57,157 bases of DNA, taken from a virus (taxonomy: Duplodnaviria > Caudoviricetes). Where the stretch lies: IMG/VR virus record IMGVR_UViG_3300025133_000125, positions 1 through 57,157 of that record. The stretch is one strand, 5' to 3'. Positions 1-57,157 of this stretch are shown one piece after another. Numbering within the stretch: position 1 is the stretch's first letter; each line of letters opens with the position of its first letter. The notes below the pieces were generated by a model, which worked only from the letters and a program-made list of their open reading frames with translations, did no database searches and was not told the origin of the DNA. Position numbers and translations under genes: made by a program.

Positions 1-3000
1 AAAGCACCAGTATCAATCCCAATATCATCACCAGCTAAATTTGTTGGGTGTGTATATCTTGTAGCCCCACTATTATAAGCACTTACTACAGTAGTATTAT
101 TAGAGACTTCAGTATCAAAATCACTAACAGCTGATGCGGCTATTTGTCCTCCAGTTGTAGAACCTGCGTGTGTATGATTTGCATTTACCCAACCAGCTGC
201 AGCAATAGTTGGTGTTGTTAAAATAAGGCCTGCAAGTGTTAAATCACCACTACCTCTATTGTGTGCAATTGAAGTGGTTCCAATATAAAATGTATCTGCC
301 GGTTGAACTGCTGAATCAGCTGTTGATTGGGCTGCTGCGGCATTGGTTATACCAGTTGATCCTCTATCGTAAGCCGCTTTAACTCCTGTCGCGCTTGCTC
401 TCGTTGTACTTGAAGTTGTGCTGGTTGAATCTGTTATTGAAGTATCACCAGTATTTGTACCACTCTGTCCAACTAAATATGTTTGATTGATTGCAGTACC
501 TTGCCAAGTACCTGTTCCTATTGTACCAACAGTTGTAATATTTGCCTGAGTAAAGTGTTCATTAGCTGCGAAATTTGTTGTTGCATCATGATCAATCTGT
601 GCTGAACCACTGAAGATACCTTGACTATTAATAAATACTAATGTATCGCTATCAGTATATGAGGTTACACCAGTTAAACTACTACCATCACCAAATACTT
701 TACCAAACGAGCCAGTTGAAGTTGATGAACCGCTTACGTTTCCACCGTAATTAGAGCCACTTATAGTTCCATCAACTCTTAATTCAGAACCACCTATATG
801 AAAAGCAACTGCTGGTGTACCTAAACCATGTGTTCCTATTCTATTTGCAGATGCATCGGTTTTAAATAGAGGATTATTAGAACTACCTTTAATGGTTACA
901 TCTACATTATTACCACCATCATTGAATGTAATATCGTGTGGAGCACCAGAAGAATCGTTTAAATCTATGTATGATATTCCACCAATATTAAATCTAAGTC
1001 TATCAGGTGTAAAATTAAGATAAGTGTTATCATCACCTTTATGATAGATGTATTGTGAAACTTCAATATTACCATCTGCTATTACGTGACCAAACGAACC
1101 AGTTGAAGTTAATGAGCCACTAACTCCGCCACCAATATAAGTTATTGCGCTTGATGATAATTCACCTTGCCAAGATCCACTAATAGTAGCTGAACTTAGA
1201 CCCGGCTGTAGTGCATCTAATTTATCAAACATTTCATCAGACATTACACCCCAGTTACTAGAATCAGCTAATGGTAAAACTGCATTGGTTCCATCAGACG
1301 ACACTATGTCTAATTTTGTACTATCGCGACTTACACTGAGGTTTGTGGATACATTTGTAACTTTCGCAGTATTAGCTGCCACTGCTGTATTATTAGCTAC
1401 TTCAGTATCGAAATCACTAATTGTTGAAGCTGCTTGAGTTCCTGTATGATTACCTCTATCAATATAATAAGAACCATGTTGTCCATCGAGCAAATCCGCA
1501 TCTAGGGCACTTAAAGCACCATCAACTGTTTTGATTGCTGTTAATATTTCTGCAGCACTTTGATCTGCGGTTGCGCCAGATTCAACAGAATCCAATAAAG
1601 TTTCTTGAGCATCTGTCATTAATCTTTTGTTTGATGCATCTGTAAAATTAGCAGTACCGAATGTGGGTGAAGCACCACTAATTACTGATTGGTCTAATGC
1701 TTTTACATCTGCAATAGATGTTAACTCACTATCCATTAACGCGCCAGCATTAGATCCAAGACCAGAATTCCAAGTGCCATTTGTTATTGTTTGACCACTC
1801 AATACTGAGTTTATTGTGGCAAATGGTAAAATATGTCTATGATTTCCTTTTGCATATTCTGCAACATTACCGTCAGATGATACTGTACCTATTCCTTCAG
1901 GATCAGCAATATATGCCTGCAAAGCAGGTGCGCCTAGTGATCCTGCAATTTGACTATCATTTGTAAATTGTTCTCTTGAGATAGAAGATCCAAATGTAGC
2001 TAAACCACTGCCGCCTCTAAATTCTATACCTGCTCCTGACATCTTAAAGAAACTATCTTCTGAATTATAAATTAATAATCCTTCTTGGGTCAATTCAACT
2101 TTTCGTGTATTGCTTCTTATTGAAAAATTATCAAATGTTATTTCTGTTTCAGGATATTCTGCTGTTGAACTACCTACTACAGTTTTTGTAAATGTTCTTC
2201 CATGCAAATCTGAATTTACGGATCCTTTATCACCTACAAATAGTGGTTTTTCAATTTGGAATCCTGTATCATCATTTATAGATCCCGTCAATACTAATTT
2301 TAAATGTGTTGCTGTTGCTGGTATTTCAGCAGAGGCACCAAAACTACTATATTGACCGCTTCCTAAGAAATACTCACCATAACCATTAGATGCAGTAAAT
2401 TTAGCTTCAGGTAAAAATGGTACCCAACCTGCTGATGATGAATATTCAACTCTAAAATATTGCGGTCCTAGTGCTCTATCTTTGCCTTTTCCACCAAATG
2501 ATGAACTATATCTTGCAACTGAGGCAAATGACAATGTATCACCTGCAGCTATTGCCACAGATGACGTTACAACTTGGACTAATTCATAAGTATTGTTTCC
2601 TGAATAGTTTCCTGAGCCTTCTGGTACAACTACATCAAGTGTCACATCACCGCTTACAGCCATATCTTCAGAAGGATAAGCAGATCTTTTTGTTAAGCTT
2701 ATATTAACACCCCCACCTTCAGCAAATGACCAACTATTAATTGTACTAACAAAATTTCTACCTGCTGAAAGATCTCCTAATTGTTCTTCAAAGCTCTTAT
2801 TACCACAATATTGAGTGCCTCCTCCAAGTGTTGACAATGATCCTGACTTAATTTCAACTCTGCTTACACCACCGTCATCTTTAATTTTTAATCCTGGTAA
2901 TATGCTACTTAATTCTACAGTATTATCTGTGTCTCTAAGATATGATGTTCCTATATCAAACCCACCTATACGACCACCGCTAAATAAAACATTTGAACCT

Positions 3001-6000
3001 GTTATTTCACCTTCAGGTGTTACTTGAAATTTTGAAGATGAAATAAAGTACTGACTACTTGCATTACCCTCTAAATAAAACGAAGATCCTTGTTGTAATT
3101 TTGTACCATTAATATCAAAGCCTGCAATTTGTCCACTTGTTGCTGTAATATTACCTGTGATCTTAGCAGCTGAAGCAGTAATTTGTCCAGTAGAACCCTT
3201 TAACTTTAATACACCCACCTGGGAATCTATAGTGTTAGATATGTTAAATCCACCAATTGTTCCTGTACTTATATCTACATCATCAAAAGTACCAGTTGTT
3301 GCAGTAATATCACCTGTGATCTTAGCTGCTGATGCTGTTATTTGTCCTGATGCCTTTAATCGTAATCCCGTGTTTCCACTAGCACCACTTGAAGAGATCT
3401 CAGTTGATGTAATTCCAAAACCACCAATGGTTCCTGCTGTATTTGCAGTTATTGTATTAGCTATAATGTCACCAGTAATTGTTGCATCAGTAGCTGTTAT
3501 TGCACCTGCATGTGTAACCCTAAATGCCGGCGTTCCACCTGTCCCTGCTGTAAAGGCATAAGTTTGTCCTGAAGGGTGTATTCCTATACCTGTCGAAGTC
3601 AAACCTGTATTTGCTAAGGTAAAATTGGCTATATTGCCTGCTGTTGTTGCAGTAATTGTATTTGCTATAATGTCGCCTTGAATATTTGCTGAGGATGCAG
3701 TAAGTTGTCCAGATGCCTTAATATTAAATGGTGCACTACTACTTGCAGCAAGTGATGTTGCACCAGCAAAAAATCTTGAATCACCAGCTGAAGATAATCC
3801 TGTGTATGTAGGATCTGTAAAGTAATGTATTGTATCTGACTGAATATTCCAATTTGCGATATTACCTTCTGATGACGTTAATACACCTTCAATTTTTGCA
3901 CCACTTGCTATTAATTGTCCTGATGAAGATACTGCAAAATTAGATCCAAATCTTACATAATATGGATTTGAATTTGAGGGTGTGAAATCTAGATAATAGC
4001 CATCAGTTGGATTCGTGTCAGGGCCTGCATCTGACTTATATAATGCTGCTCCTTCTGCATCAAGAGTTGCATTAGAGCCGGATAATTTATTACCAAGTAT
4101 TTTCCACCCTGCTATTTGTCCTGAAGTTGCTGAAACAGCACCCGACATACTTACAGCAGATGCTGTAATTTGGCCTGTACTTTTTAAAATTAAATTATTA
4201 TTTGTAGAATTTATTTGTGAATCTGAAACACTAAAACCAGCAATTGTTGAAGCACCTTGTATTAGCGCGGCAGATGCTGTAATCTGTCCACTATCTTTTA
4301 AAATTAAGTTATCGTTTGTAGAATTTATTTGTGAATCTGAAACTTCAAATCCACCAATGGACGCGGATTTAAAACTTGCGAATCCTTGTGGATCAATAGA
4401 TGCTGATGCATTAGAAACTGTAGAAGGTGAGCCACCGATAGAAGCTGGCGTTCTAATATTATTTGCAGTTATGTCTCCTTGAACAGTTAATGTGTTCCCA
4501 ACATATTGAAGATAATGACCTGCAGATTTATTTCCTAATAATATTGAAGATCCTGTCATCTGACCTGATGATCTCAAAAATAATGAAGAATCTGATGATA
4601 TGATTGAGGTTGGATCTACAGTAAATCCTGCTATTGATGCTGACTTAAAACTTGCGAATCCTTGTGTATCAATAGATGCTGATGCATTTGCGTCAGTAGA
4701 AGGTTGGCCACCAATTGTTGCTGGCGTTCTAATATTATTTGCAGTTATGTCTCCTTGAACAGTTAATGTGTTCCCAACATATTGTAAATATTGACCATCA
4801 CCTTTGCTTCCAAGTATCATGTTACTAGCTGTTACATTACCCTTTGGTGTTAGATGAAAGTCAGATGAACTAATTTCTATATTACCACTACTACCACTTA
4901 TAAATTGTGATGTTGTAGTACCAACGAAAAAAGCATCTGCAATAACTTCAAATCTTGAAGGTATAGTACTAAATCTTAAACTTCCAGATTCACCTGCTAG
5001 CTCTAGACCAACACCGGCATAATCATCTCCTGAATCTGGTAAAACAGATCCGCTATAAATCATCCAACCAGTATTATTGTTACTTAAACTTGAACTTTTA
5101 AAACCTTGATACTGTACTGACCTTATAAATCCGGATCCGTCTGCTCCGGAGCCACCAGTCTCTGGTAATGTTGATGATACACCGCCCATCTGTATACCAC
5201 TTGATGTTGCGTCTCCGCCAATGAATAAAGACCCACCAATAGAATTATCATTTCCTAAAATATTAAGATTTTCACCTTCAAATTTTACACCGTCTGGGTT
5301 TGAGGGTAATGTTGTTACTACTGTGCTGGATTTATTATTATTTATATCATAAAATTCAAATGCAAAATCTAAATAATCTGGTCTAGTCTGAAGAGGAGGT
5401 ATTGGCGCAATTAATCTAACATATTCAGGGGAGAAATTTGTATCTGAGTTTGGTTTAACTGAAATTTCTGATACTGACCAATGACCACCTGTAAATCTCA
5501 TTTGCAATACAGCAGCTCCATCAGAATCAGGTGTAAATATAGTTTCATATTGTGGGCTTGATGCTCCTACTACACGCCCAGCTGAATCATTAAATTCAAC
5601 TTTACCAATTGCCCTTCCATAGCCTTTATCAGCAAAAGTATTATTTTGTGACATACCAAATGCAGATCCTGACATATGCAGTACTGCTTTAATTTTATTT
5701 TGTAAACCTTCAGAATTATCAGCAATTAATTTTGCACGGAAACTATATTCTGTTCCTGCTATAAAATCCATCTTAAAATCATCTTTTAATTGAAGCTTAA
5801 TCCACTCTTTATCATCATCTATCAATAAATCAGCATTTGATCCGGAGATGTAGATTGAATCTGTTAAGTATTCATTAGGAGAGTACGTCTGTATTGTTGT
5901 TGCTGACTCAGTACCATATTGACCACCTGTTGCAGTCCAGTATGATGTTAATACAGCATCAGAACTAAAAAATCCCATTCTAGATGTGCCAGATGTTGAT

Positions 6001-7127
6001 GTAGGATCAACTAATAGCTCGGGTGTTTCGATAGGCGTATCTATTATCTTTGACCAATTACCAAATGGACCATTATTTTTTACATAACCTGCTACTCTGT
6101 AAACATCGCCAGAAAATAATCGTAATTTTGAAAGCCTTACATCAGCAAATGATTTAAAATTTATACTGCTAGTATCATATTCACTTAATTTTGGCCAATT
6201 AATCTTATAGCTAGATGTTCCAAGCTCTGCCACTCTGTAAAATCCGCTTCCAGAATCGTAAACACCGAAAGGTTTTTGTACCTCTATTGTTTTCTTATTA
6301 ATAACATTTGATATTCTAGATGAATATCCTGGAATTATAGTGTTGCTCCCTGTAGAAAATGATATATTAGGGTTTGGTGCATCAATTGTGATTGTACCGC
6401 CAACCATAGATGATGAAAAATCAGCATCAGCTATTGTTATTGAGTATCGCGGATCTGTTGAATCATACTCTTCATAATTTCCCATAGGATTAAAGCCGTA
6501 AACTTGCTCAGAATAGTTTTGCACCTCTTGGTAGTTATCACCATCGATTGAAAAATTTGTTCCTTCTGTGCCTTGTACAGGTGTACCAACAATAGTACCA
6601 ACTGTTTGTTCATTTGATCCTGTTGTTGATGATTGTTGTGTAACTTGTCCCTTAATAATCTCATAGACATTCAATACTGGCCGCTTATAAAATCTTACGG
6701 GTCTATCATTCGGAATTGTCTTATTTACAGTAATTGTTCTTGTATATTTTACATTATACGTACCTTGCCATTGTTCAGGTATGTCAACATAATCCGGATC
6801 GAGCTCTCCTAATATTGTAAGTGTTGCTGCACCTGCTGGTGTATCTTTGAATACTTCTATTCCTACTCTTACTCCATTACTTTCTGAATAATCATAAACT
6901 GGCTCTATATAAATTGGGTTCCCTAAACTATCTACTAATTCGATTTTTAATACAACATCATTTAATAATTCAGGCGATCCCATTATTAGCATTGAAGACT
7001 TGCCCATAGGCAGTTCAAGTGGGAGATCTGTTATATTGAAGTACTTAGATAACAGCCCTTCTTCAATTTCATAGGCTTGTATTGTATCTAAGTCTTGCAG
7101 GAACGCTGTTTTTTGCTTTTTTGCCAT
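1..7127 (-). CDS. Giant tail fibre/receptor-binding protein, 3' end truncated by the window (>2370 aa); not in the ORF track
   Basis: ATG at 7127 (MAKKQKTAFLQDLDTIQAYEIEEG). The same frame is open at the spots I translated, down to the left edge (RYTHPTNLAGDDIGIDTGA). Contains repeated GQITASAAxIxGxI..GxIGGF units and the fibre-type motif LDADLLDGQHGSYY. ATATTTAT motif upstream. Confidence 0.85.
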   Translation of the reverse strand, partial: MAKKQKTAFLQDLDTIQAYEIEEGLLSKYFNITDLPLELPMGKSSMLIMGSPELLNDVVLKIELVDSLGNPIYIEPVYDYSESNGVRVGIEVFKDTPAGAATLTILGELDPDYVDIPEQWQGTYNVKYTRTITVNKTIPNDRPVRFYKRPVLNVYEIIKGQVTQQSSTTGSNEQTVGTIVGTPVQGTEGTNFSIDGDNYQEVQNYSEQVYGFNPMGNYEEYDSTDPRYSITIADADFSSSMVGGTITIDAPNPNISFSTGSNTIIPGYSSRISNVINKKTIEVQKPFGVYDSGSGFYRVAELGTSSYKINWPKLSEYDTSSINFKSFADVRLSKLRLFSGDVYRVAGYVKNNGPFGNWSKIIDTPIETPELLVDPTSTSGTSRMGFFSSDAVLTSYWTATGGQYGTESATTIQTYSPNEYLTDSIYISGSNADLLIDDDKEWIKLQLKDDFKMDFIAGTEYSFRAKLIADNSEGLQNKIKAVLHMSGSAFGMSQNNTFADKGYGRAIGKVEFNDSAGRVVGASSPQYETIFTPDSDGAAVLQMRFTGGHWSVSEISVKPNSDTNFSPEYVRLIAPIPPLQTRPDYLDFAFEFYDINNNKSSTVVTTLPSNPDGVKFEGENLNILGNDNSIGGSLFIGGDATSSGIQMGGVSSTLPETGGSGADGSGFIRSVQYQGFKSSSLSNNNTGWMIYSGSVLPDSGDDYAGVGLELAGESGSLRFSTIPSRFEVIADAFFVGTTTSQFISGSSGNIEISSSDFHLTPKGNVTASNMILGSKGDGQYLQYVGNTLTVQGDITANNIRTPATIGGQPSTDANASASIDTQGFASFKSASIAGFTVDPTSIISSDSSLFLRSSGQMTGSSILLGNKSAGHYLQYVGNTLTVQGDITANNIRTPASIGGSPSTVSNASASIDPQGFASFKSASIGGFEVSDSQINSTNDNLILKDSGQITASAALIQGASTIAGFSVSDSQINSTNNNLILKSTGQITASAVSMSGAVSATSGQIAGWKILGNKLSGSNATLDAEGAALYKSDAGPDTNPTDGYYLDFTPSNSNPYYVRFGSNFAVSSSGQLIASGAKIEGVLTSSEGNIANWNIQSDTIHYFTDPTYTGLSSAGDSRFFAGATSLAASSSAPFNIKASGQLTASSANIQGDIIANTITATTAGNIANFTLANTGLTSTGIGIHPSGQTYAFTAGTGGTPAFRVTHAGAITATDATITGDIIANTITANTAGTIGGFGITSTEISSSGASGNTGLRLKASGQITASAAKITGDITATTGTFDDVDISTGTIGGFNISNTIDSQVGVLKLKGSTGQITASAAKITGNITATSGQIAGFDINGTKLQQGSSFYLEGNASSQYFISSSKFQVTPEGEITGSNVLFSGGRIGGFDIGTSYLRDTDNTVELSSILPGLKIKDDGGVSRVEIKSGSLSTLGGGTQYCGNKSFEEQLGDLSAGRNFVSTINSWSFAEGGGVNISLTKRSAYPSEDMAVSGDVTLDVVVPEGSGNYSGNNTYELVQVVTSSVAIAAGDTLSFASVARYSSSFGGKGKDRALGPQYFRVEYSSSAGWVPFLPEAKFTASNGYGEYFLGSGQYSSFGASAEIPATATHLKLVLTGSINDDTGFQIEKPLFVGDKGSVNSDLHGRTFTKTVVGSSTAEYPETEITFDNFSIRSNTRKVELTQEGLLIYNSEDSFFKMSGAGIEFRGGSGLATFGSSISREQFTNDSQIAGSLGAPALQAYIADPEGIGTVSSDGNVAEYAKGNHRHILPFATINSVLSGQTITNGTWNSGLGSNAGALMDSELTSIADVKALDQSVISGASPTFGTANFTDASNKRLMTDAQETLLDSVESGATADQSAAEILTAIKTVDGALSALDADLLDGQHGSYYIDRGNHTGTQAASTISDFDTEVANNTAVAANTAKVTNVSTNLSVSRDSTKLDIVSSDGTNAVLPLADSSNWGVMSDEMFDKLDALQPGLSSATISGSWQGELSSSAITYIGGGVSGSLTSTGSFGHVIADGNIEVSQYIYHKGDDNTYLNFTPDRLRFNIGGISYIDLNDSSGAPHDITFNDGGNNVDVTIKGSSNNPLFKTDASANRIGTHGLGTPAVAFHIGGSELRVDGTISGSNYGGNVSGSSTSTGSFGKVFGDGSSLTGVTSYTDSDTLVFINSQGIFSGSAQIDHDATTNFAANEHFTQANITTVGTIGTGTWQGTAINQTYLVGQSGTNTGDTSITDSTSTTSSTTRASATGVKAAYDRGSTGITNAAAAQSTADSAVQPADTFYIGTTSIAHNRGSGDLTLAGLILTTPTIAAAGWVNANHTHAGSTTGGQIAASAVSDFDTEVSNNTTVVSAYNSGATRYTHPTNLAGDDIGIDTGA
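4156..4343. repeat. Intragenic direct repeat, ~74 nt x2, period 114 nt (38 aa)
   Basis: gcagatgctgtaat...tttgtagaatttatttgtgaatctgaaac at ~4156-4229 and ~4270-4343. Confidence 0.85.
4371..4784. repeat. Intragenic direct repeat, ~138 nt x2, period 276 nt (92 aa)
   Basis: aaaacttgcgaatccttgtg...gctggcgttctaatattatttgcagttatgtctccttgaacagttaatgtgttcccaacatattg at 4371-4508 and 4647-4784, including a ~65-nt identical block. Confidence 0.9.
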
Positions 7128-7143
7128 AATTTACTTTGTGTAG

Positions 7144-7151
7144 ATAAATAT
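7144..7151 (-). promoter_or_regulatory. Putative late promoter motif ATATTTAT
   Basis: 17-24 nt upstream of the fibre ATG; the same octamer precedes five other late genes. Confidence 0.55.
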
Positions 7152-7236
7152 TTCTCAGCGTAGATTGTATCACAAATATTTGTTAAAGTTATATAAAAAT
7201 TATACCATTCTTATACTTATTAAGAAAGGTAGTAAT

Positions 7237-7416
7237 ATGAAAAGAGCTAGAATGTGTGTTTACTTAGATGTTGAACTATCTAAGTGGATTAAAGATAACG
7301 CAATAGTCAACTATAGAAGTTTTTCCTCGTTTCTTAATAAACTAATGTTAGATTATAAGGACGGAATGGAAATAAACAATAATGTAAAAACTTTAAAGAG
7401 CGAAATTAAAAGATAA
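7237..7416 (+). CDS. Ribbon-helix-helix (Arc/CopG-like) DNA-binding protein
   Basis: MKRARMCVYLDVELSKWIKDNAIVNYRSFSSFLNKLM fits a beta-strand plus two helices. GAAAGG precedes ATG 7237 (track start 7165 is probably too long). Fills an otherwise gene-free gap. Confidence 0.6.
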   Translation: MKRARMCVYLDVELSKWIKDNAIVNYRSFSSFLNKLMLDYKDGMEINNNVKTLKSEIKR

Positions 7417-10400
7417 TCTTACTATAGCCTTGTTCTTGCTTTATTTCAAGAAGAATATCCGTAAAATCTCGCATTGTGTCTATATGTGATATTATAAGAG
7501 AGAATTGATAAATATTTTTTAAATATTGGAACAGTTGGTATAATGAATTAAGATTGTCCGAGTCCATTGTTCCCCATCCTTCATCAATAGCTATAAAGTT
7601 AGGTCTTGGAAGATTTGATATATTTGTTAGGGCAATTCTGATAGCTAATCCTGAAATAAACTTTTCCATGCCTGATGCCATTTCTAATGCCCACGATTTA
7701 TCATTATCGTAAGCAATATAATTGTTTATATTCTTTCCGTCCATGTCAAAGATAATTTGGAAATCTACAATTTGTGATAGTATATTGTTGACCTCTAATT
7801 CAACCTTAGTTAAAACCTTAGATATTAAATCATAGCTTACACCATTTTTATCTACAGCCATTAAATAGTATTTATACGCTTCATATTTCTCTTCAAGATC
7901 TCTGACTCTATTAATAATCTGTACAATCTCTTGCTTTTTTGTTTCTAATGCTGATTTTTTACCGACATACTGGTGAATATCATTTACTACTGCTTTTATT
8001 TCTGTCTCAATAATTGACTCAGATGATTTTTGATCATTTATCTTTAATTGTACCCTATCATTATGCTTAATATCTTTTTGATAGCCTTTGCTTCTTTTAA
8101 TCTCATTTTTTATAGAGGAAATGTATGACTCAGTACTCTTAATAGCATCATTAATATCTGTTATTCTAACTTCATACTGCTCAAAGTATTTTTTGTTATT
8201 TTTTAGTTCCTTCGTCAAGTCTAAAAATTCACTATAAGACTTAGGTACATCCTCATTAATTTGTATTTTATTCTCTAGTGTCTTTAATTTTGCAACTGTT
8301 GATGTTGCCCTTGTCTTATCCTGTTCTAAATCTTCTTTTGTCTTTATTGCATCTTTAACAAATACATTATTCATGCAATACGAACACCCAGGATCGTAAT
8401 CCAAGTTTCCTAGCTTATCTATCTTATCTAATTTATTTCTTACTTCAACCTTTAAATTATCTATTTCGTTTTTTGCCTCATTCCTTTGTGATACTATTAA
8501 CTCATACTCAACAACCCTATTTTCAATATCCTTATATTTTTCAGATTTAATTCTGTTAGCTAAAATTTCATCATTTCTTTTAGTTTCACTTGATTCATCT
8601 TTTGTACTATTGAGCCTTTTTAATAATTCTACTTTTTTACCTTCCTCTAGTTGTTGGCTGTCTTCTAATTCTTTCAAGTCCTTAATTGTAGCATCAATTG
8701 GCCTCATTGTACCCATTAAATCTAAAATTTTATTCTTATATTTGTCTCGATCAATTTCTTTTTTGCTTTGAGAATCTTCAAGCTTTGTTATAACCCCTTT
8801 TACTAGATTTAGCTCAGTTTCAATATCACTTATTTGCTGATCATAATCTACATCTAAAAAATTCTTTAACATCGACTGTAATCCGCTAGATTCCTCTTTT
8901 GCCAGCTTATATAATTGATCAAAAATAGATAAGCCTAAAAACTTACCTAAAATTTCTTTCTTTTCAGTCTGATTTTGTTCTAAAAATATAGAAGAATTTC
9001 CTTGTGCTGAAAAACTTGTCATTATAAAGTCATCATACGTTCCTATCAGCTTTCTAATATTCTTATTTGTTGAATTTCTTTGATCACCATTTAATGATAC
9101 CTTCTTACCATCTTCTAGTCTGTAAAAATCAACATCAACACGAGTAGCACCGTGCCTTAAAACTTTTCCAACGCGTTTAATAACGTATGATTCGTTGCCA
9201 ACATCAAATTCTAACTCACAACTAAAGTTTGATTTAGAATGGTTCATGACATTTTCTGCCTTATATGCTCTTGTTGACTTATCAAATAGGCAAAATGCTA
9301 ATGCATCCAAAATACTTGATTTCCCACTTGCATTCGGGCTAAATAAACCAGCAATCCCATTACATCTTTCAAAATTAATTACATTATCTTCACCATAAGA
9401 AAACATATTGCTAAATGTAAACTTTTTTGGTTTCCAGCTAATATTTCTAGAAATCTCCTCACCTACTAAAGAGCTACTGAGCTCTTTATTAATTTTCTTT
9501 ACCTTTTCAATAATTTCTTCATTAGCTGTTGTATTATTTTTCAAGTATTGTTCTATTAAACCATTCTGCACATCTGGATCAAATACATCCCCAAAATCGA
9601 CTATAGATGAATTTCCTGTATCAACTCTATATTCATCTTCTCTTATTATTGAGACTTCTTTAATATTATGCCTGTGTTTGATTATTGTGAGTGCTTTTTT
9701 TAAATCAGAGCTTGATGTATTTTTAACTTTTATTCTTAATCTAGCTTTGGGTGGTAAGTCATCTACTTTTGGTACAAGACCATCTTCTATATGAAGAGTA
9801 TAATAACCAAATTCATTTTCTATTTCTTTATGAATAAATTTTCTCTTCTTGACATCCCAAACTGATATGCCGTGTCCTTTTAATGTTTCACCATGATTCT
9901 GTTGAACTAATGAACCGCAGTATCTTACAATAGGTTTTTTAATTTTACCAGGTTTATATTCTTGCATTGTTTGCATTTTATGAATATCACCTAACATCAC
10001 CATGTCATAACCATCAAAATCTTTTAATTTAACAGCACTTGGAAGATAGAAACCTAAGTCAGTTTGTGACTTATCAACTGTTCCGTGATATAATAATATT
10101 TTTGTTTTTGCATTGATTGTTGCTGGATCTGGTAAATTTGATTCACTATCTCTAACTTCTAATACAGCAAATCCAACATCACCTACATAATAAATCCCTG
10201 ACTCATTTAGATAATGTAAATTTTCATTTTTAATGTTCTCTACAATCGGCTGAAGTACATCTAATCTGGATCTGTTATTTAAATTACAATCATGATTTCC
10301 TGCAATTAATAATGTAGGACATAATTCAGATAAACGTTTAAACAATCTAGAAAGTTGATCAACTAATTCGGGTGACATATCAGTCTTACTATGAGCAATG

Positions 10401-10564
10401 TCACCGCCAATATAAACTACAGCATTTTCTGTATCTTTCTTTATAAACTCATATAAGTTTTCAAATACTTGCTCATATTCTTTATGGCGTTGTAAATTTC
10501 TAATTTGTATATCTGAAATATGATATATCTTTTTTAAGGTTCTAAATTTTGTTTTAATTTTCAT
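7406..10564 (-). CDS. Fused Mre11/SbcD nuclease + Rad50/SbcC ATPase (gp47-gp46-like)
   Basis: Phosphoesterase motifs HISDIQ, GGDIAH, GNHD, YHG, GDIH. Walker A PNASGKSS, Q-loop FSAQG, coiled coil with CSYC zinc hook, signature ASGMEK, Walker B IAIDEGWGTMD, H-loop IISH. Confidence 0.93.
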   Translation of the reverse strand: MKIKTKFRTLKKIYHISDIQIRNLQRHKEYEQVFENLYEFIKKDTENAVVYIGGDIAHSKTDMSPELVDQLSRLFKRLSELCPTLLIAGNHDCNLNNRSRLDVLQPIVENIKNENLHYLNESGIYYVGDVGFAVLEVRDSESNLPDPATINAKTKILLYHGTVDKSQTDLGFYLPSAVKLKDFDGYDMVMLGDIHKMQTMQEYKPGKIKKPIVRYCGSLVQQNHGETLKGHGISVWDVKKRKFIHKEIENEFGYYTLHIEDGLVPKVDDLPPKARLRIKVKNTSSSDLKKALTIIKHRHNIKEVSIIREDEYRVDTGNSSIVDFGDVFDPDVQNGLIEQYLKNNTTANEEIIEKVKKINKELSSSLVGEEISRNISWKPKKFTFSNMFSYGEDNVINFERCNGIAGLFSPNASGKSSILDALAFCLFDKSTRAYKAENVMNHSKSNFSCELEFDVGNESYVIKRVGKVLRHGATRVDVDFYRLEDGKKVSLNGDQRNSTNKNIRKLIGTYDDFIMTSFSAQGNSSIFLEQNQTEKKEILGKFLGLSIFDQLYKLAKEESSGLQSMLKNFLDVDYDQQISDIETELNLVKGVITKLEDSQSKKEIDRDKYKNKILDLMGTMRPIDATIKDLKELEDSQQLEEGKKVELLKRLNSTKDESSETKRNDEILANRIKSEKYKDIENRVVEYELIVSQRNEAKNEIDNLKVEVRNKLDKIDKLGNLDYDPGCSYCMNNVFVKDAIKTKEDLEQDKTRATSTVAKLKTLENKIQINEDVPKSYSEFLDLTKELKNNKKYFEQYEVRITDINDAIKSTESYISSIKNEIKRSKGYQKDIKHNDRVQLKINDQKSSESIIETEIKAVVNDIHQYVGKKSALETKKQEIVQIINRVRDLEEKYEAYKYYLMAVDKNGVSYDLISKVLTKVELEVNNILSQIVDFQIIFDMDGKNINNYIAYDNDKSWALEMASGMEKFISGLAIRIALTNISNLPRPNFIAIDEGWGTMDSDNLNSLYQLFQYLKNIYQFSLIISHIDTMRDFTDILLEIKQEQGYSKIIF

Positions 10565-11481
10565 ATATTAATTCTCTGAAGTATAAGATCATAATCAGTA
10601 ACATCAACTCTTTTATTAATTGTATATTGCATACCTTTGAATCCCACATCTGATGGGTCACTATCACTTAGTTCAACTCTTGATACTTTTAAATTCCATT
10701 TTTTCAATTTTTTTGATATCACGCTTATCATTTTCTTTGCATCAGAGTCCAATGCTATAATAACTTCAGAAACTTTACTTGATACTAACCTTGATAGTAA
10801 AGAATCCTGTATAGTTTTACCTAAAAGTGGTATTGCGTTTCTTTTAATAGCAATTGCATCAAAAACACCTTCGCATAATATAACTGGCATGTTCCAGTTA
10901 ATGTAAAGATCAAATATAACTGTATTCTTTGGTACAGGTGGATTCTTGTATTTTAACTTTGAGTTATAAAAAGATCTTGCAATAAAATAATTTAATACAC
11001 CATTAGAATCATATGATGGGATTATTATTCGTCCTCCATACACACCGTCTGTACAGTAGCCTATATTATAACGAATGATGTCATGTTCTTCTATATTACG
11101 TTTTTTCAAGTATGATTTTGCTTGATTAAATGAAAGTGCTTCATTTTTTCCTTTCAATGTAAGAAATTCCTCCGGTAAACGAATTATTTGCTGTTTTTCT
11201 TCATTACTAAATGTAAACTTCTTTGAATTTTTAAAAATTTGCTCTAATTCTGTGTATATTGCTTTTGATGCCTTTAGCTTTTTAGCTAATGTAAATATAG
11301 ATTTTCCCTTAGCATCACAAACCCAACAATGCCATTGCTGTGTGACTACATTTACTTGTAATTTTTTCTTATGATGATTACAGAATGGACAAAAATAAAC
11401 TATCTCATCTTGACCACCGTCAGATCCTAGACTATCAAATGCTGTATTAAGTATGCTAAGTAGTCTTTGCTTTATTTCCAT
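10561..11481 (-). CDS. DNA primase (zinc finger + TOPRIM)
   Basis: CPFC...WHCWVC zinc finger, RIIIP, KYKNP, LCEGVFDA, ALDSDA, DPSD. Confidence 0.9.
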   Translation of the reverse strand: MEIKQRLLSILNTAFDSLGSDGGQDEIVYFCPFCNHHKKKLQVNVVTQQWHCWVCDAKGKSIFTLAKKLKASKAIYTELEQIFKNSKKFTFSNEEKQQIIRLPEEFLTLKGKNEALSFNQAKSYLKKRNIEEHDIIRYNIGYCTDGVYGGRIIIPSYDSNGVLNYFIARSFYNSKLKYKNPPVPKNTVIFDLYINWNMPVILCEGVFDAIAIKRNAIPLLGKTIQDSLLSRLVSSKVSEVIIALDSDAKKMISVISKKLKKWNLKVSRVELSDSDPSDVGFKGMQYTINKRVDVTDYDLILQRINI

Positions 11482-11812
11482 CTAGTAAATTTAAAAAATC
11501 TGTAATCTCTAATGTTGCGTAGATCTTTGATTTGTTTCTTTTGAATATTAATAATGGTACTAAGCCTTCACAATTATTTTCAGCTTGTTCTAGACTTTTC
11601 CAGATATTTAATGCTTCTTGATTTTTACATTCAATAGCAAAAGGAAAAACCTTTCTAGCAGCAGGAGAAAGTTGAACATCCATTCCATGTTCTCCCATTG
11701 TTGTTGACTTAAAGTCGCCTTCTTCTAAGTCTGAAGAATATTTTTCTTGTAAAAGTTTTGTAACTTTATTTTGTAACCTTTTACCTTTAGCTTTAGCGCT
11801 TCTTGGTCTCAT
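11456..11812 (-). CDS. Holliday junction resolvase-like PD-(D/E)XK nuclease
   Basis: AKAKGKRLQ...GMDV...FAIECKNQE; next to the primase. Confidence 0.75.
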   Translation of the reverse strand: MRPRSAKAKGKRLQNKVTKLLQEKYSSDLEEGDFKSTTMGEHGMDVQLSPAARKVFPFAIECKNQEALNIWKSLEQAENNCEGLVPLLIFKRNKSKIYATLEITDFLNLLDGNKAKTT

Positions 11813-11858
11813 TTTGTTTTAAACCTAAGTTTAAGTTGTTTTAAGAAAGTTTTAATTT

Positions 11859-11993
11859 TTAATTATTTTTTATTAGCTTTAGCTTTATAGCTTTAGCTTT
11901 ATTGGAAGTTTTAGAGTCAACATTGGCGAAAAGAAGGAACATTAATCCCGTCAATACTACAGTAAATCCTAGAATAGCTAAAACCTCGTACAT
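11859..11993 (-). CDS. Possible 44-aa single-TM peptide (not in track)
   Basis: MYEVLAILGFTVVLTGLMFLLFANVDSKTSNKAKAIKLKLIKNN; no clear SD. Confidence 0.35.
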   Translation of the reverse strand: MYEVLAILGFTVVLTGLMFLLFANVDSKTSNKAKAIKLKLIKNN

Positions 11994-12014
11994 GTACAGT
12001 TATATATATACTGA

Positions 12015-12869
12015 TTAGTTTGGAAAAGCTTGAATTTTTTTCATATATTTTTTAGCATTTTTCTTAGCATACTCTTCTGCTTGCTTTTCAAACGGATTAT
12101 CCCAATAAAAATCTTTACCTTTATCAACTTGTTTTTGTCCCGCTATAGTATATGCTGTTTCATAACCTTCAGAACCTAATTTTTTTCTCATCATCGCATG
12201 ATCACATTCATGTAAAATAGATTCTACAAAATCTTCTATAGAATCCTGTCGTGGATCTATCGATATTGTATCAGAGACCCACTCATAATCTGCTTTATTA
12301 TTTGATTGATCAATTTTTATTTTAGATCTCAATCCATGCATTTTAACTATTTCTTTTGCTATGTCTATCATATCGCTTCTATTCATTTTAAAACCCTCTG
12401 TAACAAATGTTTCTTTGTAATCTTTAATCTTGACAGGAATATTAAATCCTAATGCAAGTCCCATAATCATTCTAGAATTTCCAGCCATCAGATACAAGTC
12501 ATTATTTTTATCACGAATCATAAGCGGAGGTGGCAACTTGCTACGATTAATAAAACCATCTAGTAATCTTTTCCAGTCTCTTCCGTAATGCTTCATTAGT
12601 TTAATACACGCAGATAACCTTAATCCTTTGTTGCTGTAACCTAATATTTCTCCAATATCAGAATTTTTTATGTTAGCTAATTTATCAGGATTCAATAATT
12701 CAATATTAGCACCCTTGATAAAAGTTGCCATATCATCTTCATTAGAAAATAATTTTGGAATTGTTTTTGAAGTATAATCGTTATTAAAATATTCTGCATA
12801 TTCTGATTTTATTTCTTCAGAAGAATATTCTCTATAGTATTTGTACGGTTTTAAGCTACCATCCACCAT
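12015..12869 (-). CDS. Two-domain protein: ParB/Srx-like N-terminus + HExxH zincin-like metallopeptidase
   Basis: LPPPLMIRD...YLMAGNSR in the first domain; linker FVTEG; ESILHECDH...NPFEKQA in the second. Confidence 0.6.
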   Translation of the reverse strand: MVDGSLKPYKYYREYSSEEIKSEYAEYFNNDYTSKTIPKLFSNEDDMATFIKGANIELLNPDKLANIKNSDIGEILGYSNKGLRLSACIKLMKHYGRDWKRLLDGFINRSKLPPPLMIRDKNNDLYLMAGNSRMIMGLALGFNIPVKIKDYKETFVTEGFKMNRSDMIDIAKEIVKMHGLRSKIKIDQSNNKADYEWVSDTISIDPRQDSIEDFVESILHECDHAMMRKKLGSEGYETAYTIAGQKQVDKGKDFYWDNPFEKQAEEYAKKNAKKYMKKIQAFPN

Positions 12870-13144
12870 GCTGCCCCTATTTCGACTAGTAAGTCAGCAC
12901 CTGTATTGTACGCCCATTTCTTTTTGGTCCCGTACGTTTCCTCAGTACCTTCAACATACACTTCGAAGATTTCCCAAGCAACACCAATTATTGCAACCCA
13001 TAAGACAGCCCATAAATCAGAGCACCCTAACCACTGGGCGATTTTAGCAATAAACAGACCTGCTGCTATATGATAAGACGTCCAGTGATCAAGTTGTCCA
13101 GTTGAAAGCTGCCAATTAACAAATCCTTGAATCGGATTGTTCAT
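12851..13144 (-). CDS. Small integral membrane protein (VanZ/DUF2238-like motif)
   Basis: DHWTSYHIAAG...GVAWEIFE...NTGADLL; hydrophobic segments. Confidence 0.55.
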   Translation of the reverse strand: MNNPIQGFVNWQLSTGQLDHWTSYHIAAGLFIAKIAQWLGCSDLWAVLWVAIIGVAWEIFEVYVEGTEETYGTKKKWAYNTGADLLVEIGAAWWMVA

Positions 13145-13338
13145 TATTTGCTCCCAAATACCTTAGAAAAGAAACCTTTCTTCTTTTTGCCTTTGCCTTT
13201 AGAAATCTTCTTTCCTTTTTTCTTTTTCTTCTTCTTAATTTCTTCCATGCCTGCCATGTTCATATCAGCTGCATTAACTGTTGGTACAGCAGCAAATAAT
13301 ATTACAGCAGAAAGAAGCAATTTGATTATGTTTTTCAT
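13144..13338 (-). CDS. Exported lysine-rich peptide
   Basis: Signal peptide ending VNA, then KKKKKKKGKKISKGKGKKKKGFFSKVFGSK; GGAGG SD. Confidence 0.7.
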   Translation of the reverse strand: MKNIIKLLLSAVILFAAVPTVNAADMNMAGMEEIKKKKKKKGKKISKGKGKKKKGFFSKVFGSK

Positions 13339-13553
13339 AGGACTTCCTCCATTTTCTTATTTATAGCACCAATTATGCTATTAAAATCTTTATATGCTTT
13401 TTTTATTACGCCAGGCTTCTTGCGCTTGATACCACCTAATAATCTTTTAAAATTTGTAACCATATTACTTCCATATAACTGTAGTAATACATAAGCGCGT
13501 TCATCATCATCCATTTCACGAAGACGCTTGATTAGTACTTCCGTCTTAGACAT
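13335..13553 (-). CDS. Hypothetical protein
   Basis: Translationally coupled to both neighbours. Confidence 0.7.
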   Translation of the reverse strand: MSKTEVLIKRLREMDDDERAYVLLQLYGSNMVTNFKRLLGGIKRKKPGVIKKAYKDFNSIIGAINKKMEEVL

Positions 13554-14167
13554 TATCTATCTTTGTAATAGTCTTCGAAATCTTTCATTGCAGACCGCAT
13601 ATCAAATTTTTGAGTTTGTGTATTGATATTCTTTTTAATTGCGTAAAGAAAAGCAACTCTTAATCCAGGTGCATTAAAATTCGACATCATTTGGTTTATC
13701 TTATCAACAGAATTTGAAACACCCTCAATAGCATTTTTCAATGGCTTCTTAAGTTTAACAGCTGTTTTCATATCTTCATCTGCTACTGACCCTTCTTCTT
13801 TGATGAGCGCTTTTCTGATAACTTCTCTTAACTGTGATTTGAATTTACTTTCCTTCATTTTATTATCCTCTGTCTGATTTGTCCATCGATATCTTTCCAT
13901 ATCACTAACAACTTCGTCGGGAGATACACCTAAATCGTCAGCTATTGATTTAACAATATCATATCCCTTAGCACCAGATTTTTTAGCCATCTTGATCATT
14001 TTTTGCAGTTGAGCCTTATTGACTTCATTTACGGATTCATTCGCTTTTTGCATAAGCTTTGCAATTTTTACTAATGTCTCTTTGTCTTTTTTAGAAATCA
14101 TATCAAGCTGTCTATCTTTTGCAATTGCTTTTAGTGCTTTTTCATAAGCTGCTGTTGACTCTATCAT
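13553..14167 (-). CDS. Putative head-packaged multi-module protein
   Basis: ESVNE linker; internal SD-preceded ATG at 13858 (MKESKFKSQLREVIRKALIKEE). Confidence 0.6.
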   Translation of the reverse strand: MIESTAAYEKALKAIAKDRQLDMISKKDKETLVKIAKLMQKANESVNEVNKAQLQKMIKMAKKSGAKGYDIVKSIADDLGVSPDEVVSDMERYRWTNQTEDNKMKESKFKSQLREVIRKALIKEEGSVADEDMKTAVKLKKPLKNAIEGVSNSVDKINQMMSNFNAPGLRVAFLYAIKKNINTQTQKFDMRSAMKDFEDYYKDR

Positions 14168-14168
14168 T

Positions 14169-14777
14169 TTATCTCACCTTCTTTAATAATTTTTCTACTG
14201 CCATGAGTAACTTTTTTGATTGTTTAGGATTATCAAATGCATCATTTGCTTCTTCAGAATAAACTGCGTCTATTAAATAATCTACATCTTCTATTGCGTG
14301 CTCAAGATGATTTATAAGAGGAGAGGCAATTTCCTTTACTGATTCAGAAGCGCCATCTGGATAAAATCTATCTAATTGATCCCACCATTTTTGAAACTTT
14401 GAATATTCAGCTTTATAGCCACCTTTCTGAAGTGCGTACTTCATATTAACTATTGCATCATGTACTTCATCGTATGCTTGATCAATATTTAAATTTTGCT
14501 TTGGTGCTTCATTTACAGATTCGTCTATATGAGGATTATTTTGGTGTCCTTTTGACCAACTACTCATTAAACCTACAAATGGAATAACATGTTTTTTAAA
14601 ATTCTTTAAAATAATTCTTTCATCCGTACTACCGGTTGTGCCTACCTTAGTAGTACTTTTGGCTAAATTCATAGTTTCTCTTGCAAAAGCTTCATATGTT
14701 TTATACCACTTCGTATATAAATCCCAATATTTTTTCTTATCACCTTCAGTTATCAATAGATCTGTTAATTTTATCAT
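14169..14777 (-). CDS. Putative head-packaged multi-module protein
   Basis: MIKLTDLLITE leader; DESVNEA and SESVKEI linkers. Confidence 0.65.
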   Translation of the reverse strand: MIKLTDLLITEGDKKKYWDLYTKWYKTYEAFARETMNLAKSTTKVGTTGSTDERIILKNFKKHVIPFVGLMSSWSKGHQNNPHIDESVNEAPKQNLNIDQAYDEVHDAIVNMKYALQKGGYKAEYSKFQKWWDQLDRFYPDGASESVKEIASPLINHLEHAIEDVDYLIDAVYSEEANDAFDNPKQSKKLLMAVEKLLKKVR

Positions 14778-14779
14778 TA

Positions 14780-15148
14780 TTATTTCCAGGCCTTTACATA
14801 ATCTTTCATAAGACCATCTAATGCTTTTTTAACTTTCTTTTCCCAAGCAGTCAATTGTTTATATCTCTTTTCATATAGATTATCATCTCCACCTTCAAAA
14901 CCATGATACTCACCTGAATCACCATCAAATGAGCCGACTCGTAGATAATTCATATCTTTTGAAAATTGTTCAAAATGACCTTTTACATCCTTTATAGGAT
15001 CATGTAAATCAATATACTCATTGATTTGTTCTCCGTTTTTCTCTTGATGTTTTTTTGCTATATCTTCTAATGTAGGAAGTGGATCACCAAATTGTCTATT
15101 TTCAAATCCTGGAGAACTTTCTTTTAATAAGTCTTTTAATTTAATCAT
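14780..15148 (-). CDS. Putative head-packaged protein
   Basis: MIKLKDLLKE leader; QINE linker. Confidence 0.65.
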   Translation of the reverse strand: MIKLKDLLKESSPGFENRQFGDPLPTLEDIAKKHQEKNGEQINEYIDLHDPIKDVKGHFEQFSKDMNYLRVGSFDGDSGEYHGFEGGDDNLYEKRYKQLTAWEKKVKKALDGLMKDYVKAWK

Positions 15149-15837
15149 CTGTAGTGCCTCTCAATCCAGTTATAAATTTCTTTTGCCTCTTTGTCAGATA
15201 ATGCTCTGAATACTTCGTCTAAAACCTTTTTCTCAGAGCCTAGCATATCAATTAGATCATCCATCAAACCCAATCTTTTATTAACACCTTCACTTATATT
15301 TTCATCTGCACCAAAACCAGATTTAATTTTTTGCACCATTTGAATTAATTTTTGTGGCTCAATATCTAATGCATCTATTATACCTGCCAAAACATGAATT
15401 TTTCTTTTTCTACTTAATCCTGTATCATCTAGTGCATCGACAAATTTTGCCATAAATCTTTTAACATTACCAGGCAATGCAACATCTGCTTCATTTACTG
15501 ATTCATCTAAGTCTGACTTTTTAAAATCTTTTAAGTTTTTTACAACCTTTCTCATGTCACCATACTTGCCAACAATAAAATCATTACTTGAAACGCCTAA
15601 ATCAATTTCACCATTTTTGTGAACATAAAATGGAAGTACATCTTTACCGTTTGTTTGTGCATTAGATTCAACAGTATAAAAACAACCATAAATAGCATTT
15701 GTAAAGCCACGTTTCATTTCCTGATGTTTAAGAACTTTGATTCCTGCTTTTCTTAATGCATCATCTAAAAATTTCTTAATGGCTAGCTTAGCCTGTGAAG
15801 GTTCTTCGGGCTTTGGTGCTTCTTTTAATTTAGACAT
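15145..15837 (-). CDS. Putative head-packaged multi-module protein
   Basis: MSKLKE leader; DESVNEA and NISEG linkers; first module resembles that of 17618..18229. Confidence 0.6.
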   Translation of the reverse strand: MSKLKEAPKPEEPSQAKLAIKKFLDDALRKAGIKVLKHQEMKRGFTNAIYGCFYTVESNAQTNGKDVLPFYVHKNGEIDLGVSSNDFIVGKYGDMRKVVKNLKDFKKSDLDESVNEADVALPGNVKRFMAKFVDALDDTGLSRKRKIHVLAGIIDALDIEPQKLIQMVQKIKSGFGADENISEGVNKRLGLMDDLIDMLGSEKKVLDEVFRALSDKEAKEIYNWIERHYR

Positions 15838-15840
15838 TTA

Positions 15841-16470
15841 TTAACTCCTAAACAATGTATCATATTCTTTACGATCATATTTAACACCAGCAAATTTTGC
15901 TGCCTCCCATAGTGTCATATAATGAGAGTCCGTTGAGATATGGAATTTTGGCTTAAACTCAGCTATGTGTATATCCATATCTGACACTTCCCATGCCTTT
16001 TTAATAGTCATGGCATCTTTCCTTGTCATAGTCTGACCCCAAATATTTGTCATGCTCCCGTCAGTTTTACCATATTTATAAATTATAATTTCACATTGTG
16101 GTTGGAAAGACATATACATTTTTTTAATTTTGAATTTTCCCTTTTTAGCAGCTGCATTAAAAATTGGTTTTGCAAATTTCATTTGATCAGCACTAAATTC
16201 GTCTGCTTCATTAAGCCTTTGTACTTCTTCTTTGGTTATACCTTTTATAACGCCCCTAAGCTTATCAAGCTTTGATTCCTTAGCATCATCTGTATAGTTT
16301 TTTTCAATGTAATTAAAAAAATCTTTTTTCTTATCACCCTTTAAATCAGCAGGAGATTTTACATCAAATTTCTTTAATGCAGAGTTAAAAAAATTCTTGT
16401 ACTCCTCTTTACTACCTTCTGCAACATTAGTGACAATGTGTTTTATGATCGCTTCACTATAATAAGACAT
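15841..16470 (-). CDS. Putative head-packaged/prohead core-like protein
   Basis: NVAEG and RLNEA linkers; helical EEYKNFFNSALKKFDVKSPADL module; late motif upstream. Confidence 0.55.
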   Translation of the reverse strand: MSYYSEAIIKHIVTNVAEGSKEEYKNFFNSALKKFDVKSPADLKGDKKKDFFNYIEKNYTDDAKESKLDKLRGVIKGITKEEVQRLNEADEFSADQMKFAKPIFNAAAKKGKFKIKKMYMSFQPQCEIIIYKYGKTDGSMTNIWGQTMTRKDAMTIKKAWEVSDMDIHIAEFKPKFHISTDSHYMTLWEAAKFAGVKYDRKEYDTLFRS

Positions 16471-16490
16471 GCTACTATCTCCATTTTCTT

Positions 16491-16498
16491 ATAAATAT
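16491..16498 (-). promoter_or_regulatory. Putative late promoter motif ATATTTAT
   Basis: Intergenic, 21 nt upstream of ATG 16470. Confidence 0.55.
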
Positions 16499-16519
16499 CG
16501 TGTTAATGTAAATATATGT

Positions 16520-16846
16520 TTAATCATCAGCGTGTTCTAGCAATTTAACATCATCCTCAGCATTATTAAACCAAAAATCAATTACCTTTGCGAATGAACC
16601 AACAAACCCACCTAACATTAGTAGTAAAATCTCTTTCCAGCCACCAACAACATCAACACCGTTACTCATAAAGTAAATCATTAATGCAAGAATTGTTGCA
16701 AACAATGAAACAACAACTATGCTGATTAACCATTTTTTAGCCTGTCTGAATTTTATAATACCGATCAATTCTTGATTAATAGAATGTTTTTGATCTTGTG
16801 TGTATCTTTCATCAGATAGAACAGCTGTCTTTTTTAAATCTGCCAT
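16520..16846 (-). CDS. Holin-like two-TM membrane protein
   Basis: Two TM helices; LLLMLGGFVGSFAKVIDFWF. Confidence 0.5.
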   Translation of the reverse strand: MADLKKTAVLSDERYTQDQKHSINQELIGIIKFRQAKKWLISIVVVSLFATILALMIYFMSNGVDVVGGWKEILLLMLGGFVGSFAKVIDFWFNNAEDDVKLLEHADD

Positions 16847-16855
16847 AATAGCCTC

Positions 16856-17029
16856 CTATTTGTCTTTTGAAACCGAAGCTTTTCTATACTCAGTAACAAG
16901 TTTTTTTATTTCGCCAATTGCTTTGCGTGCTCTTCCACCAGCAGACTTATTTCCTTTTACAGAATGTGCCTGATGATTCTCTTCAAATGCGTCCCAAAGT
17001 TCTTTTAATTGATTGTAAATATTATTCAT
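16856..17029 (-). CDS. Histone H1-like protein, Hc1 family (57 aa; not in track)
   Basis: MNNIYNQLKELWDAFEENHQAHSVKGNKSAGGRARKAIGEIKKLVTEYRKASVSKDK; GNKxAxxRAR...RKxS is the Hc1 signature. Confidence 0.85.
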   Translation of the reverse strand: MNNIYNQLKELWDAFEENHQAHSVKGNKSAGGRARKAIGEIKKLVTEYRKASVSKDK

Positions 17030-17040
17030 CTTTTAATTTC

Positions 17041-17322
17041 CTATTTTATATAATCGTCATCATGATCTAAATAACCAAACCATCCTTCATATGCAACTTC
17101 TGCATTTTGTTTGGCATCTTTCCACCTTCTATGTGTATTGTACAAAACATCGTGGCTTGATGGTGCGCCTCCATGTATTTTTTTATATTGCTCTGCTGCT
17201 TTTTCCATCATTTGAACTATTTTTTTACATTGTGCCCTAAGCTTAACAACATCACGCTTAGCTGCAGCATATTCTTTAGGATCATAAGCTTCTGATATTT
17301 CTAAAAATTTACTTAGCTTCAT
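17041..17322 (-). CDS. Putative head-packaged protein
   Basis: MKLSKFLEISEA leader. Confidence 0.55.
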   Translation of the reverse strand: MKLSKFLEISEAYDPKEYAAAKRDVVKLRAQCKKIVQMMEKAAEQYKKIHGGAPSSHDVLYNTHRRWKDAKQNAEVAYEGWFGYLDHDDDYIK

Positions 17323-17618
17323 TTTAATTCTCTTTCAGCATAAGGTATTGCACTTGGTTGCCAAATATACTCATTCTTTTTTTCTGACCAAGCAATCATC
17401 TCTCCTGTCATGCCGTTAATTATATCAAAGTCCGGTACTTTTCCAGATAATATTATTTTCATAGCCTTTGCTATAGCAGCCTTAAGTTCTTTTTTAGTTT
17501 TCGCATGAATATTACCTTGTTTATCAACATCTTCAATTACAGATCCAAAAGCTTTTGCTGGATGATGATCAGAAATATGTCCCTTTTGATTTTTTAATAA
17601 ATCTGTTAGTTTGATCAT
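17319..17618 (-). CDS. Putative head-packaged protein
   Basis: MIKLTDLLK leader; SVIED. Confidence 0.6.
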   Translation of the reverse strand: MIKLTDLLKNQKGHISDHHPAKAFGSVIEDVDKQGNIHAKTKKELKAAIAKAMKIILSGKVPDFDIINGMTGEMIAWSEKKNEYIWQPSAIPYAERELK

Positions 17619-18229
17619 TATGTAAACCTCACTTTTTCTATGTCCCTGTCAGGGAATTTTCTTTTTATATAATCAACAGCCCACTTAGCAGCTAACTTTA
17701 ACTTATGCGTATTCGAGTCTACAACGTATCTTGCACCTATTCCATCTACTACAATATAGTAATCATGCTTTTTAATTCCATACTTCTTTCCCATAGAATA
17801 TTTATCTGCTTCATTACTACGATATATAGAAACTTTTCTATACTTTGATAATCTTGCTGTTCCAACATACACATCGCCAACATCCATTCTTTCATTTATA
17901 GGTCTTAACAAATGAAGATCTTTGTATTTAGATTCAACCCATTTATTATTTCGTTTTATTGATTTCATCCAGTCTATTATTTTGTTTGACTTATCAATTC
18001 TACCAATATTTTTATCTTGATAAAATACATCGCCATATTTGCTAACACTCATTGGAAGTATAGCATTTTTAGTTTTAAACTCCCCGGACCATATTTCATT
18101 ATACCCTTTTTTTGTAGCCTTAAAACTTTTTACTTGAAAGCCTGCCCGCTTTAGCATGCTTACTAAAGCACCATTTATTTTTAAATCCTGATTAGGGCTT
18201 AATTCTTTTGCTTCGTGAGTATTACTCAT
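17618..18229 (-). CDS. Putative head-packaged multi-module protein
   Basis: Likely start 18229 (ATGA overlap with the upstream stop); PINER linker; first module paralogous to that of 15145..15837. Confidence 0.55.
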   Translation of the reverse strand: MSNTHEAKELSPNQDLKINGALVSMLKRAGFQVKSFKATKKGYNEIWSGEFKTKNAILPMSVSKYGDVFYQDKNIGRIDKSNKIIDWMKSIKRNNKWVESKYKDLHLLRPINERMDVGDVYVGTARLSKYRKVSIYRSNEADKYSMGKKYGIKKHDYYIVVDGIGARYVVDSNTHKLKLAAKWAVDYIKRKFPDRDIEKVRFT

Positions 18230-18573
18230 TTTAATTTTATTCCAAACTTTTTTAGTTTCGCGTGTAATCCTAACATCCAAGAATAAACTGCCTTCTCAAT
18301 ATCTGCTTTGCCTTCATACTTTACTAATACTCTAAAGATGTCATTATTAATGTATTTTAAAGCTCTGGCCAAATCATAATCAGGAGCTTCTTCATTTACA
18401 GATTCTTTTTCTACTTTTTTAATTAGTTTTGCGCCGTCTTTTAATCCACTAGCAACTTTTTCAGCAGCTTCCTTTTCATTCTTTGCGCTAACAGTTTTGG
18501 ACATTAGGCCAGCAGAGCCAACATCAAAGTAAACTGTATACTTATCTTCTAATAAAGATTTTAATTTGATCAT
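18226..18573 (-). CDS. Putative head-packaged two-module protein
   Basis: MIKLKSLLE leader; KESVNEE linker. Confidence 0.65.
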   Translation of the reverse strand: MIKLKSLLEDKYTVYFDVGSAGLMSKTVSAKNEKEAAEKVASGLKDGAKLIKKVEKESVNEEAPDYDLARALKYINNDIFRVLVKYEGKADIEKAVYSWMLGLHAKLKKFGIKLK

Positions 18574-18995
18574 TTTGTCACCTTCTTAACTTTTTCAATT
18601 GAACGACCTGCGAAGTATGCTGCGTATACAGTCATTAATAGTGTTTGATAAACTGGCACATATGCAGCACCAATTGTAAAATCTTCACCTGCAATTTGCA
18701 AGTTCCCATCAAATACACTTAATACAGTAAAGACAGCAGTTAAAAATATCAATGTTAATGGTCTAATATTTTTTGATAACCAACTTCCGTGTTTCATATC
18801 AGCTTCCCATCTTGCTGATACTTGTGCTTGAGCTGCTTGTTCTGCTTTGGCTAAAATTTCAGTAATTCTTTCTTTTGCAGCGGCTTTCTCTTCACCTGAA
18901 GTATGTAAATTATCTATAATCCCACCTACATCTTTTAATGTATCACCACCTAATAGTGATCCAGCTGCCTTTCCTAGTGTTGCTAATAAACTCAT
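18570..18995 (-). CDS. Holin, GTA-type 'holin of 3TMs' family
   Basis: RWEADMKHGSWLSKNIRPL, TM segments, AYFAGRSIEK C-terminus. Confidence 0.8.
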   Translation of the reverse strand: MSLLATLGKAAGSLLGGDTLKDVGGIIDNLHTSGEEKAAAKERITEILAKAEQAAQAQVSARWEADMKHGSWLSKNIRPLTLIFLTAVFTVLSVFDGNLQIAGEDFTIGAAYVPVYQTLLMTVYAAYFAGRSIEKVKKVTK

Positions 18996-19006
18996 AACTA
19001 TTCTCC

Positions 19007-19342
19007 TTAGTATTCAAAACCCCAGGGTTCAGAATTATTTCCGCCCTTTATTGCATACCATATATCTTTAACTCTAAAATACCAAAATTTATTTGTCTCT
19101 AAAACATAAAATTCACCTTTAGGTGTTTTAAAACTTTTATTTGGTCCAAACTTAACTGTCATAGGTGCACCGTCATCCCACATCTTATCAGTCGTTTGAC
19201 CTTTTACCATCGTCCCATCACCAACAGCTTTATAAATTCTAGATCCTGGGTAATCTCCTTTTAGAGACGCCAAACCCTCAGGCATTCCTTCATTTAAAAT
19301 ACCTTCACATAGCATATCAATATTATCTTTTAACTTAATCAT
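19007..19342 (-). CDS. Putative head-packaged protein
   Basis: MIKLKDNI...GILNEG leader. Confidence 0.55.
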   Translation of the reverse strand: MIKLKDNIDMLCEGILNEGMPEGLASLKGDYPGSRIYKAVGDGTMVKGQTTDKMWDDGAPMTVKFGPNKSFKTPKGEFYVLETNKFWYFRVKDIWYAIKGGNNSEPWGFEY

Positions 19343-19713
19343 TAATAATCCTCACCAGCTATTGCTTCTTCAATTGCATCTTTAATATCTCCAGGCTCTA
19401 CATCAATCATACCATCCATATCGCCTTTCCATGTATCTATTTTATCACCGTTTATAAATAGCGCAATTGAAGGAAAATTTCTCAATCTTAATTTTTTACA
19501 ATATTTTTTTGTGTCTTCTGACATAGCTTTAATGATAATCGCATTTTCATGTCCCTTCACACCCTCAACGTATTTCATGCCATCACTTTCAGCCCACTTA
19601 GATGTAAATACAACTACAACTACTTTATCATTTATTCTTTCTTTAAAATTCTTATCAGTAACTTGTCCAAGCAAGGTAGATAAGAAAAATATTAATCCAA
19701 TTAAATATCTCAT
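19342..19713 (-). CDS. Exported thioredoxin-fold protein lacking CxxC
   Basis: Signal peptide; VTDKNFKE, VVVVFTSKWAES (WCxxC replaced), cis-Pro motif RNFPSIALFING. Confidence 0.75.
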   Translation of the reverse strand: MRYLIGLIFFLSTLLGQVTDKNFKERINDKVVVVVFTSKWAESDGMKYVEGVKGHENAIIIKAMSEDTKKYCKKLRLRNFPSIALFINGDKIDTWKGDMDGMIDVEPGDIKDAIEEAIAGEDY

Positions 19714-19722
19714 ATCTTACTC

Positions 19723-20319
19723 CTATTTCTTATCCTTTTTTCTTCGTTCAAGATCTTTAACATCTTTTTGTAATTCTTTCATTAAATCTTTTAACTCATC
19801 TAATGCACCAAATACATCATCTACATCATCTTGTAAACCGCCAACTTGAGACTTATATTGCTCAAAAGATCTTGGCCAATTATGGCCCCCTGGCTTTGAT
19901 GGATATTCCGCCTCATATAAACTTTCTAAACTCGGTAATTCTTTTGCTTCTTCAATCTCACTTTGTAATGCATACCACATACCAATCAATGAAGCAAGGC
20001 CTGTCCCAGCTGCTATCATAGTTTGAATTGATAATGTAAACTTAGTATCTAATACTTTATCTTCACTTATTTCGATTGGTTCTTTTTTCTTAGGTTCTAT
20101 TTTTTCAGCAATCACTTCTTGATGTTCTTCATGACCATTACCATTTTTTAATATAGTATCTGTTATATCCTCTAAAGAACAAAAACCTTTGTCAACAAGT
20201 ATTTCTCCAAGAGATCTTTTATCACCTTTAACTTGTGCCTGTAATGCTTGATTTAATTGTCTTCTTGTGATAATATCTTCATCACATAACAATTTACCTA
20301 TTTTAATATCTCCGTTCAT
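19723..20319 (-). CDS. MshEN-like (c-di-GMP receptor) domain + single TM + C-terminal coiled coil
   Basis: Two tandem 24-aa motifs, KIGKLLCDEDIITRRQLNQALQAQ and SLGEILVDKGFCSLEDITDTILKN, match RLGxxLLxxGLIxxxxLxxxLxxQ; TM LSIQTMIAAGTGLASLIGMWYAL. Confidence 0.75.
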   Translation of the reverse strand: MNGDIKIGKLLCDEDIITRRQLNQALQAQVKGDKRSLGEILVDKGFCSLEDITDTILKNGNGHEEHQEVIAEKIEPKKKEPIEISEDKVLDTKFTLSIQTMIAAGTGLASLIGMWYALQSEIEEAKELPSLESLYEAEYPSKPGGHNWPRSFEQYKSQVGGLQDDVDDVFGALDELKDLMKELQKDVKDLERRKKDKK

Positions 20320-20546
20320 AATATTTCTTTTAATACTTTCCTAAGCTTATTTGTGTCTCTATATTTTAATGCTTCTGCTAACTCTGTTTTTTGCTTAGCC
20401 CAAACAATTTTATCACTAAGCGATTCTAAAATAAATGATGCCCAATCAACTATAGCTTGATCGCTTTCATCTACTATATAATTAATTCTCTCACCAACTT
20501 TGCCGTCATCTTTGATGTAACTAGTTTTTTCTACACCTTTTTTCAA
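20316..20546 (-). CDS. Hypothetical protein
   Basis: TTG start with GGGAG SD; coupled to both neighbours. Confidence 0.6.
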   Translation of the reverse strand: MKKGVEKTSYIKDDGKVGERINYIVDESDQAIVDWASFILESLSDKIVWAKQKTELAEALKYRDTNKLRKVLKEIL

Positions 20547-20695
20547 CGTATTCTCCCATAAGGATTATTTTTAATTTTATTATCACCCTTAGCTAACCAT
20601 TTTTTATGTTGAACTGCAGTCCTACCTTCTGTTTTTAGCTTTTTATTTAATGCTGCTCTTTTACGCTTTCTATCTTTTGCTTTTTTATTTGGCAT
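20543..20695 (-). CDS. Small basic protein (50 aa; not in track)
   Basis: MPNKKAKDRKRKRAALNKKLKTEGRTAVQHKKWLAKGDNKIKNNPYGRIR; GGAG SD; fills the gap exactly. Confidence 0.7.
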   Translation of the reverse strand: MPNKKAKDRKRKRAALNKKLKTEGRTAVQHKKWLAKGDNKIKNNPYGRIR

Positions 20696-21279
20696 TAGTA
20701 ATACTCCGAGTAGAATGTAGCTGATGTATCTGTTCCTATAGCAACATTCTCAAATAATAGTAATCCGTTTTGTAATGTTTCGTTGTATGGATTCCAAAAA
20801 GTTCCCTCTACAACTCCATCAACTACATTATTTTCATTTCTAAGTATTGCTCCTTGAGCATTTGATGTGTAGTCTGACAAACCTACTATCTCTAATGTGA
20901 CACCCTTTGTAGATTGAGATGCTGGATTAACATAAGAACCCTCGTCAATTAAATCATCATTATTTATAGCATCAATGTCATATAAGATTAAAGCATAATG
21001 TTCTTTCTCAGGAGTTACTCTGCCGCCATCTTTTTGAAAGTGGATTACAAATACCTTTTTAACATCACCGCTATCTGTAAGCGTTCCCACACCGTAGGTA
21101 GTTACACTTTCATAATAATCATATACAGGTATTTCATCACCATTTAACCACATTTGAATTAACGCTTGTGGTTCTTCTTCATCCTTTCGGTCATCACAGC
21201 TTGACATCATAAATAATGATACCATCAATAACGAACCACAAATTACTCTTACTATATTATATACTTCTTCATGCTTCAT
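20695..21279 (-). CDS. Lipoprotein
   Basis: Hydrophobic stretch ending in lipobox-like MSSC, then an acidic linker and a beta-rich domain. Confidence 0.65.
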   Translation of the reverse strand: MKHEEVYNIVRVICGSLLMVSLFMMSSCDDRKDEEEPQALIQMWLNGDEIPVYDYYESVTTYGVGTLTDSGDVKKVFVIHFQKDGGRVTPEKEHYALILYDIDAINNDDLIDEGSYVNPASQSTKGVTLEIVGLSDYTSNAQGAILRNENNVVDGVVEGTFWNPYNETLQNGLLLFENVAIGTDTSATFYSEYY

Positions 21280-21280
21280 T

Positions 21281-22567
21281 CTAGAATCCCATAAATTGGT
21301 AGTTTAATCCAAACTTAAAGTCATAAGCTGGACGTTCCCAATAATATAAATATTTACCTTCGGCAAAGACTCCAAGATTGTCTTTTATTTTAACACCGAA
21401 TATCGCACCGTAATCATAATCATTCCATGTCATCCACATTGGATCCATATACATAAATTTATGTGGATCTTTGCCATCTTCTAAATGCGTAGCATAGTCT
21501 GCTGCATTATGATATGAATATTTGTCATGACCAAAATGATAAGGTAACCAATTACCCCAAGCATGAATCCACCAATTATCTGAATGATGATAATAATCCA
21601 TACCCAATACGATTGACGTTTCTTTTTGAAAACCAAGTCCTCGTTTAACTCCATCTATATATTCTTCTAACATACCTGGAAAATGATACACAAAATATTC
21701 TCTGTCTGTATAAGCAAATATTCTACCATCAGCATCTCTCCATAACCAATCGTGACCCCAATACTCTCCACCTTCATTCCAAAATGGACCAGAACCTTCA
21801 ATTGGTACCCATTCACCATTTACGTATTCTAATAGTTCGGATTCAATCCAATTACCATCTTCATCAATTGCATTTCCATCGGCCCACATATTATCGTCAA
21901 TACCAAAAGCATCTTCTGCAAAATCCCACCATGAACCACGATACCAAGTTGTGTCCAATACCATAGCATCAAATCCGTATACAGGATGTTGTCTATGTTT
22001 TGCACCAACACTTACTGTAAAGCCATTATCTAATACCGGTAACGTCCACTTTACTCTTAAATCACCTTGACTATATACAATATCTTCCAAGCCCAATTCT
22101 GACCAACCGACTTTGGCCATATACCAATCACCAGTATATCGTAACCAATATTCTTGATTAATGTATTCTTCGCCCCATTGACGACCTTCTGACCATTTAA
22201 ATAAGAATTCCCATCCTTTAACTGGTGCTATTGTTGCACTTTCATTAGCATTCTTTTCAGAACCATCGTACCAAGTACCACCTTTACCTGCGTTTTTAAC
22301 ACCTCGTTTTGGTTCATACTTAAATCTACCAATTTTTCTTAATCCAAATGATTTTTGAAAATCTGGCTGGAATTCTCTTTCATCCCTGGCGACTTCCAAT
22401 TGTCCAGTACTTAATCCACCAATTATACTGAATCTATCATCTTGATGCCGCGGAGCATTTAAGCTGAAACTTGCGTAAGCTGTAGAATATTTAAAAAATT
22501 TCCAAAGCTCTGTTTCAGCAAACAAAGATGAGGTTAACAGTAACCCAATTATAATGTTCTTTAACAT
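21281..22567 (-). CDS. Outer-membrane beta-barrel protein
   Basis: AGGAG SD before ATG 22567; signal peptide MLKNIIIGLLLTSSLFA; aromatic-rich alternating strands; C-terminal YDFKFGLNYQFMGF. Confidence 0.7.
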   Translation of the reverse strand: MLKNIIIGLLLTSSLFAETELWKFFKYSTAYASFSLNAPRHQDDRFSIIGGLSTGQLEVARDEREFQPDFQKSFGLRKIGRFKYEPKRGVKNAGKGGTWYDGSEKNANESATIAPVKGWEFLFKWSEGRQWGEEYINQEYWLRYTGDWYMAKVGWSELGLEDIVYSQGDLRVKWTLPVLDNGFTVSVGAKHRQHPVYGFDAMVLDTTWYRGSWWDFAEDAFGIDDNMWADGNAIDEDGNWIESELLEYVNGEWVPIEGSGPFWNEGGEYWGHDWLWRDADGRIFAYTDREYFVYHFPGMLEEYIDGVKRGLGFQKETSIVLGMDYYHHSDNWWIHAWGNWLPYHFGHDKYSYHNAADYATHLEDGKDPHKFMYMDPMWMTWNDYDYGAIFGVKIKDNLGVFAEGKYLYYWERPAYDFKFGLNYQFMGF

Positions 22568-22586
22568 CTGTTTTTCTCCTATTATA

Positions 22587-23657
22587 TTAAATATCAAATC
22601 TTATCACAAAAGATAAAGCTAACTCAGGATCATTTCGTATTGGTCGTGAAGTTTTAGCAATAGCCAGTAAATCACCAAAGTCGTTATACAACCCAACTGT
22701 TGTAATATATGGTGCAAAAAATGAATGCGTTACCATATTATCAGCAGCAGGTGCAGCATTATATCCGCTTGCTTTATATGCAAACTCACCAGGTGCCAAT
22801 ATTTGTCGTAATGCATCTGTGTCAGCAGCCACAGAAGCAGGAATTGTTAAACTACCGCTTCTTTCTTTTGTTGCACTTATATTCATTGTACCATTATATT
22901 TTTCCATTGGAATCATACATGTGTATTCATGTTCGTAAACTGTTCTTGTTGCATCAAAATCTAATTTCCAACCAGTTGCATTTGATCCACCTGCTACATT
23001 TTCGTAATAACTTCCTGTTGATGAAATCATAATTAGGCCGTGATCATATGAAATAACTCCAAGTGACGACCCGGATCCTTCTGCTGTAGGTGTACCAGCT
23101 TTGAATTCTGATTCATATGCTGAATCATATAAATTTCCGCAACCGTCATCTTTAACTATTACAGCCGATCCGTTAGAATAATCTGTAAGCTCTATTGATC
23201 CTGATTTTATTCCTTCACCAAAAATTTTCTGTGGTATACTGATAACATTAACATCATTATAGATTCTTCTTAGCCCAAGCTCTTCATAAAGCACAGATCC
23301 GGAAGATGCTGGATGCCCAAATGGCATATGATATGAATCTAAAACATGTTGTGGTTGTGGTGATTGATATAGTCTATTATCTGAATGCGCAAATTCAAAG
23401 AAATTTAATTTAAGTTGTCTATATAGGGGCTCTTTATAAATTTTTATAACTTCACCTTTAGAATTTGAAACTGTATTAACTGCTGATGTACTTGTTTGAA
23501 ACCCAGGATTTCCTATTAAGCTACCTGTAATTGCATGTAAAGCCATAATATCATAATCAGTAGCAGTATCGACACCACCATAATACTGTACTGAAAATGT
23601 TTTATTAATTTCGTATGGAGTTACTCTTTTATCTTCTTTTCTAATTGGTGTGAACAT
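22587..23657 (-). CDS. Baseplate/tail structural protein
   Basis: C-terminal YITTVGLYND..LLAIAKTSRP; paralog of 23715..24737. Confidence 0.7.
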   Translation of the reverse strand: MFTPIRKEDKRVTPYEINKTFSVQYYGGVDTATDYDIMALHAITGSLIGNPGFQTSTSAVNTVSNSKGEVIKIYKEPLYRQLKLNFFEFAHSDNRLYQSPQPQHVLDSYHMPFGHPASSGSVLYEELGLRRIYNDVNVISIPQKIFGEGIKSGSIELTDYSNGSAVIVKDDGCGNLYDSAYESEFKAGTPTAEGSGSSLGVISYDHGLIMISSTGSYYENVAGGSNATGWKLDFDATRTVYEHEYTCMIPMEKYNGTMNISATKERSGSLTIPASVAADTDALRQILAPGEFAYKASGYNAAPAADNMVTHSFFAPYITTVGLYNDFGDLLAIAKTSRPIRNDPELALSFVIRFDI

Positions 23658-23675
23658 ATGTATCCCATGTTTACA

Positions 23676-23683
23676 ATAAATAT
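23676..23683 (-). promoter_or_regulatory. Putative late promoter motif ATATTTAT
   Basis: Upstream of ATG 23657. Confidence 0.55.
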
Positions 23684-23714
23684 TCTACAACAATTAAAAT
23701 GACAACCTTTGAAT

Positions 23715-24737
23715 TTAGAAGTCTAATCTTACTTTTATCAATGCCTCTCTGCTAGATGATTTAAGTACTGGCCTAGAAAGTTTAGCAACAGCTAATAGTT
23801 CATTAGCATTATTATAAAGCCCTACCGTAGTAATATAAGATTGTGGATCTGTTCTAAATGAAGGAACTGCCAATTCATTTGTTGACGATGTAAAATATGT
23901 AGGATTCTGACTATGATTGTACATATTATGCTTAACTCTACAGAAATAATGTGTAGATCTTATTGATTCTTCTCTTCTAGATGAAAAGTAAGCGCCTTCT
24001 TGTATAGCTCGAACAAACCTTGCTGAATTACCGGCATCATCATCAGTAGATGTAACATAGCCTGCAAGAAAAGTTCCTGCACCTAATGCAGCTGCATCAA
24101 GTATTAATACACCTGATTCTGGATAAAATTTACCGAACGTGTCATCACCTGCTGGTGATACAGCAGTTCCAGAAGCAATAGAACCAGAAATTATATTAAA
24201 CTCTCTTGTTGTACTTTTAACTGTAGGGTCTTGTGTTGCGCCGCTATTATCAATAAGTTTTAAAAACCCTACACCTGATCCTGATAAGTGTAGTTCCCAA
24301 TTACCTGGATCCATCTTTTCTTTAAGGCGTCCACGATTTATAGAAATTGCAAATATTGCTTGTGATGATGTTGTATTTGTGCCTGCAGTGCCATCAAATT
24401 GAAAATACTCTGTATTTTGTGGCAATAATAAATTTCTAAACTGTCTATAAATTGCTTTTGATGCTGCATAATCTGCGTCACCAGTTTTAGAACCAGATCC
24501 TGCGTAGTGACCGTAAGCGGTAGAAAATTGTACAGAAGAAGTAGCATCAGTGCCAACCGGCCCCTGATATACATCTGAATAAAATTGTCCTGTGCTTCCA
24601 CTTTGCACAGAGGATGTATGAAAACTAGTTAGTGTTCCGACTCCGCCTGACCACATCCCTGAAGACACAATGCTTATCTGACTTGTGACCTTGTCATTTT
24701 CTTCTATTGTTGTGAATATACCTTGTTGTTGTGCCAT
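23715..24737 (-). CDS. Baseplate/tail structural protein
   Basis: C-terminal YITTVGLYNN.NELLAVAKLSRP; Ser/Gly/Thr-rich. Confidence 0.7.
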   Translation of the reverse strand: MAQQQGIFTTIEENDKVTSQISIVSSGMWSGGVGTLTSFHTSSVQSGSTGQFYSDVYQGPVGTDATSSVQFSTAYGHYAGSGSKTGDADYAASKAIYRQFRNLLLPQNTEYFQFDGTAGTNTTSSQAIFAISINRGRLKEKMDPGNWELHLSGSGVGFLKLIDNSGATQDPTVKSTTREFNIISGSIASGTAVSPAGDDTFGKFYPESGVLILDAAALGAGTFLAGYVTSTDDDAGNSARFVRAIQEGAYFSSRREESIRSTHYFCRVKHNMYNHSQNPTYFTSSTNELAVPSFRTDPQSYITTVGLYNNANELLAVAKLSRPVLKSSSREALIKVRLDF

Positions 24738-24758
24738 TCTAAGCTCTCCTATTCGCTA

Positions 24759-24766
24759 ATAAATAT
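24759..24766 (-). promoter_or_regulatory. Putative late promoter motif ATATTTAT
   Basis: Upstream of the AGGAG SD and ATG 24737. Confidence 0.55.
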
Positions 24767-24792
24767 TAAGCAATTGAGTTTTTATTTTTATC

Positions 24793-25131
24793 TTATTTCG
24801 GATTTACAGTAATCTTAATTTCTTTTGTTACACCTGAATTAATGCCGGTAACTTTTAATGTCACCTCTTGTGCTGTCTTAACATACTTTGATACCAAAGT
24901 AACAGCATTGCCTGTAATTACTTGAGGTCCGCCTTTTGGTTTCCCTATTGAAGGCGGCTTTGGTTTTTTAATATAAGGAACATTAGGTCTTTTTCTTGTT
25001 GCGCTTGGGGTTCTTCTTGCTTTTCTTTTAGTTTGTGCTACCTTAGTATCATTTATTCTTGATGCTGTTCTTCCTTGAGATTTAGAAGAAGCATTTCCCC
25101 TTGTCATTGTTTTATTTGTATTTTTTGGCAT
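24793..25131 (-). CDS. Basic low-complexity protein ending in Ig-like strands; possible frameshift extension of 25134..25928
   Basis: C-terminus aligns by eye with the C-terminus of 25948..26622. Confidence 0.6.
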   Translation of the reverse strand: MPKNTNKTMTRGNASSKSQGRTASRINDTKVAQTKRKARRTPSATRKRPNVPYIKKPKPPSIGKPKGGPQVITGNAVTLVSKYVKTAQEVTLKVTGINSGVTKEIKITVNPK

Positions 25132-25133
25132 TT

Positions 25134-25928
25134 CTATTTCTTTTTGCCCTTATCCATGCCTTTATCTTCAGGATCAAAACCTTTCGGTATCTGCCCTCTA
25201 AAAATAGAGTAATTAAAATTTTTGTATTGTTTGTTTGCCCATGATCCAAATACTACAACAGAGTAGCCTTTGCCACCTGCTTGAATTTTTTCAATTAAGT
25301 ATTCACCATTGTTTTGCGGCCAATAATTACCTTGTACTCTTATTACATCATTAGGAAGTGCATCAAATACTGTATCTAATTGAAATACACTTCTTTCATT
25401 TGGTAGAATTGCCCCAAATGAACCTTTTGTTCCTTCTGGAACTATTAAATTAGGATCATCAGCTGGCGCATCAGTTGTATCATCAGAAGATGATGCCTTA
25501 TAAGAGCCAACAAATAATTCTACAATTGTATCATCTGAAATTTCAAATATGTAATCTTCAATTTCATCTCCCATACCTGTAGTATTTGGTGCTATGTAAA
25601 TAGATGCATTTTCACCAGTTAGTGTTGCTGTATTTGGTATGCCCGCATCCATAACAGGTGTTTCCTTAGTGCCGGGTGGAAGTGTTATAAGTTTGTATTG
25701 TAATGCAATATCAGCTTTTGGCGATGCTTCTAAGATAGGCATATTTTCTATTTGAACACCATAATAGTTAGGGCCATTAGAATTAGATTCATTATACAGT
25801 GAGTAGTCAATCTCATCATCGCCTAATGCAAACTTTTCAATTTCAAATGAATTTGAGGATAACTTCTCTCTTCCCTTATTTGTTAGGATCGCATCGACAA
25901 TCAAAGTAGATCTATCTAAAAATGCCAT
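25134..25928 (-). CDS. Baseplate/tail structural protein
   Basis: DAILTNKGREKL...IEKFALGDDEIDY; paralog of 25948..26622. Confidence 0.7.
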   Translation of the reverse strand: MAFLDRSTLIVDAILTNKGREKLSSNSFEIEKFALGDDEIDYSLYNESNSNGPNYYGVQIENMPILEASPKADIALQYKLITLPPGTKETPVMDAGIPNTATLTGENASIYIAPNTTGMGDEIEDYIFEISDDTIVELFVGSYKASSSDDTTDAPADDPNLIVPEGTKGSFGAILPNERSVFQLDTVFDALPNDVIRVQGNYWPQNNGEYLIEKIQAGGKGYSVVVFGSWANKQYKNFNYSIFRGQIPKGFDPEDKGMDKGKKK

Positions 25929-25947
25929 TGATTGGTTCCTTTAGTTT

Positions 25948-26622
25948 TTAATTCGACGAAGCAGATGAAGCTAGATAATTTATTGTTACCGTACATGCTC
26001 TTGTTGCACCATACGTTAACCCTGTAATAATTATCGATGTCGTCGCATCATCTTGTGCTTGTAGTATTTCTTTTGCGTGAACAGTACATTCTGTGCCATA
26101 AACAGTTTGACTCATACTTTGTTTGCTTGTAGAATAATTAATATTACTAGGAGCAACAGTGGATGATGCTGTTGATAAATAAGCAATTGAAGAATTCAAA
26201 ATTGTAAATGAATATCCATCCTCATCTGTATCACCATTACCAGGCAAATCTTTTGTATTGGGAGTAATAGTTTTACCGCCCCCTGCTGTACCATCTCCAG
26301 CATTCCAATCTACAGTATATCCATTTTCAACATTATAAATACTGGACATTTTATTTGTGCCTGTTTCTCTTGTTACAAGCTTATATCTCATTGTAGTATT
26401 TGCGTTTGATGTGGGCTCTAATAGTGGTAATGATTCTATTACATTACCATAATAGTCAGTCCCAAGTGGATTTGTTTCATTCCAGAGGGAATAATCTACT
26501 TCATCATCTGCAAGAGCAAACTTTGTTATTTGGAATTCATTTTGACCACGTGCTAACAATTCACGACCTTTTTTTGTTAGAACTGCATCCAAAATTGTTG
26601 TTGCATTATTTAGATATCCCAT
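25948..26622 (-). CDS. Baseplate/tail structural protein
   Basis: DAVLTKKGRELLA...ITKFALADDEVDY. Confidence 0.7.
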   Translation of the reverse strand: MGYLNNATTILDAVLTKKGRELLARGQNEFQITKFALADDEVDYSLWNETNPLGTDYYGNVIESLPLLEPTSNANTTMRYKLVTRETGTNKMSSIYNVENGYTVDWNAGDGTAGGGKTITPNTKDLPGNGDTDEDGYSFTILNSSIAYLSTASSTVAPSNINYSTSKQSMSQTVYGTECTVHAKEILQAQDDATTSIIITGLTYGATRACTVTINYLASSASSN

Positions 26623-26668
26623 TTTTCTATTCTCCGTATTTAAAGATATTTTTAGAACATTTCATTTA

Positions 26669-26676
26669 ATAAATAT
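26669..26676 (-). promoter_or_regulatory. Putative late promoter motif ATATTTAT
   Basis: Intergenic, upstream of ATG 26622. Confidence 0.55.
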
Positions 26677-26689
26677 TGTAAAATTAAGT

Positions 26690-29600
26690 TTATTCATTAC
26701 TGAAATCTACTGTTAAATTATTATTGTCCCCCTTCTTGTCAACCTTGACAGAATAGGGATTTGTTTCATAAATTTCCACTGCTTGTAGAACGCCGTCAGG
26801 TGATCTTGAGCCATCATTTTTACATCCTTCGTAAGCTAATCTAAAAAGCCCTGTATGACTGTTATAAACAGATTCGTACTCACTATACTGATATGATGAT
26901 GAGTATGCCAATCCTAACGATGCACTTAAAGATGATGAATAAAATGGTATCGTCTCTTTATTAAATGATGATTTTCTAGATGCGGTAATCATAGGTTGAA
27001 AATTTTCAAAAAATATATCAGATCCTCCAGCCATATAAACTTGAGAATCAGCATAGTCGCGAGCTTCTGACAAGGGTTCATCAAGTGGATCTTTACCAAA
27101 TCCTTTTAAAGTGGGCATATAGGTCATTGGCCCTTGCTCTGAATTAAATTTTTCTGTCTCAAATTCATCTCTACTTGATTTAATTGAACCAGTTTGACAT
27201 AATCCTATTGATACGTAATCATGTCTAGATCCTGTTGTTTTTCCTGTCAACACTGTATCAGAAATATTACCCGTTTTAAAATCATAAATACTTTCTGCAG
27301 GTATCGGTAAAACTGATGTTGATGCTGTGGAATATTTAAATAAACTGGTTGGCTCCGGATATGTTGCATCAATTTCTGCATTTTTAGCAATATCTTTGAA
27401 TATAGGTGGTGCTCCCATAACAACTTTTGGTCTTTCTAAAAGATGTGACTCTATTAATAAACCAATATTCTTTTTAGCACGAGCAGGAGCTAGTTTTCTT
27501 ATATGATCAAAAAGGCTAAGATCATAATACTTTATTAATTTGATATAATCCCAAAATCCTTGTCGTGTTGTCCATTTTTTCCAATATGTGTCTGTAATTC
27601 CATCTAAGTTACCATGTGTATATCGTTCCTCATACACGTCACGAGGATCCCCAATATATTTAGCAAAATCCAAGTCAGCAAGTGATAACATAATATCTTC
27701 ATTAATAACATCTGAAGGGGCAAAAAATACCCCCAATTTATTTGAGTCTAATCCAGCGTTATCAAATGAGCTTATCTCTACTCTTTCTGTAGGACTTAAA
27801 TTTGCTTTTCCTCCGTCTGGAGATTTGAGTGTAGCACTTTCAATTCTTATCTTATTAGCTTGTGAACCAAATCCTATTTTAGGAACAAAAGCCTTTTGTC
27901 TATCTGCTACATTGCTAAAATTAATTTCATCAGAGAATCCGGATCCAGTAACGTATACTTGACCATCTGTATGCGTGTAATCTTTTAACCCTTTGGGATT
28001 ATCATATAAGTTAATATAATCATCCATAGATAATCTAAAACTTAAATCATAGTATGATGAACTAGGATTGTTTCCATTAACTGCTTTGGGTGCACCAACA
28101 TGATTCCAAAATGCATTTGCATTAAGTGGTGTTGACCAATATCTAAACTCCATCATAGACCCACTAAATTGTGTACCTATACTACCATCAGCATTTCCAC
28201 CAAGATACCATCTATTAGCGGGAGTAGTACTACCTGTTGTGTACCATCCTGATAATGTACTTCCCGATACTGTCATGCTTCCTGATTCTTTTATTTTAAT
28301 TCGATCCATTCCTGCATCGTAATATCCAAGAAACATATCAAAACTTTGTGTAGTAGCAGTCAAATCATTATCAAAATATTGTTCAGTATAACTATCATCC
28401 ATAGAGCCTGTTCGTCTTCTAACCATTAATGACCAGTACTCGTTATTATAAATCCCATGATCAGTAATACTCATACTTTGCACACTGTCAGATCCGCTTA
28501 CAAAAAAGTTAATTTGCCCCTTGCCATCAATGGCCTGATCAGCAGGCCCAAGCACTGCTGTAGCAATTGCACCACTTCCCACAGAAGTATTCTGATGTAT
28601 TGTTATTGTGGGCGCGCTAGTGTAACCAAAACCACCATTTGTCACAGTAATTCCTGTAATTCTACCATTTGCAGGATTTACAGTCGGCGTTCCCGTGGCT
28701 CCGGAGCCTCCTCCACCAGAAAATGTTACCCAAGTTTCTAATGGCAAATAATCTGATCCTACCACGTCCATAGTCACACTACTTATAGGAGACCCAACTG
28801 TTGTCTTAAGATAAATTGCCGCCTCTGTTTTGCCATTACCATCGAGTTTATTTGCTAATATCTGATTTGCCTCATAAGGTGTTTTAAATCTCATTTCAAT
28901 AGTATCAGGTGCTTTTTCTTTTGATGTATGATACCACGGCACTTGAATAGATTGTCCTCCCTTAAAATCTAATGCCTTTGTAAATTTTTGTTTTATTTCA
29001 AAATCTGGTTCTCCTGTCGGTCTTGGGCCTCCGTATTCTTGTATTCTTAAAATAGAGGTTGGTATACCATAAGCAGAAAGTAATGCCTTTAAAGATTGTT
29101 TCGTACCTTTTGTTTTTAGCATATACGGCATTGTAGATAAAATTCTATTCCATATCTCCCTTGTTACATCTTTTTGTGATTTTTTTGTGTATCTGATATT
29201 ATAAATACCACTTTTAGAGCCAGATTCTGATAGACCTAAATGATATTGAGGAAGCGAAACAAGATCACGCCCTTCTATCATATCAAAACCAAGTGAGTTA
29301 GCTACTGGTTCTACTAATGCTTGTGAAATTCCTTTTGTTACATCTTCACTTCTATCATGAACATCTGATAATGCTTTTATATGCGTCCAAATAATATCGT
29401 AATGGTGTCCCATCATATCCATAAAATGTAAAAATTCTATATTTTCTCTATCAGTAGAAATATGCTCAGGTAAAAGATTAACTAATCTATTTCTATTATT
29501 TCTATCATAAAGACGTGCAGTGTCAGCTGCGCTACTATACCACTCTGTAAATTGAGAGCTGGTAACTGAATATAAAACATATGGACTAGTTAACGTTCCA

Positions 29601-32600
29601 TCTCCAGATATTTTTGGTGCACTGTTATCAAAAAATTCACCCAAAGAACTTGTTACATATGCTTCATGTTCAAAATACATATAATTTTCAAAATCATCAA
29701 AACCATTAATCACACTTCTAACAGAATTTTCCCATCTTCTTATTTCAGAAGCTGAGCCACTTACAGCTGATCCAGCTGTATTGAGTAAATAACCAGCAGA
29801 GTCACCTGTTCCACTCAATGATGCACTGTTTGCTTTATATGTTTCGATATTTGTTAATTTTATTTTAAAATTATTTATTCTCTTTTCTGCAGAACTAAAA
29901 TGAACAAAATTTTCATATTGCCTATAGTCTATATTAATATTAACATTTTCTAAGCTTCCACTTAAAATTCTATCTTCTAATTGATCCTTAACGCTTTGTT
30001 CATTGCCAATTAAATCAGTATGTGTTTTATATTCTGTTGCTCTATCTCTTATGGGTATTTCTACATCTGACCAGTTAGGTTGTCTTAAGACGGTTTCAGG
30101 TAATTTTTCTTCAATGAAAGGATTAAGATCAATTGTTTCTCTAAGTGTAGGTGTAACTTCTTCAGCAATAAAAACTGTATCAAGAGGTTCAATTCCAACT
30201 TCAAGTGGTTTTATTAATTTGTATGCTATGCTTCCTGGATATGTTTCAGAACTTATTGGCTTGAAATTTGTTATTAGTGATTTTGAATCATCATTCGGAA
30301 TAATATATGTATAAAGATTATCTGCATCTTTTGAGCGAAAACGAACAAAGTAATCATCAAGTGTAGTTGTTGATAAATTTACTGCGTCAGGTCCCGTCAT
30401 TACAGCATTAATTTCATTTCCATATTCTTCATATGATTTGTTTAGTATTAATTTTTTTTGTGTTTCTAAATCATTTTGAACATCTAAAATTTTTCCTTCA
30501 TATCTTGCATAAATATTTTCTGATCCACTTGGTTGTGATATATAGCCTACTGAAAACCCTGAATCAAATGATGAGTACTTATTGACGCCATAGCTTGATA
30601 CTATTCCACCTTGTTCTTCTGATGCTTCAGTATATGTTTTATCAACTTCAATTTGATTTTCATTGAATATATTTGTTATTGTAAATTCTAAAGGACCTAA
30701 TACAGCATTTTCCTGTACTTCAGGTCGATCTAGTGAACTCTTAATAATTGAAAGATCAAATTTATCTCCCCACACTGTACCAAAAGCCCCATAATGCCCT
30801 CTTACTTCTATAAAAATAGGCATGTCTAGTGCAAAAAAATCTGTAATTTCAAATTCTAAAGTTGCTTTTTCCCATTGATTATATTCCTGGCAAGGAGAAT
30901 GACTAATAGCACTTGGCCCTGAATTAAGTGCTTCTGTTCTATATGTTCTTCGATATAATGTTACATTTTCACCTTCAACCTCATATCTAGTAGACCAACT
31001 AATAGAGCCGCCTCCTTCATATCGTGTAGTCCAATCACCGTAATTGGTGCCACCAATATTTCTATTCCATACAAAGACACCGTCACTAGAAATATTTACA
31101 TTTGTTGGATAGTCTTCATAAGAAGGGTAATAGAGTTCAGCGGCTAAATACTTTGATCCGAGTTGACCCCCGGGCAAGGCGGTGTATGCAAACTTTCTAA
31201 AAGCATTTGGACTCATCTCATCTTCACCCGGCCATACTGCTGCATCTAATCTTGCCATTGTCCAATATCCAAAGTAATCATCAGTATAATTACTATCCGC
31301 ATTATATGAAAAGTCCCATTCATTTGTTGTTACCCAATACCACTTGAATGCTTCTGATTGTTCAATCTCGCCTGCATCAGTTATATAATCACCGCCAGCT
31401 CCTGATGCAGTAGGATTGTCTACGCCATATTGATCCAAAAAGGAAGAGACTTGATCTCCATCTGTATTCGCCCAATTGGGTTCTAAATCTACTGGTGCGT
31501 GATTATCACTATACGCAGCAAAATTATCTGGACCTCCATAGTGTAAATGAAATGCTCTATCCTCTGCCCAGACATCGTCATCTGTTACCATTAACGGTTC
31601 AGGTGGCGCTATGTCTGTTGCAGTCCAATGATTTATTCCTACCCATAATCCTTTTCTACCACCTTGTTCAAAATCAATAGGATCGGATTTTTGCATCCAT
31701 GTAACCAGAACTTTATCACCAGCCCTTACTCCATAAGCAGATAATGCGCCAATTCCTTTATAGTTTTTATTATTTATATTATCACCCTGATATGAGTAAA
31801 TTTGTAAATGTCTATGTGCATAATCATTTTTACTAGCAAGCACATCTTCACTTGGTACTACTTTTCCAAATGCATCTCCTGCGTCTCTTCTTGCTTGCAC
31901 CATTTGATCAAAAATATAATCTTGATAGTTTAAATCTGGAAAACACATTGCAACACCGCCGTCTACACCTTTACCTGCTTTCCAATGAGCATGATAACCT
32001 ATGTCTGCTGTGCCAACATAATATTGTGACCAAGCTAAACTAGATAATCCGTTACTCCATCGTCTAACATCCTTGTCAGTTGTCACCCTTATTGCTTGAC
32101 CATTTAATGCAGCATCTGGAAGATGATAATAATATGGAGATCCTCCTTCGTCTCTTTTTTCTTGATTATTTTGATGCACAACTGCGACTTCTCCACCCTG
32201 TGTTGGGTCTCCTACAGCACCATTTGCGGCCTGCATATCCCATTCATAAATTTTTTCACTTTCAATTTCAGATATTATAAAGTCAGATGATAAATCTAAA
32301 ATAGGATGTGCATCATTTATTATAAGTTTTCCACCAGCCATTATTGATTTAAATTCATCACCGTCTGCTAATTCACCAATTATAATTTTCCCATCAGGGT
32401 CATCAAATTTTAATATAGTATCTATTGGCTGTTCTTTAAATAATTCATCATTACTACCTTCTCTATGAAATGGTGTCAAGGTAACTCCAGGTTCTAATTG
32501 TGCTCCTGCAGTTAAAAAATATTTTGTGTTAATATTAGCTAAATTTGATGGGTCCCAATTATCTCTTGGTTCCCATATAATTCTTATTAACAGCTTATTA

Positions 32601-34120
32601 GATAGATTTGTATCTGATAATGTAAATGTAAAAGAGTGTCTTTGCCATTCACTCGTCAAAATAACCCACGAAGAGAATTGTGTTGATGATGTTACACCCC
32701 ATGGGTCAGCATGTGCCATGCATCTTAATTTATCTCCTGGTTCACCTTTTACATAACAACTAAATGTCATTGTATAATCTTCTACAATTATTCCTGGTGG
32801 TAATGGGAAAACTGGTGTAGTTTGAAATTGTAAATTACCATATATTGCAGATGATATTGCCAATGGCTCATTTTCACTTTTAGCACCACCGCCCTCTGTT
32901 CTTGGTAAATTTAGGTATGATGAGTCTAAATTCAAAGTATTCTGAAATATTGCCTTAATAGCAAATTGACCAGCTGGATTAGGATCTATAACATTTTCAA
33001 GTCTAAGTGCTTTTTTATCATCAAATTCTACAGCATCACCACTAAAATTGATCACACCATCATTTGGCCAATTACCCCCACTTCTCCAGCCAAATGTCGT
33101 TTCCATCGTCCTACCCTTTAATAAGTTAGGGGTTACTTCAAAAATATCTGTTGAGGGTTCAAATGATTCTTCTTCTCTAATTTCATCAATTATTCTTTTG
33201 CCCATAAAATATGCATTATTAATTCTAATAGTGCCGTTCATAAATGTCATTGGCATATTATTATTAGTATTAAATGATAAAATATTAGAAGAAGGATTTC
33301 CAAATGATGCAGCTGGTGTAGGATCTTCATCAGAGAACCAATTAATACAATTGTATGCAGCAACTCTAAAACTTTCTAAATATTCTTCATCATTAATAAA
33401 TGAAGGGGAAAGCAAAACCTCAGTTCTATCTCCTGAAATTTTTTGAATGATATATTTATTTTCCCTGGGAAAAAGCTTGTCACCCTCTACAGTTTCTGAA
33501 TCTAGATCATCTTGACTAGCATAAAAATATTCATCTGGTTTTTTCTCATAGTTACCATTAAATATTTTATCATTTTCATTAACTAAAACTGGAAAAGGGC
33601 TTCCAGCTTGTAATCTTAAAAAATCAAACTTAACTTTAAATCTTCCTCTTTTAAATCCAAGCTTTCGTAATATTTCTCCAGCGTCAATTGCTGTAATAGC
33701 GGGTTTTCCTGGCATTTCTTGATTAACATATGAGTTAATTTTATCATTTGTAACATATTGAGATGAAATTAAACTACCGTTATTGCCGTAAACACATACT
33801 CTAATTAGGTCAGCTTTGTCTGCGCCAAATGCAAGATCAGGCCACTTTAAAGAACCATATTGTTCATTTTTTAATTGATCATAAAACTCAACATCTCTAA
33901 ATGACTTATAATCAAGTGTATCTGGGCGCCTAATTAAATCATAAATCTTTTTAGGTATATCAACATCTCTATTAAGTTTTTGATCTACCAGACTATAATG
34001 TAAATCTAAGTCTAGCTTATCATCTTTAACTGTGCGAACAGAAGGCAAGCTTCCTTGAGCACCAGGGTTGCGACCCGATGGTGTCCTAGATTTGCCACTA
34101 TATTTTTGTGTTTTTGCCAT
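26690..34120 (-). CDS. Large baseplate wedge protein (gp7/gpI-like core) with carbohydrate-binding-like and LamG-like insertions
   Basis: LPEHI...LKTKGTKQSLKALLSAYG..LRIQEYG wedge motif; FSCYVKG..EWQRHSFTFT..GAQLEPG CBM-like segment; ITVTNGGFGYTSAPTITI; FSGSMMEFRYW; follows the gp6-like gene. Confidence 0.7.
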   Translation of the reverse strand: MAKTQKYSGKSRTPSGRNPGAQGSLPSVRTVKDDKLDLDLHYSLVDQKLNRDVDIPKKIYDLIRRPDTLDYKSFRDVEFYDQLKNEQYGSLKWPDLAFGADKADLIRVCVYGNNGSLISSQYVTNDKINSYVNQEMPGKPAITAIDAGEILRKLGFKRGRFKVKFDFLRLQAGSPFPVLVNENDKIFNGNYEKKPDEYFYASQDDLDSETVEGDKLFPRENKYIIQKISGDRTEVLLSPSFINDEEYLESFRVAAYNCINWFSDEDPTPAASFGNPSSNILSFNTNNNMPMTFMNGTIRINNAYFMGKRIIDEIREEESFEPSTDIFEVTPNLLKGRTMETTFGWRSGGNWPNDGVINFSGDAVEFDDKKALRLENVIDPNPAGQFAIKAIFQNTLNLDSSYLNLPRTEGGGAKSENEPLAISSAIYGNLQFQTTPVFPLPPGIIVEDYTMTFSCYVKGEPGDKLRCMAHADPWGVTSSTQFSSWVILTSEWQRHSFTFTLSDTNLSNKLLIRIIWEPRDNWDPSNLANINTKYFLTAGAQLEPGVTLTPFHREGSNDELFKEQPIDTILKFDDPDGKIIIGELADGDEFKSIMAGGKLIINDAHPILDLSSDFIISEIESEKIYEWDMQAANGAVGDPTQGGEVAVVHQNNQEKRDEGGSPYYYHLPDAALNGQAIRVTTDKDVRRWSNGLSSLAWSQYYVGTADIGYHAHWKAGKGVDGGVAMCFPDLNYQDYIFDQMVQARRDAGDAFGKVVPSEDVLASKNDYAHRHLQIYSYQGDNINNKNYKGIGALSAYGVRAGDKVLVTWMQKSDPIDFEQGGRKGLWVGINHWTATDIAPPEPLMVTDDDVWAEDRAFHLHYGGPDNFAAYSDNHAPVDLEPNWANTDGDQVSSFLDQYGVDNPTASGAGGDYITDAGEIEQSEAFKWYWVTTNEWDFSYNADSNYTDDYFGYWTMARLDAAVWPGEDEMSPNAFRKFAYTALPGGQLGSKYLAAELYYPSYEDYPTNVNISSDGVFVWNRNIGGTNYGDWTTRYEGGGSISWSTRYEVEGENVTLYRRTYRTEALNSGPSAISHSPCQEYNQWEKATLEFEITDFFALDMPIFIEVRGHYGAFGTVWGDKFDLSIIKSSLDRPEVQENAVLGPLEFTITNIFNENQIEVDKTYTEASEEQGGIVSSYGVNKYSSFDSGFSVGYISQPSGSENIYARYEGKILDVQNDLETQKKLILNKSYEEYGNEINAVMTGPDAVNLSTTTLDDYFVRFRSKDADNLYTYIIPNDDSKSLITNFKPISSETYPGSIAYKLIKPLEVGIEPLDTVFIAEEVTPTLRETIDLNPFIEEKLPETVLRQPNWSDVEIPIRDRATEYKTHTDLIGNEQSVKDQLEDRILSGSLENVNINIDYRQYENFVHFSSAEKRINNFKIKLTNIETYKANSASLSGTGDSAGYLLNTAGSAVSGSASEIRRWENSVRSVINGFDDFENYMYFEHEAYVTSSLGEFFDNSAPKISGDGTLTSPYVLYSVTSSQFTEWYSSAADTARLYDRNNRNRLVNLLPEHISTDRENIEFLHFMDMMGHHYDIIWTHIKALSDVHDRSEDVTKGISQALVEPVANSLGFDMIEGRDLVSLPQYHLGLSESGSKSGIYNIRYTKKSQKDVTREIWNRILSTMPYMLKTKGTKQSLKALLSAYGIPTSILRIQEYGGPRPTGEPDFEIKQKFTKALDFKGGQSIQVPWYHTSKEKAPDTIEMRFKTPYEANQILANKLDGNGKTEAAIYLKTTVGSPISSVTMDVVGSDYLPLETWVTFSGGGGSGATGTPTVNPANGRITGITVTNGGFGYTSAPTITIHQNTSVGSGAIATAVLGPADQAIDGKGQINFFVSGSDSVQSMSITDHGIYNNEYWSLMVRRRTGSMDDSYTEQYFDNDLTATTQSFDMFLGYYDAGMDRIKIKESGSMTVSGSTLSGWYTTGSTTPANRWYLGGNADGSIGTQFSGSMMEFRYWSTPLNANAFWNHVGAPKAVNGNNPSSSYYDLSFRLSMDDYINLYDNPKGLKDYTHTDGQVYVTGSGFSDEINFSNVADRQKAFVPKIGFGSQANKIRIESATLKSPDGGKANLSPTERVEISSFDNAGLDSNKLGVFFAPSDVINEDIMLSLADLDFAKYIGDPRDVYEERYTHGNLDGITDTYWKKWTTRQGFWDYIKLIKYYDLSLFDHIRKLAPARAKKNIGLLIESHLLERPKVVMGAPPIFKDIAKNAEIDATYPEPTSLFKYSTASTSVLPIPAESIYDFKTGNISDTVLTGKTTGSRHDYVSIGLCQTGSIKSSRDEFETEKFNSEQGPMTYMPTLKGFGKDPLDEPLSEARDYADSQVYMAGGSDIFFENFQPMITASRKSSFNKETIPFYSSSLSASLGLAYSSSYQYSEYESVYNSHTGLFRLAYEGCKNDGSRSPDGVLQAVEIYETNPYSVKVDKKGDNNNLTVDFSNE

Positions 34121-34122
34121 CC

Positions 34123-34422
34123 TTAAAACTCTTTAAATTCTCTATCAAAAATATCTTTTGCTTCTATTTTTGTACGATACCTCCTTCTGTACAATTCAAC
34201 ATACAATCTTTGATTTTTATTAGATTGTGAAGTACCATCAGAAATTTTTTCATATAATTGAATTATATTATTTGTGTCTCTAAGTGTATCCCAATAGTTA
34301 CCACCTCGTCGATCAAATGTTTTGCACACCTTGTCAAAGTTTGAGTTATACTTACCTTCATCTCTTGCTTTTAAAGATGTGTAATGTTCATTTTCTTGTA
34401 ATTCTTTTTCTGTGTATGGCAT
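34123..34422 (-). CDS. Hypothetical protein in the baseplate operon
   Basis: Coupled ORF with AAGG SD. Confidence 0.7.
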   Translation of the reverse strand: MPYTEKELQENEHYTSLKARDEGKYNSNFDKVCKTFDRRGGNYWDTLRDTNNIIQLYEKISDGTSQSNKNQRLYVELYRRRYRTKIEAKDIFDREFKEF

Positions 34423-35519
34423 TATCTGACTACCTTAAATTGATGATGTCCGTCATAATATTGTACTGTTTTATTTATGCCCGATCCAGATTCAATTTTA
34501 AATTCTATTCTATAAAATCTTTCAGGCTGAATACCTGATGTTCTTAACTTAAAATAATTTCCGCTAGTATCACAACTTAACTTGGATCCGGGGCCATAAG
34601 GTACTATTATATCTTCTGTCTTATCATCAATTATAGAGTAGAATGCAGAGGCACTAGGTAATGTATTGACTGTTAAATATTCAGATGTGGTTGAAAATGT
34701 TTTTGAAGGATATTTTTCTCTTCCTTTAACTCTAATTTTTGTTAATGTACCAATCTTGTACTCATGATTAAAATTTTCTAAATTAATTTTAAGTTGATCA
34801 AGCTGAGTAGAAGTAAGTGCAGTCAGTGAGCCCGTTACCCATAATGAGTCATCCCAAACTGCTTCTAATTTTGGCGGAAATACAGTATGTGTATCAGAAG
34901 AAAAGAACTTATACATTCCATAGTCAGTACTACTTGTTTCTTCACTGCTGTCTCTTTTGACAAGAAATCCTTCATTACTAATACTGCCGCTTATCCAACT
35001 ATTAACAATTCCTGTTACATCAAATCTTGGGTCAAATGATTTATTTTTATCAAATACATATGAACTAGAGCTAGCTTCAAACCATGTGCCACCCAAACGT
35101 GAATTAACAGTTGCCCATACAGATGCTGTACTAGCATTTCTATATTTCCATGATGCACCATCTGTTGTTTGTGGTGTATGGAGTAATTTACCTGTACCTT
35201 CTGTCCAACTTTGTGATACAGCAACAGCATATATAGTTGTGTCATCTTTAACTTCGATTGCACCCGCATCATATAAATTTAAATAAAATTTTGCATCAGT
35301 ACCTATCTCTCCATTAGCAACAGATTTAGAAATTTCTGTTAATGGAAATTGTATTAATGCTCTGCATATTTGATTAAATTGTGTGGAGTTTTCCTTGAAT
35401 GTTTTACCAACTTGAAGAATTTCATCAAACCCTTGATTCTTTAAGCTACCAGTACCGTCAATATCATCACCTCTTAGTAGTGTTGCATCTTTGTCAGCAA
35501 AAACATAATAATGAGCCAT
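34422..35519 (-). CDS. Virion protein with a DNRLRE-like domain
   Basis: KDATL..NQG...ILQVG..RALIQF..DVTGIVNSW..NEGFLV..FFSSD..PKLE. Confidence 0.65.
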   Translation of the reverse strand: MAHYYVFADKDATLLRGDDIDGTGSLKNQGFDEILQVGKTFKENSTQFNQICRALIQFPLTEISKSVANGEIGTDAKFYLNLYDAGAIEVKDDTTIYAVAVSQSWTEGTGKLLHTPQTTDGASWKYRNASTASVWATVNSRLGGTWFEASSSSYVFDKNKSFDPRFDVTGIVNSWISGSISNEGFLVKRDSSEETSSTDYGMYKFFSSDTHTVFPPKLEAVWDDSLWVTGSLTALTSTQLDQLKINLENFNHEYKIGTLTKIRVKGREKYPSKTFSTTSEYLTVNTLPSASAFYSIIDDKTEDIIVPYGPGSKLSCDTSGNYFKLRTSGIQPERFYRIEFKIESGSGINKTVQYYDGHHQFKVVR

Positions 35520-37516
35520 TAATAATCTCCTAGAACTTTACCAACAATATCAATATTTGGAAATTTTACTTCAAAAATTGAAGGATCTAGAGAAGGATAA
35601 AGAATATCTTTTGATGTTGCTTTTTTTACATTATAAATGTTACCCGAATAACCGTTTTCTTCTTTAAATTTATTTGTAACCACAATGGTATCCTTATCAG
35701 GATTTTGATCAGGAGGGGCAACGACATTATTAACACCATCTACTAGTGAAATTTCATATGAAATATCCTGTAAAATAATTGGTTGATTTACTTGCCATTT
35801 ATCTATATCAAAATATTTTTTTACTTTATCAATTGCCTTTAGTAATACTTCATTTTTATTATATCCTTTTTTTACATAAATTGCAAATCTAATTCCTATA
35901 TTAATAACATAAGCATCTTTAAGATTAACTGCGTCTGTTAAGATTCTGTAAGGTCCGAGATATGATTTGATATTTCTTTTTGTTGCTTCATTTACTTTGA
36001 CTAAATTTTTATTTTGGTCATACCCTAAGACATAAAAATTTAGTGCCATTGGATTTGTTACACGACCATTTTCACCTAAAAGCTCTGCTATAGAAACTTC
36101 ACCGCCTAATTTTTCCAATGTGGGCATATCAATTATTCCATCTTGAATTATACCTTGACCTGTTTCAATTTGGTCATCCTGTGTTATGTAAATTTTTTGA
36201 ATGTTTCCATACTTTGCAGGTAAATTATAAACTCTTGAAATATAATCTTCTTTTGAAACTGCTCTATTTTGTGCTTGAAAATATGCTCTTGTATTTTCTT
36301 TTATTTCAGTTAATGTTTCTTCACCTCGTCCTCCAGTTGCAGGAATAGGATTTGATACAGCAAGTGAAGCTTCAGTTTCTCCCAATAATGAAGGATCTAA
36401 TCCTGATACTGCTATTGATTTATTTATACCTCTCAAAGTTGTTATTGATTTTGCAGGTACATTTGCTTCAACACCCCCACCATAAGAATACTCTATTGTT
36501 AAGGTTGTATTAGCAGGTGCTTTACCATAGACAGCTGTATTTAAAAAATTTGCTGGATCTAAAGCAGAATCAGTATTTAAAAAATTTGTATTTGTAAAAC
36601 TATTGCCAACTTGTGATGGGTTTGGTATTATCTCTTCATCTGAACCGCGCGAAGTACCAGAGCCAAATTGTAATTGTGTTTTTCCTTCTATTGTTACTCT
36701 TGTTTTAAATCTATTGTTTGTTCTTTTTAATTTTAGTAGATACGGTGTTGTATCATTAAATCCTGCTAAATTAGGATCGTTCTCAGCAGTATTTGCTATT
36801 TCATCAAATATTAAATCTTGTGCTAATGAATCAACTTCATACCATTTATTGCCGTCTGAATCAATTACAGAAATAATTTCTAATACACCTTTTTGTTCTA
36901 ATGTAATTCTTTCATAGGCCTTTGCATCTGTAAATACAAATTTTTCTGTGGTGATTGTACCACTGACAGCCCTTACTGATTTTTTTAAAAGAAACTTTGT
37001 AGGCGAACTATCATTAACCTCATAAATTTCAACTGTTGTTGGATCTAGAGAGCTTGAAAAATTAAAAGTAATTTGATCTAGAGTTCTAAAAGTTTTAGCA
37101 AATTGTGCTGATTCTACAAGACTTCCTGCATTGATTGTGTATGCATAATCATAATTTGGTTTTGCATTATCACCTATACCAGTAGCAGGCACTGTTTGCC
37201 AAAATTCTAATTTTGCTGTTGACGGTGTGGAAATAGTAGGCTTATATCCATATGATTGTGCAATATCAAAGATTGTTTTCTTCTCTTCAGCATAAACAAG
37301 AAGTGATTCTCTAAATTGTTCATCAACATAAAAAGATAATACATCTCCAACGTAAGATGCCATTTCAATAAACATCATTCCCGGAGATGATTCATTAAAA
37401 TCAGCATATGAGTTTGGAAAATAATCCTTAGCATAATTTACTAAGTCTTCTTTAAAATTAACAAAATTTTTATTTAAGTAATTAACTTCCTTTGGCTGTA
37501 TTTTTGTGCTTGCCAT
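35519..37516 (-). CDS. Baseplate wedge subunit (T4 gp6/baseplate J-like)
   Basis: DFNESSPGMMFIEMASYVGDVLSFY; LQFGSG; ATGGRGEET; QNRAVSKEDY. Confidence 0.9.
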   Translation of the reverse strand: MASTKIQPKEVNYLNKNFVNFKEDLVNYAKDYFPNSYADFNESSPGMMFIEMASYVGDVLSFYVDEQFRESLLVYAEEKKTIFDIAQSYGYKPTISTPSTAKLEFWQTVPATGIGDNAKPNYDYAYTINAGSLVESAQFAKTFRTLDQITFNFSSSLDPTTVEIYEVNDSSPTKFLLKKSVRAVSGTITTEKFVFTDAKAYERITLEQKGVLEIISVIDSDGNKWYEVDSLAQDLIFDEIANTAENDPNLAGFNDTTPYLLKLKRTNNRFKTRVTIEGKTQLQFGSGTSRGSDEEIIPNPSQVGNSFTNTNFLNTDSALDPANFLNTAVYGKAPANTTLTIEYSYGGGVEANVPAKSITTLRGINKSIAVSGLDPSLLGETEASLAVSNPIPATGGRGEETLTEIKENTRAYFQAQNRAVSKEDYISRVYNLPAKYGNIQKIYITQDDQIETGQGIIQDGIIDMPTLEKLGGEVSIAELLGENGRVTNPMALNFYVLGYDQNKNLVKVNEATKRNIKSYLGPYRILTDAVNLKDAYVINIGIRFAIYVKKGYNKNEVLLKAIDKVKKYFDIDKWQVNQPIILQDISYEISLVDGVNNVVAPPDQNPDKDTIVVTNKFKEENGYSGNIYNVKKATSKDILYPSLDPSIFEVKFPNIDIVGKVLGDY

Positions 37517-37517
37517 T

Positions 37518-37955
37518 TTATACTATGTTCCTTGCTAGTCTTAATGAAATTGAGTCTGTAGCATTATGACTACCTTCAATTTCATAAGATAATGATATAC
37601 TAAGATAATTTTTATCTTCCTGAGCATCAATAATTAAATTAATAATATGTACATGTGGTAGCCATTCTTCTATTGAATCTTTAATGCTAGCTTCTAATTT
37701 TTTCTCCAGGTCCGGATCAAAATTTTCAAATAATAAATTAAAAATCTCACTACCAAATTCTGGCTGTCCTAATCTTTCACCCTTAACAGTTAAAAGTAAA
37801 TTTTTTAAATTTGTCTTTGTTTGCTCAAGAATACTTGTTGATGACGCAAAAAATCCATCTTTAGAATTTCTTATAGGAAATATAATTCCAATTTTAGAAT
37901 CCGGATCATTATCTCTTTGTCTAACTGATGCAGTTCTTGGATTTTCTAGTGCCAT
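37518..37955 (-). CDS. Baseplate gp25/GPW-like protein
   Basis: NLKNLLLTVKGERLGQPEFGS..LLFE..EEWLP. Confidence 0.92.
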   Translation of the reverse strand: MALENPRTASVRQRDNDPDSKIGIIFPIRNSKDGFFASSTSILEQTKTNLKNLLLTVKGERLGQPEFGSEIFNLLFENFDPDLEKKLEASIKDSIEEWLPHVHIINLIIDAQEDKNYLSISLSYEIEGSHNATDSISLRLARNIV

Positions 37956-38446
37956 TATTTAAGTTTACCTTTACCGCTATTACTACTTAATTGCGTAGCC
38001 ATTTCATTTGTAACTGGTAGAAATGAACCACCAAGCTGAGTCGCTCTTGCCCTTGTAGTTAAATATCTTTGACCTGAATTAGTAGTTACAATTCCAATTT
38101 GTAGGCTGTCCTCGATATTCTCTATTAGATTAAATCGTTCTTCAGGTGTCAACTCAGAATTTCCATAAGTATCTACACTAAATATTTCTTTTAAAGTTTC
38201 AACTAAGGGTGTAAAAGAATTTTGTTCCATCAATGGCACAGAAGATACTCCTCCGCCTCCGCCACCCATAACAACTTCAGCTCTTGATACATAATCATGA
38301 AAATCTTTAGCTTCTCTTTTAGCCTGATCAACATTCTGTTTCATTTCTTGAATCTTTGGCTTTGTCTTGAGAAACTTATTTTTAGCTGTGTGCTCGTTTT
38401 TTCTATTAGCTATGTTTCTTATGAGTCTATGAACTTCTAGTGCCAT
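37955..38446 (-). CDS. Hypothetical protein
   Basis: Coupled ORF in the baseplate operon. Confidence 0.65.
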   Translation of the reverse strand: MALEVHRLIRNIANRKNEHTAKNKFLKTKPKIQEMKQNVDQAKREAKDFHDYVSRAEVVMGGGGGGVSSVPLMEQNSFTPLVETLKEIFSVDTYGNSELTPEERFNLIENIEDSLQIGIVTTNSGQRYLTTRARATQLGGSFLPVTNEMATQLSSNSGKGKLK

Positions 38447-38864
38447 GCTTCTTCTCTATTGCTTTTACTACTTTTGCTGAATGACCACTCATTGCTTTTA
38501 TCATAAAATCAGGCGTATTACCAGATGCTTGTGGTGTATTAGAAGTAGTGCTATCTAATACTGCTTGTTGTTCATAGAATTTCTCTGGTGAATCAATTGC
38601 ACCTCCGCCCATAGTAGGATACGTTTCAAACTCTTCACCTGACGATATTCCACCTTGCGTCTCATTTAAAATTTTATTTAAAACTGGATCTTGGGCAAGC
38701 TGACGATTATCTGGTTCTGGACCAGTATAATGATCAGCCACATCAGCCTCTGATATTGTTGGTTCTTTCATTTCTTTAATGACAATATTAATTTGCTTGG
38801 CAACTTCTTTCTCTACCATTTCTTTTACTATTTTTTTAAGTGCCATTATTACGTTTGCTTTCAT
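38427..38864 (-). CDS. Hypothetical virion-associated protein
   Basis: GAGG SD; ISEA and ILNET motifs resemble the head-protein linkers. Confidence 0.65.
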   Translation of the reverse strand: MKANVIMALKKIVKEMVEKEVAKQINIVIKEMKEPTISEADVADHYTGPEPDNRQLAQDPVLNKILNETQGGISSGEEFETYPTMGGGAIDSPEKFYEQQAVLDSTTSNTPQASGNTPDFMIKAMSGHSAKVVKAIEKKHGTRSS

Positions 38865-38893
38865 TTTGTGACCTCTTTGTTCCTTTATTATAA

Positions 38894-40360
38894 TTAACTA
38901 AAATTTGAAGTTTTCATGTAATCATCTAACTCAGTCATACATTCACTTAAATCGAGAATTTGTGAGTCTAGCATTGCATCAATTTGATCTTCATTTAAGT
39001 CAGCATTATCGGATGTACCAATTCCACCTGATTCACCAACTGACCAATCTCCATCATTTGCATCTGAGGGTATTATTGCAGGTGCTGCTAGTAATGCTCC
39101 ACCTGGGCCTATTGCATTACCACTTCCAAGTTCATCACCTGCATTTAGATCCATTCCTGGCGGAAAATAATCCATTCCCATATCATCAAATCCAAGCCCT
39201 GCATCTAAACTACTATCTAAATTTGGTTTTCCACCACCAGCTCCTGCTGCACCAACATCACCTAAGTCTCCTAATCTTCTATCAACATATACACCACCTA
39301 ATTTTTCACATTCTTCCTCACTAAGGCCTGCAGCTTGACCTCTATTCATTGCACATTGTGCTATAATTTTTTGTAATAATGCAATTAATTGTGGCAATAT
39401 TTTAGATGCGTCTGTCATACTTTTAACAGCCATTTCAATTAATGTGGGAATTCCCATAATAACTTGAAGTGCTAATAACAAAACTTGAACTGCCTTTAAT
39501 GGAGCAAATAGCCACATTAAAAGTTTTATTGCCTTCTTTAATTTTTTAATTACCTTAGAAATTTTGGACATAATAGCATTAATTCTATTAATTGCTGCTA
39601 CAACTTTTTCCATTATCTCTATAAGTTTGCTAACATCAGGTAACAACTCACAAGCCTTATCAGGATCTATTTCTACTAATGAAACTAAATTTTGTGTCTT
39701 TGCAATAAACTTGCCTGTGAGCATCATAAGTTCATTTATCTTTTTTTGTATTTCTACCCACCACGTCATATCAAGCCCAGGTAAATCTAATTCTAAATCT
39801 AAATCATCTAACATGTCTTCTAATCTAGATTGATCTTCTGGCGGTTTACCTGCTAGTTCTTGTAAGCTACAATATTCATCATCATTATCAGCAGCACCAG
39901 GAGAAACAACAGCACCGTCACCTGATACTTTTGCTCCAGCTGTTGCTGTGTATGGCGCATATTGCTCTTTTCCATTACTATCTATAGCCTTGCCATTAAT
40001 AACAATGTCACCTTCTTTTAGCTCAGTTCCTGGAGCAAATACTCTAGCTTCTCCTCCAAAACCTTGATGAACAACATCAACCCCATCTTCATCTGCAGTA
40101 AATCCATCTTCTGTTACAAAATCACCGGGTCCTAATCTTGCACCCATAGGAAACATTTGATCCATACTTAAATCTATTCCGTATACCTGTGCTGCTACTT
40201 GATTTTTTGCTAATTCAGCATCTGATAAACCTGAAGAGTCTGATCCTACACCACCAGTTTTAGTTGCTGAACCCACAATGATTTGATCACCCATCAATAA
40301 ACTTGAATTACCCTGAAGGTGTCTTTTAATTGTTGTTATATTTTTACAATCTAGTGACAT
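38894..40360 (-). CDS. Tail/baseplate-associated protein with a central hydrophobic helical hairpin
   Basis: Three FxxGxxLxxGD repeats; LLMWLFAPLKAVQVLLLALQVIMGIP; coupled to the gp5-like gene. Confidence 0.6.
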   Translation of the reverse strand: MSLDCKNITTIKRHLQGNSSLLMGDQIIVGSATKTGGVGSDSSGLSDAELAKNQVAAQVYGIDLSMDQMFPMGARLGPGDFVTEDGFTADEDGVDVVHQGFGGEARVFAPGTELKEGDIVINGKAIDSNGKEQYAPYTATAGAKVSGDGAVVSPGAADNDDEYCSLQELAGKPPEDQSRLEDMLDDLDLELDLPGLDMTWWVEIQKKINELMMLTGKFIAKTQNLVSLVEIDPDKACELLPDVSKLIEIMEKVVAAINRINAIMSKISKVIKKLKKAIKLLMWLFAPLKAVQVLLLALQVIMGIPTLIEMAVKSMTDASKILPQLIALLQKIIAQCAMNRGQAAGLSEEECEKLGGVYVDRRLGDLGDVGAAGAGGGKPNLDSSLDAGLGFDDMGMDYFPPGMDLNAGDELGSGNAIGPGGALLAAPAIIPSDANDGDWSVGESGGIGTSDNADLNEDQIDAMLDSQILDLSECMTELDDYMKTSNFS

Positions 40361-41613
40361 TATAAACCACTTCTCGATTTTTTAGATACCTTAACATTTT
40401 TACTTAATATTCTATTTGCAATTTGTGGCTTTGCTGTTGATGCAGTCCATCCTTGTAATTGCGCACCTGCTGCCATCCCTTCGGGAATCGGAACTAAAGT
40501 ACCAATATTTCCAAGTCCTTTTATTCCTGCAATTTTTGCTGCAAAACTATCTAATGTAGCAACTAACTCTCCAAGAAAGTTTACTAAATTTTCTCCTAAT
40601 ACTGCTGATTGCAAGTTACCTTCATCAACATCACCTAGTAATACTTTTTCACCAACAATATTTGTATTCAATTTCGAAACAATATTTGTTGTATTACCCG
40701 AGAACATATTGATCTGACCTGTATTTGTATTTTCTTTTGTATTAAAAACTAATCTATCAGAGTCTAAAATAATTGCAGGTGCACCAGCTGTCTTGACATC
40801 AGTAACTCCTTCAACTTTAGGTGAAACTGTGTATTTAATATCTTCACTTCGTGTTAAATAAAGTGATGCTTTATCAGTATCAATATCTTCTGTTCTTGGA
40901 GTTCCTGCTGCAGCTTCCGAAGCTTCAGATTCGTCAGAAATTCTCATTTTAATTACAGCATTGGCAGAATTTAATTCACTATCACCATTCGTTGTGTAGT
41001 CAGTACCAATTCTTATTGATTGGTCATTTCTTCCATTTAACGCCCAATCTCCCGGATATTGCTTAACAGGTCTTGGATTTTTATTATACACAAAGCCTTG
41101 CAAATAGGCATCTATATTATCTGGTACCAATGGCTTCACCGGTGCACTAAGACTTCCTTTGTTGGAAGCGTCTTTATCAATACCTAATACAATGTTATGT
41201 GTAGCTGAATTTCGTAAATTTAGTGGCTGAAAATAATATGTTTGTGCGCCGTAGTTGATAATAACAACTGTCTCTCCCACAATAGGATATGATCGAACTT
41301 GTGCGTCTAAAGGTTTTATCCACGCACCGGCAGCGGGTAAAATTGGAAAATCCTTTATAGATGCTTCAACCTTTATACAACCAATATGATTAACTGTTAG
41401 GCCTTTTTTATCTACAAGATCATCTTCATTATAAATTACCCTTTTAACAGAACCAACAATTGATTGCAATGATACTATTGCATTTTCGTCTATAAGCCAC
41501 TGAGCAATTTCATTTATTCTACGCTCATCAGCTGTATTTCTATTTAATTCTAGCTGCTTTTGTTTATTTGCACCAAGCTTATCAGCGTAAACTAGATCGT
41601 GATTAATCGGCAC
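40360..41613 (-). CDS. Baseplate hub/spike (gp5/gpV-like) protein
   Basis: YPIVGETVVII OB-fold-like motif, GRNDQSIRIG, IILDSDRLVFN, AVLGENL. Confidence 0.6.
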   Translation of the reverse strand: MPINHDLVYADKLGANKQKQLELNRNTADERRINEIAQWLIDENAIVSLQSIVGSVKRVIYNEDDLVDKKGLTVNHIGCIKVEASIKDFPILPAAGAWIKPLDAQVRSYPIVGETVVIINYGAQTYYFQPLNLRNSATHNIVLGIDKDASNKGSLSAPVKPLVPDNIDAYLQGFVYNKNPRPVKQYPGDWALNGRNDQSIRIGTDYTTNGDSELNSANAVIKMRISDESEASEAAAGTPRTEDIDTDKASLYLTRSEDIKYTVSPKVEGVTDVKTAGAPAIILDSDRLVFNTKENTNTGQINMFSGNTTNIVSKLNTNIVGEKVLLGDVDEGNLQSAVLGENLVNFLGELVATLDSFAAKIAGIKGLGNIGTLVPIPEGMAAGAQLQGWTASTAKPQIANRILSKNVKVSKKSRSGL

Positions 41614-41632
41614 CAGCTAACTCCTTCTAGTA

Positions 41633-42007
41633 CTATGTTATGTTTAAATTTATATCGTCTACTTCTTTTTGTAAATCTTTTGTGGCATCTTCTAATTTAC
41701 CAATAATTTGTTCCTTTTCAATATCAGACAAGCCAAACTCACCATCTGCAGACTTAGACTCTGTTTGAATAACCCTTTGTACAACAGCTGATAGCTTTAC
41801 TAATACTTCATCATTTCTTATATTCGCTTCCATATAATCACTAATCATAGGAAATAATTGAATAGCAGAATTTGCATCTTTTATATAAACCATCAACTCC
41901 TGTATTAAAGATTCTATTTGAATCTTATTGCGGTCAGAGTTGTGATTGATCTTTTTGAAAAGATCAGATAGAGAAGTTCCCTTAAATAATTCATAATCAG
42001 CAGACAT
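41633..42007 (-). CDS. Hypothetical protein (helical, late-expressed)
   Basis: AAGGA SD; late motif upstream. Confidence 0.7.
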   Translation of the reverse strand: MSADYELFKGTSLSDLFKKINHNSDRNKIQIESLIQELMVYIKDANSAIQLFPMISDYMEANIRNDEVLVKLSAVVQRVIQTESKSADGEFGLSDIEKEQIIGKLEDATKDLQKEVDDINLNIT

Positions 42008-42024
42008 AAAAACATCCTTTGATT

Positions 42025-42032
42025 ATAAATAT
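42025..42032 (-). promoter_or_regulatory. Putative late promoter motif ATATTTAT
   Basis: Heads the baseplate operon. Confidence 0.55.
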
Positions 42033-42038
42033 AGAGAA

Positions 42039-42758
42039 CTATGAATTTAATCGTTTAGAATCGGCAATAAATATATCACCCTCAGATTCCCATTTACCAT
42101 ATAAATTTTTGTAATGACCCCTCATAACATTTAGTACCCTTGTTATGTGTTGAGTCTGGTAACCTGAAATTTCTCTAAGTAAAATATATAATGCTTTTTT
42201 ATTAAAAATCTCAATTGATCCTACACGATCCATCAATTCTATAATAGAAAAGGCAATTGTGACATCACGCTCCTTTTTAAATACTAGATTAATATTCTCT
42301 TCCCAATAAGAAACAACAGCATTAAAAAACGCCCTATGTTCATCATTCTCTAAAAAAGATTCGTTATAAGATGTATTTTTTACATCCTTATGTTTAAGAT
42401 CTAAAACATCATTATGTGTTTTCATTTTTTTATAGTTGTTGTTATTATGACATATCAACCAATTCTTAACGACAACGCTAAAATAGCTAAATGCTTTTCC
42501 TTTGCCTTGTTGATATTTTCCTAATCTTGTTATCATAAAAGAAATTACTTCATGCTTTACATCCTCTAGTGGAATATCAAAATAATAAAATTTAAATGTA
42601 TGAATTATATTCTCAACTAATTTTTCAAATGGTTTTCTCAAAGATGCATTATAAATTTGATTTTTAATACGATAATCATCTGTGTTGTTATAAGCAATAA
42701 TTGCTTCTTCAGTTTCTCCAGTAAAGTACATTCTTGTTTTTGACGGTTTACGCGGCAT
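42039..42758 (-). CDS. Phage RNA polymerase sigma factor-like protein
   Basis: Region-2-like EDVKHEVISFMITRLGKYQQGKGKAFSYFSVVVKN; C-terminal HTH-like LREISGYQTQHITRV. Confidence 0.55.
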   Translation of the reverse strand: MPRKPSKTRMYFTGETEEAIIAYNNTDDYRIKNQIYNASLRKPFEKLVENIIHTFKFYYFDIPLEDVKHEVISFMITRLGKYQQGKGKAFSYFSVVVKNWLICHNNNNYKKMKTHNDVLDLKHKDVKNTSYNESFLENDEHRAFFNAVVSYWEENINLVFKKERDVTIAFSIIELMDRVGSIEIFNKKALYILLREISGYQTQHITRVLNVMRGHYKNLYGKWESEGDIFIADSKRLNS

Positions 42759-43017
42759 CTTGTTGTTCCTCTGTTATGTTTTCTAATTTGTTTAAAGACT
42801 CTTCTAATGCTTTGAATATTGATCCAACCTCATCATCTGATTCAAATGCACCTATTGTATCTAAGTCTTTCATTTCTTGTAATGTATTTTGTATTTGTAC
42901 ATACGTCGCATCAATCCATTGTTCAAGTCTATCACACTTAGTGTATAGGTTCACTATGATGTATAACTGAACAATAGAAATTACACAAAATACTATTGCT
43001 GCTATTTCAATTATCAT
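42748..43017 (-). CDS. N-terminally membrane-anchored coiled-coil protein
   Basis: Hydrophobic residues 1-23; GAFESDDEVG. Confidence 0.65.
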   Translation of the reverse strand: MIIEIAAIVFCVISIVQLYIIVNLYTKCDRLEQWIDATYVQIQNTLQEMKDLDTIGAFESDDEVGSIFKALEESLNKLENITEEQQDAA

Positions 43018-43760
43018 GAGAATAAATCCTTTAACTTATCTGTATCTAAATCTTTTACCAGTTCCTCTTCCTTAGATTCACCTTTCATATATTTTGGGAA
43101 ATCAATTCTAGAATCCCCTGACAACATAAACTTTTCCTTTTCCTGTCGTGCTGCTGATGCGTCTGCATAATGAATGATGTGTGGCAAGTTTGTTTTCATT
43201 GCCTTCCATTCTGCACCCTCCATATAATAGGACTTATTTGCTTCTTCATATAACCCGTCAGCTAATCTAAGTCCTAAGTATTCTGATTCTGACATATCAA
43301 TTTTAAATTTATTAAGAATCCAAATTGCCCTATCAGTTACTGTCATATAATGAATTGCAGGATTATGCACATAATATTGTTGCAACTTTTTTGCTCGCCA
43401 TTCATCAGTATTAGTTAGATAATAATCTTCATCCATATCACCTACCTTACCCAAGTCATGAAACAATGCAGCAAATACTACTGATTCTTCTGTAATGTCA
43501 TCAACAAACATATCCTGTGACTTGAACAATTCATAATAAGATTTTGACCATCCTATAATATTGAGTACATGAGCAACATAACCACCTGGAAAAGCATTAT
43601 GAAACCAGCCTGTACCTGAAGCAGGTGCTAGAATCATTCTCTCTTTAAAATGATCATGTAACTCTTTTATTTTTTCTAATCTCTCACCATCAAATGTTTC
43701 ATCGATAATCTCTTGTAACTTATCCCAGTTCTCACTGATTTGTTCTGCAGTTAATCTCAT
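43014..43760 (-). CDS. HD-domain phosphohydrolase (YhaM-like HD)
   Basis: APAS..FHNAFPGG..HVLN..ALFHDLGK..IIHYAD; AGGAG SD before ATG 43760. Confidence 0.85.
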   Translation of the reverse strand: MRLTAEQISENWDKLQEIIDETFDGERLEKIKELHDHFKERMILAPASGTGWFHNAFPGGYVAHVLNIIGWSKSYYELFKSQDMFVDDITEESVVFAALFHDLGKVGDMDEDYYLTNTDEWRAKKLQQYYVHNPAIHYMTVTDRAIWILNKFKIDMSESEYLGLRLADGLYEEANKSYYMEGAEWKAMKTNLPHIIHYADASAARQEKEKFMLSGDSRIDFPKYMKGESKEEELVKDLDTDKLKDLFS

Positions 43761-44272
43761 GCATTCTCCTGTGCCCATGGCATTTTTATAATATAACAAC
43801 CTTCAAACTTATAAGGTTGAACATGTTTTGACTCTAAAATATCTACTACATTTACCCACTTAGGATTCATAGTATCTCGAACCTGATAAATTCCATCCTT
43901 TTCATCAGCCCCTTTAAGTAAAATATAATCACCATAATCAAATGGGCCTCCCCATCTTTTCAATAAATTTCTAGAAAGTGCAACAAACTTATAATTTGAT
44001 GCCTTATCTATTCTAATTTTTGTACCATCTGCTGTGATGTCGGGCGTCTTATCTGTTTGTGGAAAGATTGGTTGATACATAGTTACATCTACTTCAATTC
44101 CATATTGATAAAATTCATCCAGTTGATATTGTAGATTCTGTTTTTCACTTACCAGTGTCTCATAATGAGTGTGATAAATTTCTCTATGCTTTTTCATAAA
44201 ATAAGTAGATACGTAACCATTCATTACAGTGATAAAGATAATTAACAATATGTACTTTTGTTGATTTAGCAT
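43757..44272 (-). CDS. Membrane-anchored 3D-domain (MltA-like DPBB) peptidoglycan-active protein
   Basis: N-terminal TM; VTMY..TADG..VALSR..VRDTM..VDIL; AAGGAG SD before ATG 44272. Confidence 0.75.
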   Translation of the reverse strand: MLNQQKYILLIIFITVMNGYVSTYFMKKHREIYHTHYETLVSEKQNLQYQLDEFYQYGIEVDVTMYQPIFPQTDKTPDITADGTKIRIDKASNYKFVALSRNLLKRWGGPFDYGDYILLKGADEKDGIYQVRDTMNPKWVNVVDILESKHVQPYKFEGCYIIKMPWAQENA

Positions 44273-44292
44273 GGCGTGCTCCTTTTGATTAA

Positions 44293-44327
44293 TAGAATCT
44301 AATAACATTTTGGTATACGCGTAAAGG
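44293..44327 (-). promoter_or_regulatory. Putative sigma70-like early promoter
   Basis: A-tract-CCTTTACG-N18-TAGATT-CTA; near-identical copy at 49482-49516. Confidence 0.6.
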
Positions 44328-44348
44328 CTTTTTTTCATTTATTTTTTG

Positions 44349-44766
44349 TGGACCCGGGGAGATTCGAACTCCCGTCCGGCCTGCTATTAACAATGAGTCG
44401 TTACAGCTTAGACGGTTTCCATTGGTAGAAACTGCCAAACAACCATGCGAATTCCTTTTGCTCAGAACATATTCCTTAACTGGCTTTTAGTTATACTCCA
44501 AATCACCAACGAGTTTGTGTTCAACTTATTTTATGCTCGGGTGTTGAACAACCCAAGAACTTAAGCAGCGTATGCGTAAGTTGGCTGGTGAGCCAGCTCA
44601 GCGCCAATATATGGTGCTGAATCAGTATCGGCCAAATGCCAATCTATCACCAACCCGTCTAGCGAATTATCGCCATATTGGTTTTGTGAGTCTTTTTTCA
44701 CGAGACCTACTCAATCTCTGCTGCACTCATTTGTCAAAAAACACCCGTCGATTTCCATACGGGCCC
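44349..44766 (-). ncRNA. ssrA: tmRNA (one-piece, ~418 nt)
   Basis: 5' GGGCCCG pairs with 3' CGGGUCC(A) and includes G3.U. T-arm GGGAGUUCGAAUCUCCC. pk1: GAGAUU/GGUCUC + GAGU/ACUC. pk2: CUUGGGU/ACCCGAG + UGUUCAAC/GUUGAACA. Tag frame ends YAYAA-UAA. Confidence 0.95.
44561..44674 (-). other. tmRNA tag reading frame (A)GDNSLDGLVIDWHLADTDSAPYIGAELAHQPTYAYAA
   Basis: Open frame between pk1 and pk2; resume codon inferred from its distance to pk1. Confidence 0.75.
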
Positions 44767-44780
44767 ATATCTTTTAATTT

Positions 44781-44921
44781 TTAATTATCCCAGCCTTCTG
44801 ACCACTGGCTAATATCTTCATCTGTAACTCTTAAATCTTCTAATAGTAACTCAACTGCTGCCCAATCTTTGTCCGATATTGCAGCTTCTAAACGCATAAT
44901 TATTTCTTCAACTGAAAGCAT
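44781..44921 (-). CDS. Small acidic hypothetical protein (likely start 44921; frame open to 45029)
   Basis: GAGGAG SD before MLSVEEII. Confidence 0.55.
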   Translation of the reverse strand: MLSVEEIIMRLEAAISDKDWAAVELLLEDLRVTDEDISQWSEGWDN

Positions 44922-45030
44922 ATGACTTACTCCTCTCTTAGTTGAAGCTAAATATGGATAATCTACTAAATTTAAACTAGTTGCTGACGTATTTTTAGGG
45001 TCAGCAGCCCACGGTAATATAACTTTCATT

Positions 45031-45282
45031 TTAAGCCTCCGCTAATTGGTAACTTAATTTTACTTTATCATTTGGTATTGATTTTGACATTGCATAATCA
45101 TATATCAATGCAACAAAAACCTCATGTGCAGTCTCATCAACAGACAACTCTTTACCATCTGTCAATGCATTGAACATTTCTTTATTTGTTCTATAAAAAT
45201 AATTTATCTCAAAACATAGTGATTCGAAATCTAATATTCCTGGTTCACCTTGAAGATTATTTTCTAGTATAGATTGCTTCAT
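45031..45282 (-). CDS. Hypothetical protein
   Basis: Closely packed ORF. Confidence 0.65.
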   Translation of the reverse strand: MKQSILENNLQGEPGILDFESLCFEINYFYRTNKEMFNALTDGKELSVDETAHEVFVALIYDYAMSKSIPNDKVKLSYQLAEA

Positions 45283-45285
45283 GTT

Positions 45286-45498
45286 CTACTTATTTTCCAT
45301 TTTATTTAAAATATTTTGTCTAGCAATTCTATTAGTTTCTGATTGTTTAACTTTTGCTTTTCTAATTTTTGTAATTCCTTTTCCGTTTATCGTTGGCATA
45401 CCGTGATCATCAACACCAATATCCTTTACGACAATTTTTTTATTTTTCCACTTACCGGTGAGTATCTCATCACCAATATCAATATCTATTTTAATCAT
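45286..45498 (-). CDS. Small SH3/KOW-like hypothetical protein
   Basis: IDIGDEILTGKWKNKKIVVKDIG..GMPTINGK. Confidence 0.6.
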   Translation of the reverse strand: MIKIDIDIGDEILTGKWKNKKIVVKDIGVDDHGMPTINGKGITKIRKAKVKQSETNRIARQNILNKMENK

Positions 45499-45824
45499 TA
45501 TACTTCCCTATACATTGATTCAGTATTCTTTTTTAATTCTTCAATTTCCACATCCATCCTCTTGAGTGTATCCTTAAGATTACTAACTGGAATTCGCTTT
45601 GAGACAAGCGCAACATGTTTTCTATCTTCTTTTCTAGATCCAAAAATAAATGAAGCTACAGGAAAATCTACTTGCTCAAAGTCTAATTGAGCATACCACG
45701 GTTCTGCTTTTCCTGACTCAAACCCAAGCGTTCTTGCTTCTCCGCCAGGTAACCATCCAGTGTCTGGCTCACCACCATCTGCACCATAGCCTGCATTATT
45801 AGATACTTCAAAAAGTTTCTTCAT
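45498..45824 (-). CDS. Hypothetical protein (MKKLFE leader; possibly head-packaged)
   Basis: Coupled ORF with an N-terminal LxE. Confidence 0.6.
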   Translation of the reverse strand: MKKLFEVSNNAGYGADGGEPDTGWLPGGEARTLGFESGKAEPWYAQLDFEQVDFPVASFIFGSRKEDRKHVALVSKRIPVSNLKDTLKRMDVEIEELKKNTESMYREV

Positions 45825-45828
45825 ATTA

Positions 45829-46068
45829 TTAAATATCTTTTTCTTTACTTTCTAGCTCTTCAAGTGATATATCAGACATTTTCATAATTTTTAATTTTTC
45901 TTCTTCTAACTTTGCTATCCACTCTGCTAATAGATCTATGATTTTATTCTTTGTTACATCATGATCATCATTATCTAAAATTCTATCAACCCATTTTTTA
46001 TACATAGACAAGTAACCTGACAACCACATTGCTATTTCTTGCCTTTCTTCTGGCCATGATTTTCTCAT
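45829..46068 (-). CDS. Hypothetical protein
   Basis: GGAG SD. Confidence 0.65.
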   Translation of the reverse strand: MRKSWPEERQEIAMWLSGYLSMYKKWVDRILDNDDHDVTKNKIIDLLAEWIAKLEEEKLKIMKMSDISLEELESKEKDI

Positions 46069-46081
46069 TTAATACTCCATT

Positions 46082-46516
46082 TTATTTATTAAATATGAAA
46101 AATAATTTATACTTCAATGCTCTTATCTTAAACAGTATAGTAATAAATACACTTAAAACTTTATCTAAAACAACATTTTTTGTTGTGTACTCTATTGTGT
46201 TAGTAATGTTACAGCCCTTATTTGATTTAACAATGCTGTATCTGTTTGTCCAAAGCTTTATGCCAAAAGGTAAATTATTTTCATTAATTATGTGGAAGTA
46301 ATATAAAGATTCAGTTGAGTTGCACATTGCAACTTTAAAATGATATGTTTGAAAGAACCATGTATAAATACTAATTTTTGCTCTTCGTCTTATGCCCTTA
46401 AACTTCATAACACCGCACCCAAAAGGCAAAAGTCTATTCATAAGCTTAGAGTCAGGATCAGTAAAAGCATCTCTAACAGCTTGTAATGGTACACTAACTG
46501 TAGAATTAAATTCCAT
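46082..46516 (-). CDS. SRPBCC/START-like ligand-binding protein
   Basis: VSVPLQAVRDAFTDP..RLLP; LPFGIKLW..ITNTIEY; C-terminal helix. Confidence 0.55.
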   Translation of the reverse strand: MEFNSTVSVPLQAVRDAFTDPDSKLMNRLLPFGCGVMKFKGIRRRAKISIYTWFFQTYHFKVAMCNSTESLYYFHIINENNLPFGIKLWTNRYSIVKSNKGCNITNTIEYTTKNVVLDKVLSVFITILFKIRALKYKLFFIFNK

Positions 46517-46694
46517 CTATCTCAGTTTCTCGTTCACTTGCAACTTCAATTTCATCATCATATTCAGTATAGCAACCTTTAGATTTTAATGAAATAACAA
46601 TAAGGTTTGTTATAGTTTCTCTTGCTGCCTTAGATGCTAAATTTATCTGTGAATCTTTGCAATCATCTAAGACTCCCATTATAATATTTTTCAT
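46506..46694 (-). CDS. Hypothetical protein
   Basis: QINLASKAARETI; coupled ORF. Confidence 0.6.
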   Translation of the reverse strand: MKNIIMGVLDDCKDSQINLASKAARETITNLIVISLKSKGCYTEYDDEIEVASERETEIDGI

Positions 46695-46831
46695 TTTCCT
46701 TGACCTCTATTTCTTTTTTTAAATCGCTTACTACCGACCCTTGTACTAAATTTTGTTCCTCTACCTTGTCCTTGTCTAGTTCTCTTTCTAGCGCTAGTTG
46801 GCCCTATTGTTCCTCCTACTGCTTTTGCCAT
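46691..46831 (-). CDS. Small basic RGQG-motif protein (46 aa; not in track)
   Basis: MAKAVGGTIGPTSARKRTRQGQGRGTKFSTRVGSKRFKKRNRGQGK; overlaps neighbouring start/stop codons on both sides. Confidence 0.7.
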   Translation of the reverse strand: MAKAVGGTIGPTSARKRTRQGQGRGTKFSTRVGSKRFKKRNRGQGK

Positions 46832-47265
46832 TACATTACCTTATCCCATGTTAACTTTTTGTTTTTTATATAAGCTTCTTTTGTTAACTTATCCTCGTCT
46901 GTATTCCATATTGCCTTAACTAACAAATCGTTTAGTGGTTTATTTTCATTACCAAATCTTGCATCCATCTCCCACAATACATACAATGTTGTATTAAGAG
47001 TTTGTGCAACTTCTTTCAATATCAAATAATCTTCTGATAAATTAATATCACCATAGAAAACCTTGCCTACATTTGGCATTAAAACATTTGCATTATATAC
47101 TACTAAATCATCAACATGATTATTGCTGTAATCTAATTTTGATCCCAACATTCTTCCATCATACCAATCATACGCAGCAAAATGCTTTTGTATTTCAATA
47201 ACGTCTGTAGAAGGTGCAAAATCACTTGGATACTTTCCTTCTAGTTCGATACTCTTAAATGTCAT
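46831..47265 (-). CDS. Hypothetical protein
   Basis: AAGGAG SD. Confidence 0.7.
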   Translation of the reverse strand: MTFKSIELEGKYPSDFAPSTDVIEIQKHFAAYDWYDGRMLGSKLDYSNNHVDDLVVYNANVLMPNVGKVFYGDINLSEDYLILKEVAQTLNTTLYVLWEMDARFGNENKPLNDLLVKAIWNTDEDKLTKEAYIKNKKLTWDKVM

Positions 47266-47277
47266 TTTCTTTCTCCT

Positions 47278-47394
47278 TTATAATAACCATTGTGCAAATT
47301 TATAAATTCCATACCAAAACCCAACGCATATTGTGGGTATTAAAATTAACCAAACAAAAACGTTTGACCAATCTGGTTTTACTTTATTTTTCAT
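47278..47394 (-). CDS. Small membrane peptide (38 aa; track start 47484 probably too long)
   Basis: GAGG SD; [29 protein letters not shown]. Confidence 0.55.
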   Translation of the reverse strand: MKNKVKPDWSNVFVWLILIPTICVGFWYGIYKFAQWLL

Positions 47395-47545
47395 TTTTCT
47401 TGTTCCTCTCGGCTCCAAAAATCTTTTCCCAATTTTCAGCATACTTTGATTGACTTCCGCGTCTTTTATCACCCTTACCAGCATCAGAATATTTTTTTGT
47501 TACCTTTGGTTCCTCTTTTTTTTGTGAAGATTTTTTATCACTCAT
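47384..47545 (-). CDS. Small basic protein (53 aa; not in track)
   Basis: [53 protein letters not shown]; ATGA overlap with the def stop. Confidence 0.65.
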
Positions 47546-48150
47546 AGACAACACTTTTTATATTTCTTACCACTACCACAATGACAAGGTTCGTTACGAC
47601 CAGTTTTCTTTTTACTTACTATTGGTTCTGGTTTATTTTCTCTGTCCATAATAGTTTTACCGTTTAGGTGATCAATCTCATGTTGAATGCAAACTGCTTC
47701 TAATATTCTTTGTTCTTGATCTTGCTTGTGTCTATCTTTTTCCCACGATCCTTTACCTTCTTCACCACTTTCTTCTCCGCTAAAATACCAACCACTTTCT
47801 TCTTGTTCAGTTTTTATTATTACATTTTTATATCGTTTAGTGTGAACACCTTTTTTTGGAAATGATAAACAACCTTCATAATAATCTATCTCATCCCATT
47901 GTTCTTCAATGACAGGATTAATTAAAATAATCGGCTCCCGAACATTAACCACAGCAACAGAAGCATCAATCCCAACTTGATTAGCAGCAAGACCAATGCC
48001 ATCCTTCCGCTCTGCGAGGATAGTGAATAAATCTTTCGCAATATGTAGTCCTTCATCTACTGATACCTTTCGTAGTTTTTTGTTAATGACTGGATTGTCA
48101 TTCTTAAAACAATCTATTACTTCATGTTGATGATATGAAAATCTAGTCAA
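47542..48150 (-). CDS. def: Peptide deformylase with C-terminal SEC-C motif
   Basis: [24 protein letters not shown]; C-terminal [18 protein letters not shown]. Confidence 0.95.
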
Positions 48151-48153
48151 GTG

Positions 48154-48309
48154 CTATAATACCTCTTGTAAGCTTCCTAAAGATAAGTCAGCCTTTTCAA
48201 TATACAGCTTTGCGTCTTCTTTATCTTTAGCCATGAAGGTGTATCCTTCAGTGGTTGTCCATTTCTTGTAGTTATCAAACTGACCTACTTTCTTTTTTGT
48301 CTTAGACAA
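48154..48309 (-). CDS. Hypothetical protein (51 aa; not in track)
   Basis: GGAGA SD and TTG start; MSKTKKKVGQFDNYKKWTTTEGYTFMAKDKEDAKLY... Confidence 0.55.
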   Translation of the reverse strand: MSKTKKKVGQFDNYKKWTTTEGYTFMAKDKEDAKLYIEKADLSLGSLQEVL

Positions 48310-48664
48310 TGTGAATCTCCTTACCAAGTTTTTCTGCGTACCCTATTGTATTTTCAGTTCCACCTTTTCTATCAGGTGCCACGAATGCGTAAAGTACATC
48401 CACATTCTCTGCAATTTTTTTATTTCTAGCGTAATAAGCTTTTGTAAATTCATATCGTGGACTACCACTCGGTGGTAATTCAGGAAGATATTCAACTATC
48501 TTTAATCCTTTTAATTTGGCATGTTCTGTTGCCCATTTATCTGGGCCTTTGCAACCACCTGATATGACAACAGTATTCTCTGAGAACGTTTCTACAAGTT
48601 CCCAAATATTCCAGTAGTCTCGTCTACGACGACTTCCTACTATCCCTATGGACTTCATGAGCAT
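48302..48664 (-). CDS. SLOG-superfamily (DprA/YspA-like) protein
   Basis: IGIVGSR, VISGGCKGPD, YYARNKKIA, GGTENTI. Confidence 0.8.
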   Translation of the reverse strand: MLMKSIGIVGSRRRRDYWNIWELVETFSENTVVISGGCKGPDKWATEHAKLKGLKIVEYLPELPPSGSPRYEFTKAYYARNKKIAENVDVLYAFVAPDRKGGTENTIGYAEKLGKEIHIV

Positions 48665-48839
48665 AACCTTTTTTAATTAATTTTTCCATACCTTGTAACT
48701 TAGGTTCTACCCCATAGATAACACCATAACAATCTAAACATAATTGTCCAGCACCTTCTACATAACCAAGTCTAAAATCTATATGAGTTTCTTTATCATA
48801 TAGAGAATTTTGTTTACAATTAACACACTTGTCTTTCAT
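48624..48839 (-). CDS. Small zinc-binding protein
   Basis: CVNC...YVEGAGQLCLDC. Confidence 0.65.
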   Translation of the reverse strand: MKDKCVNCKQNSLYDKETHIDFRLGYVEGAGQLCLDCYGVIYGVEPKLQGMEKLIKKGYAHEVHRDSRKSS

Positions 48840-49324
48840 TACTTGACCTTATGATCTAAAAAATCTTTTTGTTTTTTAATTGCTTTTTTCATTTCTTTCT
48901 TTTCTGCAGCAATCTTTAATAGCTTCTTTTTTTCTGCTAATAGTCTTTTTTCTTTATTAACTTTTTGTTTTTCCTTAATAGCAGCAACATCTGTAATTGG
49001 TCTACTACCTTTTAATTCTGGCTGCTCCACACCTTTGTGGTAGACGTTTTGTTCTTTATCCACAAATTCACTCATCCATCTCCACCCACGAGGTTTTCCA
49101 GTTGATGTATATGTTCCACCTGTAACCCCAAATAATTTTAATTTTTCTTTTTCACTTAGTAAATTTATGCACTTACACATAACACATCTAGAACAAGTTA
49201 CGCCTGTTGCAGAATCATCAACACGCTCTTCATGACCACACCCTGGTGTGATACACAGTGTCATTATTAATGTTGTATCAGGATCGAAATCCCTTTTTGA
49301 TTTAACTGATCTTTTTCTTCCCAT
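48839..49324 (-). CDS. Zinc-finger hypothetical protein
   Basis: CITPGC..CSRC; GKPRGWRWM; basic tail. Confidence 0.65.
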   Translation of the reverse strand: MGRKRSVKSKRDFDPDTTLIMTLCITPGCGHEERVDDSATGVTCSRCVMCKCINLLSEKEKLKLFGVTGGTYTSTGKPRGWRWMSEFVDKEQNVYHKGVEQPELKGSRPITDVAAIKEKQKVNKEKRLLAEKKKLLKIAAEKKEMKKAIKKQKDFLDHKVK

Positions 49325-49466
49325 AAAATATTAGTTGTAAATTTTTATTAAGTATTGCTAAGGCAATTGCTATAACACAATCCTCGTAAGGTAGCGCATC
49401 TGGATAATAGAAGTTCCATAAAACTATTAGTAAAAACCAAATTACCCAAGATAAGTATTGTCTCAT
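49302..49466 (-). CDS. Small membrane protein (54 aa; not in track)
   Basis: MRQYLSWVIWFLLIVLWNFYYPDALPYEDCVIAIALAIL...; directly after the promoter at 49482-49516. Confidence 0.55.
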   Translation of the reverse strand: MRQYLSWVIWFLLIVLWNFYYPDALPYEDCVIAIALAILNKNLQLIFYGKKKIS

Positions 49467-49481
49467 AATGATTTTCCATAT

Positions 49482-49516
49482 TAGAACTTAACAACGTTTT
49501 GCTATACGCGTAAAGG
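49482..49516 (-). promoter_or_regulatory. Putative sigma70-like early promoter
   Basis: A-tract-CCTTTACG-N18-TAAGTT-CTA. Confidence 0.6.
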
Positions 49517-49532
49517 TTTTTTTTTAATTATT

Positions 49533-50414
49533 TTAATCCAGACCAATTCCGCCCTTTTCTAGTTCATTTAAACTATCATCTATTTCTTTAGATTCGTCTG
49601 TTTGTAGATTCTTGTCTTTGTAAAACTCCCACCATTTTTGTGAAGATTCTTTATCTAAATCAGAAATATTCGCTTCAGTCCAATCTCCACTTTCTTCTTC
49701 TTTCTTTCCTGATGCTAATTCAAATGCCATATTAGCCGCAATGACAAGGGATACAGCTAATGGGTCAAATACAAATATTAGTATGAATATAAACCACTTA
49801 ACAACATTATCTATTTCAGTATTAAATACTCTAGCTAAATAAATAGCTGGACCAACATCTACGCCTGTTTCAACTAATGCTGTTTTTAAATCACCAATCT
49901 CTTGTTTAGTGTCCAATGTTGCCTGATTAATATCGTTAATCTGCGGTTGATATTCATCTCTTAACTTACTTTTTGCAGTTCTATAATTTTCAGGTAGTTC
50001 TGATATTGCTCTTTTTAATTCATCTTTTAAAAATTGCTTATCCTCTGCTAATTGCTTAAGTTTATCTTCTTTGAACATTAGTATAGTAGATTGTTTTTCA
50101 AATACCGTTGTTGCGCCCTGGTAGGCATTAGATAGATAACCAAATATCCCAGCTGACGTTATTAGAATTAGAATAATTGTGCCGACGAGCAAATAGTTCT
50201 TCAGAAACGTGGGCACTTTGTCCCAGTATCTATAAAGAAAAGACGCTGTTACTAACTTTGCAAACTCAAGGCTTCCTGCCATGATTACTACAGACGACTG
50301 TGCGCCGGCAAATAATTTTGATAGACCAAATACAGAAAAGAAGGCTGCACTAAATGCTACTAATCCAGCACTTAAAGCAACAATATATGGAAATAATTTC
50401 GAAGTTTTATTCAT
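49533..50414 (-). CDS. Multi-TM membrane protein with a long coiled coil
   Basis: Three N-terminal TMs, coiled coil, then TM WFIFILIFVFDPLAV. Confidence 0.75.
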   Translation of the reverse strand: MNKTSKLFPYIVALSAGLVAFSAAFFSVFGLSKLFAGAQSSVVIMAGSLEFAKLVTASFLYRYWDKVPTFLKNYLLVGTIILILITSAGIFGYLSNAYQGATTVFEKQSTILMFKEDKLKQLAEDKQFLKDELKRAISELPENYRTAKSKLRDEYQPQINDINQATLDTKQEIGDLKTALVETGVDVGPAIYLARVFNTEIDNVVKWFIFILIFVFDPLAVSLVIAANMAFELASGKKEEESGDWTEANISDLDKESSQKWWEFYKDKNLQTDESKEIDDSLNELEKGGIGLD

Positions 50415-50418
50415 GATA

Positions 50419-50601
50419 TTAAATATCTGTATATTCTGCAGTGATTACCTTATTACAAAAGTAATACTCGTCACCATTTCTCAATACATTATCAGCATTC
50501 CACCGTTGTTTCCACACTTCTATCCCTTCTTTACTAACTGAGGAGACTTTCATTTTTCCTCTTAGAGTATACCTGTCATCTCCGACACTAATTATTTTCA
50601 C
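50419..50601 (-). CDS. Hypothetical protein
   Basis: Closely packed ORF. Confidence 0.6.
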   Translation of the reverse strand: MKIISVGDDRYTLRGKMKVSSVSKEGIEVWKQRWNADNVLRNGDEYYFCNKVITAEYTDI

Positions 50602-50776
50602 TTAAATATTTTTTATATAAAGTGTCAATATCTTTTTTTGTATGTTGCGAATCTTGTTTTTTAAAAGCCTTATCACGTGACATGTAAGTTAATGGAACAT
50701 CAGCTAATGATGGTGGTCTTCCCCACTCATCACACATTACAGTTTGATTTAACCACTGTTTTTTTGTTAACGGCAC
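50588..50776 (-). CDS. Hypothetical protein
   Basis: AGGAGG SD; DEWGRPPSLADVP. Confidence 0.65.
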   Translation of the reverse strand: MPLTKKQWLNQTVMCDEWGRPPSLADVPLTYMSRDKAFKKQDSQHTKKDIDTLYKKYLSENN

Positions 50777-50797
50777 ATTTGCCTCCTATTAAAATTT

Positions 50798-50882
50798 ATA
50801 AAATAGGGCTCTGTCGTTTTTTAAGTCGTTATATAGTGGAGACTAAAAATCGGTTGAGCCTTAGCTCCGAACCCTATTTTAT
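50798..50882 (-). other. Intergenic three-way-junction RNA structure
   Basis: P1 AUAAAAUAGGGUUC/GAGCCCUAUUUUAU (14 bp, one G.U); P2 GAGC-UAAG-GCUC; P3 UUUUUAGUC/GACUUAAAAA. Confidence 0.5.
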
Positions 50883-50898
50883 TTATTCTGTAACTAAC

Positions 50899-51381
50899 CT
50901 ATGATATTTTCACAAAGGTTCTTTTTGGTTTTTCAGGTTCTATCTTTGGTATATCAATAGACAAAATACCATCTTTAAACCTGGCTTTGATATTGTCACC
51001 GTCTAAAGATTCACCTAGCGTAAACCTACGCTCGAAAGCTGAGTGCTTGAGTTCCTTACGAATTACAGTCGCACCTTCTTCCATAGCTCTTCCTATAGCA
51101 CCGTGTTTTGTACCCTTTATTGTCAATACTCCGTCTTCAACATCAACTGTAAGATCTTCTTTTGCAATACCTGGGATTTCAGCAACTACGCCAACTAAAT
51201 CATCTTTCTCGTATACGTTGACTTTTGGATATGCAGAACCTTCAAAAGGTTTTACACCAACTTCGCTCATAAAATCTGGGAAGTTGTTTTCAAATAACCT
51301 ATCAAATAGGTGATCGAAAGGGGTTAAAAAGTTTTCTCTTGAAATTGTTGGAAAACCTTGTTTTCTGACTACTAAGCTCAT
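50899..51381 (-). CDS. Small heat-shock protein (Hsp20/alpha-crystallin)
   Basis: PKVNVYE, AEIPGIAKEDL, LTIKG, FERRFTL, ARFKDGILSIDIPK. Confidence 0.95.
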   Translation of the reverse strand: MSLVVRKQGFPTISRENFLTPFDHLFDRLFENNFPDFMSEVGVKPFEGSAYPKVNVYEKDDLVGVVAEIPGIAKEDLTVDVEDGVLTIKGTKHGAIGRAMEEGATVIRKELKHSAFERRFTLGESLDGDNIKARFKDGILSIDIPKIEPEKPKRTFVKIS

Positions 51382-51457
51382 TTTATTTCTCCTTTATTGT
51401 TATTCTATGAACTAACTTATGAGTACCCAACCAATATGGCGTACTCTAGTACTATAC

Positions 51458-51519
51458 TGAAAAAACTGTGCCAAAGCTCTTTTTATGACAAATTGACACC
51501 GCCGTATGACAGTATGACA
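51458..51519 (-). promoter_or_regulatory. sigma54-like promoter with four upstream TGTCA boxes
   Basis: TGGCAC-AGTTT-TTTCA at 51473-51458; TGTCA boxes at + coordinates 51486, 51494, 51507, 51515. Confidence 0.55.
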
Positions 51520-51522
51520 TAA

Positions 51523-51807
51523 CTATCTAAGTTCTATATTAAAACAATGGGCTACTTTTCTTACTAGTGGATCCCATTTATTATTATTAATTTTATCTAA
51601 AAGTCTAGCTGCTTCTGCTCTATTAACAGGTTTAGACACTACACCACTCTTCCACACTATAGATGGGGTATCACTTTTACTACATTCTTCTAGTATTTTT
51701 AAAACATCTTTAAATCCTAGATATGCTTGTAAATTAGGTGCTAAACCATTTGTCTGTTCTGCTAAAAGAAGAAATCTAGCGTAGCCTGATAATTGATTGT
51801 ACTTCAT
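51523..51807 (-). CDS. Hypothetical protein
   Basis: GAGG SD; ATGA overlap. Confidence 0.6.
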   Translation of the reverse strand: MKYNQLSGYARFLLLAEQTNGLAPNLQAYLGFKDVLKILEECSKSDTPSIVWKSGVVSKPVNRAEAARLLDKINNNKWDPLVRKVAHCFNIELR

Positions 51808-52085
51808 CTATTATTCCTCAATGAGTCAAGTTGCATTTTATATTTCAACTCTTCTATTTCCTGATCTCTTTTCATTAATTCTATTTCAGCTGATATTGCT
51901 GTAATGTTTGTTTGCTTTTTCATTGCTTCTTCAAGATTTGTTATTCTATTTTCCATTGTAATCCAGCCGTAAATTCCTGCTCCAAGCAGAGAAAGCATAT
52001 TAACAATAAATTTTATATTAGACATTAGCCCAATTTTTTTAACCTTCTGATTACTAATTACATCGTATATGTCTTGATATTCCAT
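51804..52085 (-). CDS. Single-TM + coiled-coil protein
   Basis: FIVNMLSLLGAGIYGWI followed by a heptad pattern. Confidence 0.65.
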   Translation of the reverse strand: MEYQDIYDVISNQKVKKIGLMSNIKFIVNMLSLLGAGIYGWITMENRITNLEEAMKKQTNITAISAEIELMKRDQEIEELKYKMQLDSLRNNR

Positions 52086-52444
52086 TATTTAACTGGTAAG
52101 TTTGCAAATTGTAGCATAATAATTGCTATAGCTAAAACTACTGATATAATTGTGTGCCACCCTGGTAATTCACCTAATATTGCCCACGTCATTATTCCAA
52201 AGATTACTGTCCCAAAGCCAAAACCAATCATTCTAATATTCCATACTGCACCACCAAAATAATGATATGATAGTAATGCTGCCTTCCATAACATCCATCC
52301 AATTGGTATACCTAGCACAATTATAACCCAATCTTTCGATAGCCAATTATGCCAGCTACCAACCATAAACTGTCCTTGTATTTGAAACCACGCTATAACA
52401 TTAGCAAAAAATAATAATGTAAATAATTCTACTAATGTATTCAT
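52085..52444 (-). CDS. Four-TM membrane protein (DMT/SMR-like)
   Basis: Four hydrophobic helices; W..LGE motif before the last helix. Confidence 0.6.
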   Translation of the reverse strand: MNTLVELFTLLFFANVIAWFQIQGQFMVGSWHNWLSKDWVIIVLGIPIGWMLWKAALLSYHYFGGAVWNIRMIGFGFGTVIFGIMTWAILGELPGWHTIISVVLAIAIIMLQFANLPVK

Positions 52445-52779
52445 ATGCCCAGATAGTCCTCTGGATCATGATCACTTTCTTTATTAATTTTTTCCTCTCT
52501 ATCTCTATTAGCTAAGTCAATTTTTTCCATTTCTTCATGTGTAAGACCATCACCAAATTCTGTATTATACGGATAATCTGGTTCATCATCCCAATTCATA
52601 GGCTTATCTTTGTCTGATTCATCTATGTCTTGTGCGATATCATCCCATTCAATAACATTACCTGTTATACTATAAGATACGTAATTAATAACTGATTTTA
52701 ATAATTCTGCTAGATGATAAATTAAAGGTTTACGTTTAATGTCCTTACCTATAATTAAGGGTTTGCGCTTTTGAGACAC
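52441..52779 (-). CDS. Hypothetical acidic protein
   Basis: GTG start; coupled ORF. Confidence 0.55.
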   Translation of the reverse strand: MSQKRKPLIIGKDIKRKPLIYHLAELLKSVINYVSYSITGNVIEWDDIAQDIDESDKDKPMNWDDEPDYPYNTEFGDGLTHEEMEKIDLANRDREEKINKESDHDPEDYLGI

Positions 52780-53372
52780 TATAGCTTTACCTCTATGCCT
52801 ATTTTACCTTTGTAAAATTCTTTACCTTGAAGCCTAGACACTTCACCTAAATTGTATAACCTAATTTTATCAGTTATTTTCCAACTGATTTTAAACTTAT
52901 CTTCATATTCAAATGTAGTATTTTCTCCACTCTCGTCTGGTGGCATATAACCATCGAATGTAACTTCAATATCTACTTTTTCCCAGTATGTTTTCTTTTT
53001 AGATATACCAATAGATGCGAATGTTTCAAAGTTCTGACTAAATACATTTTCATCATCGTTACGACTAGTAAATCCGTAAGTAATATTTTTCCATTGTCTT
53101 CTCCAGTCCATCTTAAAGTATCGTACTTCTTGACTTTCTTTATTCATATACTCTGGTTTGAAATATACCTTACCGCCTTCTAACTTAGCCCAAAACAAAT
53201 CATCTATGTAAAACTCCCCAAGTTCTCTTTCCCATTGACGATTAAAATAATAGTTGTTATGACTTATACCAACACTAACTTCATAGTCATCTGGGTTTGG
53301 TTGAACATTTGGTGTTCTTAACGCAAATGAACTAAATAACATTGCTCCCGCTAATAAACTATCTAATACCAT
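52779..53372 (-). CDS. Putative outer-membrane beta-barrel protein
   Basis: Likely start 53372 (GAAGGTG SD); signal-like MVLDSLLAGAMLFSSFA; alternating strands; ends YKGKIGIEVKL. Confidence 0.55.
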   Translation of the reverse strand: MVLDSLLAGAMLFSSFALRTPNVQPNPDDYEVSVGISHNNYYFNRQWERELGEFYIDDLFWAKLEGGKVYFKPEYMNKESQEVRYFKMDWRRQWKNITYGFTSRNDDENVFSQNFETFASIGISKKKTYWEKVDIEVTFDGYMPPDESGENTTFEYEDKFKISWKITDKIRLYNLGEVSRLQGKEFYKGKIGIEVKL

Positions 53373-54135
53373 TTTCACCTTCTGTATACTCAAGTAAGTT
53401 GTCTGCGTACCCTGTAATACTGTGATCTGATAGACCATCGAAGTAATCCTTATTCTTAAAGCCGCTCCATCTACCAGCTAGTCTGTCTAATGTTCTACGC
53501 CATATATTTGTGCCAAGCTCAACAGTACCTTTAGAGTTAATATAACGCAGCTCACCGTGGTGCCTATAGCCCCAATGGTAGAACGGCATCTTGGTTACAT
53601 CATCAGAGTTATTAACAAACCTGTAGTGTGGTACGTCTAAGCTCTTCTTGAACGATTCGTTGCCTACTCGAGGTGAACCATACGTGTATAGTCCGTTAAC
53701 ATTCCATCCAGCCGTTTTCAATCTAGCCGCAACTATAGTAGCCATCGATGCTCCAAGTGAGTGACCAGTAACGATTAACTTTCTATCCTTACATTGCTTT
53801 AATACATAGTCTCGTATATGTGACCAAAGCTTATCAACTTCCTTTTCAAACCCCTTGTGCACTTTACCATAAGAATACTTAGCCTCTACAGAATCAACAT
53901 TCAAATCGGCTTTAATATCGGACCATGATTTAACTTCCGTACCTCTGAATGATAATACGAACCATTCATTATCATATGCTGCATGAGCTTGTGCTCCACT
54001 CTTATCAAAGTACTTGTGTCTATTGAACCCTAAACCCTTATACAGTGGCTTAGCCTCCTTACCATTCATATAGGCAGCTTCCGAACACTTTGCCATTATC
54101 CAACCAAACGATTCTCTTTTTATTCCTTTATCCAT
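53359..54135 (-). CDS. Lipase, class 3 family
   Basis: LSFRGTE, VHKGF, VTGHSLGA, YTYGSPRVGN, RFVNNSDDVTKMP, DHSI. Confidence 0.92.
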   Translation of the reverse strand: MDKGIKRESFGWIMAKCSEAAYMNGKEAKPLYKGLGFNRHKYFDKSGAQAHAAYDNEWFVLSFRGTEVKSWSDIKADLNVDSVEAKYSYGKVHKGFEKEVDKLWSHIRDYVLKQCKDRKLIVTGHSLGASMATIVAARLKTAGWNVNGLYTYGSPRVGNESFKKSLDVPHYRFVNNSDDVTKMPFYHWGYRHHGELRYINSKGTVELGTNIWRRTLDRLAGRWSGFKNKDYFDGLSDHSITGYADNLLEYTEGENGIR

Positions 54136-54321
54136 TTACTTTCTCCGTGCTGTGGATTTTCTTTTTGCTTTGACATTTTTTGGTACTTTTTTTATTTGTT
54201 CTCTGCGTTCATTGCCTGATCTTTTGTCAACGACCATTGTTATAGTTCCCCAATGATCATTGTTATAGCCTATGAAAGATGTAACATCTTCAATTGCCTT
54301 CATGAACTTATCTATGCTCAT
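54136..54321 (-). CDS. Hypothetical basic protein
   Basis: AAGGAG SD. Confidence 0.6.
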   Translation of the reverse strand: MSIDKFMKAIEDVTSFIGYNNDHWGTITMVVDKRSGNERREQIKKVPKNVKAKRKSTARRK

Positions 54322-54390
54322 TTTATTATCTCCTTTAAATATTGTATATATTATATATATCTTGTAAAAGTGCCTTATTTATGATTTTTA

Positions 54391-55707
54391 TTAAGTCACT
54401 CTGATACCTTCTTCATAAACTGTTTTACAAACAGGAAACCTAAGTGAGTACTTGCCTGTCTTATCCTGCGACTCTTCAAAGTACTGTACAGTAATTTCCT
54501 TACCTATAATTAATTCAGGAAACATAAAGTATTTTTGTCTTTGACCTATTGTAAATCCTGAGCCAACTGATACTGGATTTCCCTTATGCTCAATAATGAC
54601 ATTAGTCATTGTCTCAATAGTTGCTTCTAATCCTGTGCCAGGATCTATAATACGAAATGGTCCGTACTCTACGTCCTGTACAACGTATTCCTCATCATGC
54701 ATCTTCTTCACCTTGAGTAAATCGTTAGTTCTTTTACCCTTATACGGTGCATCTTTACGAATCATGATTCCTTCCCAACCGTTCTTAGTAGCAGATTCTA
54801 ACAGTGCGTATACGTGATCTTCATCAATAACGGGTTGCATTGTTAATCCTACAATTCCTACGCTTGGAATATTCCATTCACATATATTAGCTAATCTGTC
54901 TTTGAAAGTAATGGTACTTTCGCCACTATCAAATGCTTCAATTGTTAGCATATCAAATATCTTTAATACAGGGCTATCAATTGTGTGATCTTTACGACGA
55001 ACCTCTTTGATGATCGATTGAAAATCTTCATCACCGTTTTCATCAACAATACATAGTTCACCGTCCAAGACAACATTGTCATAGACCATATTCTCTTTAA
55101 GCGCAGTTTTTAAATTATCTAATGTGTGGAATTCTTTACCTGATCTAGAGAAGAACTTTATATCACCATCTTCAATACGAACAATAACACGAACACCATC
55201 AAGCTTACGTGACCAGAACCATTCATCATTCCAATCAATTCTATGCGCAACATCTTCAAATTTAGAAGCAAGTGCAACATTGAATGATGGAATCAAATCA
55301 GGCATAACACGATTAATTAATCTGGTATCAACGCGTGCCTTAAGGCTACGTTCGAATATAAGCTCTACTAGCCAGTGATACTCTAGAGGAAGCTGTGCTA
55401 AATAACCATTAACAGTACCGATTGCATCGTGTCCTGTAATACTTCTTTCTTTAAGCATATCTAATAATGTAAAAATATCACCAGTGTATTCTTGTACAAG
55501 ATCAGATCTTTTCTTAATATTTTTCCAAGACACAAAATACTGAAAATATGGGTTGTACATATAATGAAGCAAAGACTTAAGTTCAGAATTATTTCTAACA
55601 GGTTCTAAACATTCCATCTTGTCATTAGTAGAATTTGATGTCTGCAAGTTAATAACCAACTCCATCATATCTTCATAGAAGGGTGAATCTGAATGTTTAT
55701 ACTTCAT
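54391..55707 (-). CDS. ATP-dependent DNA ligase
   Basis: KLDGVR, FSRSGK, LDGEL, IFDML, WEGIMIR, LLKVK, VGSGF, SLRFP. Confidence 0.95.
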   Translation of the reverse strand: MKYKHSDSPFYEDMMELVINLQTSNSTNDKMECLEPVRNNSELKSLLHYMYNPYFQYFVSWKNIKKRSDLVQEYTGDIFTLLDMLKERSITGHDAIGTVNGYLAQLPLEYHWLVELIFERSLKARVDTRLINRVMPDLIPSFNVALASKFEDVAHRIDWNDEWFWSRKLDGVRVIVRIEDGDIKFFSRSGKEFHTLDNLKTALKENMVYDNVVLDGELCIVDENGDEDFQSIIKEVRRKDHTIDSPVLKIFDMLTIEAFDSGESTITFKDRLANICEWNIPSVGIVGLTMQPVIDEDHVYALLESATKNGWEGIMIRKDAPYKGKRTNDLLKVKKMHDEEYVVQDVEYGPFRIIDPGTGLEATIETMTNVIIEHKGNPVSVGSGFTIGQRQKYFMFPELIIGKEITVQYFEESQDKTGKYSLRFPVCKTVYEEGIRVT

Positions 55708-56029
55708 TTAATTTTCCCCACATAAGTAAATCTGTTACTAATTTATCATCCATATCTGTCCACTCTAGGGTATCTTTTTGCCACCAGTAAAGCTCACCTG
55801 ACATTGTATCATAAATTTCTACTATGTTTAGCTCATCATCTTCATCTTCAAATCGAATAGTAAAATTAGTAGGATACTCATCATTCTTAATTCTCCAATC
55901 TACTTCATCTATGAAGCCACAATTTTTAATTAAGTCACCAAGCTTGACATCCCTAATTCTTTCTTTACTATCATTGTCAGAATAGCTTTCTCCAACAATG
56001 TAGTCATGTGATAAAATTACTTCTTTCAT
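55697..56029 (-). CDS. Hypothetical protein
   Basis: Closely packed ORF. Confidence 0.6.
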   Translation of the reverse strand: MKEVILSHDYIVGESYSDNDSKERIRDVKLGDLIKNCGFIDEVDWRIKNDEYPTNFTIRFEDEDDELNIVEIYDTMSGELYWWQKDTLEWTDMDDKLVTDLLMWGKLNEV

Positions 56030-56030
56030 A

Positions 56031-56267
56031 CTAATCTAAAAACATATCCCCTACTTCAATATCATCATAATCAGAAATCTCATCTAAGCCATCTGAAGTA
56101 TTCTCAATATCACCTACTAAGTATGCAAGATAGTTGTCATCAGGACCGGTATTCACCCAATTAGTTTTTCTATCATCCTCGCCAACAGTAATTTTAACTG
56201 TTGTGCCATCGTTCTGCATATCAAGCAATGCTTGCATAGCAGCACTATTTTTCTTACCCTTAGTCAT
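56031..56267 (-). CDS. Hypothetical acidic protein
   Basis: GAGG SD; coupled ORF. Confidence 0.6.
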   Translation of the reverse strand: MTKGKKNSAAMQALLDMQNDGTTVKITVGEDDRKTNWVNTGPDDNYLAYLVGDIENTSDGLDEISDYDDIEVGDMFLD

Positions 56268-56527
56268 TAAGATAACCTCAACATTGTTGCAGGAACATTA
56301 TATCTCATTGACCCATCAAGAATATCAACTTCGATATATTTTCTTTTTACTTTAAAAACCACACCCGGCTCTGTACGACCATTATTTTCAAAAGTGACAT
56401 TGTCACCTTTAACAAATGATTTGGCAGCAGCTGCACCTAAAGCTTGTCTACGTCTTTTGATAACACCGATTAATGTGTTAATCTCATCAGTGTTCATAGA
56501 GTTGATTTTTTTAATTATGTTATTCAT
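56267..56527 (-). CDS. Small SH3-like early protein
   Basis: FVKGDNVTF..GVVFKVKRKYIEV..YNVPATML; GAGG SD; downstream of a promoter. Confidence 0.65.
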   Translation of the reverse strand: MNNIIKKINSMNTDEINTLIGVIKRRRQALGAAAAKSFVKGDNVTFENNGRTEPGVVFKVKRKYIEVDILDGSMRYNVPATMLRLS

Positions 56528-56555
56528 TTATGTAACCTCTTGTTGTATTTGTTAT

Positions 56556-56589
56556 TAGAATATAGGCATTCTGCGCTTAAGATGAAAGG
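56556..56589 (-). promoter_or_regulatory. Putative sigma70-like early promoter
   Basis: CCTTTCAT-N17-TATATT-CTA; same architecture as 44293 and 49482. Confidence 0.5.
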
Positions 56590-56606
56590 ACTATTTTCAC
56601 TTTTTT

Positions 56607-56765
56607 TCACTTTTTTTCATATAATGCTAAGTAACTTTTAAAACGTTTAACTATAGATTTAGCTATTATATTGCGCGCTTTATCGTCTTCCCACTTGGCA
56701 CGTTGATGTGCTTGTAGGGATGTCTCTATTATATCTTGTAGTTTAGCTAAATGCTCTTGTTTCAT
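56607..56765 (-). CDS. Hypothetical protein (likely start MKQEH)
   Basis: ATGA overlap with the upstream gene. Confidence 0.5.
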   Translation of the reverse strand: MKQEHLAKLQDIIETSLQAHQRAKWEDDKARNIIAKSIVKRFKSYLALYEKK

Positions 56766-56974
56766 AATACTATTCCGGCGGATATTACTAATCCTATCGC
56801 TAGCCAAACTATAATTGACCACCATTTAGGCATTAAATCTTTATAGTTCTTTTGTTGTGATTTAAGCAAACGTTTCTTTTCTAATTCTAATGACATTCCA
56901 TGAATCCAATTCATTGGTCGTTGTGCAGGTGTCACAAAACCTTTTGTTCTTCCTTTATCTTTATGTCTCTTCAT
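56762..56974 (-). CDS. Small C-terminally anchored membrane protein
   Basis: AAGGAG SD; C-terminal TM. Confidence 0.6.
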   Translation of the reverse strand: MKRHKDKGRTKGFVTPAQRPMNWIHGMSLELEKKRLLKSQQKNYKDLMPKWWSIIVWLAIGLVISAGIVL

Positions 56975-56986
56975 TGCATTTCTCCT

Positions 56987-57157
56987 TTACCACGTCCATC
57001 CCATTACTATAAAATGAAAGAAGACGTATCCTAATAGTGCGATTAAAAACATCTTAAAATACTCCCCTCTTTCATCAGCAGCTGTAAATGAAATCTTACC
57101 CCTCGTATACTTGTCCTCTCTTGTTACTCTCTTTTTCCCATACCAGTTTCTAGCCAT
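56987..57157 (-). CDS. Small membrane protein (56 aa; not in track; at the window edge)
   Basis: MARNWYGKKRVTREDKYTRG...FKMFLIALLGYVFFHFIVMGWTW. Confidence 0.5.
   Translation of the reverse strand: MARNWYGKKRVTREDKYTRGKISFTAADERGEYFKMFLIALLGYVFFHFIVMGWTW

Follow-up and report, generated by a model that had tools for sequence, protein, structure and literature searches.

Introduction

Among the systems closest to the array of small genes reported here are the internal proteins of phage T4. IPI, IPII, IPIII and Alt are otherwise unrelated but share a tag of about ten residues ending in aliphatic-x-Glu at residues 8-10, their cargo set differs between close relatives, and the T4 lineage has an S77 gp21-type protease (PMC9026906, PMC3012670); the same is seen here, with the protease in relatives of the phage studied. 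Of the 10 residues of the T4 capsid targeting sequence, which the gp21 protease removes, 8 and 10 are described as needed for processing, which Asp at position 10 blocks (PMC9026906).

In the T4 prohead core, gp22, gp67 and gp68 are cut by gp21 at more than one site. As here, these proteins have multiple internal aliphatic-x-Glu sites and their genes adjoin the protease gene, and some of the carriers in our set are likewise conserved head-module proteins. What lies between the sites differs: here it is exchangeable folded modules, found also as genes of their own and in changed order; we know of no such modules between the cut sites of T4 core proteins.

In phiKZ, 201phi2-1 and SPN3US, dozens of head proteins are cut behind Glu by a diverged gp21 homologue, and the ejection or inner-body proteins have several sites per propeptide (PMC9026906, PMC10052503). 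The proteases of these jumbo phages belong to another subfamily. They favour a small residue at the second position ahead of the Glu, and to our knowledge neither a shared N-terminal tag nor a uniform linker is known for these phages.

Polyvalent proteins, described in phages and conjugative elements by Iyer, Burroughs, Anand, de Souza and Aravind (2017, PMC5512222), also combine many unrelated domains in one polypeptide, and were proposed to be packaged into the head, to be delivered together with the DNA and to be freed by proteolysis. As described there they are large, enzyme-rich and have an embedded zincin (MPTase) peptidase. The modules seen here are instead small and unannotated, no embedded peptidase domain was found in them, and a head protease acting in trans on a constant linker would do the cutting.

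The array lies in a window of 57,157 nucleotides (the whole stretch of DNA analysed, a 31% complete fragment of 57 kb) from an uncultured, marine, T4-like phage. We favour, as a reasonably probable reading, that it encodes head cargo, with capsid-targeting tags and protease-cut polyproteins that would turn the logic of the T4 internal proteins into a module library. It departs from those proteins in that many cargoes are chained as polyproteins by a near-invariant pentapeptide, in that the leaders form three classes, of which one is about 40 residues long and has RKFGExLPTL, and in that leader genes lie mostly inside the head gene cluster. The leader is likened to the T4 tag by length and motif. 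No description of these leader or linker sequences was found in the literature searched.

Leaders of the array

A ten-residue start tag is common to a run of small, otherwise unrelated proteins of the window. The genes of the array, all on the minus strand (12015-19342), are given below with their leaders and linkers.

19007..19342, minus strand: 111-aa gene starting MIKLKDNI, with diverged leader MIKLKDNIDMLCE (19304-19342) and L-C-E at residues 11-13
18570-18995, minus strand: holin (phrog_3427, E 7e-28)
18226..18573, minus strand: 115-aa gene with leader MIKLKSLLE (18547-18573), a module, ESVNE (18391-18405) and a second module, EAPDYDL...GIKLK
17618..18229, minus strand: 203-aa gene without MIKL leader, its N-terminal module paralogous by alignment to module D of 15145-15837
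17319..17618, minus strand: 99-aa gene starting MIKLTDLLK, with 29-residue leader MIKLTDLLKNQKGHISDHHPAKAFGSVIE (17532-17618), then one module
17041..17322, minus strand: 93-aa gene with putative degenerate leader MKLSKFLEISE (17290-17322)
15841..16470, minus strand: 209-aa gene without leader (phrog_28651)
15145..15837, minus strand: 230-aa gene with putative degenerate mini-leader MSKLKE (15820-15837), module D (residues ~13-111), ESVNE (15490-15504) and helical module E
14780..15148, minus strand: 122-aa gene with long leader MIKLKDLLKE...RQFGDPLPTL (15068-15148), then EQINE (15017-15031)
14169..14777, minus strand: 202-aa gene with leader MIKLTDLLITE (14745-14777), module A, ESVNE (14508-14522), module B, ESVKE (14331-14345) and module C
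13553..14167, minus strand: 204-aa gene with M-I-E, a 45-residue module, ESVNE (14024-14038) and a 156-residue remainder
13335..13553, minus strand: 72-aa single-module gene without leader
12015..12869, minus strand: 284-aa protein with HECDH (HExxH), of uncertain membership in the system

All seven N-termini given in a preliminary description of this DNA were present exactly as written. The listed ORF 17618-18280 has a TTG start; its true start is most likely the ATG at 18229, as judged from the orthologue in the related phage L095. Five of the 79 window ORFs start with MIKL, against 0.32 expected from position-wise composition, and the leader and linker observation is genuine and far above chance. 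MKLSKFLEISE and MSKLKE fall outside the strict leader pattern, but orthologues and module contexts support their reading as degenerate leaders: a homologue of 17041..17322 (L009 2109-2369) has the canonical start MIKLKNILTEE, the L095 orthologue being 40% identical, and the module start APKPEE of 15145..15837 stands directly behind ESINE in P0034. The L095 orthologue of 19007..19342 is 80% identical, with N-terminus MIKLRDNIGMLAE.

Among the window genes the leader codons vary synonymously (ATA/ATT/ATC, TTA/CTA, GAT/GAC) and a comparison of the DNA upstream of the leaders showed no conservation; the leader is thus conserved at the protein level. In the window and 88 related viral-contig stretches (L005-L009, L012, L013 and L014 joined as the rest of G001, and L015-L093), 80 of 1246 ORFs start with M[IL]KLxx-aliphatic-aliphatic, although these, like the linkers below, are not independent events, the sequences being metagenome fragments of which several are near-identical (e.g. 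L022-L026). The consensus is M-I-K-L-K-x-[I/L]-[L/M/I]-x-E. Position 10 is Glu in 64 of the 80 leader ORFs and in 62 of the 1166 others; its absence from 16 leaders counts against the head-cargo reading. The mature parts of the 80 proteins fall into at least 12 unrelated clusters.

There are two longer leader forms, the RKFG[D/E]xLPTL type and the GHISDHHPAKAF type, the latter segment being shared by 17319..17618, P0004 and P0021. Eighteen divergent proteins with the long leader of 14780..15148 have the invariant columns M1 I2 K3 L4 K5 E10 R F G L P T L, and a profile of its first 35 positions matched 716 clusters at 50% identity (E <= 0.001), beginning at residues 1-7 in 140 of the best 150.

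Linkers between the modules

The ESVNE-type linkers noted earlier are real: ES[VI][NK]E occurs five times in the window, always inside the array, against a shuffle mean of 0.09, and five was reached in 0 of 2000 shuffles. Across the related sequences there are 160 ES[VIL][NDKE]E motifs, where shuffles give 9.7 +/- 3.1. As a predicted site, ESVNE fits the cutting rule of a T4-type head protease.

It is rather unlikely, in our estimate, that nothing is cut, and that these are ordinary multi-domain proteins whose linker and N-terminus spread by recombination at linker-coding DNA, the leader having another role, for instance in starting translation in an AT-rich genome or in attachment to membranes. 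The leader codons are indeed AT-rich, and GAATCCGTAAATGAA, the commonest linker 15-mer, accounts for 32 of the 92 DNA contexts of linkers, so that copying at the DNA level adds to linker uniformity. An absence of cutting sits poorly with the residue after ES[VI]N, which is Glu in 141 cases and Asp in none, with a third residue that is nearly always aliphatic (V 116, I 25, L 3, M 2), and with linker Ser codons from both families, TCN and AGY. Internal leader copies also stand at fusion points (P0048 and P0160 compared with P0174).

The strict leader is carried by only 6 of 111 linker-bearing proteins, most polyproteins of relatives having a DUF3008-type module at the start and no MIKL leader. 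This agrees with an absence of cutting; it does not bear out the universal leader first supposed, and on the head-cargo reading most polyproteins would need another route into the head.

Modules and their exchange

The module boundaries fall at Glu. Module A, found in 32 rows, is preceded by Glu in all 29 determinable contexts (5 leaders and 24 linkers), with V, I or L two residues before that Glu in 28 of 29; that one module starts directly behind either a leader Glu or a linker Glu again argues against uncut proteins. BLAST HSPs start between -6 and +2 of a linker end in 82 of 454 cases (30 of 454 at random positions) and end there in 100 of 543 (34 of 543), the most frequent end being exactly the linker Glu. 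In an AF2 model of the 230-aa protein, residues 13-111 (module D, alpha/beta) have pLDDT 72-93, falling below 50 from residue 112, the first of ESVNE; where the fold is confident, domain boundaries and linkers, whose disagreement had been named as a ground for refutation, thus agree. The 202-aa protein folds with low confidence (mean pLDDT 48), which counts against the head-cargo reading. Searches of the modules against Pfam, PHROG and folds gave no Pfam, PHROG or clear fold assignment, and the mature parts, in this differing from the T4 internal proteins, match no PHROG or Pfam family.

By sequence comparison, modules are reassorted between near-identical phages. L095 is 94.9% identical to the window in SbcC, 94% in RusA and 91% in the holin, yet modules A, B and C of the 202-aa protein are split over three of its genes. 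P0002, 97% identical to the 202-aa protein, has one added module between two ESVNE, as does P0029 relative to the 230-aa protein. In L095 1119-1544 and P0008 the second module of 18226..18573 stands behind another first module; the N-terminal module of 17618..18229 lies within ESVNE-delimited polyproteins in P0018 and L095 1541-2479; and the module of 17319..17618 is the last unit, behind ESINE, of a 312-aa L095 polyprotein. The first module (~65 residues) of 15841..16470 recurs within polyproteins, upstream of module D in P0041 and P0043, and is a stand-alone 90-aa gene in L095, that of 13553..14167 recurs in P0007 between KSE and an ESTNE linker, and that of 13335..13553 is the C-terminal unit of a leader-bearing 169-aa protein (L008 13687-14196).

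From the observed motifs, their statistics, the boundaries at Glu and the genomic association with the protease described below, we infer targeting, cleavage, head retention and ejection, the tagged, linker-bearing proteins probably being loaded into the capsid and cut apart. By analogy with T4, the short N-terminal leader would carry each protein into the assembling prohead core, where the S77 prohead protease would cut behind the leader Glu and the Glu of each E-S-[V/I]-N-E (aliphatic-x-Glu). Independent small modules of about 45-115 residues would be freed, remain with the DNA and probably be ejected into the host. If modules work only once cut apart, their order and host gene would be irrelevant, which would explain their free shuffling between genes and phages at linkers. 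Strict sites predict about 12-13 mature pieces from 8 genes, fewer than the 15-20 peptides proposed earlier.

Head genes and the prohead protease

In 80 related head-gene loci, leader genes number 69 among the 332 ORFs from the protease to the capsid gene and 2 among the 460 elsewhere (portal to protease 2/234, before the portal 0/172, after the capsid gene 0/54), a near-confinement that uncut proteins with a leader for other purposes would not suggest. The protease of the relatives matches PF03420 (S77) above cut-off (E 1e-34 and 1e-28) as well as gp21 homologues in 2580 phage records, and is 61% identical to that of Mel-JY01, the cultured phage with the baseplate protein that comes closest to the window's (48%). 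One 18-kb contig (G002) holds a module-A polyprotein, the 17041-17322 orthologue and the S77 gene. Several of the 11 proteases listed (of 32) have Q-I-N-E|S near residue 20, and several have N-E-S-[I/V]-[N/D]-x directly behind the catalytic domain; these are expected self-processing sites, and the motif there is a further point against an absence of cutting. All 23 capsid proteins among those listed have Q-L-I-D-E|[S/A/T] 16 residues before the conserved core. Comparison thus lends support both to the likeness of the shared N-terminus to a capsid targeting sequence of T4 type and to that of the linkers to gp21-type (S77) sites, through the chemistry of the motifs, the place of the genes in relatives, the recurrence of the motif in protease and capsid proteins, and boundaries exactly at Glu.

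The gp21-like protease anticipated elsewhere in the genome is not in the 57-kb record, nor is an S77 gene in the window's two closest fragments (G009, G010), so the protease link rests on relatives. Some more distant S77-bearing relatives lack the motifs, as would be expected if the proteins stay uncut: G011 (142 kb) has no leaders and no ESVNE, nor has the head region of Flavobacterium phage immuto. Mel-JY01 is likewise without ESVNE, and its three leader-like starts all belong to a single paralogue family. The absence of ESVNE linkers from all three more distant relatives examined also speaks against head cargo. The preliminary interpretation is supported in part: comparison favours it for tag and cut-site behaviour, and it lacks support on injection and on anti-defence or host-takeover function, as well as on piece count, protease in the record and leader universality.

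The proteins might instead be loaded and cut as disposable core or scaffold filler, like gp22, gp67 and gp68, and not as injected effectors, the fragments leaving the head before DNA packaging or staying only as charge-balancing peptides. In T4, cleavage of the core proteins yields several fragments, most of which leave the head (PMC9026906). The leader genes of relatives lie where scaffold and core genes are, a conserved gene lying upstream of that for the protease has a module A insertion (P0013, L083), a scaffold protein itself contains ESVDE (L049 14479-15579), and no module has a recognisable effector domain. We nevertheless consider filler unlikely: near-identical phages differ in the modules they carry and the leader is on hundreds of different proteins, a pattern of accessory cargo and not of essential scaffold, module D is a compact alpha/beta domain folded with confidence, and the window array is outside any head module. 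That location, between tail and replication genes and interrupted by the holin and membrane proteins, at the same time weighs against head cargo.

The span 12015-19342, first described as one array, is such an array in its leader and linker genes and otherwise mixed; besides the holin it includes two membrane proteins, a signal-peptide/poly-Lys protein, an Hc1 histone-like protein and the HExxH protein. The last (12015-12869) could itself cut the linkers in place of the prohead protease, as Iyer et al. 2017 (PMC5512222) proposed for MPTase-mediated domain release in polyvalent proteins, and its gene is the last of the array in the window and in L095 alike. We regard this as very improbable: its likeness to PF18818 MPTase-PolyVal over the HExxH region is weak and below the Pfam cut-off (E 0.015, 15.8 bits against 27.5), homologues were found in 2 of 5 related records and not in the other three linker-carrying ones (G001, G002, G004; all fragments), and aliphatic-x-Glu is a known type of S77 specificity that also occurs in the S77 protease and the capsid protein.

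Leader and linker peptides in the window

The window is an entire IMG/VR virus record with an estimated completeness of 31%, and its minus strand carries all of its long ORFs. The nearest cultured relatives of its gp6-like baseplate protein are found in Microcystis phage Mel-JY01 (48% identity) and in the Flavobacterium immuto phages (39%). We consider here the proposal that a short MIKL-type leader targets cargo proteins to the prohead, where a protease of the S77 (T4 gp21) type would cut after the Glu of leader and linker and so free the modules between. The genes concerned, and their neighbours, are as follows (handles in L denote related viral-contig stretches, those in G related records and those in P homologous proteins; L095 is a very close relative of the window).

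Window (-): T4-type baseplate wedge proteins
Window (-): two giant structural proteins
Window (-): primase, RusA, SbcCD-like nuclease, DNA ligase, peptide deformylase, Hsp20
12015-12869 (-): HExxH (HECDH) protein, 284 aa; PF18818 MPTase-PolyVal, E 0.015, sub-threshold
13144-13338 (-): signal-peptide/poly-Lys protein, 64 aa, net charge +16; conserved in L008 12357-12590 and L095 5817-6008
14169-14777 (-): 202-aa protein, modules A-ESVNE-B-ESVKE-C
15145-15837 (-): 230-aa protein, modules D-ESVNE-E
16856-17029 (-): Hc1 histone H1-like protein, 57 aa, basic (pI 9.8); PF07432, E 1.3e-15
18570-18995 (-): holin, within the array span
Within the array span (-): two membrane proteins
19342-19713 (-): thioredoxin-like protein with hydrophobic N-terminus; PF00085, E 6e-6
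19723-20319 (-): 198-aa protein; N-terminal MshE-type cyclic-di-GMP-binding domain, C-terminal half phrog_6664

The seven N-termini singled out in the preliminary description are all present in ORFs of the window. MIKL starts occur in 5 of 79 ORFs against 0.32 expected, and for ES[VI][NK]E the count is five, where shuffled sequence gives 0.09 and none of 2000 shuffles reached five; all of these starts and sites lie between 14.0 and 19.3 kb. The leader is conserved at the level of the peptide, because its codons vary synonymously and the DNA upstream of the leader genes is unrelated. The region had been described as a single array from 12015 to 19342: the shared leaders and linkers bear this out, but not the uniform span, as holin, membrane, signal-peptide/poly-Lys, histone-like and HExxH genes are interspersed.

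Among these interspersed genes, the Hc1-like protein lies mid-array without a leader and could be a DNA-condensing protein, and the HExxH protein is 75% identical in L094 and L095, with a 36%-identical copy in G005. Two other approaches were set aside: the sequence TATAAATA, taken as a T4-type late promoter, gave 14 occurrences against 12.8 expected and so no signal, and a PSSM ranking of the window N-termini put the five MIKL genes at the top, but with scores distorted by harsh pseudocounts.

The leader in related phages

Across the window and its relatives the leader (consensus M-I-K-L-K-x-[I/L]-[L/M/I]-x-E) stands on 80 of 1246 ORFs, whose mature parts form at least 12 clusters. Of the 80 leaders, 64 have Glu at position 10, against 62 of the 1166 other ORFs, and the residue two before Glu is L, M or I; the presence of L, M, I, V or F at position 8 in all 80 follows from the construction of the search pattern. 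Beside the usual leader of 10-11 residues there is a long form, MIKLKxxxxE plus 4-7 residues and RKFG[D/E]xLPTL, found on 26 of 67 unique leader proteins; at its key positions there is no variation among 18 proteins whose later sequence diverges. Searching with a profile built on the N-terminal 35 residues of the long form, we found 716 clusters (50% identity, E <= 0.001); of the best 150 clusters, 140 have a match that starts at residues 1-7, and no known domain was found in 36 of the 38 long-leader clusters scanned. A few proteins have an internal copy of the long leader, apparently at gene-fusion points (P0160 compared with P0174, for example), and a third leader form carries GHISDHHPAKAF.

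Most polyproteins of the head module are without a MIKL leader and have a DUF3008 module as their N-terminal unit instead, as in L071 11737-12834 (PF11450, E 3e-10) and in similar genes of L044, L049, L062 and L063; some of them begin at a GTG upstream of the first ATG. DUF3008 might provide an alternative means of head anchoring.

The linker as a putative cut site

The broader linker pattern ES[VIL][NDKE]E occurs 160 times, compared with 9.7 +/- 3.1 in shuffles (maximum 19). ES[VI]N is followed by Glu in 141 cases and by Asp in none, while the third linker residue is V in 116, I in 25, L in 3 and M in 2. Linker DNA is partly uniform, one 15-mer making up 32 of 92 contexts, with Ser still encoded by both TCN and AGY. 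T4 gp21, according to PMC9026906, cleaves after Glu in L/I-x-E, and processing of the T4 targeting tag is governed by residues 8 and 10, Asp at position 10 being blocking. By its sequence the linker Glu looks like one that fits the S77 substrate rule, with Asp not tolerated. A difference is that Val dominates two residues before the Glu in the linkers, where T4 has Leu or Ile.

Similar peptides are found in the head proteins themselves. The protease of this clade has Q-I-N-E followed by S near residue 20, and N-E-S-[I/V]-[N/D]-x directly after its catalytic domain in several of the 11 rows printed from 32 aligned; these two positions are presumably those at which gp21 trims itself. In all 23 capsid proteins printed, Q-L-I-D-E lies 16 residues ahead of the conserved core and is followed by S, A or T. 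From position we infer that QLIDE, QINE and NES[IV][ND]x would be real maturation sites; for the capsid, position is the whole basis because the alignment to T4 gp23* ends short of QLIDE.

Reassortment of modules at the linker

Up to six linkers occur in one protein (L038 4361-6139, 592 aa, beside the protease gene), and homologues of the 202-aa protein mostly span one module of it, covering 17-69% of the query. Module A is preceded by Glu in all 29 determinable contexts (32 rows), five of them leaders and 24 linkers, and in 28 of the 29 an aliphatic residue stands two positions before this Glu. Likewise, the VLTRGG module follows the SIHE of a leader in L005 and ESVNE in L008, and module D starts after MSKLKE in the window and after ESINE in P0034. 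BLAST break points fall within -6 to +2 of the linker end in 18% of cases, compared with 6-7% of random positions, and the commonest HSP end among differently built proteins is exactly the linker Glu.

P0002 and P0029 correspond to window proteins with one entire extra module flanked by two ESVNE linkers, and in P0013 and L083 a conserved gene upstream of the protease has module A inserted. In L095, which is 94.9% identical to the window in the SbcC-like protein, 94% in RusA and 91% in the holin, modules A, B and C of the 202-aa protein are split over three different genes, and the window's 99-aa protein is the last unit of a 312-aa polyprotein. The 50 architectures found among 123 unique proteins are a crude figure on which we do not rely, and a count of module families by strict-linker cutting and single linkage was rejected, as 162 of 295 segments chained into one family because weaker sites were left uncut.

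The head protease and gene position

Five viral contigs matched the 202-aa protein (14169-14777), in each case over its first module only. In two of these, L005 and L007, module A is in the protein directly upstream of the prohead protease gene, and a protein starting MIKLRDLL, with ESVNE and ESINE linkers, is encoded some 540 bases downstream of that gene, with two small ORFs between. The protease of these relatives is a Peptidase_S77 (T4 gp21 family; E 1e-34 and 1e-28, above cut-off); S77 of this lineage matches 2580 phage records, T4-like coliphages included, and is 61% identical to the Mel-JY01 protease.

The protease lineage is present in more than 583 viral contigs, from which 80 loci were fetched for analysis. 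Of 332 ORFs lying between protease and capsid gene, 69 are leader genes, against 2 of 234, 0 of 172 and 0 of 54 elsewhere in these loci, and among 35 loci with at least 2 kb downstream of the protease 19 have a leader gene, 32 a linker and 33 either, these counts, like those of leader ORFs in the relatives given above, not being of independent events because several loci are near-identical.

The preliminary description had suggested looking for a gp21-like protease elsewhere in the same genome; none was found in the 57-kb, 31%-complete window, nor was an S77 gene found in G009 or G010, the two fragments closest to it. S77 genes are present in the relatives G002 and G003, in the 80 fetched loci and in Mel-JY01. 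Five long head-module contigs gave no baseplate homologue that would tie the window's lineage to the head module; as these contigs, G009 and G010 are all fragments, such absences are uninformative on a physical link. Counting against the proposal, the more distant S77-bearing relatives (G011, Mel-JY01 and the immuto head region) have no ESVNE linkers, which makes the leader/linker system a clade-specific addition.

Predicted folds and function searches

If linkers separate folded units, predicted domain boundaries should coincide with them. This holds for the 230-aa protein, predicted to have a confident alpha/beta domain at residues 13-111 (pLDDT 72-93) with confidence falling under 50 where ESVNE begins, at residue 112. 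The 202-aa protein is poorly folded in prediction (mean pLDDT 48), as three helical blocks with both linkers in the low-confidence stretches between them.

The modules matched no Pfam or PHROG family and had no match in a cultured-phage collection of 50,697 records. The sole ESM Atlas match was an unnamed cluster (score 0.75). For module D the best fold match (Mediator Med17C, Z 7.5) is at the stated noise level, and among viral proteins it matches a single one, of 111 aa and unnamed (E 3e-8). Taken together, these searches assign the modules no function.

Comparison with known systems

Like the array, the T4 internal proteins have a short tag common to otherwise unrelated proteins of one phage, and both the T4 targeting tag and the leader here end in aliphatic-x-Glu at about residue 10. 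By analogy, the array's putative way of working matches that of the T4 internal proteins and their targeting tag, as set out in PMC3012670 and PMC9026906; we do not claim descent. No PHROG or Pfam family of IPI, IPII, IPIII or Alt matched any array protein.

The array and its counterparts in relatives also resemble the polyvalent proteins, as these are presented by Iyer et al. 2017 (PMC5512222), in having several unrelated domains per polypeptide and a late or structural gene context, and the polyprotein idea put forward there agrees with the array's putative way of working. The MPTase domain is embedded in polyvalent proteins, whereas the one PF18818 match here is sub-threshold and lies in a separate gene (12015-12869), and no Pfam family for MPTase or another polyvalent hallmark domain was found in the window's modular proteins, L008 10654-12357 or L009 74-1357.

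In the open literature, the matches listed for the linker peptide were unrelated, and the one on capsid targeting sequences and metagenomes apparently so; among the papers listed on polyproteins, prohead proteases and ejection proteins none described such a system, and no paper on Mel-JY01 was found. In these searches we found no earlier description of the near-invariant pentapeptide linker, the chaining of small orphan modules, the way they freely reassort there or the scale of the system.

A possible cassette system for injected effectors

We tentatively propose, as a reading that may well prove wrong, a protein-level cassette system in which leader and 15-base linker repeat would act as universal joints. 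A large marine T4-like clade could then exchange small injected effector modules, stack them and insert them at any place, essential head-core proteins included, since the head protease would turn every module back into a free protein. Proteins delivered by the T4 capsid act ahead of phage gene expression; to our knowledge few of this kind have been described, and from few cultured phages. Among them are IPI*, which blocks a host restriction endonuclease (PMC3012670), and Alt, which modifies host RNA polymerase (PMC9026906). If the cassette reading is true, the hundreds of orphan modules would be a largely unexplored host-takeover or anti-defence library, delivered before phage genes are expressed.

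Cargo in this clade seems to be marked explicitly, by a tag and a cut site that can both be read from the sequence, and could therefore be listed on that basis alone. E-S-V/I-N-E would be a specific substrate code, open to testing, for an S77 protease from phages other than those of enterobacteria, and we offer order-neutral polyproteins as an evolutionary explanation for domain shuffling. Foreign proteins have already been loaded into capsids with the T4 tag, and the tag and linker seen here are possible tools for the same purpose.

Other genes in the window and its relatives

Large enzymes are encoded just upstream of the terminase gene in L049 (363-4244, start MNKLTKWLVESILTE) and L009 (2366-4774, start MNKLTEWLTKPFLDE), both starts ending in aliphatic-x-Glu, and again in L009 (4786-9492) with a different start, MRVKNVDVMK. 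The domains found in these enzymes are kinase-like AAA_33/zeta-toxin, cytidylyltransferase-like, poly(A) polymerase/CCA-adding head and HD. The enzymes might be packaged, to repair or modify RNA.

Mel-JY01 has a ribosomal protein S21 gene (L001 22183-22410, annotated RpsU) between its genes for protease and scaffold, and in the same interval L020 has an S21-like gene (16410-16625), the similarity being judged by eye only. The immuto scaffold protein (L096 9886-11127) contains, internally, two copies of a module some 60 residues long (GFEQWLDSVSAQMDKFGKNNPTIQAIEKAV...); both are preceded by x-x-E and begin with G, which suggests from the sequence that modules may be inserted at protease-type sites in a cultured relative also.

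In the window, the N-terminus of the protein at 19723-20319 matches NF053729 (E 3.7e-12, 45.8 bits; cut-off 38), and this phage protein may bind c-di-GMP.

Follow-up and report, generated by a model that had tools for sequence, protein, structure and literature searches.

Gene layout of the locus

The window is a 57,157-nt stretch of DNA that makes up a Caudoviricetes record (IMGVR_UViG_3300025133_000125). An earlier note on it had described a beta-barrel, a lipoprotein, an inner-membrane protein with an MshEN-like domain and an exported coiled coil (hereafter the MshEN-TM protein), an exported thioredoxin fold without CxxC, and a holin. The coordinates it had assigned were confirmed: all of these ORFs are present on the minus strand, and no overlap or gap exceeds 19 nt (Table 1). 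The late promoter that it had placed near 23676 found no support. A scan for sigma-70-like sites gave 51 against 54.3 expected, and no T4-type late box was seen on reading the sequence. The lipoprotein gene lies upstream of the MshEN-TM gene, with two small ORFs between them (20316..20695) that probably do not belong to the module and are mere passengers. A third small ORF, of 111 aa (19007..19342), has no Pfam or PHROG match and is not conserved.

Table 1. Features of the cassette and its surroundings in the window
Feature	Position	Strand	Basis
Exported 428-aa protein, probable outer-membrane beta-barrel	21281..22567	-	ORF and conserved termini
194-aa lipoprotein, clade-specific	20695..21279	-	lipobox ending in Cys28
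50-aa basic ORF	20543-20695	-	found at 16 loci, position varies
76-aa ORF	20316-20546	-	found at 0/80 loci
198-aa MshEN-TM protein	19723-20319	-	NF053729, predicted TM and coiled coil
Cytoplasmic MshEN-type domain, residues 6-55	20155..20304	-	NF053729
Predicted membrane anchor, residues 95-118	19966..20037	-	alignments; conserved ELSED motif just before
Exported C-terminal part of the 198-aa protein	19726..19965	-	phrog_6664; EYPSxPxGxNWPR motif, heptad-rich helix
Exported thioredoxin-fold protein, 123 aa, no CxxC	19342..19713	-	PF00085
111-aa ORF between thioredoxin and holin genes	19007..19342	-	found at 0/80 loci
Holin	18570..18995	-	phrog_3427
Second small membrane protein, 108 aa	16520..16846	-	two hydrophobic segments

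Features of the encoded proteins

The 428-aa protein begins with a signal peptide (residues 1-17) and ends in FGLNYQFMGF, of which the GLNYQF portion may resemble enterobacterial porin C-termini. The combination of a signal peptide with a C-terminal aromatic beta-signal, as looked for in outer-membrane barrels, is thus present, and both elements are retained across 54 unique homologues and down to 24-40% identity. Distant homologues (340-430 aa) have a signal peptide and, in most cases, an aromatic last residue. A crude period-2 hydrophobicity scan revealed about 12 amphipathic segments, with 11% of positions above the 95th percentile of shuffles. In two language-model look-ups, which serve as leads only, the nearest named Atlas clusters were exclusively outer-membrane barrel families (0.93-0.94). 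The protein has no sequence match in Pfam, PHROG, NCBIfam or the PDB, and PF24653 (Phage_OMP) gave none even at E 10. It is likely an outer-membrane beta-barrel; the conserved signal peptide and C-terminal motif are in keeping with this part of the earlier proposal, with the fold predicted from sequence features only. Barrel identity is 68-93% over the 80 loci of the window's clade, versus 35-49% for the neighbouring genes.

Among the minus-strand ORFs of the window, only that of the lipoprotein has a credible lipobox. This ends in Cys28, after which comes a run of acidic residues; an alignment of 36 sequences shows no variation at Cys28 or Asp30. This stretch reads C-D-D-R-K-D-E-E-E in the window and C-E-D-x-R-V-E-E in most homologues, and is similar, although not identical, to the signals of surface lipoproteins bearing an LES in Bacteroidota, for which published surface-export motifs include C-X-K-(D/E)2-X, SDDFE and SDDDD (PMC5080379).

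Residues 6-55 of the MshEN-TM protein match NCBIfam NF053729 (c-di-GMP motif, MshE-related) with 45.8 bits (cut-off 38, E 3.7e-12) and align to both 24-residue motifs. The family profile matches the N-domains of PilF, PilB and MshE in the PDB (E 2e-9 to 1e-3); Pfam T2SSE_N gave no match up to E 1. In the MshEN consensus, Arg-Leu-Gly opens both motifs. Motif 1 opens with K-I-G in most of 32 aligned members, as it does in the window, and with R-L-G in a minority, while motif 2 reads R-(S/T)-(L/I)-G, with Ser or Thr at the position of the Arg of MshE. The predicted anchor is marginally hydrophobic in the window copy (below 1.5 in a 19-residue Kyte-Doolittle window). An N-in topology is favoured by flanking charge, because the C-side flank is acidic (net -4, versus -1 on the N-side). 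Residues 99-194 are matched by phrog_6664 (E 1.4e-5).

The thioredoxin-fold protein matches PF00085 over residues 17-99 with 26.7 bits (gathering cut-off 23.5); further NCBIfam thioredoxin matches are weaker and below their cut-offs. A Gln stands right after the signal peptide, Gln17 is invariant and cis-Pro81 is kept. CxxC occurs in 0/39 aligned sequences; at its position the window has W-A-E-S-D, and clades B and C (see below) have WNxxN. The protein is therefore not a redox enzyme. At 26 loci of the window's clade, the thioredoxin gene is followed by one for a POPDC/cNMP-binding membrane protein.

The holin matches phrog_3427 (E 7e-28 over residues 19-140) and has a single strong hydrophobic segment (residues 77-95); Pfam GTA_holin_3TM scored 17.6 bits, under its cut-off. 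The 108-aa membrane protein is possibly holin-like, with weak matches to phrog_1544 and phrog_9990, the former also weakly matched by a clade-B holin-like cluster. Its homologues (27 loci by tblastn, 28 loci in cluster 13) often lie immediately after the thioredoxin gene. The lipobox with its invariant cysteine and the profile matches uphold the earlier assignments of the lipoprotein, the MshEN-like domain, the Cys-less exported thioredoxin and the holin.

A conserved trio across viral clades

The conserved unit is a trio consisting of the barrel, the thioredoxin fold and a membrane-anchored coiled-coil protein that corresponds to the MshEN-TM protein's C-terminal half. Three diverged viral contig sets (80, 86 and 51 loci) contain this trio, and the identity of the barrel falls as low as about 33%. 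In clade A, that of the window, 44 loci extend 2.5 kb or more beyond the barrel on its downstream side; the MshEN-TM protein and the thioredoxin fold are present at all of them, and the lipoprotein is kept at 37. Both trio partners accompany the barrel at 59/70 loci in clade B, where it is about 33% identical to that of the window. A search anchored on the thioredoxin found the coiled-coil gene immediately before the thioredoxin gene at 49/51 loci and the barrel at 42 of the 43 loci whose upstream sequence is 1.5 kb or longer. The trio is intact despite a changed gene order (coiled-coil, thioredoxin, barrel) at loci L164-L167, and the thioredoxin gene invariably comes after that of the coiled-coil protein.

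Clade-B and clade-C orthologues of the MshEN-TM protein (92-120 aa) comprise the C-terminal half alone, with a stub, a TM segment and the coiled coil; the MshEN domain is missing from every one of them. HMM searches of the other clades did not recover the lipoprotein, and both it and the MshEN domain are confined to the clade of the window. The co-conservation of four envelope genes that the earlier note had envisaged thus holds within this clade, whereas the unit conserved beyond it is the trio, the lipoprotein being clade-specific. With the MshEN domain so confined, c-di-GMP sensing, which had been proposed as one possible input of the complex, cannot be the core function. GGDEF genes were found neither in the window nor in four related records. 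Eight control genomes matched GGDEF, and Bacteroides thetaiotaomicron was not among them.

Phages that carry the trio are an abundant group of uncultured marine phages. The signal peptide closes with [AGST]Q in 110/110 unique thioredoxins, 77/82 clade-B barrels and 74/74 Cys-rich neighbours, versus 2-15% of control windows. A Q-rule for signal peptides has been described (PMC10367356), and these signal-peptide features point to Bacteroidota hosts.

Lysis-gene context

In two of the three contig sets the trio directly adjoins holin-like genes and several endolysin families (Peptidase_M15_3/phrog_894; Amidase_2 with PG_binding_1; phrog_33083/phrog_3000). A recognised holin or endolysin occurs at 28/47 wide clade-B loci, within 1 kb at 26 of them. 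In clade C, 43 loci have 2 kb or more of downstream sequence; within 2 kb, 26 of them have an endolysin, 29 a holin-like gene and 24 both. Homologues of the holin lie near the trio at 10/29 wide clade-A loci (within 2.5 kb) and 19/47 wide clade-B loci. The link to lysis genes that had been drawn from the nearby holin therefore extends well beyond the window, into clades B and C. No endolysin was found in the window, or near the cassette in the window's own clade; five larger related records have between them a lone SLT-domain ORF, about 14 kb from the barrel.

The coiled-coil proteins have no spanin PHROG match, and one of ten weakly matches a holin/anti-holin PHROG (E 0.005). No lipobox ORF is embedded in or overlaps the coiled-coil gene at 54 clade-A or 68 clade-B loci. 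A lipobox-like Cys occurs in only 9/68 clade-B thioredoxin copies, the signal peptide otherwise being of the ordinary type I. The exported part of the short coiled-coil orthologues is only about 60-80 residues, too short to cross the periplasm alone. Pfam and PHROG scans of the cassette proteins returned no lysis-inhibition family.

Proposed function of the trio

We put at about one half the probability that the trio is a conserved lysis-cassette module, whose most likely job is outer-membrane disruption, the last step of lysis. The coiled-coil protein would be the inner-membrane anchor, N-in and i-spanin-like, the thioredoxin fold a redox-dead adaptor in the periplasm, and the barrel an outer-membrane anchor in place of the lipoprotein of canonical spanins. 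Once holin and endolysin have removed the cell wall, this bridge would collapse or cluster, and the outer membrane would rupture. In the window's clade, the inner-membrane protein appears to have gained a cytoplasmic MshEN-type domain that could provide a c-di-GMP input, and the set to have acquired a lipoprotein whose signal resembles one for surface export. We tentatively suggest a three-part outer-membrane disruption machine in marine Bacteroidota phages, with c-di-GMP-type gating from the cytoplasm in the clade of the window. If so, two-component spanins, unimolecular spanins and disruptins would be joined by a further class; the literature and databases searched yielded no account of a module of this kind.

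Several observations count against a role in lysis. These are the lack of an endolysin near the cassette in the window's clade, the presence there of the recognised holin within 2.5 kb at no more than 10/29 wide loci, the short exported part of the coiled-coil proteins and their lack of a spanin PHROG match. Spanins evolve fast, unlike the barrel, which is far more conserved than its neighbours. Moreover, genes adjoining lysis cassettes need not act in lysis, as illustrated by lambda bor.

A sensory trans-envelope complex, adjusting holin timing or detecting superinfection in the manner of T4 rI/rIII and reading c-di-GMP through its MshEN domain, appears unlikely. It would accommodate the above-cut-off MshEN-type domain, the holin genes in the vicinity, the weak holin/anti-holin match of one coiled-coil orthologue and the POPDC/cNMP-binding protein, which would be a second cyclic-nucleotide-type sensor beside the cassette. 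However, since clades B and C lack the MshEN domain, sensing cannot explain why the trio is conserved. The Lys or Ser/Thr at the key Arg positions of most members, the lack of GGDEF in the window and the four related records, and that of lysis-inhibition families in the scans, also argue against it.

We regard as decidedly improbable an envelope-remodelling or superinfection-exclusion set, a larger counterpart of Lom/Bor that is produced in the course of infection, masks receptors or alters the outer membrane and merely adjoins lysis genes. Across several rearrangements and cassette types the trio remains linked to holins and endolysins, a receptor mask would not be expected to have a coiled-coil partner in the inner membrane, and no PADLOC defence family was matched. 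On the other side, the window barrel follows genes of the tail-fibre region, which in Flavobacterium phage immuto contains fibre and spike genes; its strong conservation fits contact with a conserved host component, and the signal on the lipoprotein resembles one for surface export. Phage outer-membrane barrels are also widespread, with 1,603 reported in 1,303 huge phages, some of them transcribed (preprint 10.64898/2026.10.24.761521).

If the 428-aa protein were not a membrane barrel and instead a secreted or virion-associated beta-rich protein, the envelope-spanning picture would fail. Its lack of any family or PDB match, its modest amphipathicity signal and the position of its gene after structural genes would fit such a protein, which is nevertheless very unlikely given the signal peptide and aromatic C-terminus kept at low identity and the two Atlas look-ups that name barrel families only. 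There is scarcely any case for an auxiliary porin or uptake channel with unrelated neighbours, since barrels of 10-22 strands do lie beside transport genes in aquatic phages (preprint 10.64898/2026.10.24.761521) but no transport gene is near the barrel in the window or the loci examined, and the barrel is linked to the coiled-coil, thioredoxin and lysis genes.

Comparison with known systems

The T4 rI/rIII proteins are likewise envelope proteins that could relay a signal and whose genes lie near that of a holin; their parts are different, and Pfam and PHROG scans gave no sequence relation. The thioredoxin-fold protein shares with PF00085 a fold-level sequence match and the cis-Pro loop, but differs in being exported and in lacking CxxC. 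Whereas the MshEN domains of MshE, PilB, PilF and NfrB belong to ATPases or glycosyltransferases, that of the window is joined to a membrane anchor followed by an exported coiled coil, and differs from the MshE type in the substituted arginines of both motifs.

Lambda Lom is a phage-encoded outer-membrane barrel. Like Lom, the huge-phage OMPs and PF24653, the window barrel is a phage-encoded signal-peptide protein with OMP-type termini. It differs in matching neither PF24653 nor any Pfam OMP family, and in forming a constant trio with partners of the inner membrane and the periplasm in lysis cassettes, a context that section 10 of the preprint on phage barrels does not report (10.64898/2026.10.24.761521).

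In layout and location there is a partial parallel with spanins. In two-component spanins such as lambda Rz/Rz1, the inner-membrane protein is anchored at its N-terminus and carries an exported coiled coil, and its gene is tightly coupled to that of an exported partner. The coiled-coil gene of the window is similarly coupled to the gene of an exported partner and adjoins lysis genes, in phages of diderm hosts; the trio lies in lysis cassettes in clades B and C, and in the window the holin is 347 nt downstream of the thioredoxin gene. The arrangement of stub, TM segment and coiled coil, which we take to match i-spanin architecture, is clear in the 92-120-aa orthologues, the window copy having its marginal hydrophobic segment after a 94-residue cytoplasmic extension. 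In spanins the partner is an o-spanin, a small outer-membrane lipoprotein whose gene lies within, overlaps or adjoins that of the i-spanin; here the gene downstream encodes a thioredoxin fold that bears an ordinary signal peptide, and no lipobox ORF lies within or overlaps the coiled-coil gene at the 54 clade-A and 68 clade-B loci. The trio proteins have no sequence similarity to spanin PHROGs, and a large, unusually conserved barrel is an obligatory third member. The trio may represent a new means by which the outer membrane of bacteria is broken.

Conserved unit of the cassette

The barrel, the transmembrane coiled-coil protein and the Cys-less exported thioredoxin fold (the trio) recur in three diverged sets of viral contigs, clades A, B and C. 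Clade A, to which the window belongs, comprises 80 loci with 68-93% identity, obtained by scanning viral contigs with the barrel. The earlier note had proposed a four-gene envelope-spanning cassette of barrel, lipoprotein, MshEN-TM protein and thioredoxin fold; in clade A, the MshEN-TM and thioredoxin-fold genes are present in all 44 loci with at least 2.5 kb of downstream sequence, and the lipoprotein in 37 of these. Two distant barrel relatives led to a further 86 viral loci, clade B, in which HMM and cluster analysis placed the barrel alongside a thioredoxin fold and a short protein (92-120 residues). This short protein aligns solely with the C-terminal half of the 198-residue window protein, from a common ELSED motif onward. 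Both partners accompany the barrel in 59 of the 70 clade-B loci having sufficient downstream DNA, and the order is altered in loci L164-L167 (coiled coil, thioredoxin, barrel). Clade C (51 loci) was found independently with the thioredoxin gene as the start; the coiled-coil gene lies immediately upstream of it in 49 of the 51 loci, and the barrel was found in 42 of the 43 with at least 1.5 kb upstream.

Neither the lipoprotein nor the MshEN domain was detected in clades B and C. Both are confined to clade A, and the conserved unit is therefore the trio; the lipoprotein and the MshEN domain, on which the earlier note had focused, are clade-specific additions. The module occurs very commonly in ocean metagenomes; for the coiled-coil protein alone, clustering at 90% identity gives 3,243 clusters. 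Coordinates are summarized in the table.

Location of the cassette genes and of other features in the window and in individual loci
Feature	Location	Strand	Length	Remarks
Giant ORF	3-7127	minus	at least 2,375 aa	runs past the window end
Apparent fused SbcCD	7406-10564	minus	1,052 aa	single protein; calcineurin-like phosphoesterase (SbcD/Mre11-like) N-terminus and SbcC/SMC-like ATPase
Holin	18570-18995	minus
Thioredoxin fold	19342-19713	minus		exported, Cys-less
MshEN-TM protein	19723-20319	minus	198 aa	C-terminal half is the coiled-coil protein of the trio
Lipoprotein	20695-21279	minus
Predicted barrel	21281-22567	minus	428 aa
Paralogous pair, first member	22587-23657	minus	356 aa
Paralogous pair, second member	23715-24737	minus	340 aa
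Giant ORF	26690-34120	minus	2,476 aa
Pilin-like genes, clade A	L008:10237-13151
Cys-rich protein, clade B	L129:6707-7399; L088:7017-7706		~231 aa
Pro-rich lipoprotein, clade B	L090:6778-6963		61 aa
DUF5675/phrog_1501 protein	L103:5139-5615

Proteins encoded in the window

The open reading frames proposed for the cassette are present and closely packed, and most of their assignments were borne out; the late promoter suggested upstream was unsupported. The holin matches phrog_3427 (E 7e-28). The thioredoxin fold scores 26.7 bits against a Pfam cut-off of 23.5, and all 39 aligned relatives are without CxxC, though the cis-Pro is retained. Residues 6-55 of the MshEN-TM protein match an NCBIfam family, the MshE-related c-di-GMP motif domain, with 45.8 bits (curated cut-off 38), and the profile of the protein family matches the N-domains of PilF, PilB and MshE in the PDB. 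C-terminal to this domain are a segment of moderate hydrophobicity and an exported, conserved coiled-coil region. Cys28 of the lipoprotein is invariant among homologues, with acidic residues directly following, and the gene is the sole credible lipobox ORF among the minus-strand ORFs of the window. The lipoprotein gave no credible match to PDB sequences, and a PADLOC search with the cassette proteins gave none.

The assignment of an outer-membrane barrel stands as a prediction from sequence, supported by a conserved signal peptide and a conserved C-terminus (...GLNYQFMGF) and not by any family or PDB sequence match. The protein contains about 12 amphipathic segments of period 2, and its named language-model neighbours are outer-membrane barrel families only. 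Searching 1.84 billion representatives with a profile returned 276 distant relatives, among them proteins of 340-430 residues (24-40% identity) that have a signal peptide as well, most of them ending in an aromatic residue. Phage-encoded barrels are now widely reported (preprint 10.64898/2026.10.24.761521), and section 10 of that preprint describes neither this trio nor a lysis context.

Source and distribution

The window is a 57-kb piece of a virus record with an estimated completeness of 31%. All of its long ORFs are on the minus strand, and its gene content includes a baseplate wedge protein, a primase and an SbcCD-like nuclease. Homologues of the second member of the paralogous pair are found in Flavobacterium phage immuto, Microcystis phage Mel-JY01 and Rhodothermus phage RM378; the window phage is therefore a large myovirus of the type known as Far-T4. 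The two members of the pair share a C-terminal ...TTVGLYN...LLA(I/V)AK..RP... motif. Their immuto homologues are also paired, immediately upstream of the tail fibre and spike genes, and the homologues in all three phages are annotated as hypothetical.

Among cultured phages, there was no DNA match to the region and no protein match to the barrel, the coiled-coil protein or the clade-B versions of both. The sole match of the window thioredoxin-fold protein in the phage collection is a hypothetical protein of ssRNA phage SRR5466337_2 (NC_073930.1, 199-450, H8/H9; 32% identity, E 4e-5). Cellular genomes gave two matches only, on contigs of metagenome-assembled genomes labelled Candidatus Pelagibacter (L082 and L083), both with the phage barrel; L082 (NHHP01000001.1, 72 kb) also contains the MshEN-TM and thioredoxin genes. 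These contigs are probably viral DNA mis-binned with a low-GC host genome.

Neighbouring lysis genes

The trio of clades B and C adjoins several endolysin families (Peptidase_M15_3/phrog_894; Amidase_2 with PG_binding_1; a phrog_33083/phrog_3000 protein), as well as phrog_3427-like holins and a 74-residue protein with two TM segments. A recognised holin or endolysin is present in 28 of 47 wide-flank clade-B loci, in 26 of them within 1 kb. Where clade-C loci offer 2 kb or more of downstream sequence (43 loci), an endolysin lies within 2 kb in 26, a holin-like gene is found in 29 and both in 24; a typical order, as in L172-L200, runs from the barrel through the coiled coil, thioredoxin and small two-TM protein to the endolysin. 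The link is weaker in clade A, where 10 of 29 wide loci have the holin no more than 2.5 kb away. No endolysin was found within the window, and the sole endolysin-type match in five larger related records is one SLT ORF, about 14 kb from the barrel. A DUF5675/phrog_1501 protein, which may be a further wall-active enzyme, recurs close to the trio in clades B and C (28 loci and further matches).

MshEN domain and associated genes

The earlier note had suggested a complex that links host c-di-GMP state or superinfection to lysis timing, exclusion or outer-membrane remodelling. An Arg important in the MshEN motif is replaced by Lys in most members, and the second motif has Ser or Thr at the position of the MshE Arg. 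Neither the window nor four related records contain a GGDEF gene; among the control genomes, Bacteroides thetaiotaomicron gave no GGDEF match. A regulatory input is possible in clade A, but the system does not have it as its core.

Up to four type IV pilin-like genes (N_methyl, PF07963) directly follow the thioredoxin gene in 18 clade-A loci, a striking pairing of pseudopilins with a protein bearing a pilus-ATPase-type MshEN domain. A POPDC/cNMP-binding membrane protein is encoded after the thioredoxin gene in 26 clade-A loci. Both kinds of gene are absent from the window.

Host signature

Signal-peptide ends were scored by counting the [AGST]Q motif, with control windows for comparison. Every one of the 110 unique thioredoxins and of the 74 Cys-rich neighbours has it at the end of the signal peptide, as do 77 of 82 barrels in clade B and 25 of 72 in clade A; the frequency in control windows is 2-15%. 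Gln after the signal peptidase I cleavage site is described as a distinctive Bacteroidetes feature (PMC10367356), and the acidic stretch after the Cys of the window lipoprotein resembles Bacteroidetes export signals (PMC5080379). The Cys-rich neighbour is a secreted protein encoded after the barrel in 77 clade-B loci, at the position of the clade-A lipoprotein. Its sequence combines an acidic motif containing Cys with an extended stretch of repeats rich in D, E, V, T and Y, and gave no Pfam or PHROG match.

Proposed role in outer-membrane disruption

The lysis cassette of phages of diderm hosts usually consists of a holin, an endolysin and a spanin. With holin and endolysin accounted for, the remaining conserved genes encode an inner-membrane coiled coil, an exported protein directly after it and an outer-membrane-type protein. 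The coiled-coil protein resembles in architecture the i-spanin of two-component spanins, and its gene neither contains nor overlaps a lipoprotein ORF in 54 clade-A and 68 clade-B loci. Therefore, the trio is proposed to be equivalent to a spanin bridge, a reading to which we assign a probability of about 0.5. The barrel would be the anchor of this bridge at the outer membrane, and the redox-dead thioredoxin fold may serve as its adaptor in the periplasm; of the thioredoxin folds in the 68 clade-B loci, 9 themselves bear a lipobox-like Cys. Against a spanin equivalent are the unusually high conservation of the barrel, the lack of any match to spanin PHROGs and the short exported helix. In one clade-B locus (L090), a Pro-rich lipoprotein with a perfect lipobox, resembling a classical o-spanin, is encoded immediately after the barrel; this could be a hybrid arrangement.

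Little is understood of how Bacteroidota phages breach the outer membrane, and recognisable spanins are missing from many phages of diderm hosts. Literature searched on MshEN in phages, spanins with barrels or Flavobacterium, and thioredoxin in lysis cassettes yielded no account of the module. If the trio performs the outer-membrane step, this gap would be closed for an abundant marine phage group and the thioredoxin fold would acquire a new role. The phage would also make its own barrel, through the host assembly machinery, as a lysis component, and the MshEN fusion would be a natural example of second-messenger input to lysis. A bolder reading than that of a spanin equivalent is that the trio may be a new class of outer-membrane disruption machine. 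On the reading preferred here, at roughly even odds, the trio serves the outer-membrane step as a module of the lysis cassette, a variant within a known kind of function.

Follow-up and report, generated by a model that had tools for sequence, protein, structure and literature searches.

A variant MshEN_N domain on an inner-membrane protein of an uncultured marine myophage

MshEN has been described as a bacterial receptor domain for c-di-GMP, found on glycosyltransferases and on the ATPases of pili and secretion systems. Its MshEN_N subdomain, as it occurs in MshE, PilB/PilF, and NfrB, binds one c-di-GMP through two tandem 24-residue motifs, and in MshE the glutamine at position 24 of motif I bonds to ribose and phosphate. 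N-terminal domains of these ATPases also bind proteins, that of X. citri PilB binding PilZ and the N1 domain of GspE binding GspL. Among phages, lysis inhibition in T4 involves the holin T, whose cytoplasmic N-terminus binds RIII, and the antiholin RI, which has a SAR-type helix. The isolated MshEN_N of MshE (residues 1-62) suffices for binding, with a Kd of 0.35 uM (PMC5013675), and GSPII-B of PilF, which has Lys at position 1 of motif I, binds c-di-GMP with a Kd of 6 nM (PMC11731258). In GSPII-A of PilF, Ser at position 1 of motif II abolished binding in the otherwise optimised construct PilF9-65, and the non-binding of GSPII-A is also owed to an N-cap helix and to subdomain contacts (PMC12002112).

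What is new here is a variant of this known domain on a phage membrane protein. The gene lies in a 57,157-nucleotide stretch of viral DNA (hereafter, the window), starts with ATG, overlaps by 4 nt the stop of the upstream ORF 20316..20546, and contains no further same-strand ORF of at least 40 aa. Its product is a bitopic inner-membrane protein of an uncultured marine myophage of ~180 kb, in which a four-helix head is followed by an acidic, disordered linker, a membrane helix, and a tail whose last helix is heptad-patterned (Table 1). The earlier note on this DNA had read two 24-aa motifs within residues 6-59, a charged linker, one transmembrane helix, and a coiled coil, an architecture borne out by the ORF reading, by hydropathy, and by AF2.

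Table 1. Positions of the gene, its parts, and its neighbors in the window
Feature	Positions	Strand	Description	Basis
Whole gene	19723..20319	-	Bitopic membrane protein of 198 aa, comprising head, linker, TM helix, and tail	ORF list
Head, residues 1-62	20134..20319	-	MshEN_N-type four-helix bundle	NF053729, AF2, fold search, profile search vs PDB
Motif I, K6-Q29	20233..20304	-		Direct reading and HMMER alignment to MshE 9-32
Motif II, S36-N59	20143..20214	-	Degenerate at positions 1 and 24	Direct reading
Linker, residues 60-93	20041..20142	-	Acidic, length-variable	pLDDT below 50
Membrane helix, residues 94-117	19969..20040	-	12 of 24 residues Gly/Ala/Ser/Thr	Hydropathy and AF2
Tail, residues 118-198	19726..19968	-	Conserved EYPS..NWP..EQYK block and heptad helix 152-197	
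Conserved partner	19342..19713	-	Putative secreted thioredoxin-fold protein without CxxC	Pfam Thioredoxin, 5.7e-6
Holin-family gene, two genes downstream	18570..18995	-	Holin	phrog_3427, E 7.3e-28
Upstream conserved neighbor	21281..22597	-	438-aa exported-looking protein, ends ..YQFMGF	
Lipoprotein-like gene	20695..21279	-	..MMSSC/DD..	Lipobox-like sequence seen by eye

The head is a genuine homologue of MshEN_N, as established by a curated profile, by a profile of the phage family run against solved structures, and by its fold. NCBIfam NF053729 ("c-di-GMP_motif, MshE-related"), a curated 53-residue model of the c-di-GMP motif with a curated cutoff of 38 bits, matches residues 6-55 (E value of 3.7e-12; 45.8 bits), and all 22 of 22 phage heads match it at an E value of 8e-10 or lower. 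When the protein is compared with PDB sequences by phmmer, PilF (8.1e-9) and MshE (0.0034) are recovered, and a profile built from the 22 heads recovers PilF (9.3e-13), PilB 5zfr (3.7e-11, in one stretch), and MshE (1.8e-6), the N-terminus of PilB 5zfr being its best single-stretch match (44.8 bits). The MshEN part of the NfrB-type model NF008411 gives a weak profile match to residues 6-59 (E value of 0.0058). The 90-position Pfam model of MshEN, PF05157, has no match to the protein at an E value of 10 or lower, and the sole Pfam match is to DUF4388 (0.077). Across 27 proteins scanned, PF05157 is present on four (P0228, P0233, P0243, and P0253), and no Pfam family was found on the phage-type representatives P0128, P0140, and P0159.

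The AF2 model of the head alone (pLDDT 87.1, pTM 0.70) consists of four helices (residues 2-13, 19-30, 37-44, and 49-60). Compared by VIA-align with 48,161 solved chains, it ranks 5htl_B first (Z of 9.7) and 8pdk_A second (9.2), followed by 6f8l_G (8.6), XpsE-N 2d28_C (8.2), and PilB-N 7lkm_A (7.2); these top five are all N-domains of MshE, PilF, XpsE, or PilB, with PilF-B and PilF-C among them, and the next, unrelated, rows score 6.3 or less. A second alignment gives a Z of 9.8. With the full-length model, a Foldseek search of the PDB returned no row at an E value of 0.001 or lower, its nine best rows being all MshE or PilF (0.044-0.38), and a BFVD fold search likewise returned no match at 0.001 or lower. 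The earlier note had called the head MshEN-like, had proposed checking it with MshEN profiles, and had named the absence of any profile or structural match, together with a lack of nucleotide binding, as the result that would speak against it. That identity stands, given a score above the cutoff of NF053729, the recovery of PilB, PilF, and MshE by the head profile, and the five top-ranking folds; the proposed check came out divided between NF053729, which matched, and PF05157, which did not, and matches of both kinds, by profile and by structure (Z of 9.7), were found.

In V. cholerae MshE (PDB 5HTL; PMC5013675), as in the phage head, two tandem 24-residue helix-turn-helix motifs make up a four-helix bundle of ~60 residues, and the two align with an rmsd of 2.2 over 58 residues at 33% identity. 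Both proteins have G3 in each motif; in motif I they share L17, L21, and Q24, and the hydrophobic contact positions are likewise kept. Four residues of MshE are replaced in the phage protein: R9 by K, G18 by D, R38 by S, and Q61 by N. Unlike MshE, it has neither MshEN_C nor the ATPase, is encoded by a phage, has a six-residue spacer between the motifs, and is fused to a membrane helix and a putatively periplasmic tail.

Motif I reads K1 I2 G3 .. L6 C7 .. D10 I11 I12 .. L17 .. L21 .. Q24, which agrees with the key pattern (R/K/L)-L-G ... L17, L21, Q24 (K6 I7 G8 ... L22 L26 Q29 in the protein), and motif II, immediately preceded by R35, reads S1 L2 G3 .. L6 V7 .. G10 F11 C12 .. I17 .. I21 .. N24. 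Its position 1, where a bulky residue able to stack (R, K, or L) is expected, is S36, which HMMER aligns with MshE R38 and with PilF S39. Among 113 unique heads, this position is T in 50, S in 33 (T or S, 83 of 113), K in 16, and R in 3, the head at locus L022 being an allele of the Lys type. Position 24 of motif II also varies (H in 45, N in 17, S in 13, and Q in 13; Asn in this protein), and Q29, at position 24 of motif I, is Q in 112 of the 113. A five-residue spacer and Gly10 in both motifs, as expected of the MshEN type, were not found: position 10 is D in 101 heads in motif I and G in 105 in motif II, and the spacer (V30-R35 here) has six residues in 111 of the 113, versus five in MshE, with a one-residue gap in the HMMER alignment to 5HTL. 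Since spacer length also varies in PilB 5zfr, the sixth residue may not be disqualifying. No change is seen among the 22 heads, which range down to 41% identity, at the ligand-contact positions G8, L22, Q29, and G38, and the residues at I7, L26, L37, I52, and I56 are always hydrophobic; invariant columns number 15 in all. The core positions C12 and C47 co-vary: among 107 cases, 85 have C/C, 19 pair L or M with I, V, or L, 2 have L/C, and 1 has V/A.

Two T. thermophilus PilF domains compared with the head point in different directions. GSPII-B (8PDK), the binder, begins motif I with Lys, as does the phage head (Z of 9.2), but has at position 1 of motif II a Leu that stacks on guanine, where the phage protein has Ser (PMC11731258); GSPII-A (9G1W), the non-binder, shares that Ser but is the weaker fold match (Z of 5.8) (PMC12002112). 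Because motif II begins with the residue that abolished binding in GSPII-A, and because the spacer has six residues rather than five, binding of c-di-GMP by this allele appears doubtful from its residues. Asp in place of the turn Gly of motif I, the unconserved position 24 of motif II, the lack of a PF05157 match, and a fold shared with non-binders also count against binding. The change of R to K at position 1 of motif I, first counted as a deviation, is no defect, and the idea that it weakens binding was rejected, Lys at this position being compatible with nanomolar binding (PMC11731258). The other deviations that had been listed, D for G at position 10 of motif I and S for R in motif II with an R one residue upstream, are all there on direct reading; the MshEN spacing ascribed to the motifs is off by the one spacer residue.

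Behind the head, residues 60-95 contain 6 K+R and 10 D+E, are modeled by AF2 with a pLDDT below 50, and form a linker whose length differs among relatives. The best 19-residue hydropathy window, residues 94-112, is only moderately hydrophobic (mean of 1.42), AF2 places a low-confidence helix at residues 98-126, and the membrane helix is the most conserved stretch of the protein family. In the tail, the AF2 helix at residues 152-197 has a pLDDT of 78-88, and direct reading finds hydrophobic residues spaced by 3-4 from L162 to L190. A PHROG scan matches residues 99-194 to phrog_6664, a family of unknown function (E value of 1.4e-5). Because 3 K+R flank the helix on its N side and 1 on its C side, and because the hydrophobic N-terminus of the protein encoded next door reads as a signal peptide, an N-in, C-out topology is indicated, which would place the head (residues 1-62) in the cytoplasm and the tail (residues 118-198) in the periplasm.

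That neighbor, a thioredoxin-like protein, is encoded directly downstream in 50 of the 53 related loci that have at least 450 nt of downstream DNA, and the three exceptions (L053, L055, and L059) are exactly the variants whose tails lack the EYPS..NWP block. All of the thioredoxin-like proteins have a hydrophobic N-terminus, read by eye as a signal peptide; the 44 distinct sequences listed all lack a lipobox Cys, and the family has invariant residues. The synteny, on which this suggestion is based, is consistent with the tail and the thioredoxin-like protein working together in the periplasm. Upstream, the gene for the 438-aa protein, which has no Pfam, PHROG, or NCBIfam match, is present in 35 of the 48 loci with at least 2.5 kb of upstream DNA; it occurs in none of the 11 truly head-less loci among those 48 and is otherwise missing only from L053 and L055, which bear the head. 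The lipoprotein-like gene, which has no family match, varies in position, lying before or after the gene pair in different loci (tblastn).

The gene belongs to a large family, with 3,243 clusters at 90% identity (mostly from marine metagenomes) recovered among proteins of 108-347 aa at an E value of 0.001 or lower. We compared 60 related viral loci, of which 20 lack the head. The head-less forms (~116 aa) keep the membrane helix, which is N-terminal there, and the tail; that of L039 has no PHROG match at an E value of 0.001 or lower. Since head-bearing forms diverge to 36-40% identity, and since on a midpoint-rooted tree of the module a single change explains the presence of the head, with the head-less clade nested among head-bearing forms, the fusion of head and module is old, and a recent fusion was rejected. 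Of the earlier note's overall reading, the MshEN_N-type domain stands, as do the membrane helix and coiled-coil tail of the phage protein that carries it. The fusion, which it supposed would prove recent if homologs usually lacked the head, is old even with one-third of the loci head-less, and the "membrane anchor" is no mere tether, the helix and tail being a conserved module with its own secreted partner that also exists without the head.

No cultured phage in a collection of 50,697 phage records, from which records very close to the window may be absent, could be tied to the gene, tblastn searches of that collection with the protein, with one head-less form, and with the 438-aa neighbor giving no match. 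The sole public trace found is a set of all-viral clusters that have been automatically named "GspE N-terminal domain-containing protein." The baseplate wedge protein is closest to that of Microcystis phage Mel-JY01 (48%) and then to those of the Flavobacterium "immuto" phages (39%), and no tRNAs were found. The gene also appears on contigs of metagenome-assembled genomes (MAGs) labeled Pelagibacter, Methanosarcinales, and Marinimicrobia, but these contigs are probably binned phage DNA, and a GGDEF match in 1 of 61 genomes of the family of the Pelagibacter-labeled MAG is therefore relevant only if that host guess is right. No GGDEF gene was found in the window, and neither GGDEF nor EAL was found in five related viral records (51-87% complete), which counts against a c-di-GMP setting.

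Taken together, we regard the head as probably a signal-input domain on a late envelope or lysis module. The fuller proposal, which we put forward tentatively and at rather less than an even chance, is that of a messenger-sensing cytoplasmic head, grafted long ago onto a late-acting periplasmic module. The cytoplasmic head would connect through the flexible acidic linker and the one membrane helix to a periplasmic coiled-coil tail, which would act with the redox-dead, secreted protein of thioredoxin fold whose gene follows immediately; tail and thioredoxin-like protein would be a widespread phage envelope module, acting late and encoded close to holin and endolysin genes, and the head its regulatory input. 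Of possible ligands, a guanine-nucleotide second messenger would be the most likely, c-di-GMP foremost, its binding perhaps weak or in a noncanonical register that uses R35. The state of the host would then adjust when the envelope step takes place or how active it is; that the phage may read a host signal for this step is suggested by the relatedness of the putatively cytoplasmic tip to c-di-GMP-binding MshEN.

The head could instead be a docking module for a protein, taking its input from a partner (H-NOX in some relatives, a host or phage protein here) rather than from a nucleotide, a possibility to which we give a minor but real share of belief. In L053 and L055, the gene with the head has its start overlapped by an H-NOX gene (HNOB, E value of about 4e-46), an arrangement that also counts for an input-domain logic as proposed above. 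The fold is also common to domains that do not bind c-di-GMP, matching XpsE-N (Z of 8.2) and, in the PilB-N/PilZ complex 7lkm_A, the PilZ-binding N-domain of X. citri PilB (Z of 7.2); positions 1 and 24 of motif II are degenerate, and the conserved exposed hydrophobic positions could equally form a protein interface. Against docking, there is no H-NOX gene in the window, where the 76-aa ORF upstream of the gene has no relative in the 60 loci, the residue equivalent to the ribose- and phosphate-bonding Gln of MshE is all but invariant, and the head scores above the cutoff of a model curated for the c-di-GMP motif.

Less probable, and in our view distinctly unlikely, is a head that is inert, or a mere oligomerizing extension, on a spanin-like or holin-associated lysis protein whose function lies in the membrane helix and periplasmic coiled coil. 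Genes that lack the head are complete and keep the same partner, and no head encoded separately was found within 4 kb at the 20 head-less loci. In its predicted layout the protein resembles the i-spanins (lambda Rz and T4 PseT.3; PMC6139136), type II inner-membrane proteins that have an N-terminal membrane helix and a helical or coiled-coil part in the periplasm and whose genes sit in late regions close to those for holin and endolysin. Such genes do occur nearby, which also favors the late-acting module proposed above: the holin gene comes right after the thioredoxin-like gene in L009 and is also present in L006 and L017, and L038 and L051 (GH108) as well as L039 and L055 (phrog_465) have an endolysin-type gene on the same strand, 1.5-2.5 kb downstream. 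However, a holin is found within 4 kb in only 3 of the 60 loci, no endolysin is recognizable in the 57-kb window, and the PHROG scan of the protein returned no spanin family at an E value of 1 or lower, all of which count against a role in lysis. In contrast to i-spanins, the membrane helix of the phage protein is internal, behind a 93-residue, putatively cytoplasmic part, and is N-terminal only in the 116-aa head-less forms. Where an i-spanin has a cognate outer-membrane lipoprotein, its gene embedded, overlapping, or adjacent (PMC6139136), the phage protein has as constant partner a putatively secreted thioredoxin-fold protein that lacks a lipobox, and no lipoprotein gene is embedded in its gene or directly downstream. 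In L043, a weak Rz-like candidate adjoins the module as a separate gene, which also speaks against the module's being the spanin. Finally, an inert appendage would decay, whereas the head is conserved down to 36-40% identity, with its invariant columns, which disfavors this explanation.

The head as regulatory input remains the reading we prefer, and described proteins offer partial parallels for it. In NfrB-type glycosyltransferases (NF008411; PMC8669469), an MshEN-type domain sits on an envelope-acting membrane protein; there it is C-terminal, whereas the phage head is N-terminal, without a glycosyltransferase domain, and would have a periplasmic coiled coil as its output. The lysis-inhibition proteins of T4 provide an analogy only, that of bitopic lysis-timing proteins integrating cytoplasmic and periplasmic input, to which the Gly/Ala/Ser/Thr-rich membrane helix may be added.

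A decoy for pilus or secretion machinery was raised in the earlier note; as a membrane-tethered copy of the PilB/GspE N-domain that titrates a motor partner of host type IV pili (T4P) or type II secretion (T2SS), for example, against superinfection via pili, it is very improbable. The PilB N-terminus is the best single-stretch match of the head profile, and phages are reported to disarm type IV pili through PilB or PilZ (PMC13436744, PMC11461919), but the locus lends the idea no support: no pilin-type motif was found in the window, no T2SS or T4P Pfam family was found in the 38 ORFs scanned, and the head's constant partner is a periplasmic module and not pilus genes. A sponge that depletes the host's c-di-GMP, which has only the identity of the domain in its favor, is scarcely credible given one putative, degenerate site per membrane-anchored protein, and it would leave the constant coupling to an envelope module unexplained.

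A full-text literature search found no paper on a virus-encoded MshEN domain, and the family that carries it is very common in marine metagenomes. At its widest, the proposal would have an abundant group of ocean phages wiring host signaling (c-di-GMP, or an H-NOX gas sensor in some relatives) into a late envelope or lysis machine, the head gating the coiled coil and dead thioredoxin across the inner membrane such that lysis or envelope remodeling would be timed by host physiology; at this breadth we think it unlikely to hold. On that reading, the head would count as the first receptor for c-di-GMP encoded by a virus, and the protein as a new type of regulator of lysis. Natural alleles with S/T, K, or R at position 1 of motif II also offer a ready-made test of the binding rules derived from PilF, and should the head prove not to bind, the family would be a clean case of a receptor fold reused for another purpose. 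If it binds a messenger or a sensor protein, phages would sense the state of their hosts at the membrane, and the head would provide an experimental handle on an undescribed envelope module.

The head of the 198-aa protein is of the MshEN type by both homology and fold. The profile check suggested by the earlier note gave a split result: Pfam PF05157 does not match the protein, whose sole Pfam match is DUF4388 at 0.077, but the curated 53-residue NCBIfam model NF053729 ("c-di-GMP_motif, MshE-related") covers residues 6 to 55 with 45.8 bits (cut-off, 38 bits) and matches all 22 of the 22 related heads (E ≤ 8e-10). Among PDB sequences, the single sequence retrieves PilF (8.1e-9) and MshE (0.0034); a profile of the 22 heads retrieves the same proteins at 9.3e-13 and 1.8e-6, as well as Geobacter-type PilB 5zfr at 3.7e-11, with one stretch of 44.8 bits. 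Folded alone, the head reaches an AF2 pLDDT of 87.1, and a fold search independent of Foldseek placed MshE (Z 9.7), PilF GSPII-B (9.2), PilF GSPII-C (8.6), XpsE-N (8.2), and X. citri PilB-N (7.2) as the best five of 48,161 chains, the next rows being unrelated helical domains (Z ≤ 6.3). Two core positions co-vary (C/C in 85/107; L or M with I, V, or L in 19/107), as expected for packed helices. The MshEN-like identity first proposed from motif spacing is borne out by NF053729, the PDB profile matches, and the fold search; the head passes one curated profile but departs from MshEN in two motif features. Among the entries listed by a full-text literature search, none describes a virus-encoded MshEN domain, and public naming already auto-labels all-viral clusters as "GspE N-terminal domain-containing protein."

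Direct reading of the protein shows two motifs of 24 residues each (K6-Q29 and S36-N59), then an acidic linker, a hydrophobic segment at 94-117, and a C-terminal helix with hydrophobic residues spaced 3-4 apart from L162 to L190. An AF2 model built with 47 relatives places four short helices within residues 2-59 (pLDDT about 77-79) and disorder at 60-105; further helices span 98-126 and, with confidence, 152-197. Intact head-bearing relatives at L003:4001, L006:4001, and L017:4001 start with TTG rather than ATG, and one open frame with a K-type head (L020:4001-4570) has no ATG ahead of the head.

What the earlier note called an anchor is a module in its own right. The PHROG match is limited to residues 99-194 (phrog_6664; 97 positions, function unknown), and 20 of the 60 IMG/VR loci surveyed have an intact head-less version of about 116 aa, made up of the membrane helix, the EYPS..NWP..EQYK block, and the coiled coil; in 0/20 does a standalone head gene lie within 4 kb. 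The head is present in 39/60 loci, a 39:20 ratio biased by two of the six search patterns falling in the head or linker, and one further locus is cut at a contig end. In a quick IQ-TREE phylogeny of membrane helix and tail (34 rows, 116 columns), one branch with SH-aLRT 95 sets the head-less forms apart, and a single change is enough to explain head presence; the fusion is therefore old and single, not the recent one contemplated earlier. Midpoint rooting, which does not fix the root, nests the head-less forms among head-bearing ones; the tree samples only the nearer head-less relatives, and this clade may have either gained or lost the head.

The next gene downstream, less than 200 nt away in 50 of the 53 loci with enough downstream DNA, encodes a thioredoxin-fold protein with a hydrophobic N terminus (signal-peptide-like by eye only) and without a CxxC or lipobox Cys. 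Across 30 relatives, K74, L75, R76, R78, N79, P81, S82, W95, K96, D100, and G101 are invariant. The three loci without this gene (L053, L055, and L059) coincide exactly with the variants that have no EYPS..NWP block in the tail, which suggests that the block is the contact site for the thioredoxin-like protein.

In layout and neighborhood, the 198-aa protein resembles an i-spanin, but it fails the defining lipoprotein-partner test (PMC6139136), and the PHROG scan gave no spanin-family match. The window has a holin-family gene (phrog_3427, 7.3e-28) two genes downstream; in L009 this gene comes directly after the pair, but it occurs within 4 kb in only 3/60 loci. In the other phage lineage, the pair comes after tail-fiber genes and ahead of small membrane proteins with weak Rz-like (1.3e-4) and holin (5.4e-4) matches. 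Farther on, at 1.5-2.5 kb downstream, are endolysin-type genes matching GH108 (L038 and L051) or phrog_465 (L039 and L055; in L055, about 1.5 kb from the head-bearing gene). In the head-less lineage, the pair sits inside a series of short, overlapping genes that encode coiled-coil proteins with one membrane pass and a small lipoprotein (..IVSSC/DD..). Upstream, the exported-looking 438-aa gene (62-93% identity across myophage loci) is present in 35/48 loci and in 0/11 testable head-less loci; in these data, it goes with the myophage lineage and not with the core pair.

Coordinates of features in the window and in related loci
Feature	Position	Strand	Match or remark
Giant ORF, 2375 aa, runs off window	3-7127	-	short PHROG stretches only
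Single 1052-aa ORF	7406-10564	-	calcineurin-like phosphoesterase (SbcD-like) N terminus plus SbcC/SMC-like ATPase
Thioredoxin-fold gene	19342-19713	-	Pfam 5.7e-6
198-aa gene	19723..20319	-	ORF list
Lipoprotein-like protein, ..MMSSC then acidic run	20695-21279	-	no family matches
438-aa protein, hydrophobic N terminus, ends ..YQFMGF	21281-22597	-	no family matches
Giant ORF, 2476 aa, adjoins baseplate genes	26690-34120	-	short PHROG stretches only
Peptide deformylase	47542-48150	-	PHROG
Hsp20 family	50899-51381	-	PHROG
Esterase/lipase	53359-54135	-	PHROG
H-NOX/head-bearing gene pair	L053:3445-3993 with L053:3989-4480
H-NOX/head-bearing gene pair	L055:3445-3993 with L055:3986-4480
Small overlapping genes, head-less lineage	L039:4700-4942, 4932-5195, 5958-6269
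Small overlapping genes, head-less lineage	L043:3455-3754, 3741-4007, 4749-5057

The 57,157-base IMG/VR virus record is 31% complete by CheckV, has a GC content of 29-38%, and carries its family-matched ORFs all on the minus strand; these include myophage baseplate genes (gp25 and a gp6-like wedge), an SbcCD-like nuclease, a primase, and a ligase. No tRNAs were found in the window. The deformylase, Hsp20-family, and esterase/lipase matches look like host-type auxiliary genes. Judged by the baseplate, the nearest cultured relatives are phages of Microcystis and Flavobacterium. A full-length relative (59% identity) occurs on a 71,886-base contig (L061) of a MAG that bears the label Candidatus Pelagibacter sp.; this contig is probably phage DNA that ended up in the bin. 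Partial relatives occur on two more MAG contigs. GGDEF is present in 1/61 genomes of that MAG's family, which would speak against c-di-GMP sensing if this family is the host. GGDEF was not found in the window, nor GGDEF or EAL in five related records.

Bacterial H-NOX genes usually neighbor their own signaling partner. In L053 and L055, the head-bearing gene begins within an overlapping, intact H-NOX gene (HNOB, E about 4e-46), an arrangement that supports the head as an input domain, and equally as a protein-docking domain. The head-bearing relatives at these loci have a shortened tail, and the thioredoxin-like gene is absent downstream.

Several points favor ligand binding. MshEN_N residues 1-62 on their own bind c-di-GMP with a Kd of 0.35 µM (PMC5013675). 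Lys at motif I position 1, listed earlier as a deviation, is shared with PilF GSPII-B (Kd, 6 nM), and the consensus there has been broadened to R/K/L; a single Gln-to-Glu change at position 24 leaves sub-µM binding (PMC11731258). At the PilF stacking positions, Ile for Leu costs just 2.4-fold (PMC12002112). G8, G38, L22, and Q29 are invariant across the 22 heads. Other points count against binding. S36 is equivalent to MshE R38 and PilF-A S39, and Ser restored at that position of an otherwise repaired PilF9-65 abolishes binding (PMC12002112). Among 113 unique heads, a regex-fitting sample of mostly close relatives that includes 6 bacterial repeat proteins, motif II position 1 is T in 50, S in 33, K in 16, and R in 3, the motif I turn Gly is Asp in 101, and the spacer between motifs is 6 residues in 111; motif II position 24 is variable. 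R35, one residue ahead of motif II, is R in 94/113 and might compensate for S36. A further point against binding is that nonbinders have the head fold too. Judged from these residues, physiologically relevant c-di-GMP binding by the window's allele is possible but somewhat less likely than not. At motif II position 1, deeper-branching relatives (e.g., the K-type head form L022 and the proteins P0123, P0140, and P0141) have K or R, so the abundant clade that includes the window may have weakened or altered an ancestral binding site.

Follow-up and report, generated by a model that had tools for sequence, protein, structure and literature searches.

The typical tmRNA tag is about ten residues long (ANDENYALAA in E. 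coli), and to our knowledge long tags have been well studied only where they go with a change to another protease. A preliminary description of the DNA analysed here, a viral record of 57,157 nucleotides (the window hereafter; IMG/VR record IMGVR_UViG_3300025133_000125), placed in it a phage-borne tmRNA with a tag of 37 codons, and suggested that the extra residues add an adaptor or protease site, redirect tagged proteins, or copy an unusual host tmRNA. The locus raises the questions of whether this tag is real, whether it belongs to the phage, and what it could do.

A one-piece tmRNA maintained by covariation

RF00023 was the sole Rfam match in the window. The match was full-length (model positions 1 to 374 of 374) and scored 74.5 bits against a gathering score of 47, with an E-value of 3.8e-27. 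The tRNA-like domain with G3.U, pk1 and pk2 of the preliminary description could all be read in the sequence, and the length of about 418 nt given there was exact, since the RNA runs from G1 at 44766 to the discriminator A at 44349; as also described, CCA is not encoded, and genomic CAA at 44348-44346 occupies its place after the discriminator. No strand was given in that description; the gene lies on the minus strand. The features are collected in Table 1.

Table 1. Features of the tmRNA gene, its tag and the adjoining genes (positions in the window)
Feature	Position	Strand	Basis or remark
tmRNA gene (ssrA), 421 nt including CAA	44346..44766	-	RF00023, sequence reading, family covariation
Acceptor stem 5′ strand GGGCCCG, including G3 of G3.U	44760..44766	-	partner CGGGTCC
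T arm GGGAG TTCGAAT CTCCC, acceptor 3′ strand CGGGTCC and discriminator A	44349..44373	-	
Pseudoknot 1 (PK1): GAGA/TCTC crossed by TGAGT/ACTCA	44687..44718	-	sequence reading, covariation
Single-stranded spacer CAAAACCAATAT, from PK1 to resume codon	44675..44686	-	A at 44678 is position -4
Tag frame, 37 codons, resume codon GGC: GDNSLDGLVIDWHLADTDSAPYIGAELAHQPTYAYAA	44564..44674	-	open in all relatives, coding signature
Small hairpin GCGA-UAAU-UCGC	44662..44673	-	includes resume codon
Tag codons 7-15, motif GLVIDWHLA	44630..44656	-	
Tag codons 30-37, QPTYAYAA	44564..44587	-	conserved hydrophobic C-terminal module
Stop codon TAA of the tag frame	44561..44563	-	foot of helix 5
Helix 5 stem CTTGGGT/ACCCGAG; loop GTTCAAC pairs with downstream GTTGAAC (pseudoknot, pk2)	44519..44557	-	
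Upstream neighbour, small acidic protein	44781..45029	-	stop 14 nt ahead of G1
Downstream neighbour, 193 aa, hydrophobic N-terminal segment	43757..44338	-	ATG 7 nt past the tmRNA

The fold is conserved across the relatives, the first of which all matched RF00023 (14 of 14, at 62.6-81.8 bits). G1-C, G2-C and G3.U were present in each of 98 parsed unique relatives and acceptor pairs 4-6 covary; the acceptor stem kept 7 of 7 pairs in 97 of the 98 sequences, with compensatory changes, and the T stem kept 5 of 5 pairs in all 98, with several pair types. Helix 8, in the T arm, was 100% paired. Helices 2 and 3, which form PK1, were 86% and 80% paired with both sides changed in 7 of 9 pairs, and the helix 5/pk2 region (helices 6 and 7 of the covariation set) was 100% and 98.9% paired with both sides changed in 7 of 14. 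Over 100 distinct relatives, the named helices were 92.9% paired, compared with 31-45% when the partners were slid, and 25 of 39 pairs change on both sides. None of 500 shuffles reached the observed values for cells paired, for two-sided changes of pairs or cells, or for the covariation score; the value for further pair types was reached by 21 of 500. A circularly permuted two-piece layout was not encountered, as the standard model matched over its whole length and the two termini of the RNA pair as the acceptor stem.

The locus is a one-piece tmRNA with every sequence and structure feature of such an RNA, maintained by covariation. It resembles the standard one-piece tmRNA (SsrA, RF00023) in its tRNA-like domain with G3.U and PK1, in a resume codon 11-12 nt past PK1 whose -4 position is A, in a helix 5 that holds the stop and has more pseudoknots after it, and in the hydrophobic end of the tag. 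It differs in that the tags of the phage family have 34-43 codons instead of about 10 and include a second, invariant internal peptide motif, and in that the carrier phage is without its own SmpB gene and CCA is encoded in just 3 of 98 family members. Charging with alanine, binding of SmpB and EF-Tu, and trans-translation activity are putative functions of the phage RNA.

Contigs assembled from four RNA libraries, which do not show strand, ends or level and come from libraries that can contain DNA, cover only 44338-44765 with neither flank, and pieces with zero differences span 44403-44740, tag region included. A scan for promoters and terminators gave 13 sites compared with 13.5 in shuffles, with no excess; one weak site, at 44811-44784 and thus shortly ahead of the tmRNA, proves nothing.

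ARAGORN, proposed as a check in the preliminary description, called no tmRNA in the window. We do not count this result against the gene, because the program also misses it in a complete 216-kb relative and in 52 of 103 family members; elsewhere it truncates the tag. ARAGORN is the usual finder in phage surveys, and those based on it therefore undercount the family and mis-describe its tags, with about half of the members missed and the rest truncated. We found no report of this tmRNA in the literature, outside the supplementary tables of PMC9004378, which could list related sequences, and the behaviour of ARAGORN may explain this absence. Gene callers annotate spurious small ORFs across the tmRNA gene.

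Coding evidence and modules of the tag

The tag frame was open wherever the RNA was found. Relatives on 142 further viral contigs all carry an open frame of 34-43 codons, except for one of 49, and yield 94 distinct tags in that range plus the one of 49. It was likewise open in all 15 relatives that a T-arm search brought up and in all 102 loci retrieved with the helix-5 pattern, a search that ignores the tag. Indels within the tag region are multiples of three, and diversity at codon positions 1, 2 and 3 is 0.14, 0.09 and 0.33. The pN/pS ratio was 0.295 in frame versus 0.71 and 0.69 out of frame, and codons 6-16 are under selection at the peptide level (0.295 versus about 0.70).

The signals around the frame are equally regular. 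The spacer between PK1 and the resume codon is 11-12 nt in the family, and A occupies position -4 in 72 of 73 unique relatives, the single exception having an extra codon; this A agrees with the A86 ruler rule that sets the resume frame (PMC2481249). Among the 73, the resume codon is GGC in 62, AGC in 7, GGT in 3 and GAG in 1, and passages of an earlier survey already list Gly, Ser and Glu resume codons (PMC1168896). The stop is TAA in 68 of 73 and TAG in 5, and three distinct tmRNA sequences have an in-frame stop one codon ahead of the resume codon. From PK1 to the stop, the RNA of the window measures about 126 nt and that of the 43-codon members about 144 nt; the mRNA-like domain spans 48-126 nt in the figures given in passages of the same 2005 survey (PMC1168896). 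All four pairs of the small hairpin at the resume codon are present in 91 of 100 unique relatives, with a few compensatory changes (GC to AU, CG to UA). Since this hairpin also holds the first five codons, part of the N-terminal conservation is not due to peptide selection.

Translation might instead resume far downstream and leave a short tag of 11-25 residues, as ARAGORN annotates in relatives, where its calls start at internal codons. We judge this very improbable, because codons 6-16, which lie upstream of every ARAGORN start, are under peptide selection, and because the resume codon assigned here has the expected distance from PK1 and the -4 A in nearly all relatives. In addition, the start called in the two closest relatives for which ARAGORN gave a call (DTDSAP...) corresponds in the window to the GAT after TTGGCC, which is without an A at -4. 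The 37-codon frame under selection as a peptide is the one read in the preliminary description (44674-44564), where the claim was made to depend on the position of the resume codon and on coding conservation of the insert; the resume codon is not far downstream, and the insert is conserved at the amino-acid level.

The peptide has two conserved modules, GLxIDWHLA near its start and QP[TS]YAYA(A) at its end, with an acidic variable linker between them. Across 93 distinct tags, L5, G7, L8, D11 and W12 are invariant, and S4, I10, H13, L14 and A15 each occur in at least 90%. At the C-terminal end, which is conserved less than the upstream motif, Q30, P31, Y33, A34 and A36 again reach at least 90%. 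In all 38 loci retrieved independently of the tag, the upstream motif is preserved although its codons differ. YAA ends 40 of the 94 distinct tags and AYA 36 (76 of 94 together); net charge ranges from -3 to -9, and K and R are absent in 66 of the 94; the 37-residue tag of the window also has neither. A low-confidence AlphaFold model of the tag is disordered except for a helix at residues 12-15 (pLDDT 63.6). A protein search with the motif gave 366 matches, and the 120 listed among them were ORFs of 77-122 aa without Pfam families, nearly all unnamed and mostly on short contigs. We read these 120 as ORFs miscalled over the tmRNA.

Phage context and the search for a host counterpart

The attribution to a phage in the preliminary description agrees with the gene content. 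The window is a virus record with baseplate gp25/gp6-like, primase, ligase and SbcCD-like genes, and the 216-kb relative, rated 100% complete, is T4-like, with T4-type capsid, terminase, sheath and gp32 genes. The phage also has Hsp20 and peptide deformylase. The upstream neighbour matches neither Pfam nor PHROG and has homologues immediately ahead of the tmRNA in 55 loci, and homologues of the downstream neighbour follow the tmRNA in 68. The latter protein has no Pfam match and a sole match to phrog_21574, of unknown function; by eye it resembles a membrane-anchored cell-wall-type domain. Its size would fit SmpB, an assignment that was rejected for want of an SmpB match. Neither the window nor the complete 216-kb relative had an SmpB family match, and the control matched in 10 bacteria; host SmpB would thus be needed. 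No candidate partner gene was found among the neighbours adjoining the tmRNA, and neither ClpP nor Lon families were found among 223/233 ORFs scanned in the complete 216-kb relative.

A blastn search of the tmRNA against 50,697 GenBank phage records gave no similarity, and neither did megablast to GenBank phages, so that no cultured relative was found by that route. By the baseplate protein, the nearest cultured phages were Microcystis phage Mel-JY01 (48%) and Flavobacterium phage immuto (39%), neither of which has a tmRNA above threshold.

Like the known phage tmRNAs (Bxz1-group mycobacteriophages, Bacillus phage G, Melnitz and pelagimyophages), the present RNA belongs to a large lytic phage in which no SmpB of the phage's own is obvious. 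It differs from them in its long conserved tag, and from the two-piece RNAs of Melnitz and the pelagimyophages in being one-piece, though it is marine as well. We found no discussion of tag length in the literature on known phage tmRNAs. The 484-kb phage LR756508.1 suggests that phages of other lineages may have long tags as well. Passages in two papers propose that phage tmRNAs elsewhere keep the translation machinery running or recycle host protein (PMC4131195; PMC9004378).

The relation to cellular genomes was examined by peptide and nucleotide searches. Tag profile searches covered 802 genomes of two phyla, 401 each. No match was found in the 401 Bacteroidota genomes (positive control, 4 of 4), and the 401 genomes of the second phylum gave two strong matches and another at E 0.008 over 15 positions. 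A nucleotide pattern scan of 185,579 species, each represented by a single genome, matched 21 times; two of the matches were tmRNAs, both on short contigs binned into metagenome-assembled genomes (MAGs; 736 and 7,552 bases), and the profile search added a third short MAG contig with the phage-type tmRNA. Genes on the 7.5-kb contig are as in the complete phage relative, and the other two contigs are too short to judge. All three MAGs have an ordinary short-tag tmRNA of their own, whose tag in two MAGs of one phylum is ADYGYAAAA (9 residues). The tmRNA aligned by blastn to just 25-43-base stretches in 8 of 301 Bacteroidota genomes, six of them at the T arm. Apart from the short phage-like contigs in three MAGs, no cellular genome searched encodes the long tag. 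The binning of phage-type contigs into two MAGs of the same phylum is weak evidence on the host. A gene adjoining the own tmRNA of one of these two MAGs resembles C25 peptidases, and the clusters nearest to it come most often from Cloacimonadota, Bacteroidota and Ignavibacteriota.

These MAG contigs could suggest that the window itself is bacterial or chimeric and its tmRNA a cellular gene. This is hardly credible given the baseplate and replication genes of the virus record, the phage genes 14 nt and 7 nt from the tmRNA, the recurrence of these neighbours in 55-68 viral loci and the T4-type genes of the complete relative, and even the 7.5-kb MAG contig has a DruA-like gene that it shares with this relative.

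A different possibility is that the phage copied a host tmRNA with the same long tag, in which case the tag would be uninformative on phage biology. Phage tmRNAs and tRNAs are described as often host-derived in passages of PMC9004378, the peptide-level search covered samples of two phyla only, and the two same-phylum MAGs are also without encoded CCA, with tails ACAA and ACTA like those of the phage family. Nevertheless, such copying is improbable: the profile was absent from Bacteroidota with its control positive, blastn found only short stretches there, the strong matches in the second phylum lie on short contigs of MAGs whose own tag is ADYGYAAAA, and the scan of 185,579 species reached the tmRNA only on two short binned contigs. 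The proposal in the preliminary description that the tag copies an unusual host tmRNA thus found no counterpart in the genomes searched.

Possible roles of the long tag

We consider it fairly probable that the locus is a working one-piece tmRNA of a large T4-like marine phage whose tag acts as a two-part degradation signal, which from the comparisons below is the most likely account of the extension. The gene would be transcribed together with its tightly packed neighbours, and host RNase P and 3′ nucleases would excise the RNA, with the host CCA-adding enzyme completing its end. Recognising G3.U, host AlaRS would charge it with alanine, and its delivery would fall to SmpB and EF-Tu of the host. 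During infection it would then rescue ribosomes stalled on broken messages and add Ala plus 37 residues. The hydrophobic end QPTYAYA(A) would feed an AAA+ protease, and GLxIDWHLA, an invariant and partly helical motif that lies 15-25 residues ahead of this end with an acidic disordered linker in between, may dock an adaptor or another protease, for instance Lon. As the weakest step, tagged host fragments might be captured and recycled under phage control.

Two known systems provide the comparisons. In proteobacteria using SspB with ClpXP, the ssrA tag has an upstream adaptor determinant and a C-terminal unfoldase determinant. The phage tag likewise has two separate determinants, by architecture alone, but these lie 15-25 residues apart and not within 11 residues as in the proteobacterial tag. 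Mollicutes (Mycoplasma, Mesoplasma) have extended ssrA tags of about 27 residues with several recognition elements, in organisms without ClpXP. These tags are reportedly degraded by Lon, and we know of no other long tag tied to a change of protease. The phage tag resembles them in length and in its aromatic-Ala-aromatic-Ala type of ending; it differs in being phage-borne and not cellular, longer and strongly acidic, and its motif is unrelated to theirs by the tests made. An architecture of two conserved modules with a variable linker fits the adaptor or protease site suggested in the preliminary description.

Some observations go against a two-part degradation signal. About four in ten tags end in AYA and not AA, which is not the classic ClpX ending, and there is no candidate partner gene beside the tmRNA. 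Furthermore, a long tag costs time at each rescue, so that a plain degradation signal would not need such length.

The phage may go further and rewrite the output of trans-translation, so that every stalled host chain would receive an acidic peptide of 35-43 residues whose GLxIDWHLA docks a dedicated partner, which would be encoded by the phage or be a host factor outside the ClpXP route; we advance this as a tentative possibility. The length of the tag would let the motif leave the ribosome exit tunnel before termination, and capture could therefore be co-translational. If this is true, the virus would control truncated host proteins by targeted recycling, sequestration or protection.

It is also conceivable, though rather unlikely, that the tag is real and its upstream motif non-degradative, serving hand-over to a phage factor, solubility through negative charge, or shielding from proteases. 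In the shielding version, the phage tmRNA would mainly free ribosomes. The stronger conservation of the upstream motif relative to the C-terminal end, the net charge of -3 to -9 with K and R mostly absent, and the many tags ending in AYA and not AA would all suit such a role, and through Hsp20 and peptide deformylase the phage has already invested in the handling of nascent chains. However, the Y-A-Y-A(A) end is hydrophobic like those of ordinary degradation tags, including ADYGYAAAA of the MAGs, no partner gene is linked to the tmRNA, and none of the 120 listed among the 366 motif matches is a longer real protein with the motif.

Throughout a widespread clade of marine phages, the tmRNA tag has stayed three to four times as long as usual, and it seems that the phage decides how unfinished host proteins are labelled. 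At both the nucleotide and the peptide level, the family sharply marks a group of uncultured large marine phages, and it may help to find their host. The purpose of a phage tmRNA also becomes testable here, because one RNA gene suffices together with a non-stop reporter and the 37-residue peptide.

The tmRNA gene and its family

On the minus strand, positions 44346-44766 match the Rfam tmRNA model RF00023 over its full length (74.5 bits, threshold 47, E 3.8e-27); the window has no other Rfam hit. The preliminary description, which had placed here a tmRNA with G3.U, pk1, pk2, a 37-codon tag and CAA instead of CCA, agreed at every point with this match and with the elements read from the sequence; the strand, which it had not given, was supplied by RF00023. 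ARAGORN, which it had proposed as a check beside RF00023, called nothing in the window and missed the tmRNA of the complete 216-kb T4-like relative as well.

Elements of the tmRNA and other phage features (L118, L119 and L120, pieces of the complete relative; L141, a 7,552-base phage-like contig binned into a MAG; L103, a piece of phage LR756508.1; other positions, window unless stated)
Feature	Position	Strand	Description
G1 of tmRNA	44766	minus	read from sequence
Acceptor stem		minus	GGGCCCG/CGGGTCC, 7 bp, including G3.U; read from sequence
T arm		minus	GGGAG-TTCGAAT-CTCCC; read from sequence
Discriminator A	44349	minus	then CAA, where CCA might stand
PK1		minus	GAGA/TCTC crossed by TGAGT/ACTCA; read from sequence
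Spacer, PK1 to resume codon GGC		minus	12 nt; read from sequence
Tag frame		minus	37 codons from GGC, GDNSLDGLVIDWHLADTDSAPYIGAELAHQPTYAYAA; TAA stop at helix 5 foot
Helix-5 loop		minus	pairs with heptamer downstream; read from sequence
Antisense ORF	44572-44784	plus	70 aa; almost certainly spurious
Giant ORF	3-7127	minus	at least 2375 aa; no Pfam match
Giant ORF	26690-34120	minus	2476 aa; no Pfam match
Nuclease-like ORF	7406-10564	minus	1052 aa; calcineurin-like phosphoesterase (SbcD/gp47-like) N-terminus, SMC/SbcC-like ATPase
Peptide deformylase, C-terminal SEC-C zinc motif	47542-48150	minus	
Same, complete relative	L120:12605-13198		
Smr-domain protein	L118:5851-6117		88 aa
TonB-dependent receptor	L120:4538-7330		930 aa; CarboxypepD_reg and Plug domains
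DruA-like proteins	L120:16235-17437, L141:3914-5107		Druantia defence family
Two SET-domain proteins, tubulin-tyrosine-ligase-like ATP-grasp protein	L119:13508-13987, L118:9884-10330, L119:12570-13523		
tmRNA of LR756508.1	92434-92880 (L103:1501-1947)		447 nt, 72 bits

IMG/VR was searched with three nucleotide patterns, covering the T-arm stretch, the tag region and the helix-5 region, the last being blind to the tag. The T-arm pattern gave 14 contigs, all with RF00023 matches of 410-435 nt, the tag-region pattern 98 stretches, and the helix-5 pattern 111 stretches, 44 of which were new loci; a profile from the first alignment matched 98 of the 99 sequences searched. In all, the family comprises 142 viral contigs and the window, with 100 distinct sequences among complete copies. 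When these 100 were aligned, the named helices were 92.9% paired, compared with 31-45% when the partners were slid, and both sides had changed in 25 of 39 helix pairs. For four of five measures no shuffle out of 500 reached the observed value, and for further pair types 21 did. Among 98 parsed unique sequences G1-C, G2-C and G3.U were constant, acceptor pairs 4-6 covaried and the T stem was formed throughout; the tail 3′ of the discriminator was CAA in 81, CTA in 10 and CCA in just 3, and from G1 to discriminator the RNA measured 399-443 nt (median 416).

ARAGORN called 51 of 103 family members, in each case shortening the tag to 11-25 residues, and gene callers have filed hundreds of small ORFs over the gene, mostly unnamed among the matches listed; such miscalled sense-strand ORFs are common in protein databases. 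The family may have been overlooked because ARAGORN misses the gene or shortens the tag, and because small ORFs are placed there. A phage tmRNA survey applied ARAGORN to cultured phages and had few marine one-piece tmRNAs (PMC9004378), and a huge-phage study likewise relied on ARAGORN (PMC7162821). We found no account of long-tag phage tmRNAs in the literature covered, which excluded supplements. The 484-kb uncultured phage LR756508.1 carries an unrelated tmRNA in which one frame is open through a stretch ending GVNNADYESAGFTAEDFAQMDGESLYHGSERKPAAV and then TAA, possibly a further long phage tag, of some 36 residues.

Coding and anatomy of the tag

The conservation pattern indicates a translated tag frame. 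At all 102 loci of the tag-blind sample with enough upstream sequence, GLxxDW lay in a frame open until just 5′ of helix 5, and in all 38 new loci covering the tag region the motif was spelled by codons differing from the search pattern. The distinct tag peptides comprised 94 with 34-43 residues and one with 49 through stop loss; length differences were multiples of three. Across the first 16 codons, nucleotide diversity was 0.14, 0.09 and 0.33 at the first, second and third codon positions. Conservation of the insert at the amino-acid level, suggested earlier as a test, was borne out at codons 6-16, where pN/pS was 0.295 in the tag frame, as against 0.71 and 0.69 for the two alternative frames. 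A small hairpin, GCGA/UCGC, spans the first five codons; 91 of 100 sequences retain it, with a few compensatory changes, so that the conservation of these codons is partly an RNA matter.

The start of the tag is fixed by the spacer from PK1 (11-12 nt across the family), by a stop in frame one codon 5′ of the resume codon in three distinct tmRNA sequences, by the resume codons themselves (GGC 62, AGC 7, GGT 3 and GAG 1; n = 73), and by A at -4, found in 72 of the 73. These codon types are already known from bacteria (PMC1168896), and position -4 sets the frame in E. coli (PMC2481249).

Among 93 distinct tags L5, G7, L8, D11 and W12 were invariant, and S4, I10, H13, L14, A15, Q30, P31, Y33, A34 and A36 were kept in at least 90%. 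The linker between the two modules, GLxIDWHLA near the start and QP[TS]YAYA(A) at the end, is variable, with many D, E, Y and P residues. Over 94 tags the net charge was -3 to -9 (median -7), and 66 of them lack both K and R; 40 end in YAA and 36 in AYA. AlphaFold, given the tag alignment, returned a mostly extended model of low confidence, in which residues 12-15 make a single helical turn; such a model would suit a linear docking motif more than a fold.

Phage setting and RNA libraries

The window, an IMG/VR virus record, has a CheckV completeness of 31%, and nearly all its long ORFs lie on the minus strand. Its genes include baseplate gp25 and gp6-like, primase, ATP-dependent DNA ligase, Hsp20, thioredoxin, a SbcD/SbcC-like nuclease, in which the usual two-gene SbcCD-type enzyme appears to be fused, and peptide deformylase with a SEC-C motif. 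The deformylase, a second phage gene acting on nascent chains, is conserved at a distance of some 3 kb from the tmRNA in 41 loci. The cultured phages closest by baseplate protein were Microcystis phage Mel-JY01 (48%) and Flavobacterium phage immuto (39%), neither with a tmRNA above threshold; the tmRNA and 20 kb around it had no DNA-level match in GenBank phages. Radical-SAM and sugar-modifying genes form large islands in the complete relative.

The tmRNA starts 14 nt beyond the stop codon of an 82-aa ORF and ends 7 nt ahead of the ATG of a 193-aa ORF, and probably is processed from a longer transcript. A promoter scan gave no more sites than shuffles did. In 14 marine DNA runs 45-99% of the sampled words of 44100-45000 were present, and in six RNA runs just 13-33%. 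Contigs from four RNA runs were confined to 44338-44765, with zero depth at 44100-44316 and 44782-45000. Because pieces from RNA libraries matched without difference (44403-44740, 44415-44584, 44555-44646, 44617-44733, 44418-44546 and 44586-44679), the tag region is present in these libraries unspliced and unedited. Assembled contigs report presence but say nothing on ends, strand or level, and they may include carried-over DNA.

Host and use of the tag

It had been proposed that the tag copies an unusual host tmRNA. Within the genomes searched it copies no known host tag: the tag profile, which matched all four known holders as a positive control, matched none of 401 Bacteroidota genomes. The tag-region pattern, run on one genome per species for 185,579 species, gave 21 matches, about chance level, of which two were tmRNAs, on MAG-binned contigs of 736 and 7,552 bases. 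The latter carries a PNKP-phosphatase gene and a DruA-like gene, the DruA-like type being found also in the complete relative. In the phylum of one MAG the profile matched strongly in two genomes, the MAG itself and a second in which the match again lay on a short contig, and weakly in a third place (E 0.008).

Two low-G+C marine MAGs of one phylum (L143, G002:C11; L206, G616:C62) each hold the phage-type tmRNA on a short contig. Their own tmRNAs, with G+C of about 33% nearby, have the tag ADYGYAAAA, CCA unencoded and the tails ACAA and ACTA; the Y-x-Y-A-A ending and the tails, both shared with the phage family, are weakly consistent with this lineage as a possible host. The clusters nearest to a C25-type peptidase gene beside the own tmRNA of one of these MAGs are commonest in Cloacimonadota, Bacteroidota and Ignavibacteriota. 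The TonB-dependent receptor of the complete relative, an unusual gene for a phage and one that may hint at the host, has a carboxypeptidase-regulatory-like domain, a combination typical of the same broad group.

SmpB was unmatched in the window and in the complete relative, so the RNA must use host machinery; host RNase P, CCA-adding enzyme, AlaRS, SmpB and EF-Tu would serve it. ClpP and Lon were absent from 223 of the 233 ORFs of at least 70 aa in the complete relative, the 10 border-crossing ORFs being left out. Smr nucleases cut mRNA at collided ribosomes, yielding tmRNA substrates, and a link between the relative's Smr-domain protein and the phage tmRNA is speculation.

The simplest reading of the two conserved modules and the variable acidic linker is a two-part degradation signal, in which an AAA+ unfoldase would use the hydrophobic end and an adaptor or a second protease the upstream motif; a non-degradative role of the upstream motif is a live rival. 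For the degradation signal, the closest precedent is the extended tag of Mollicutes, which Gur and Sauer in 2008 and Ge and Karzai in 2009 reportedly found to be read by Lon. The machine itself is a tmRNA of the known kind, and its unusual part is the tag, which is phage-specific, very long and built with two conserved modules; in infection the RNA would relieve ribosome stalling and label the stalled chains.
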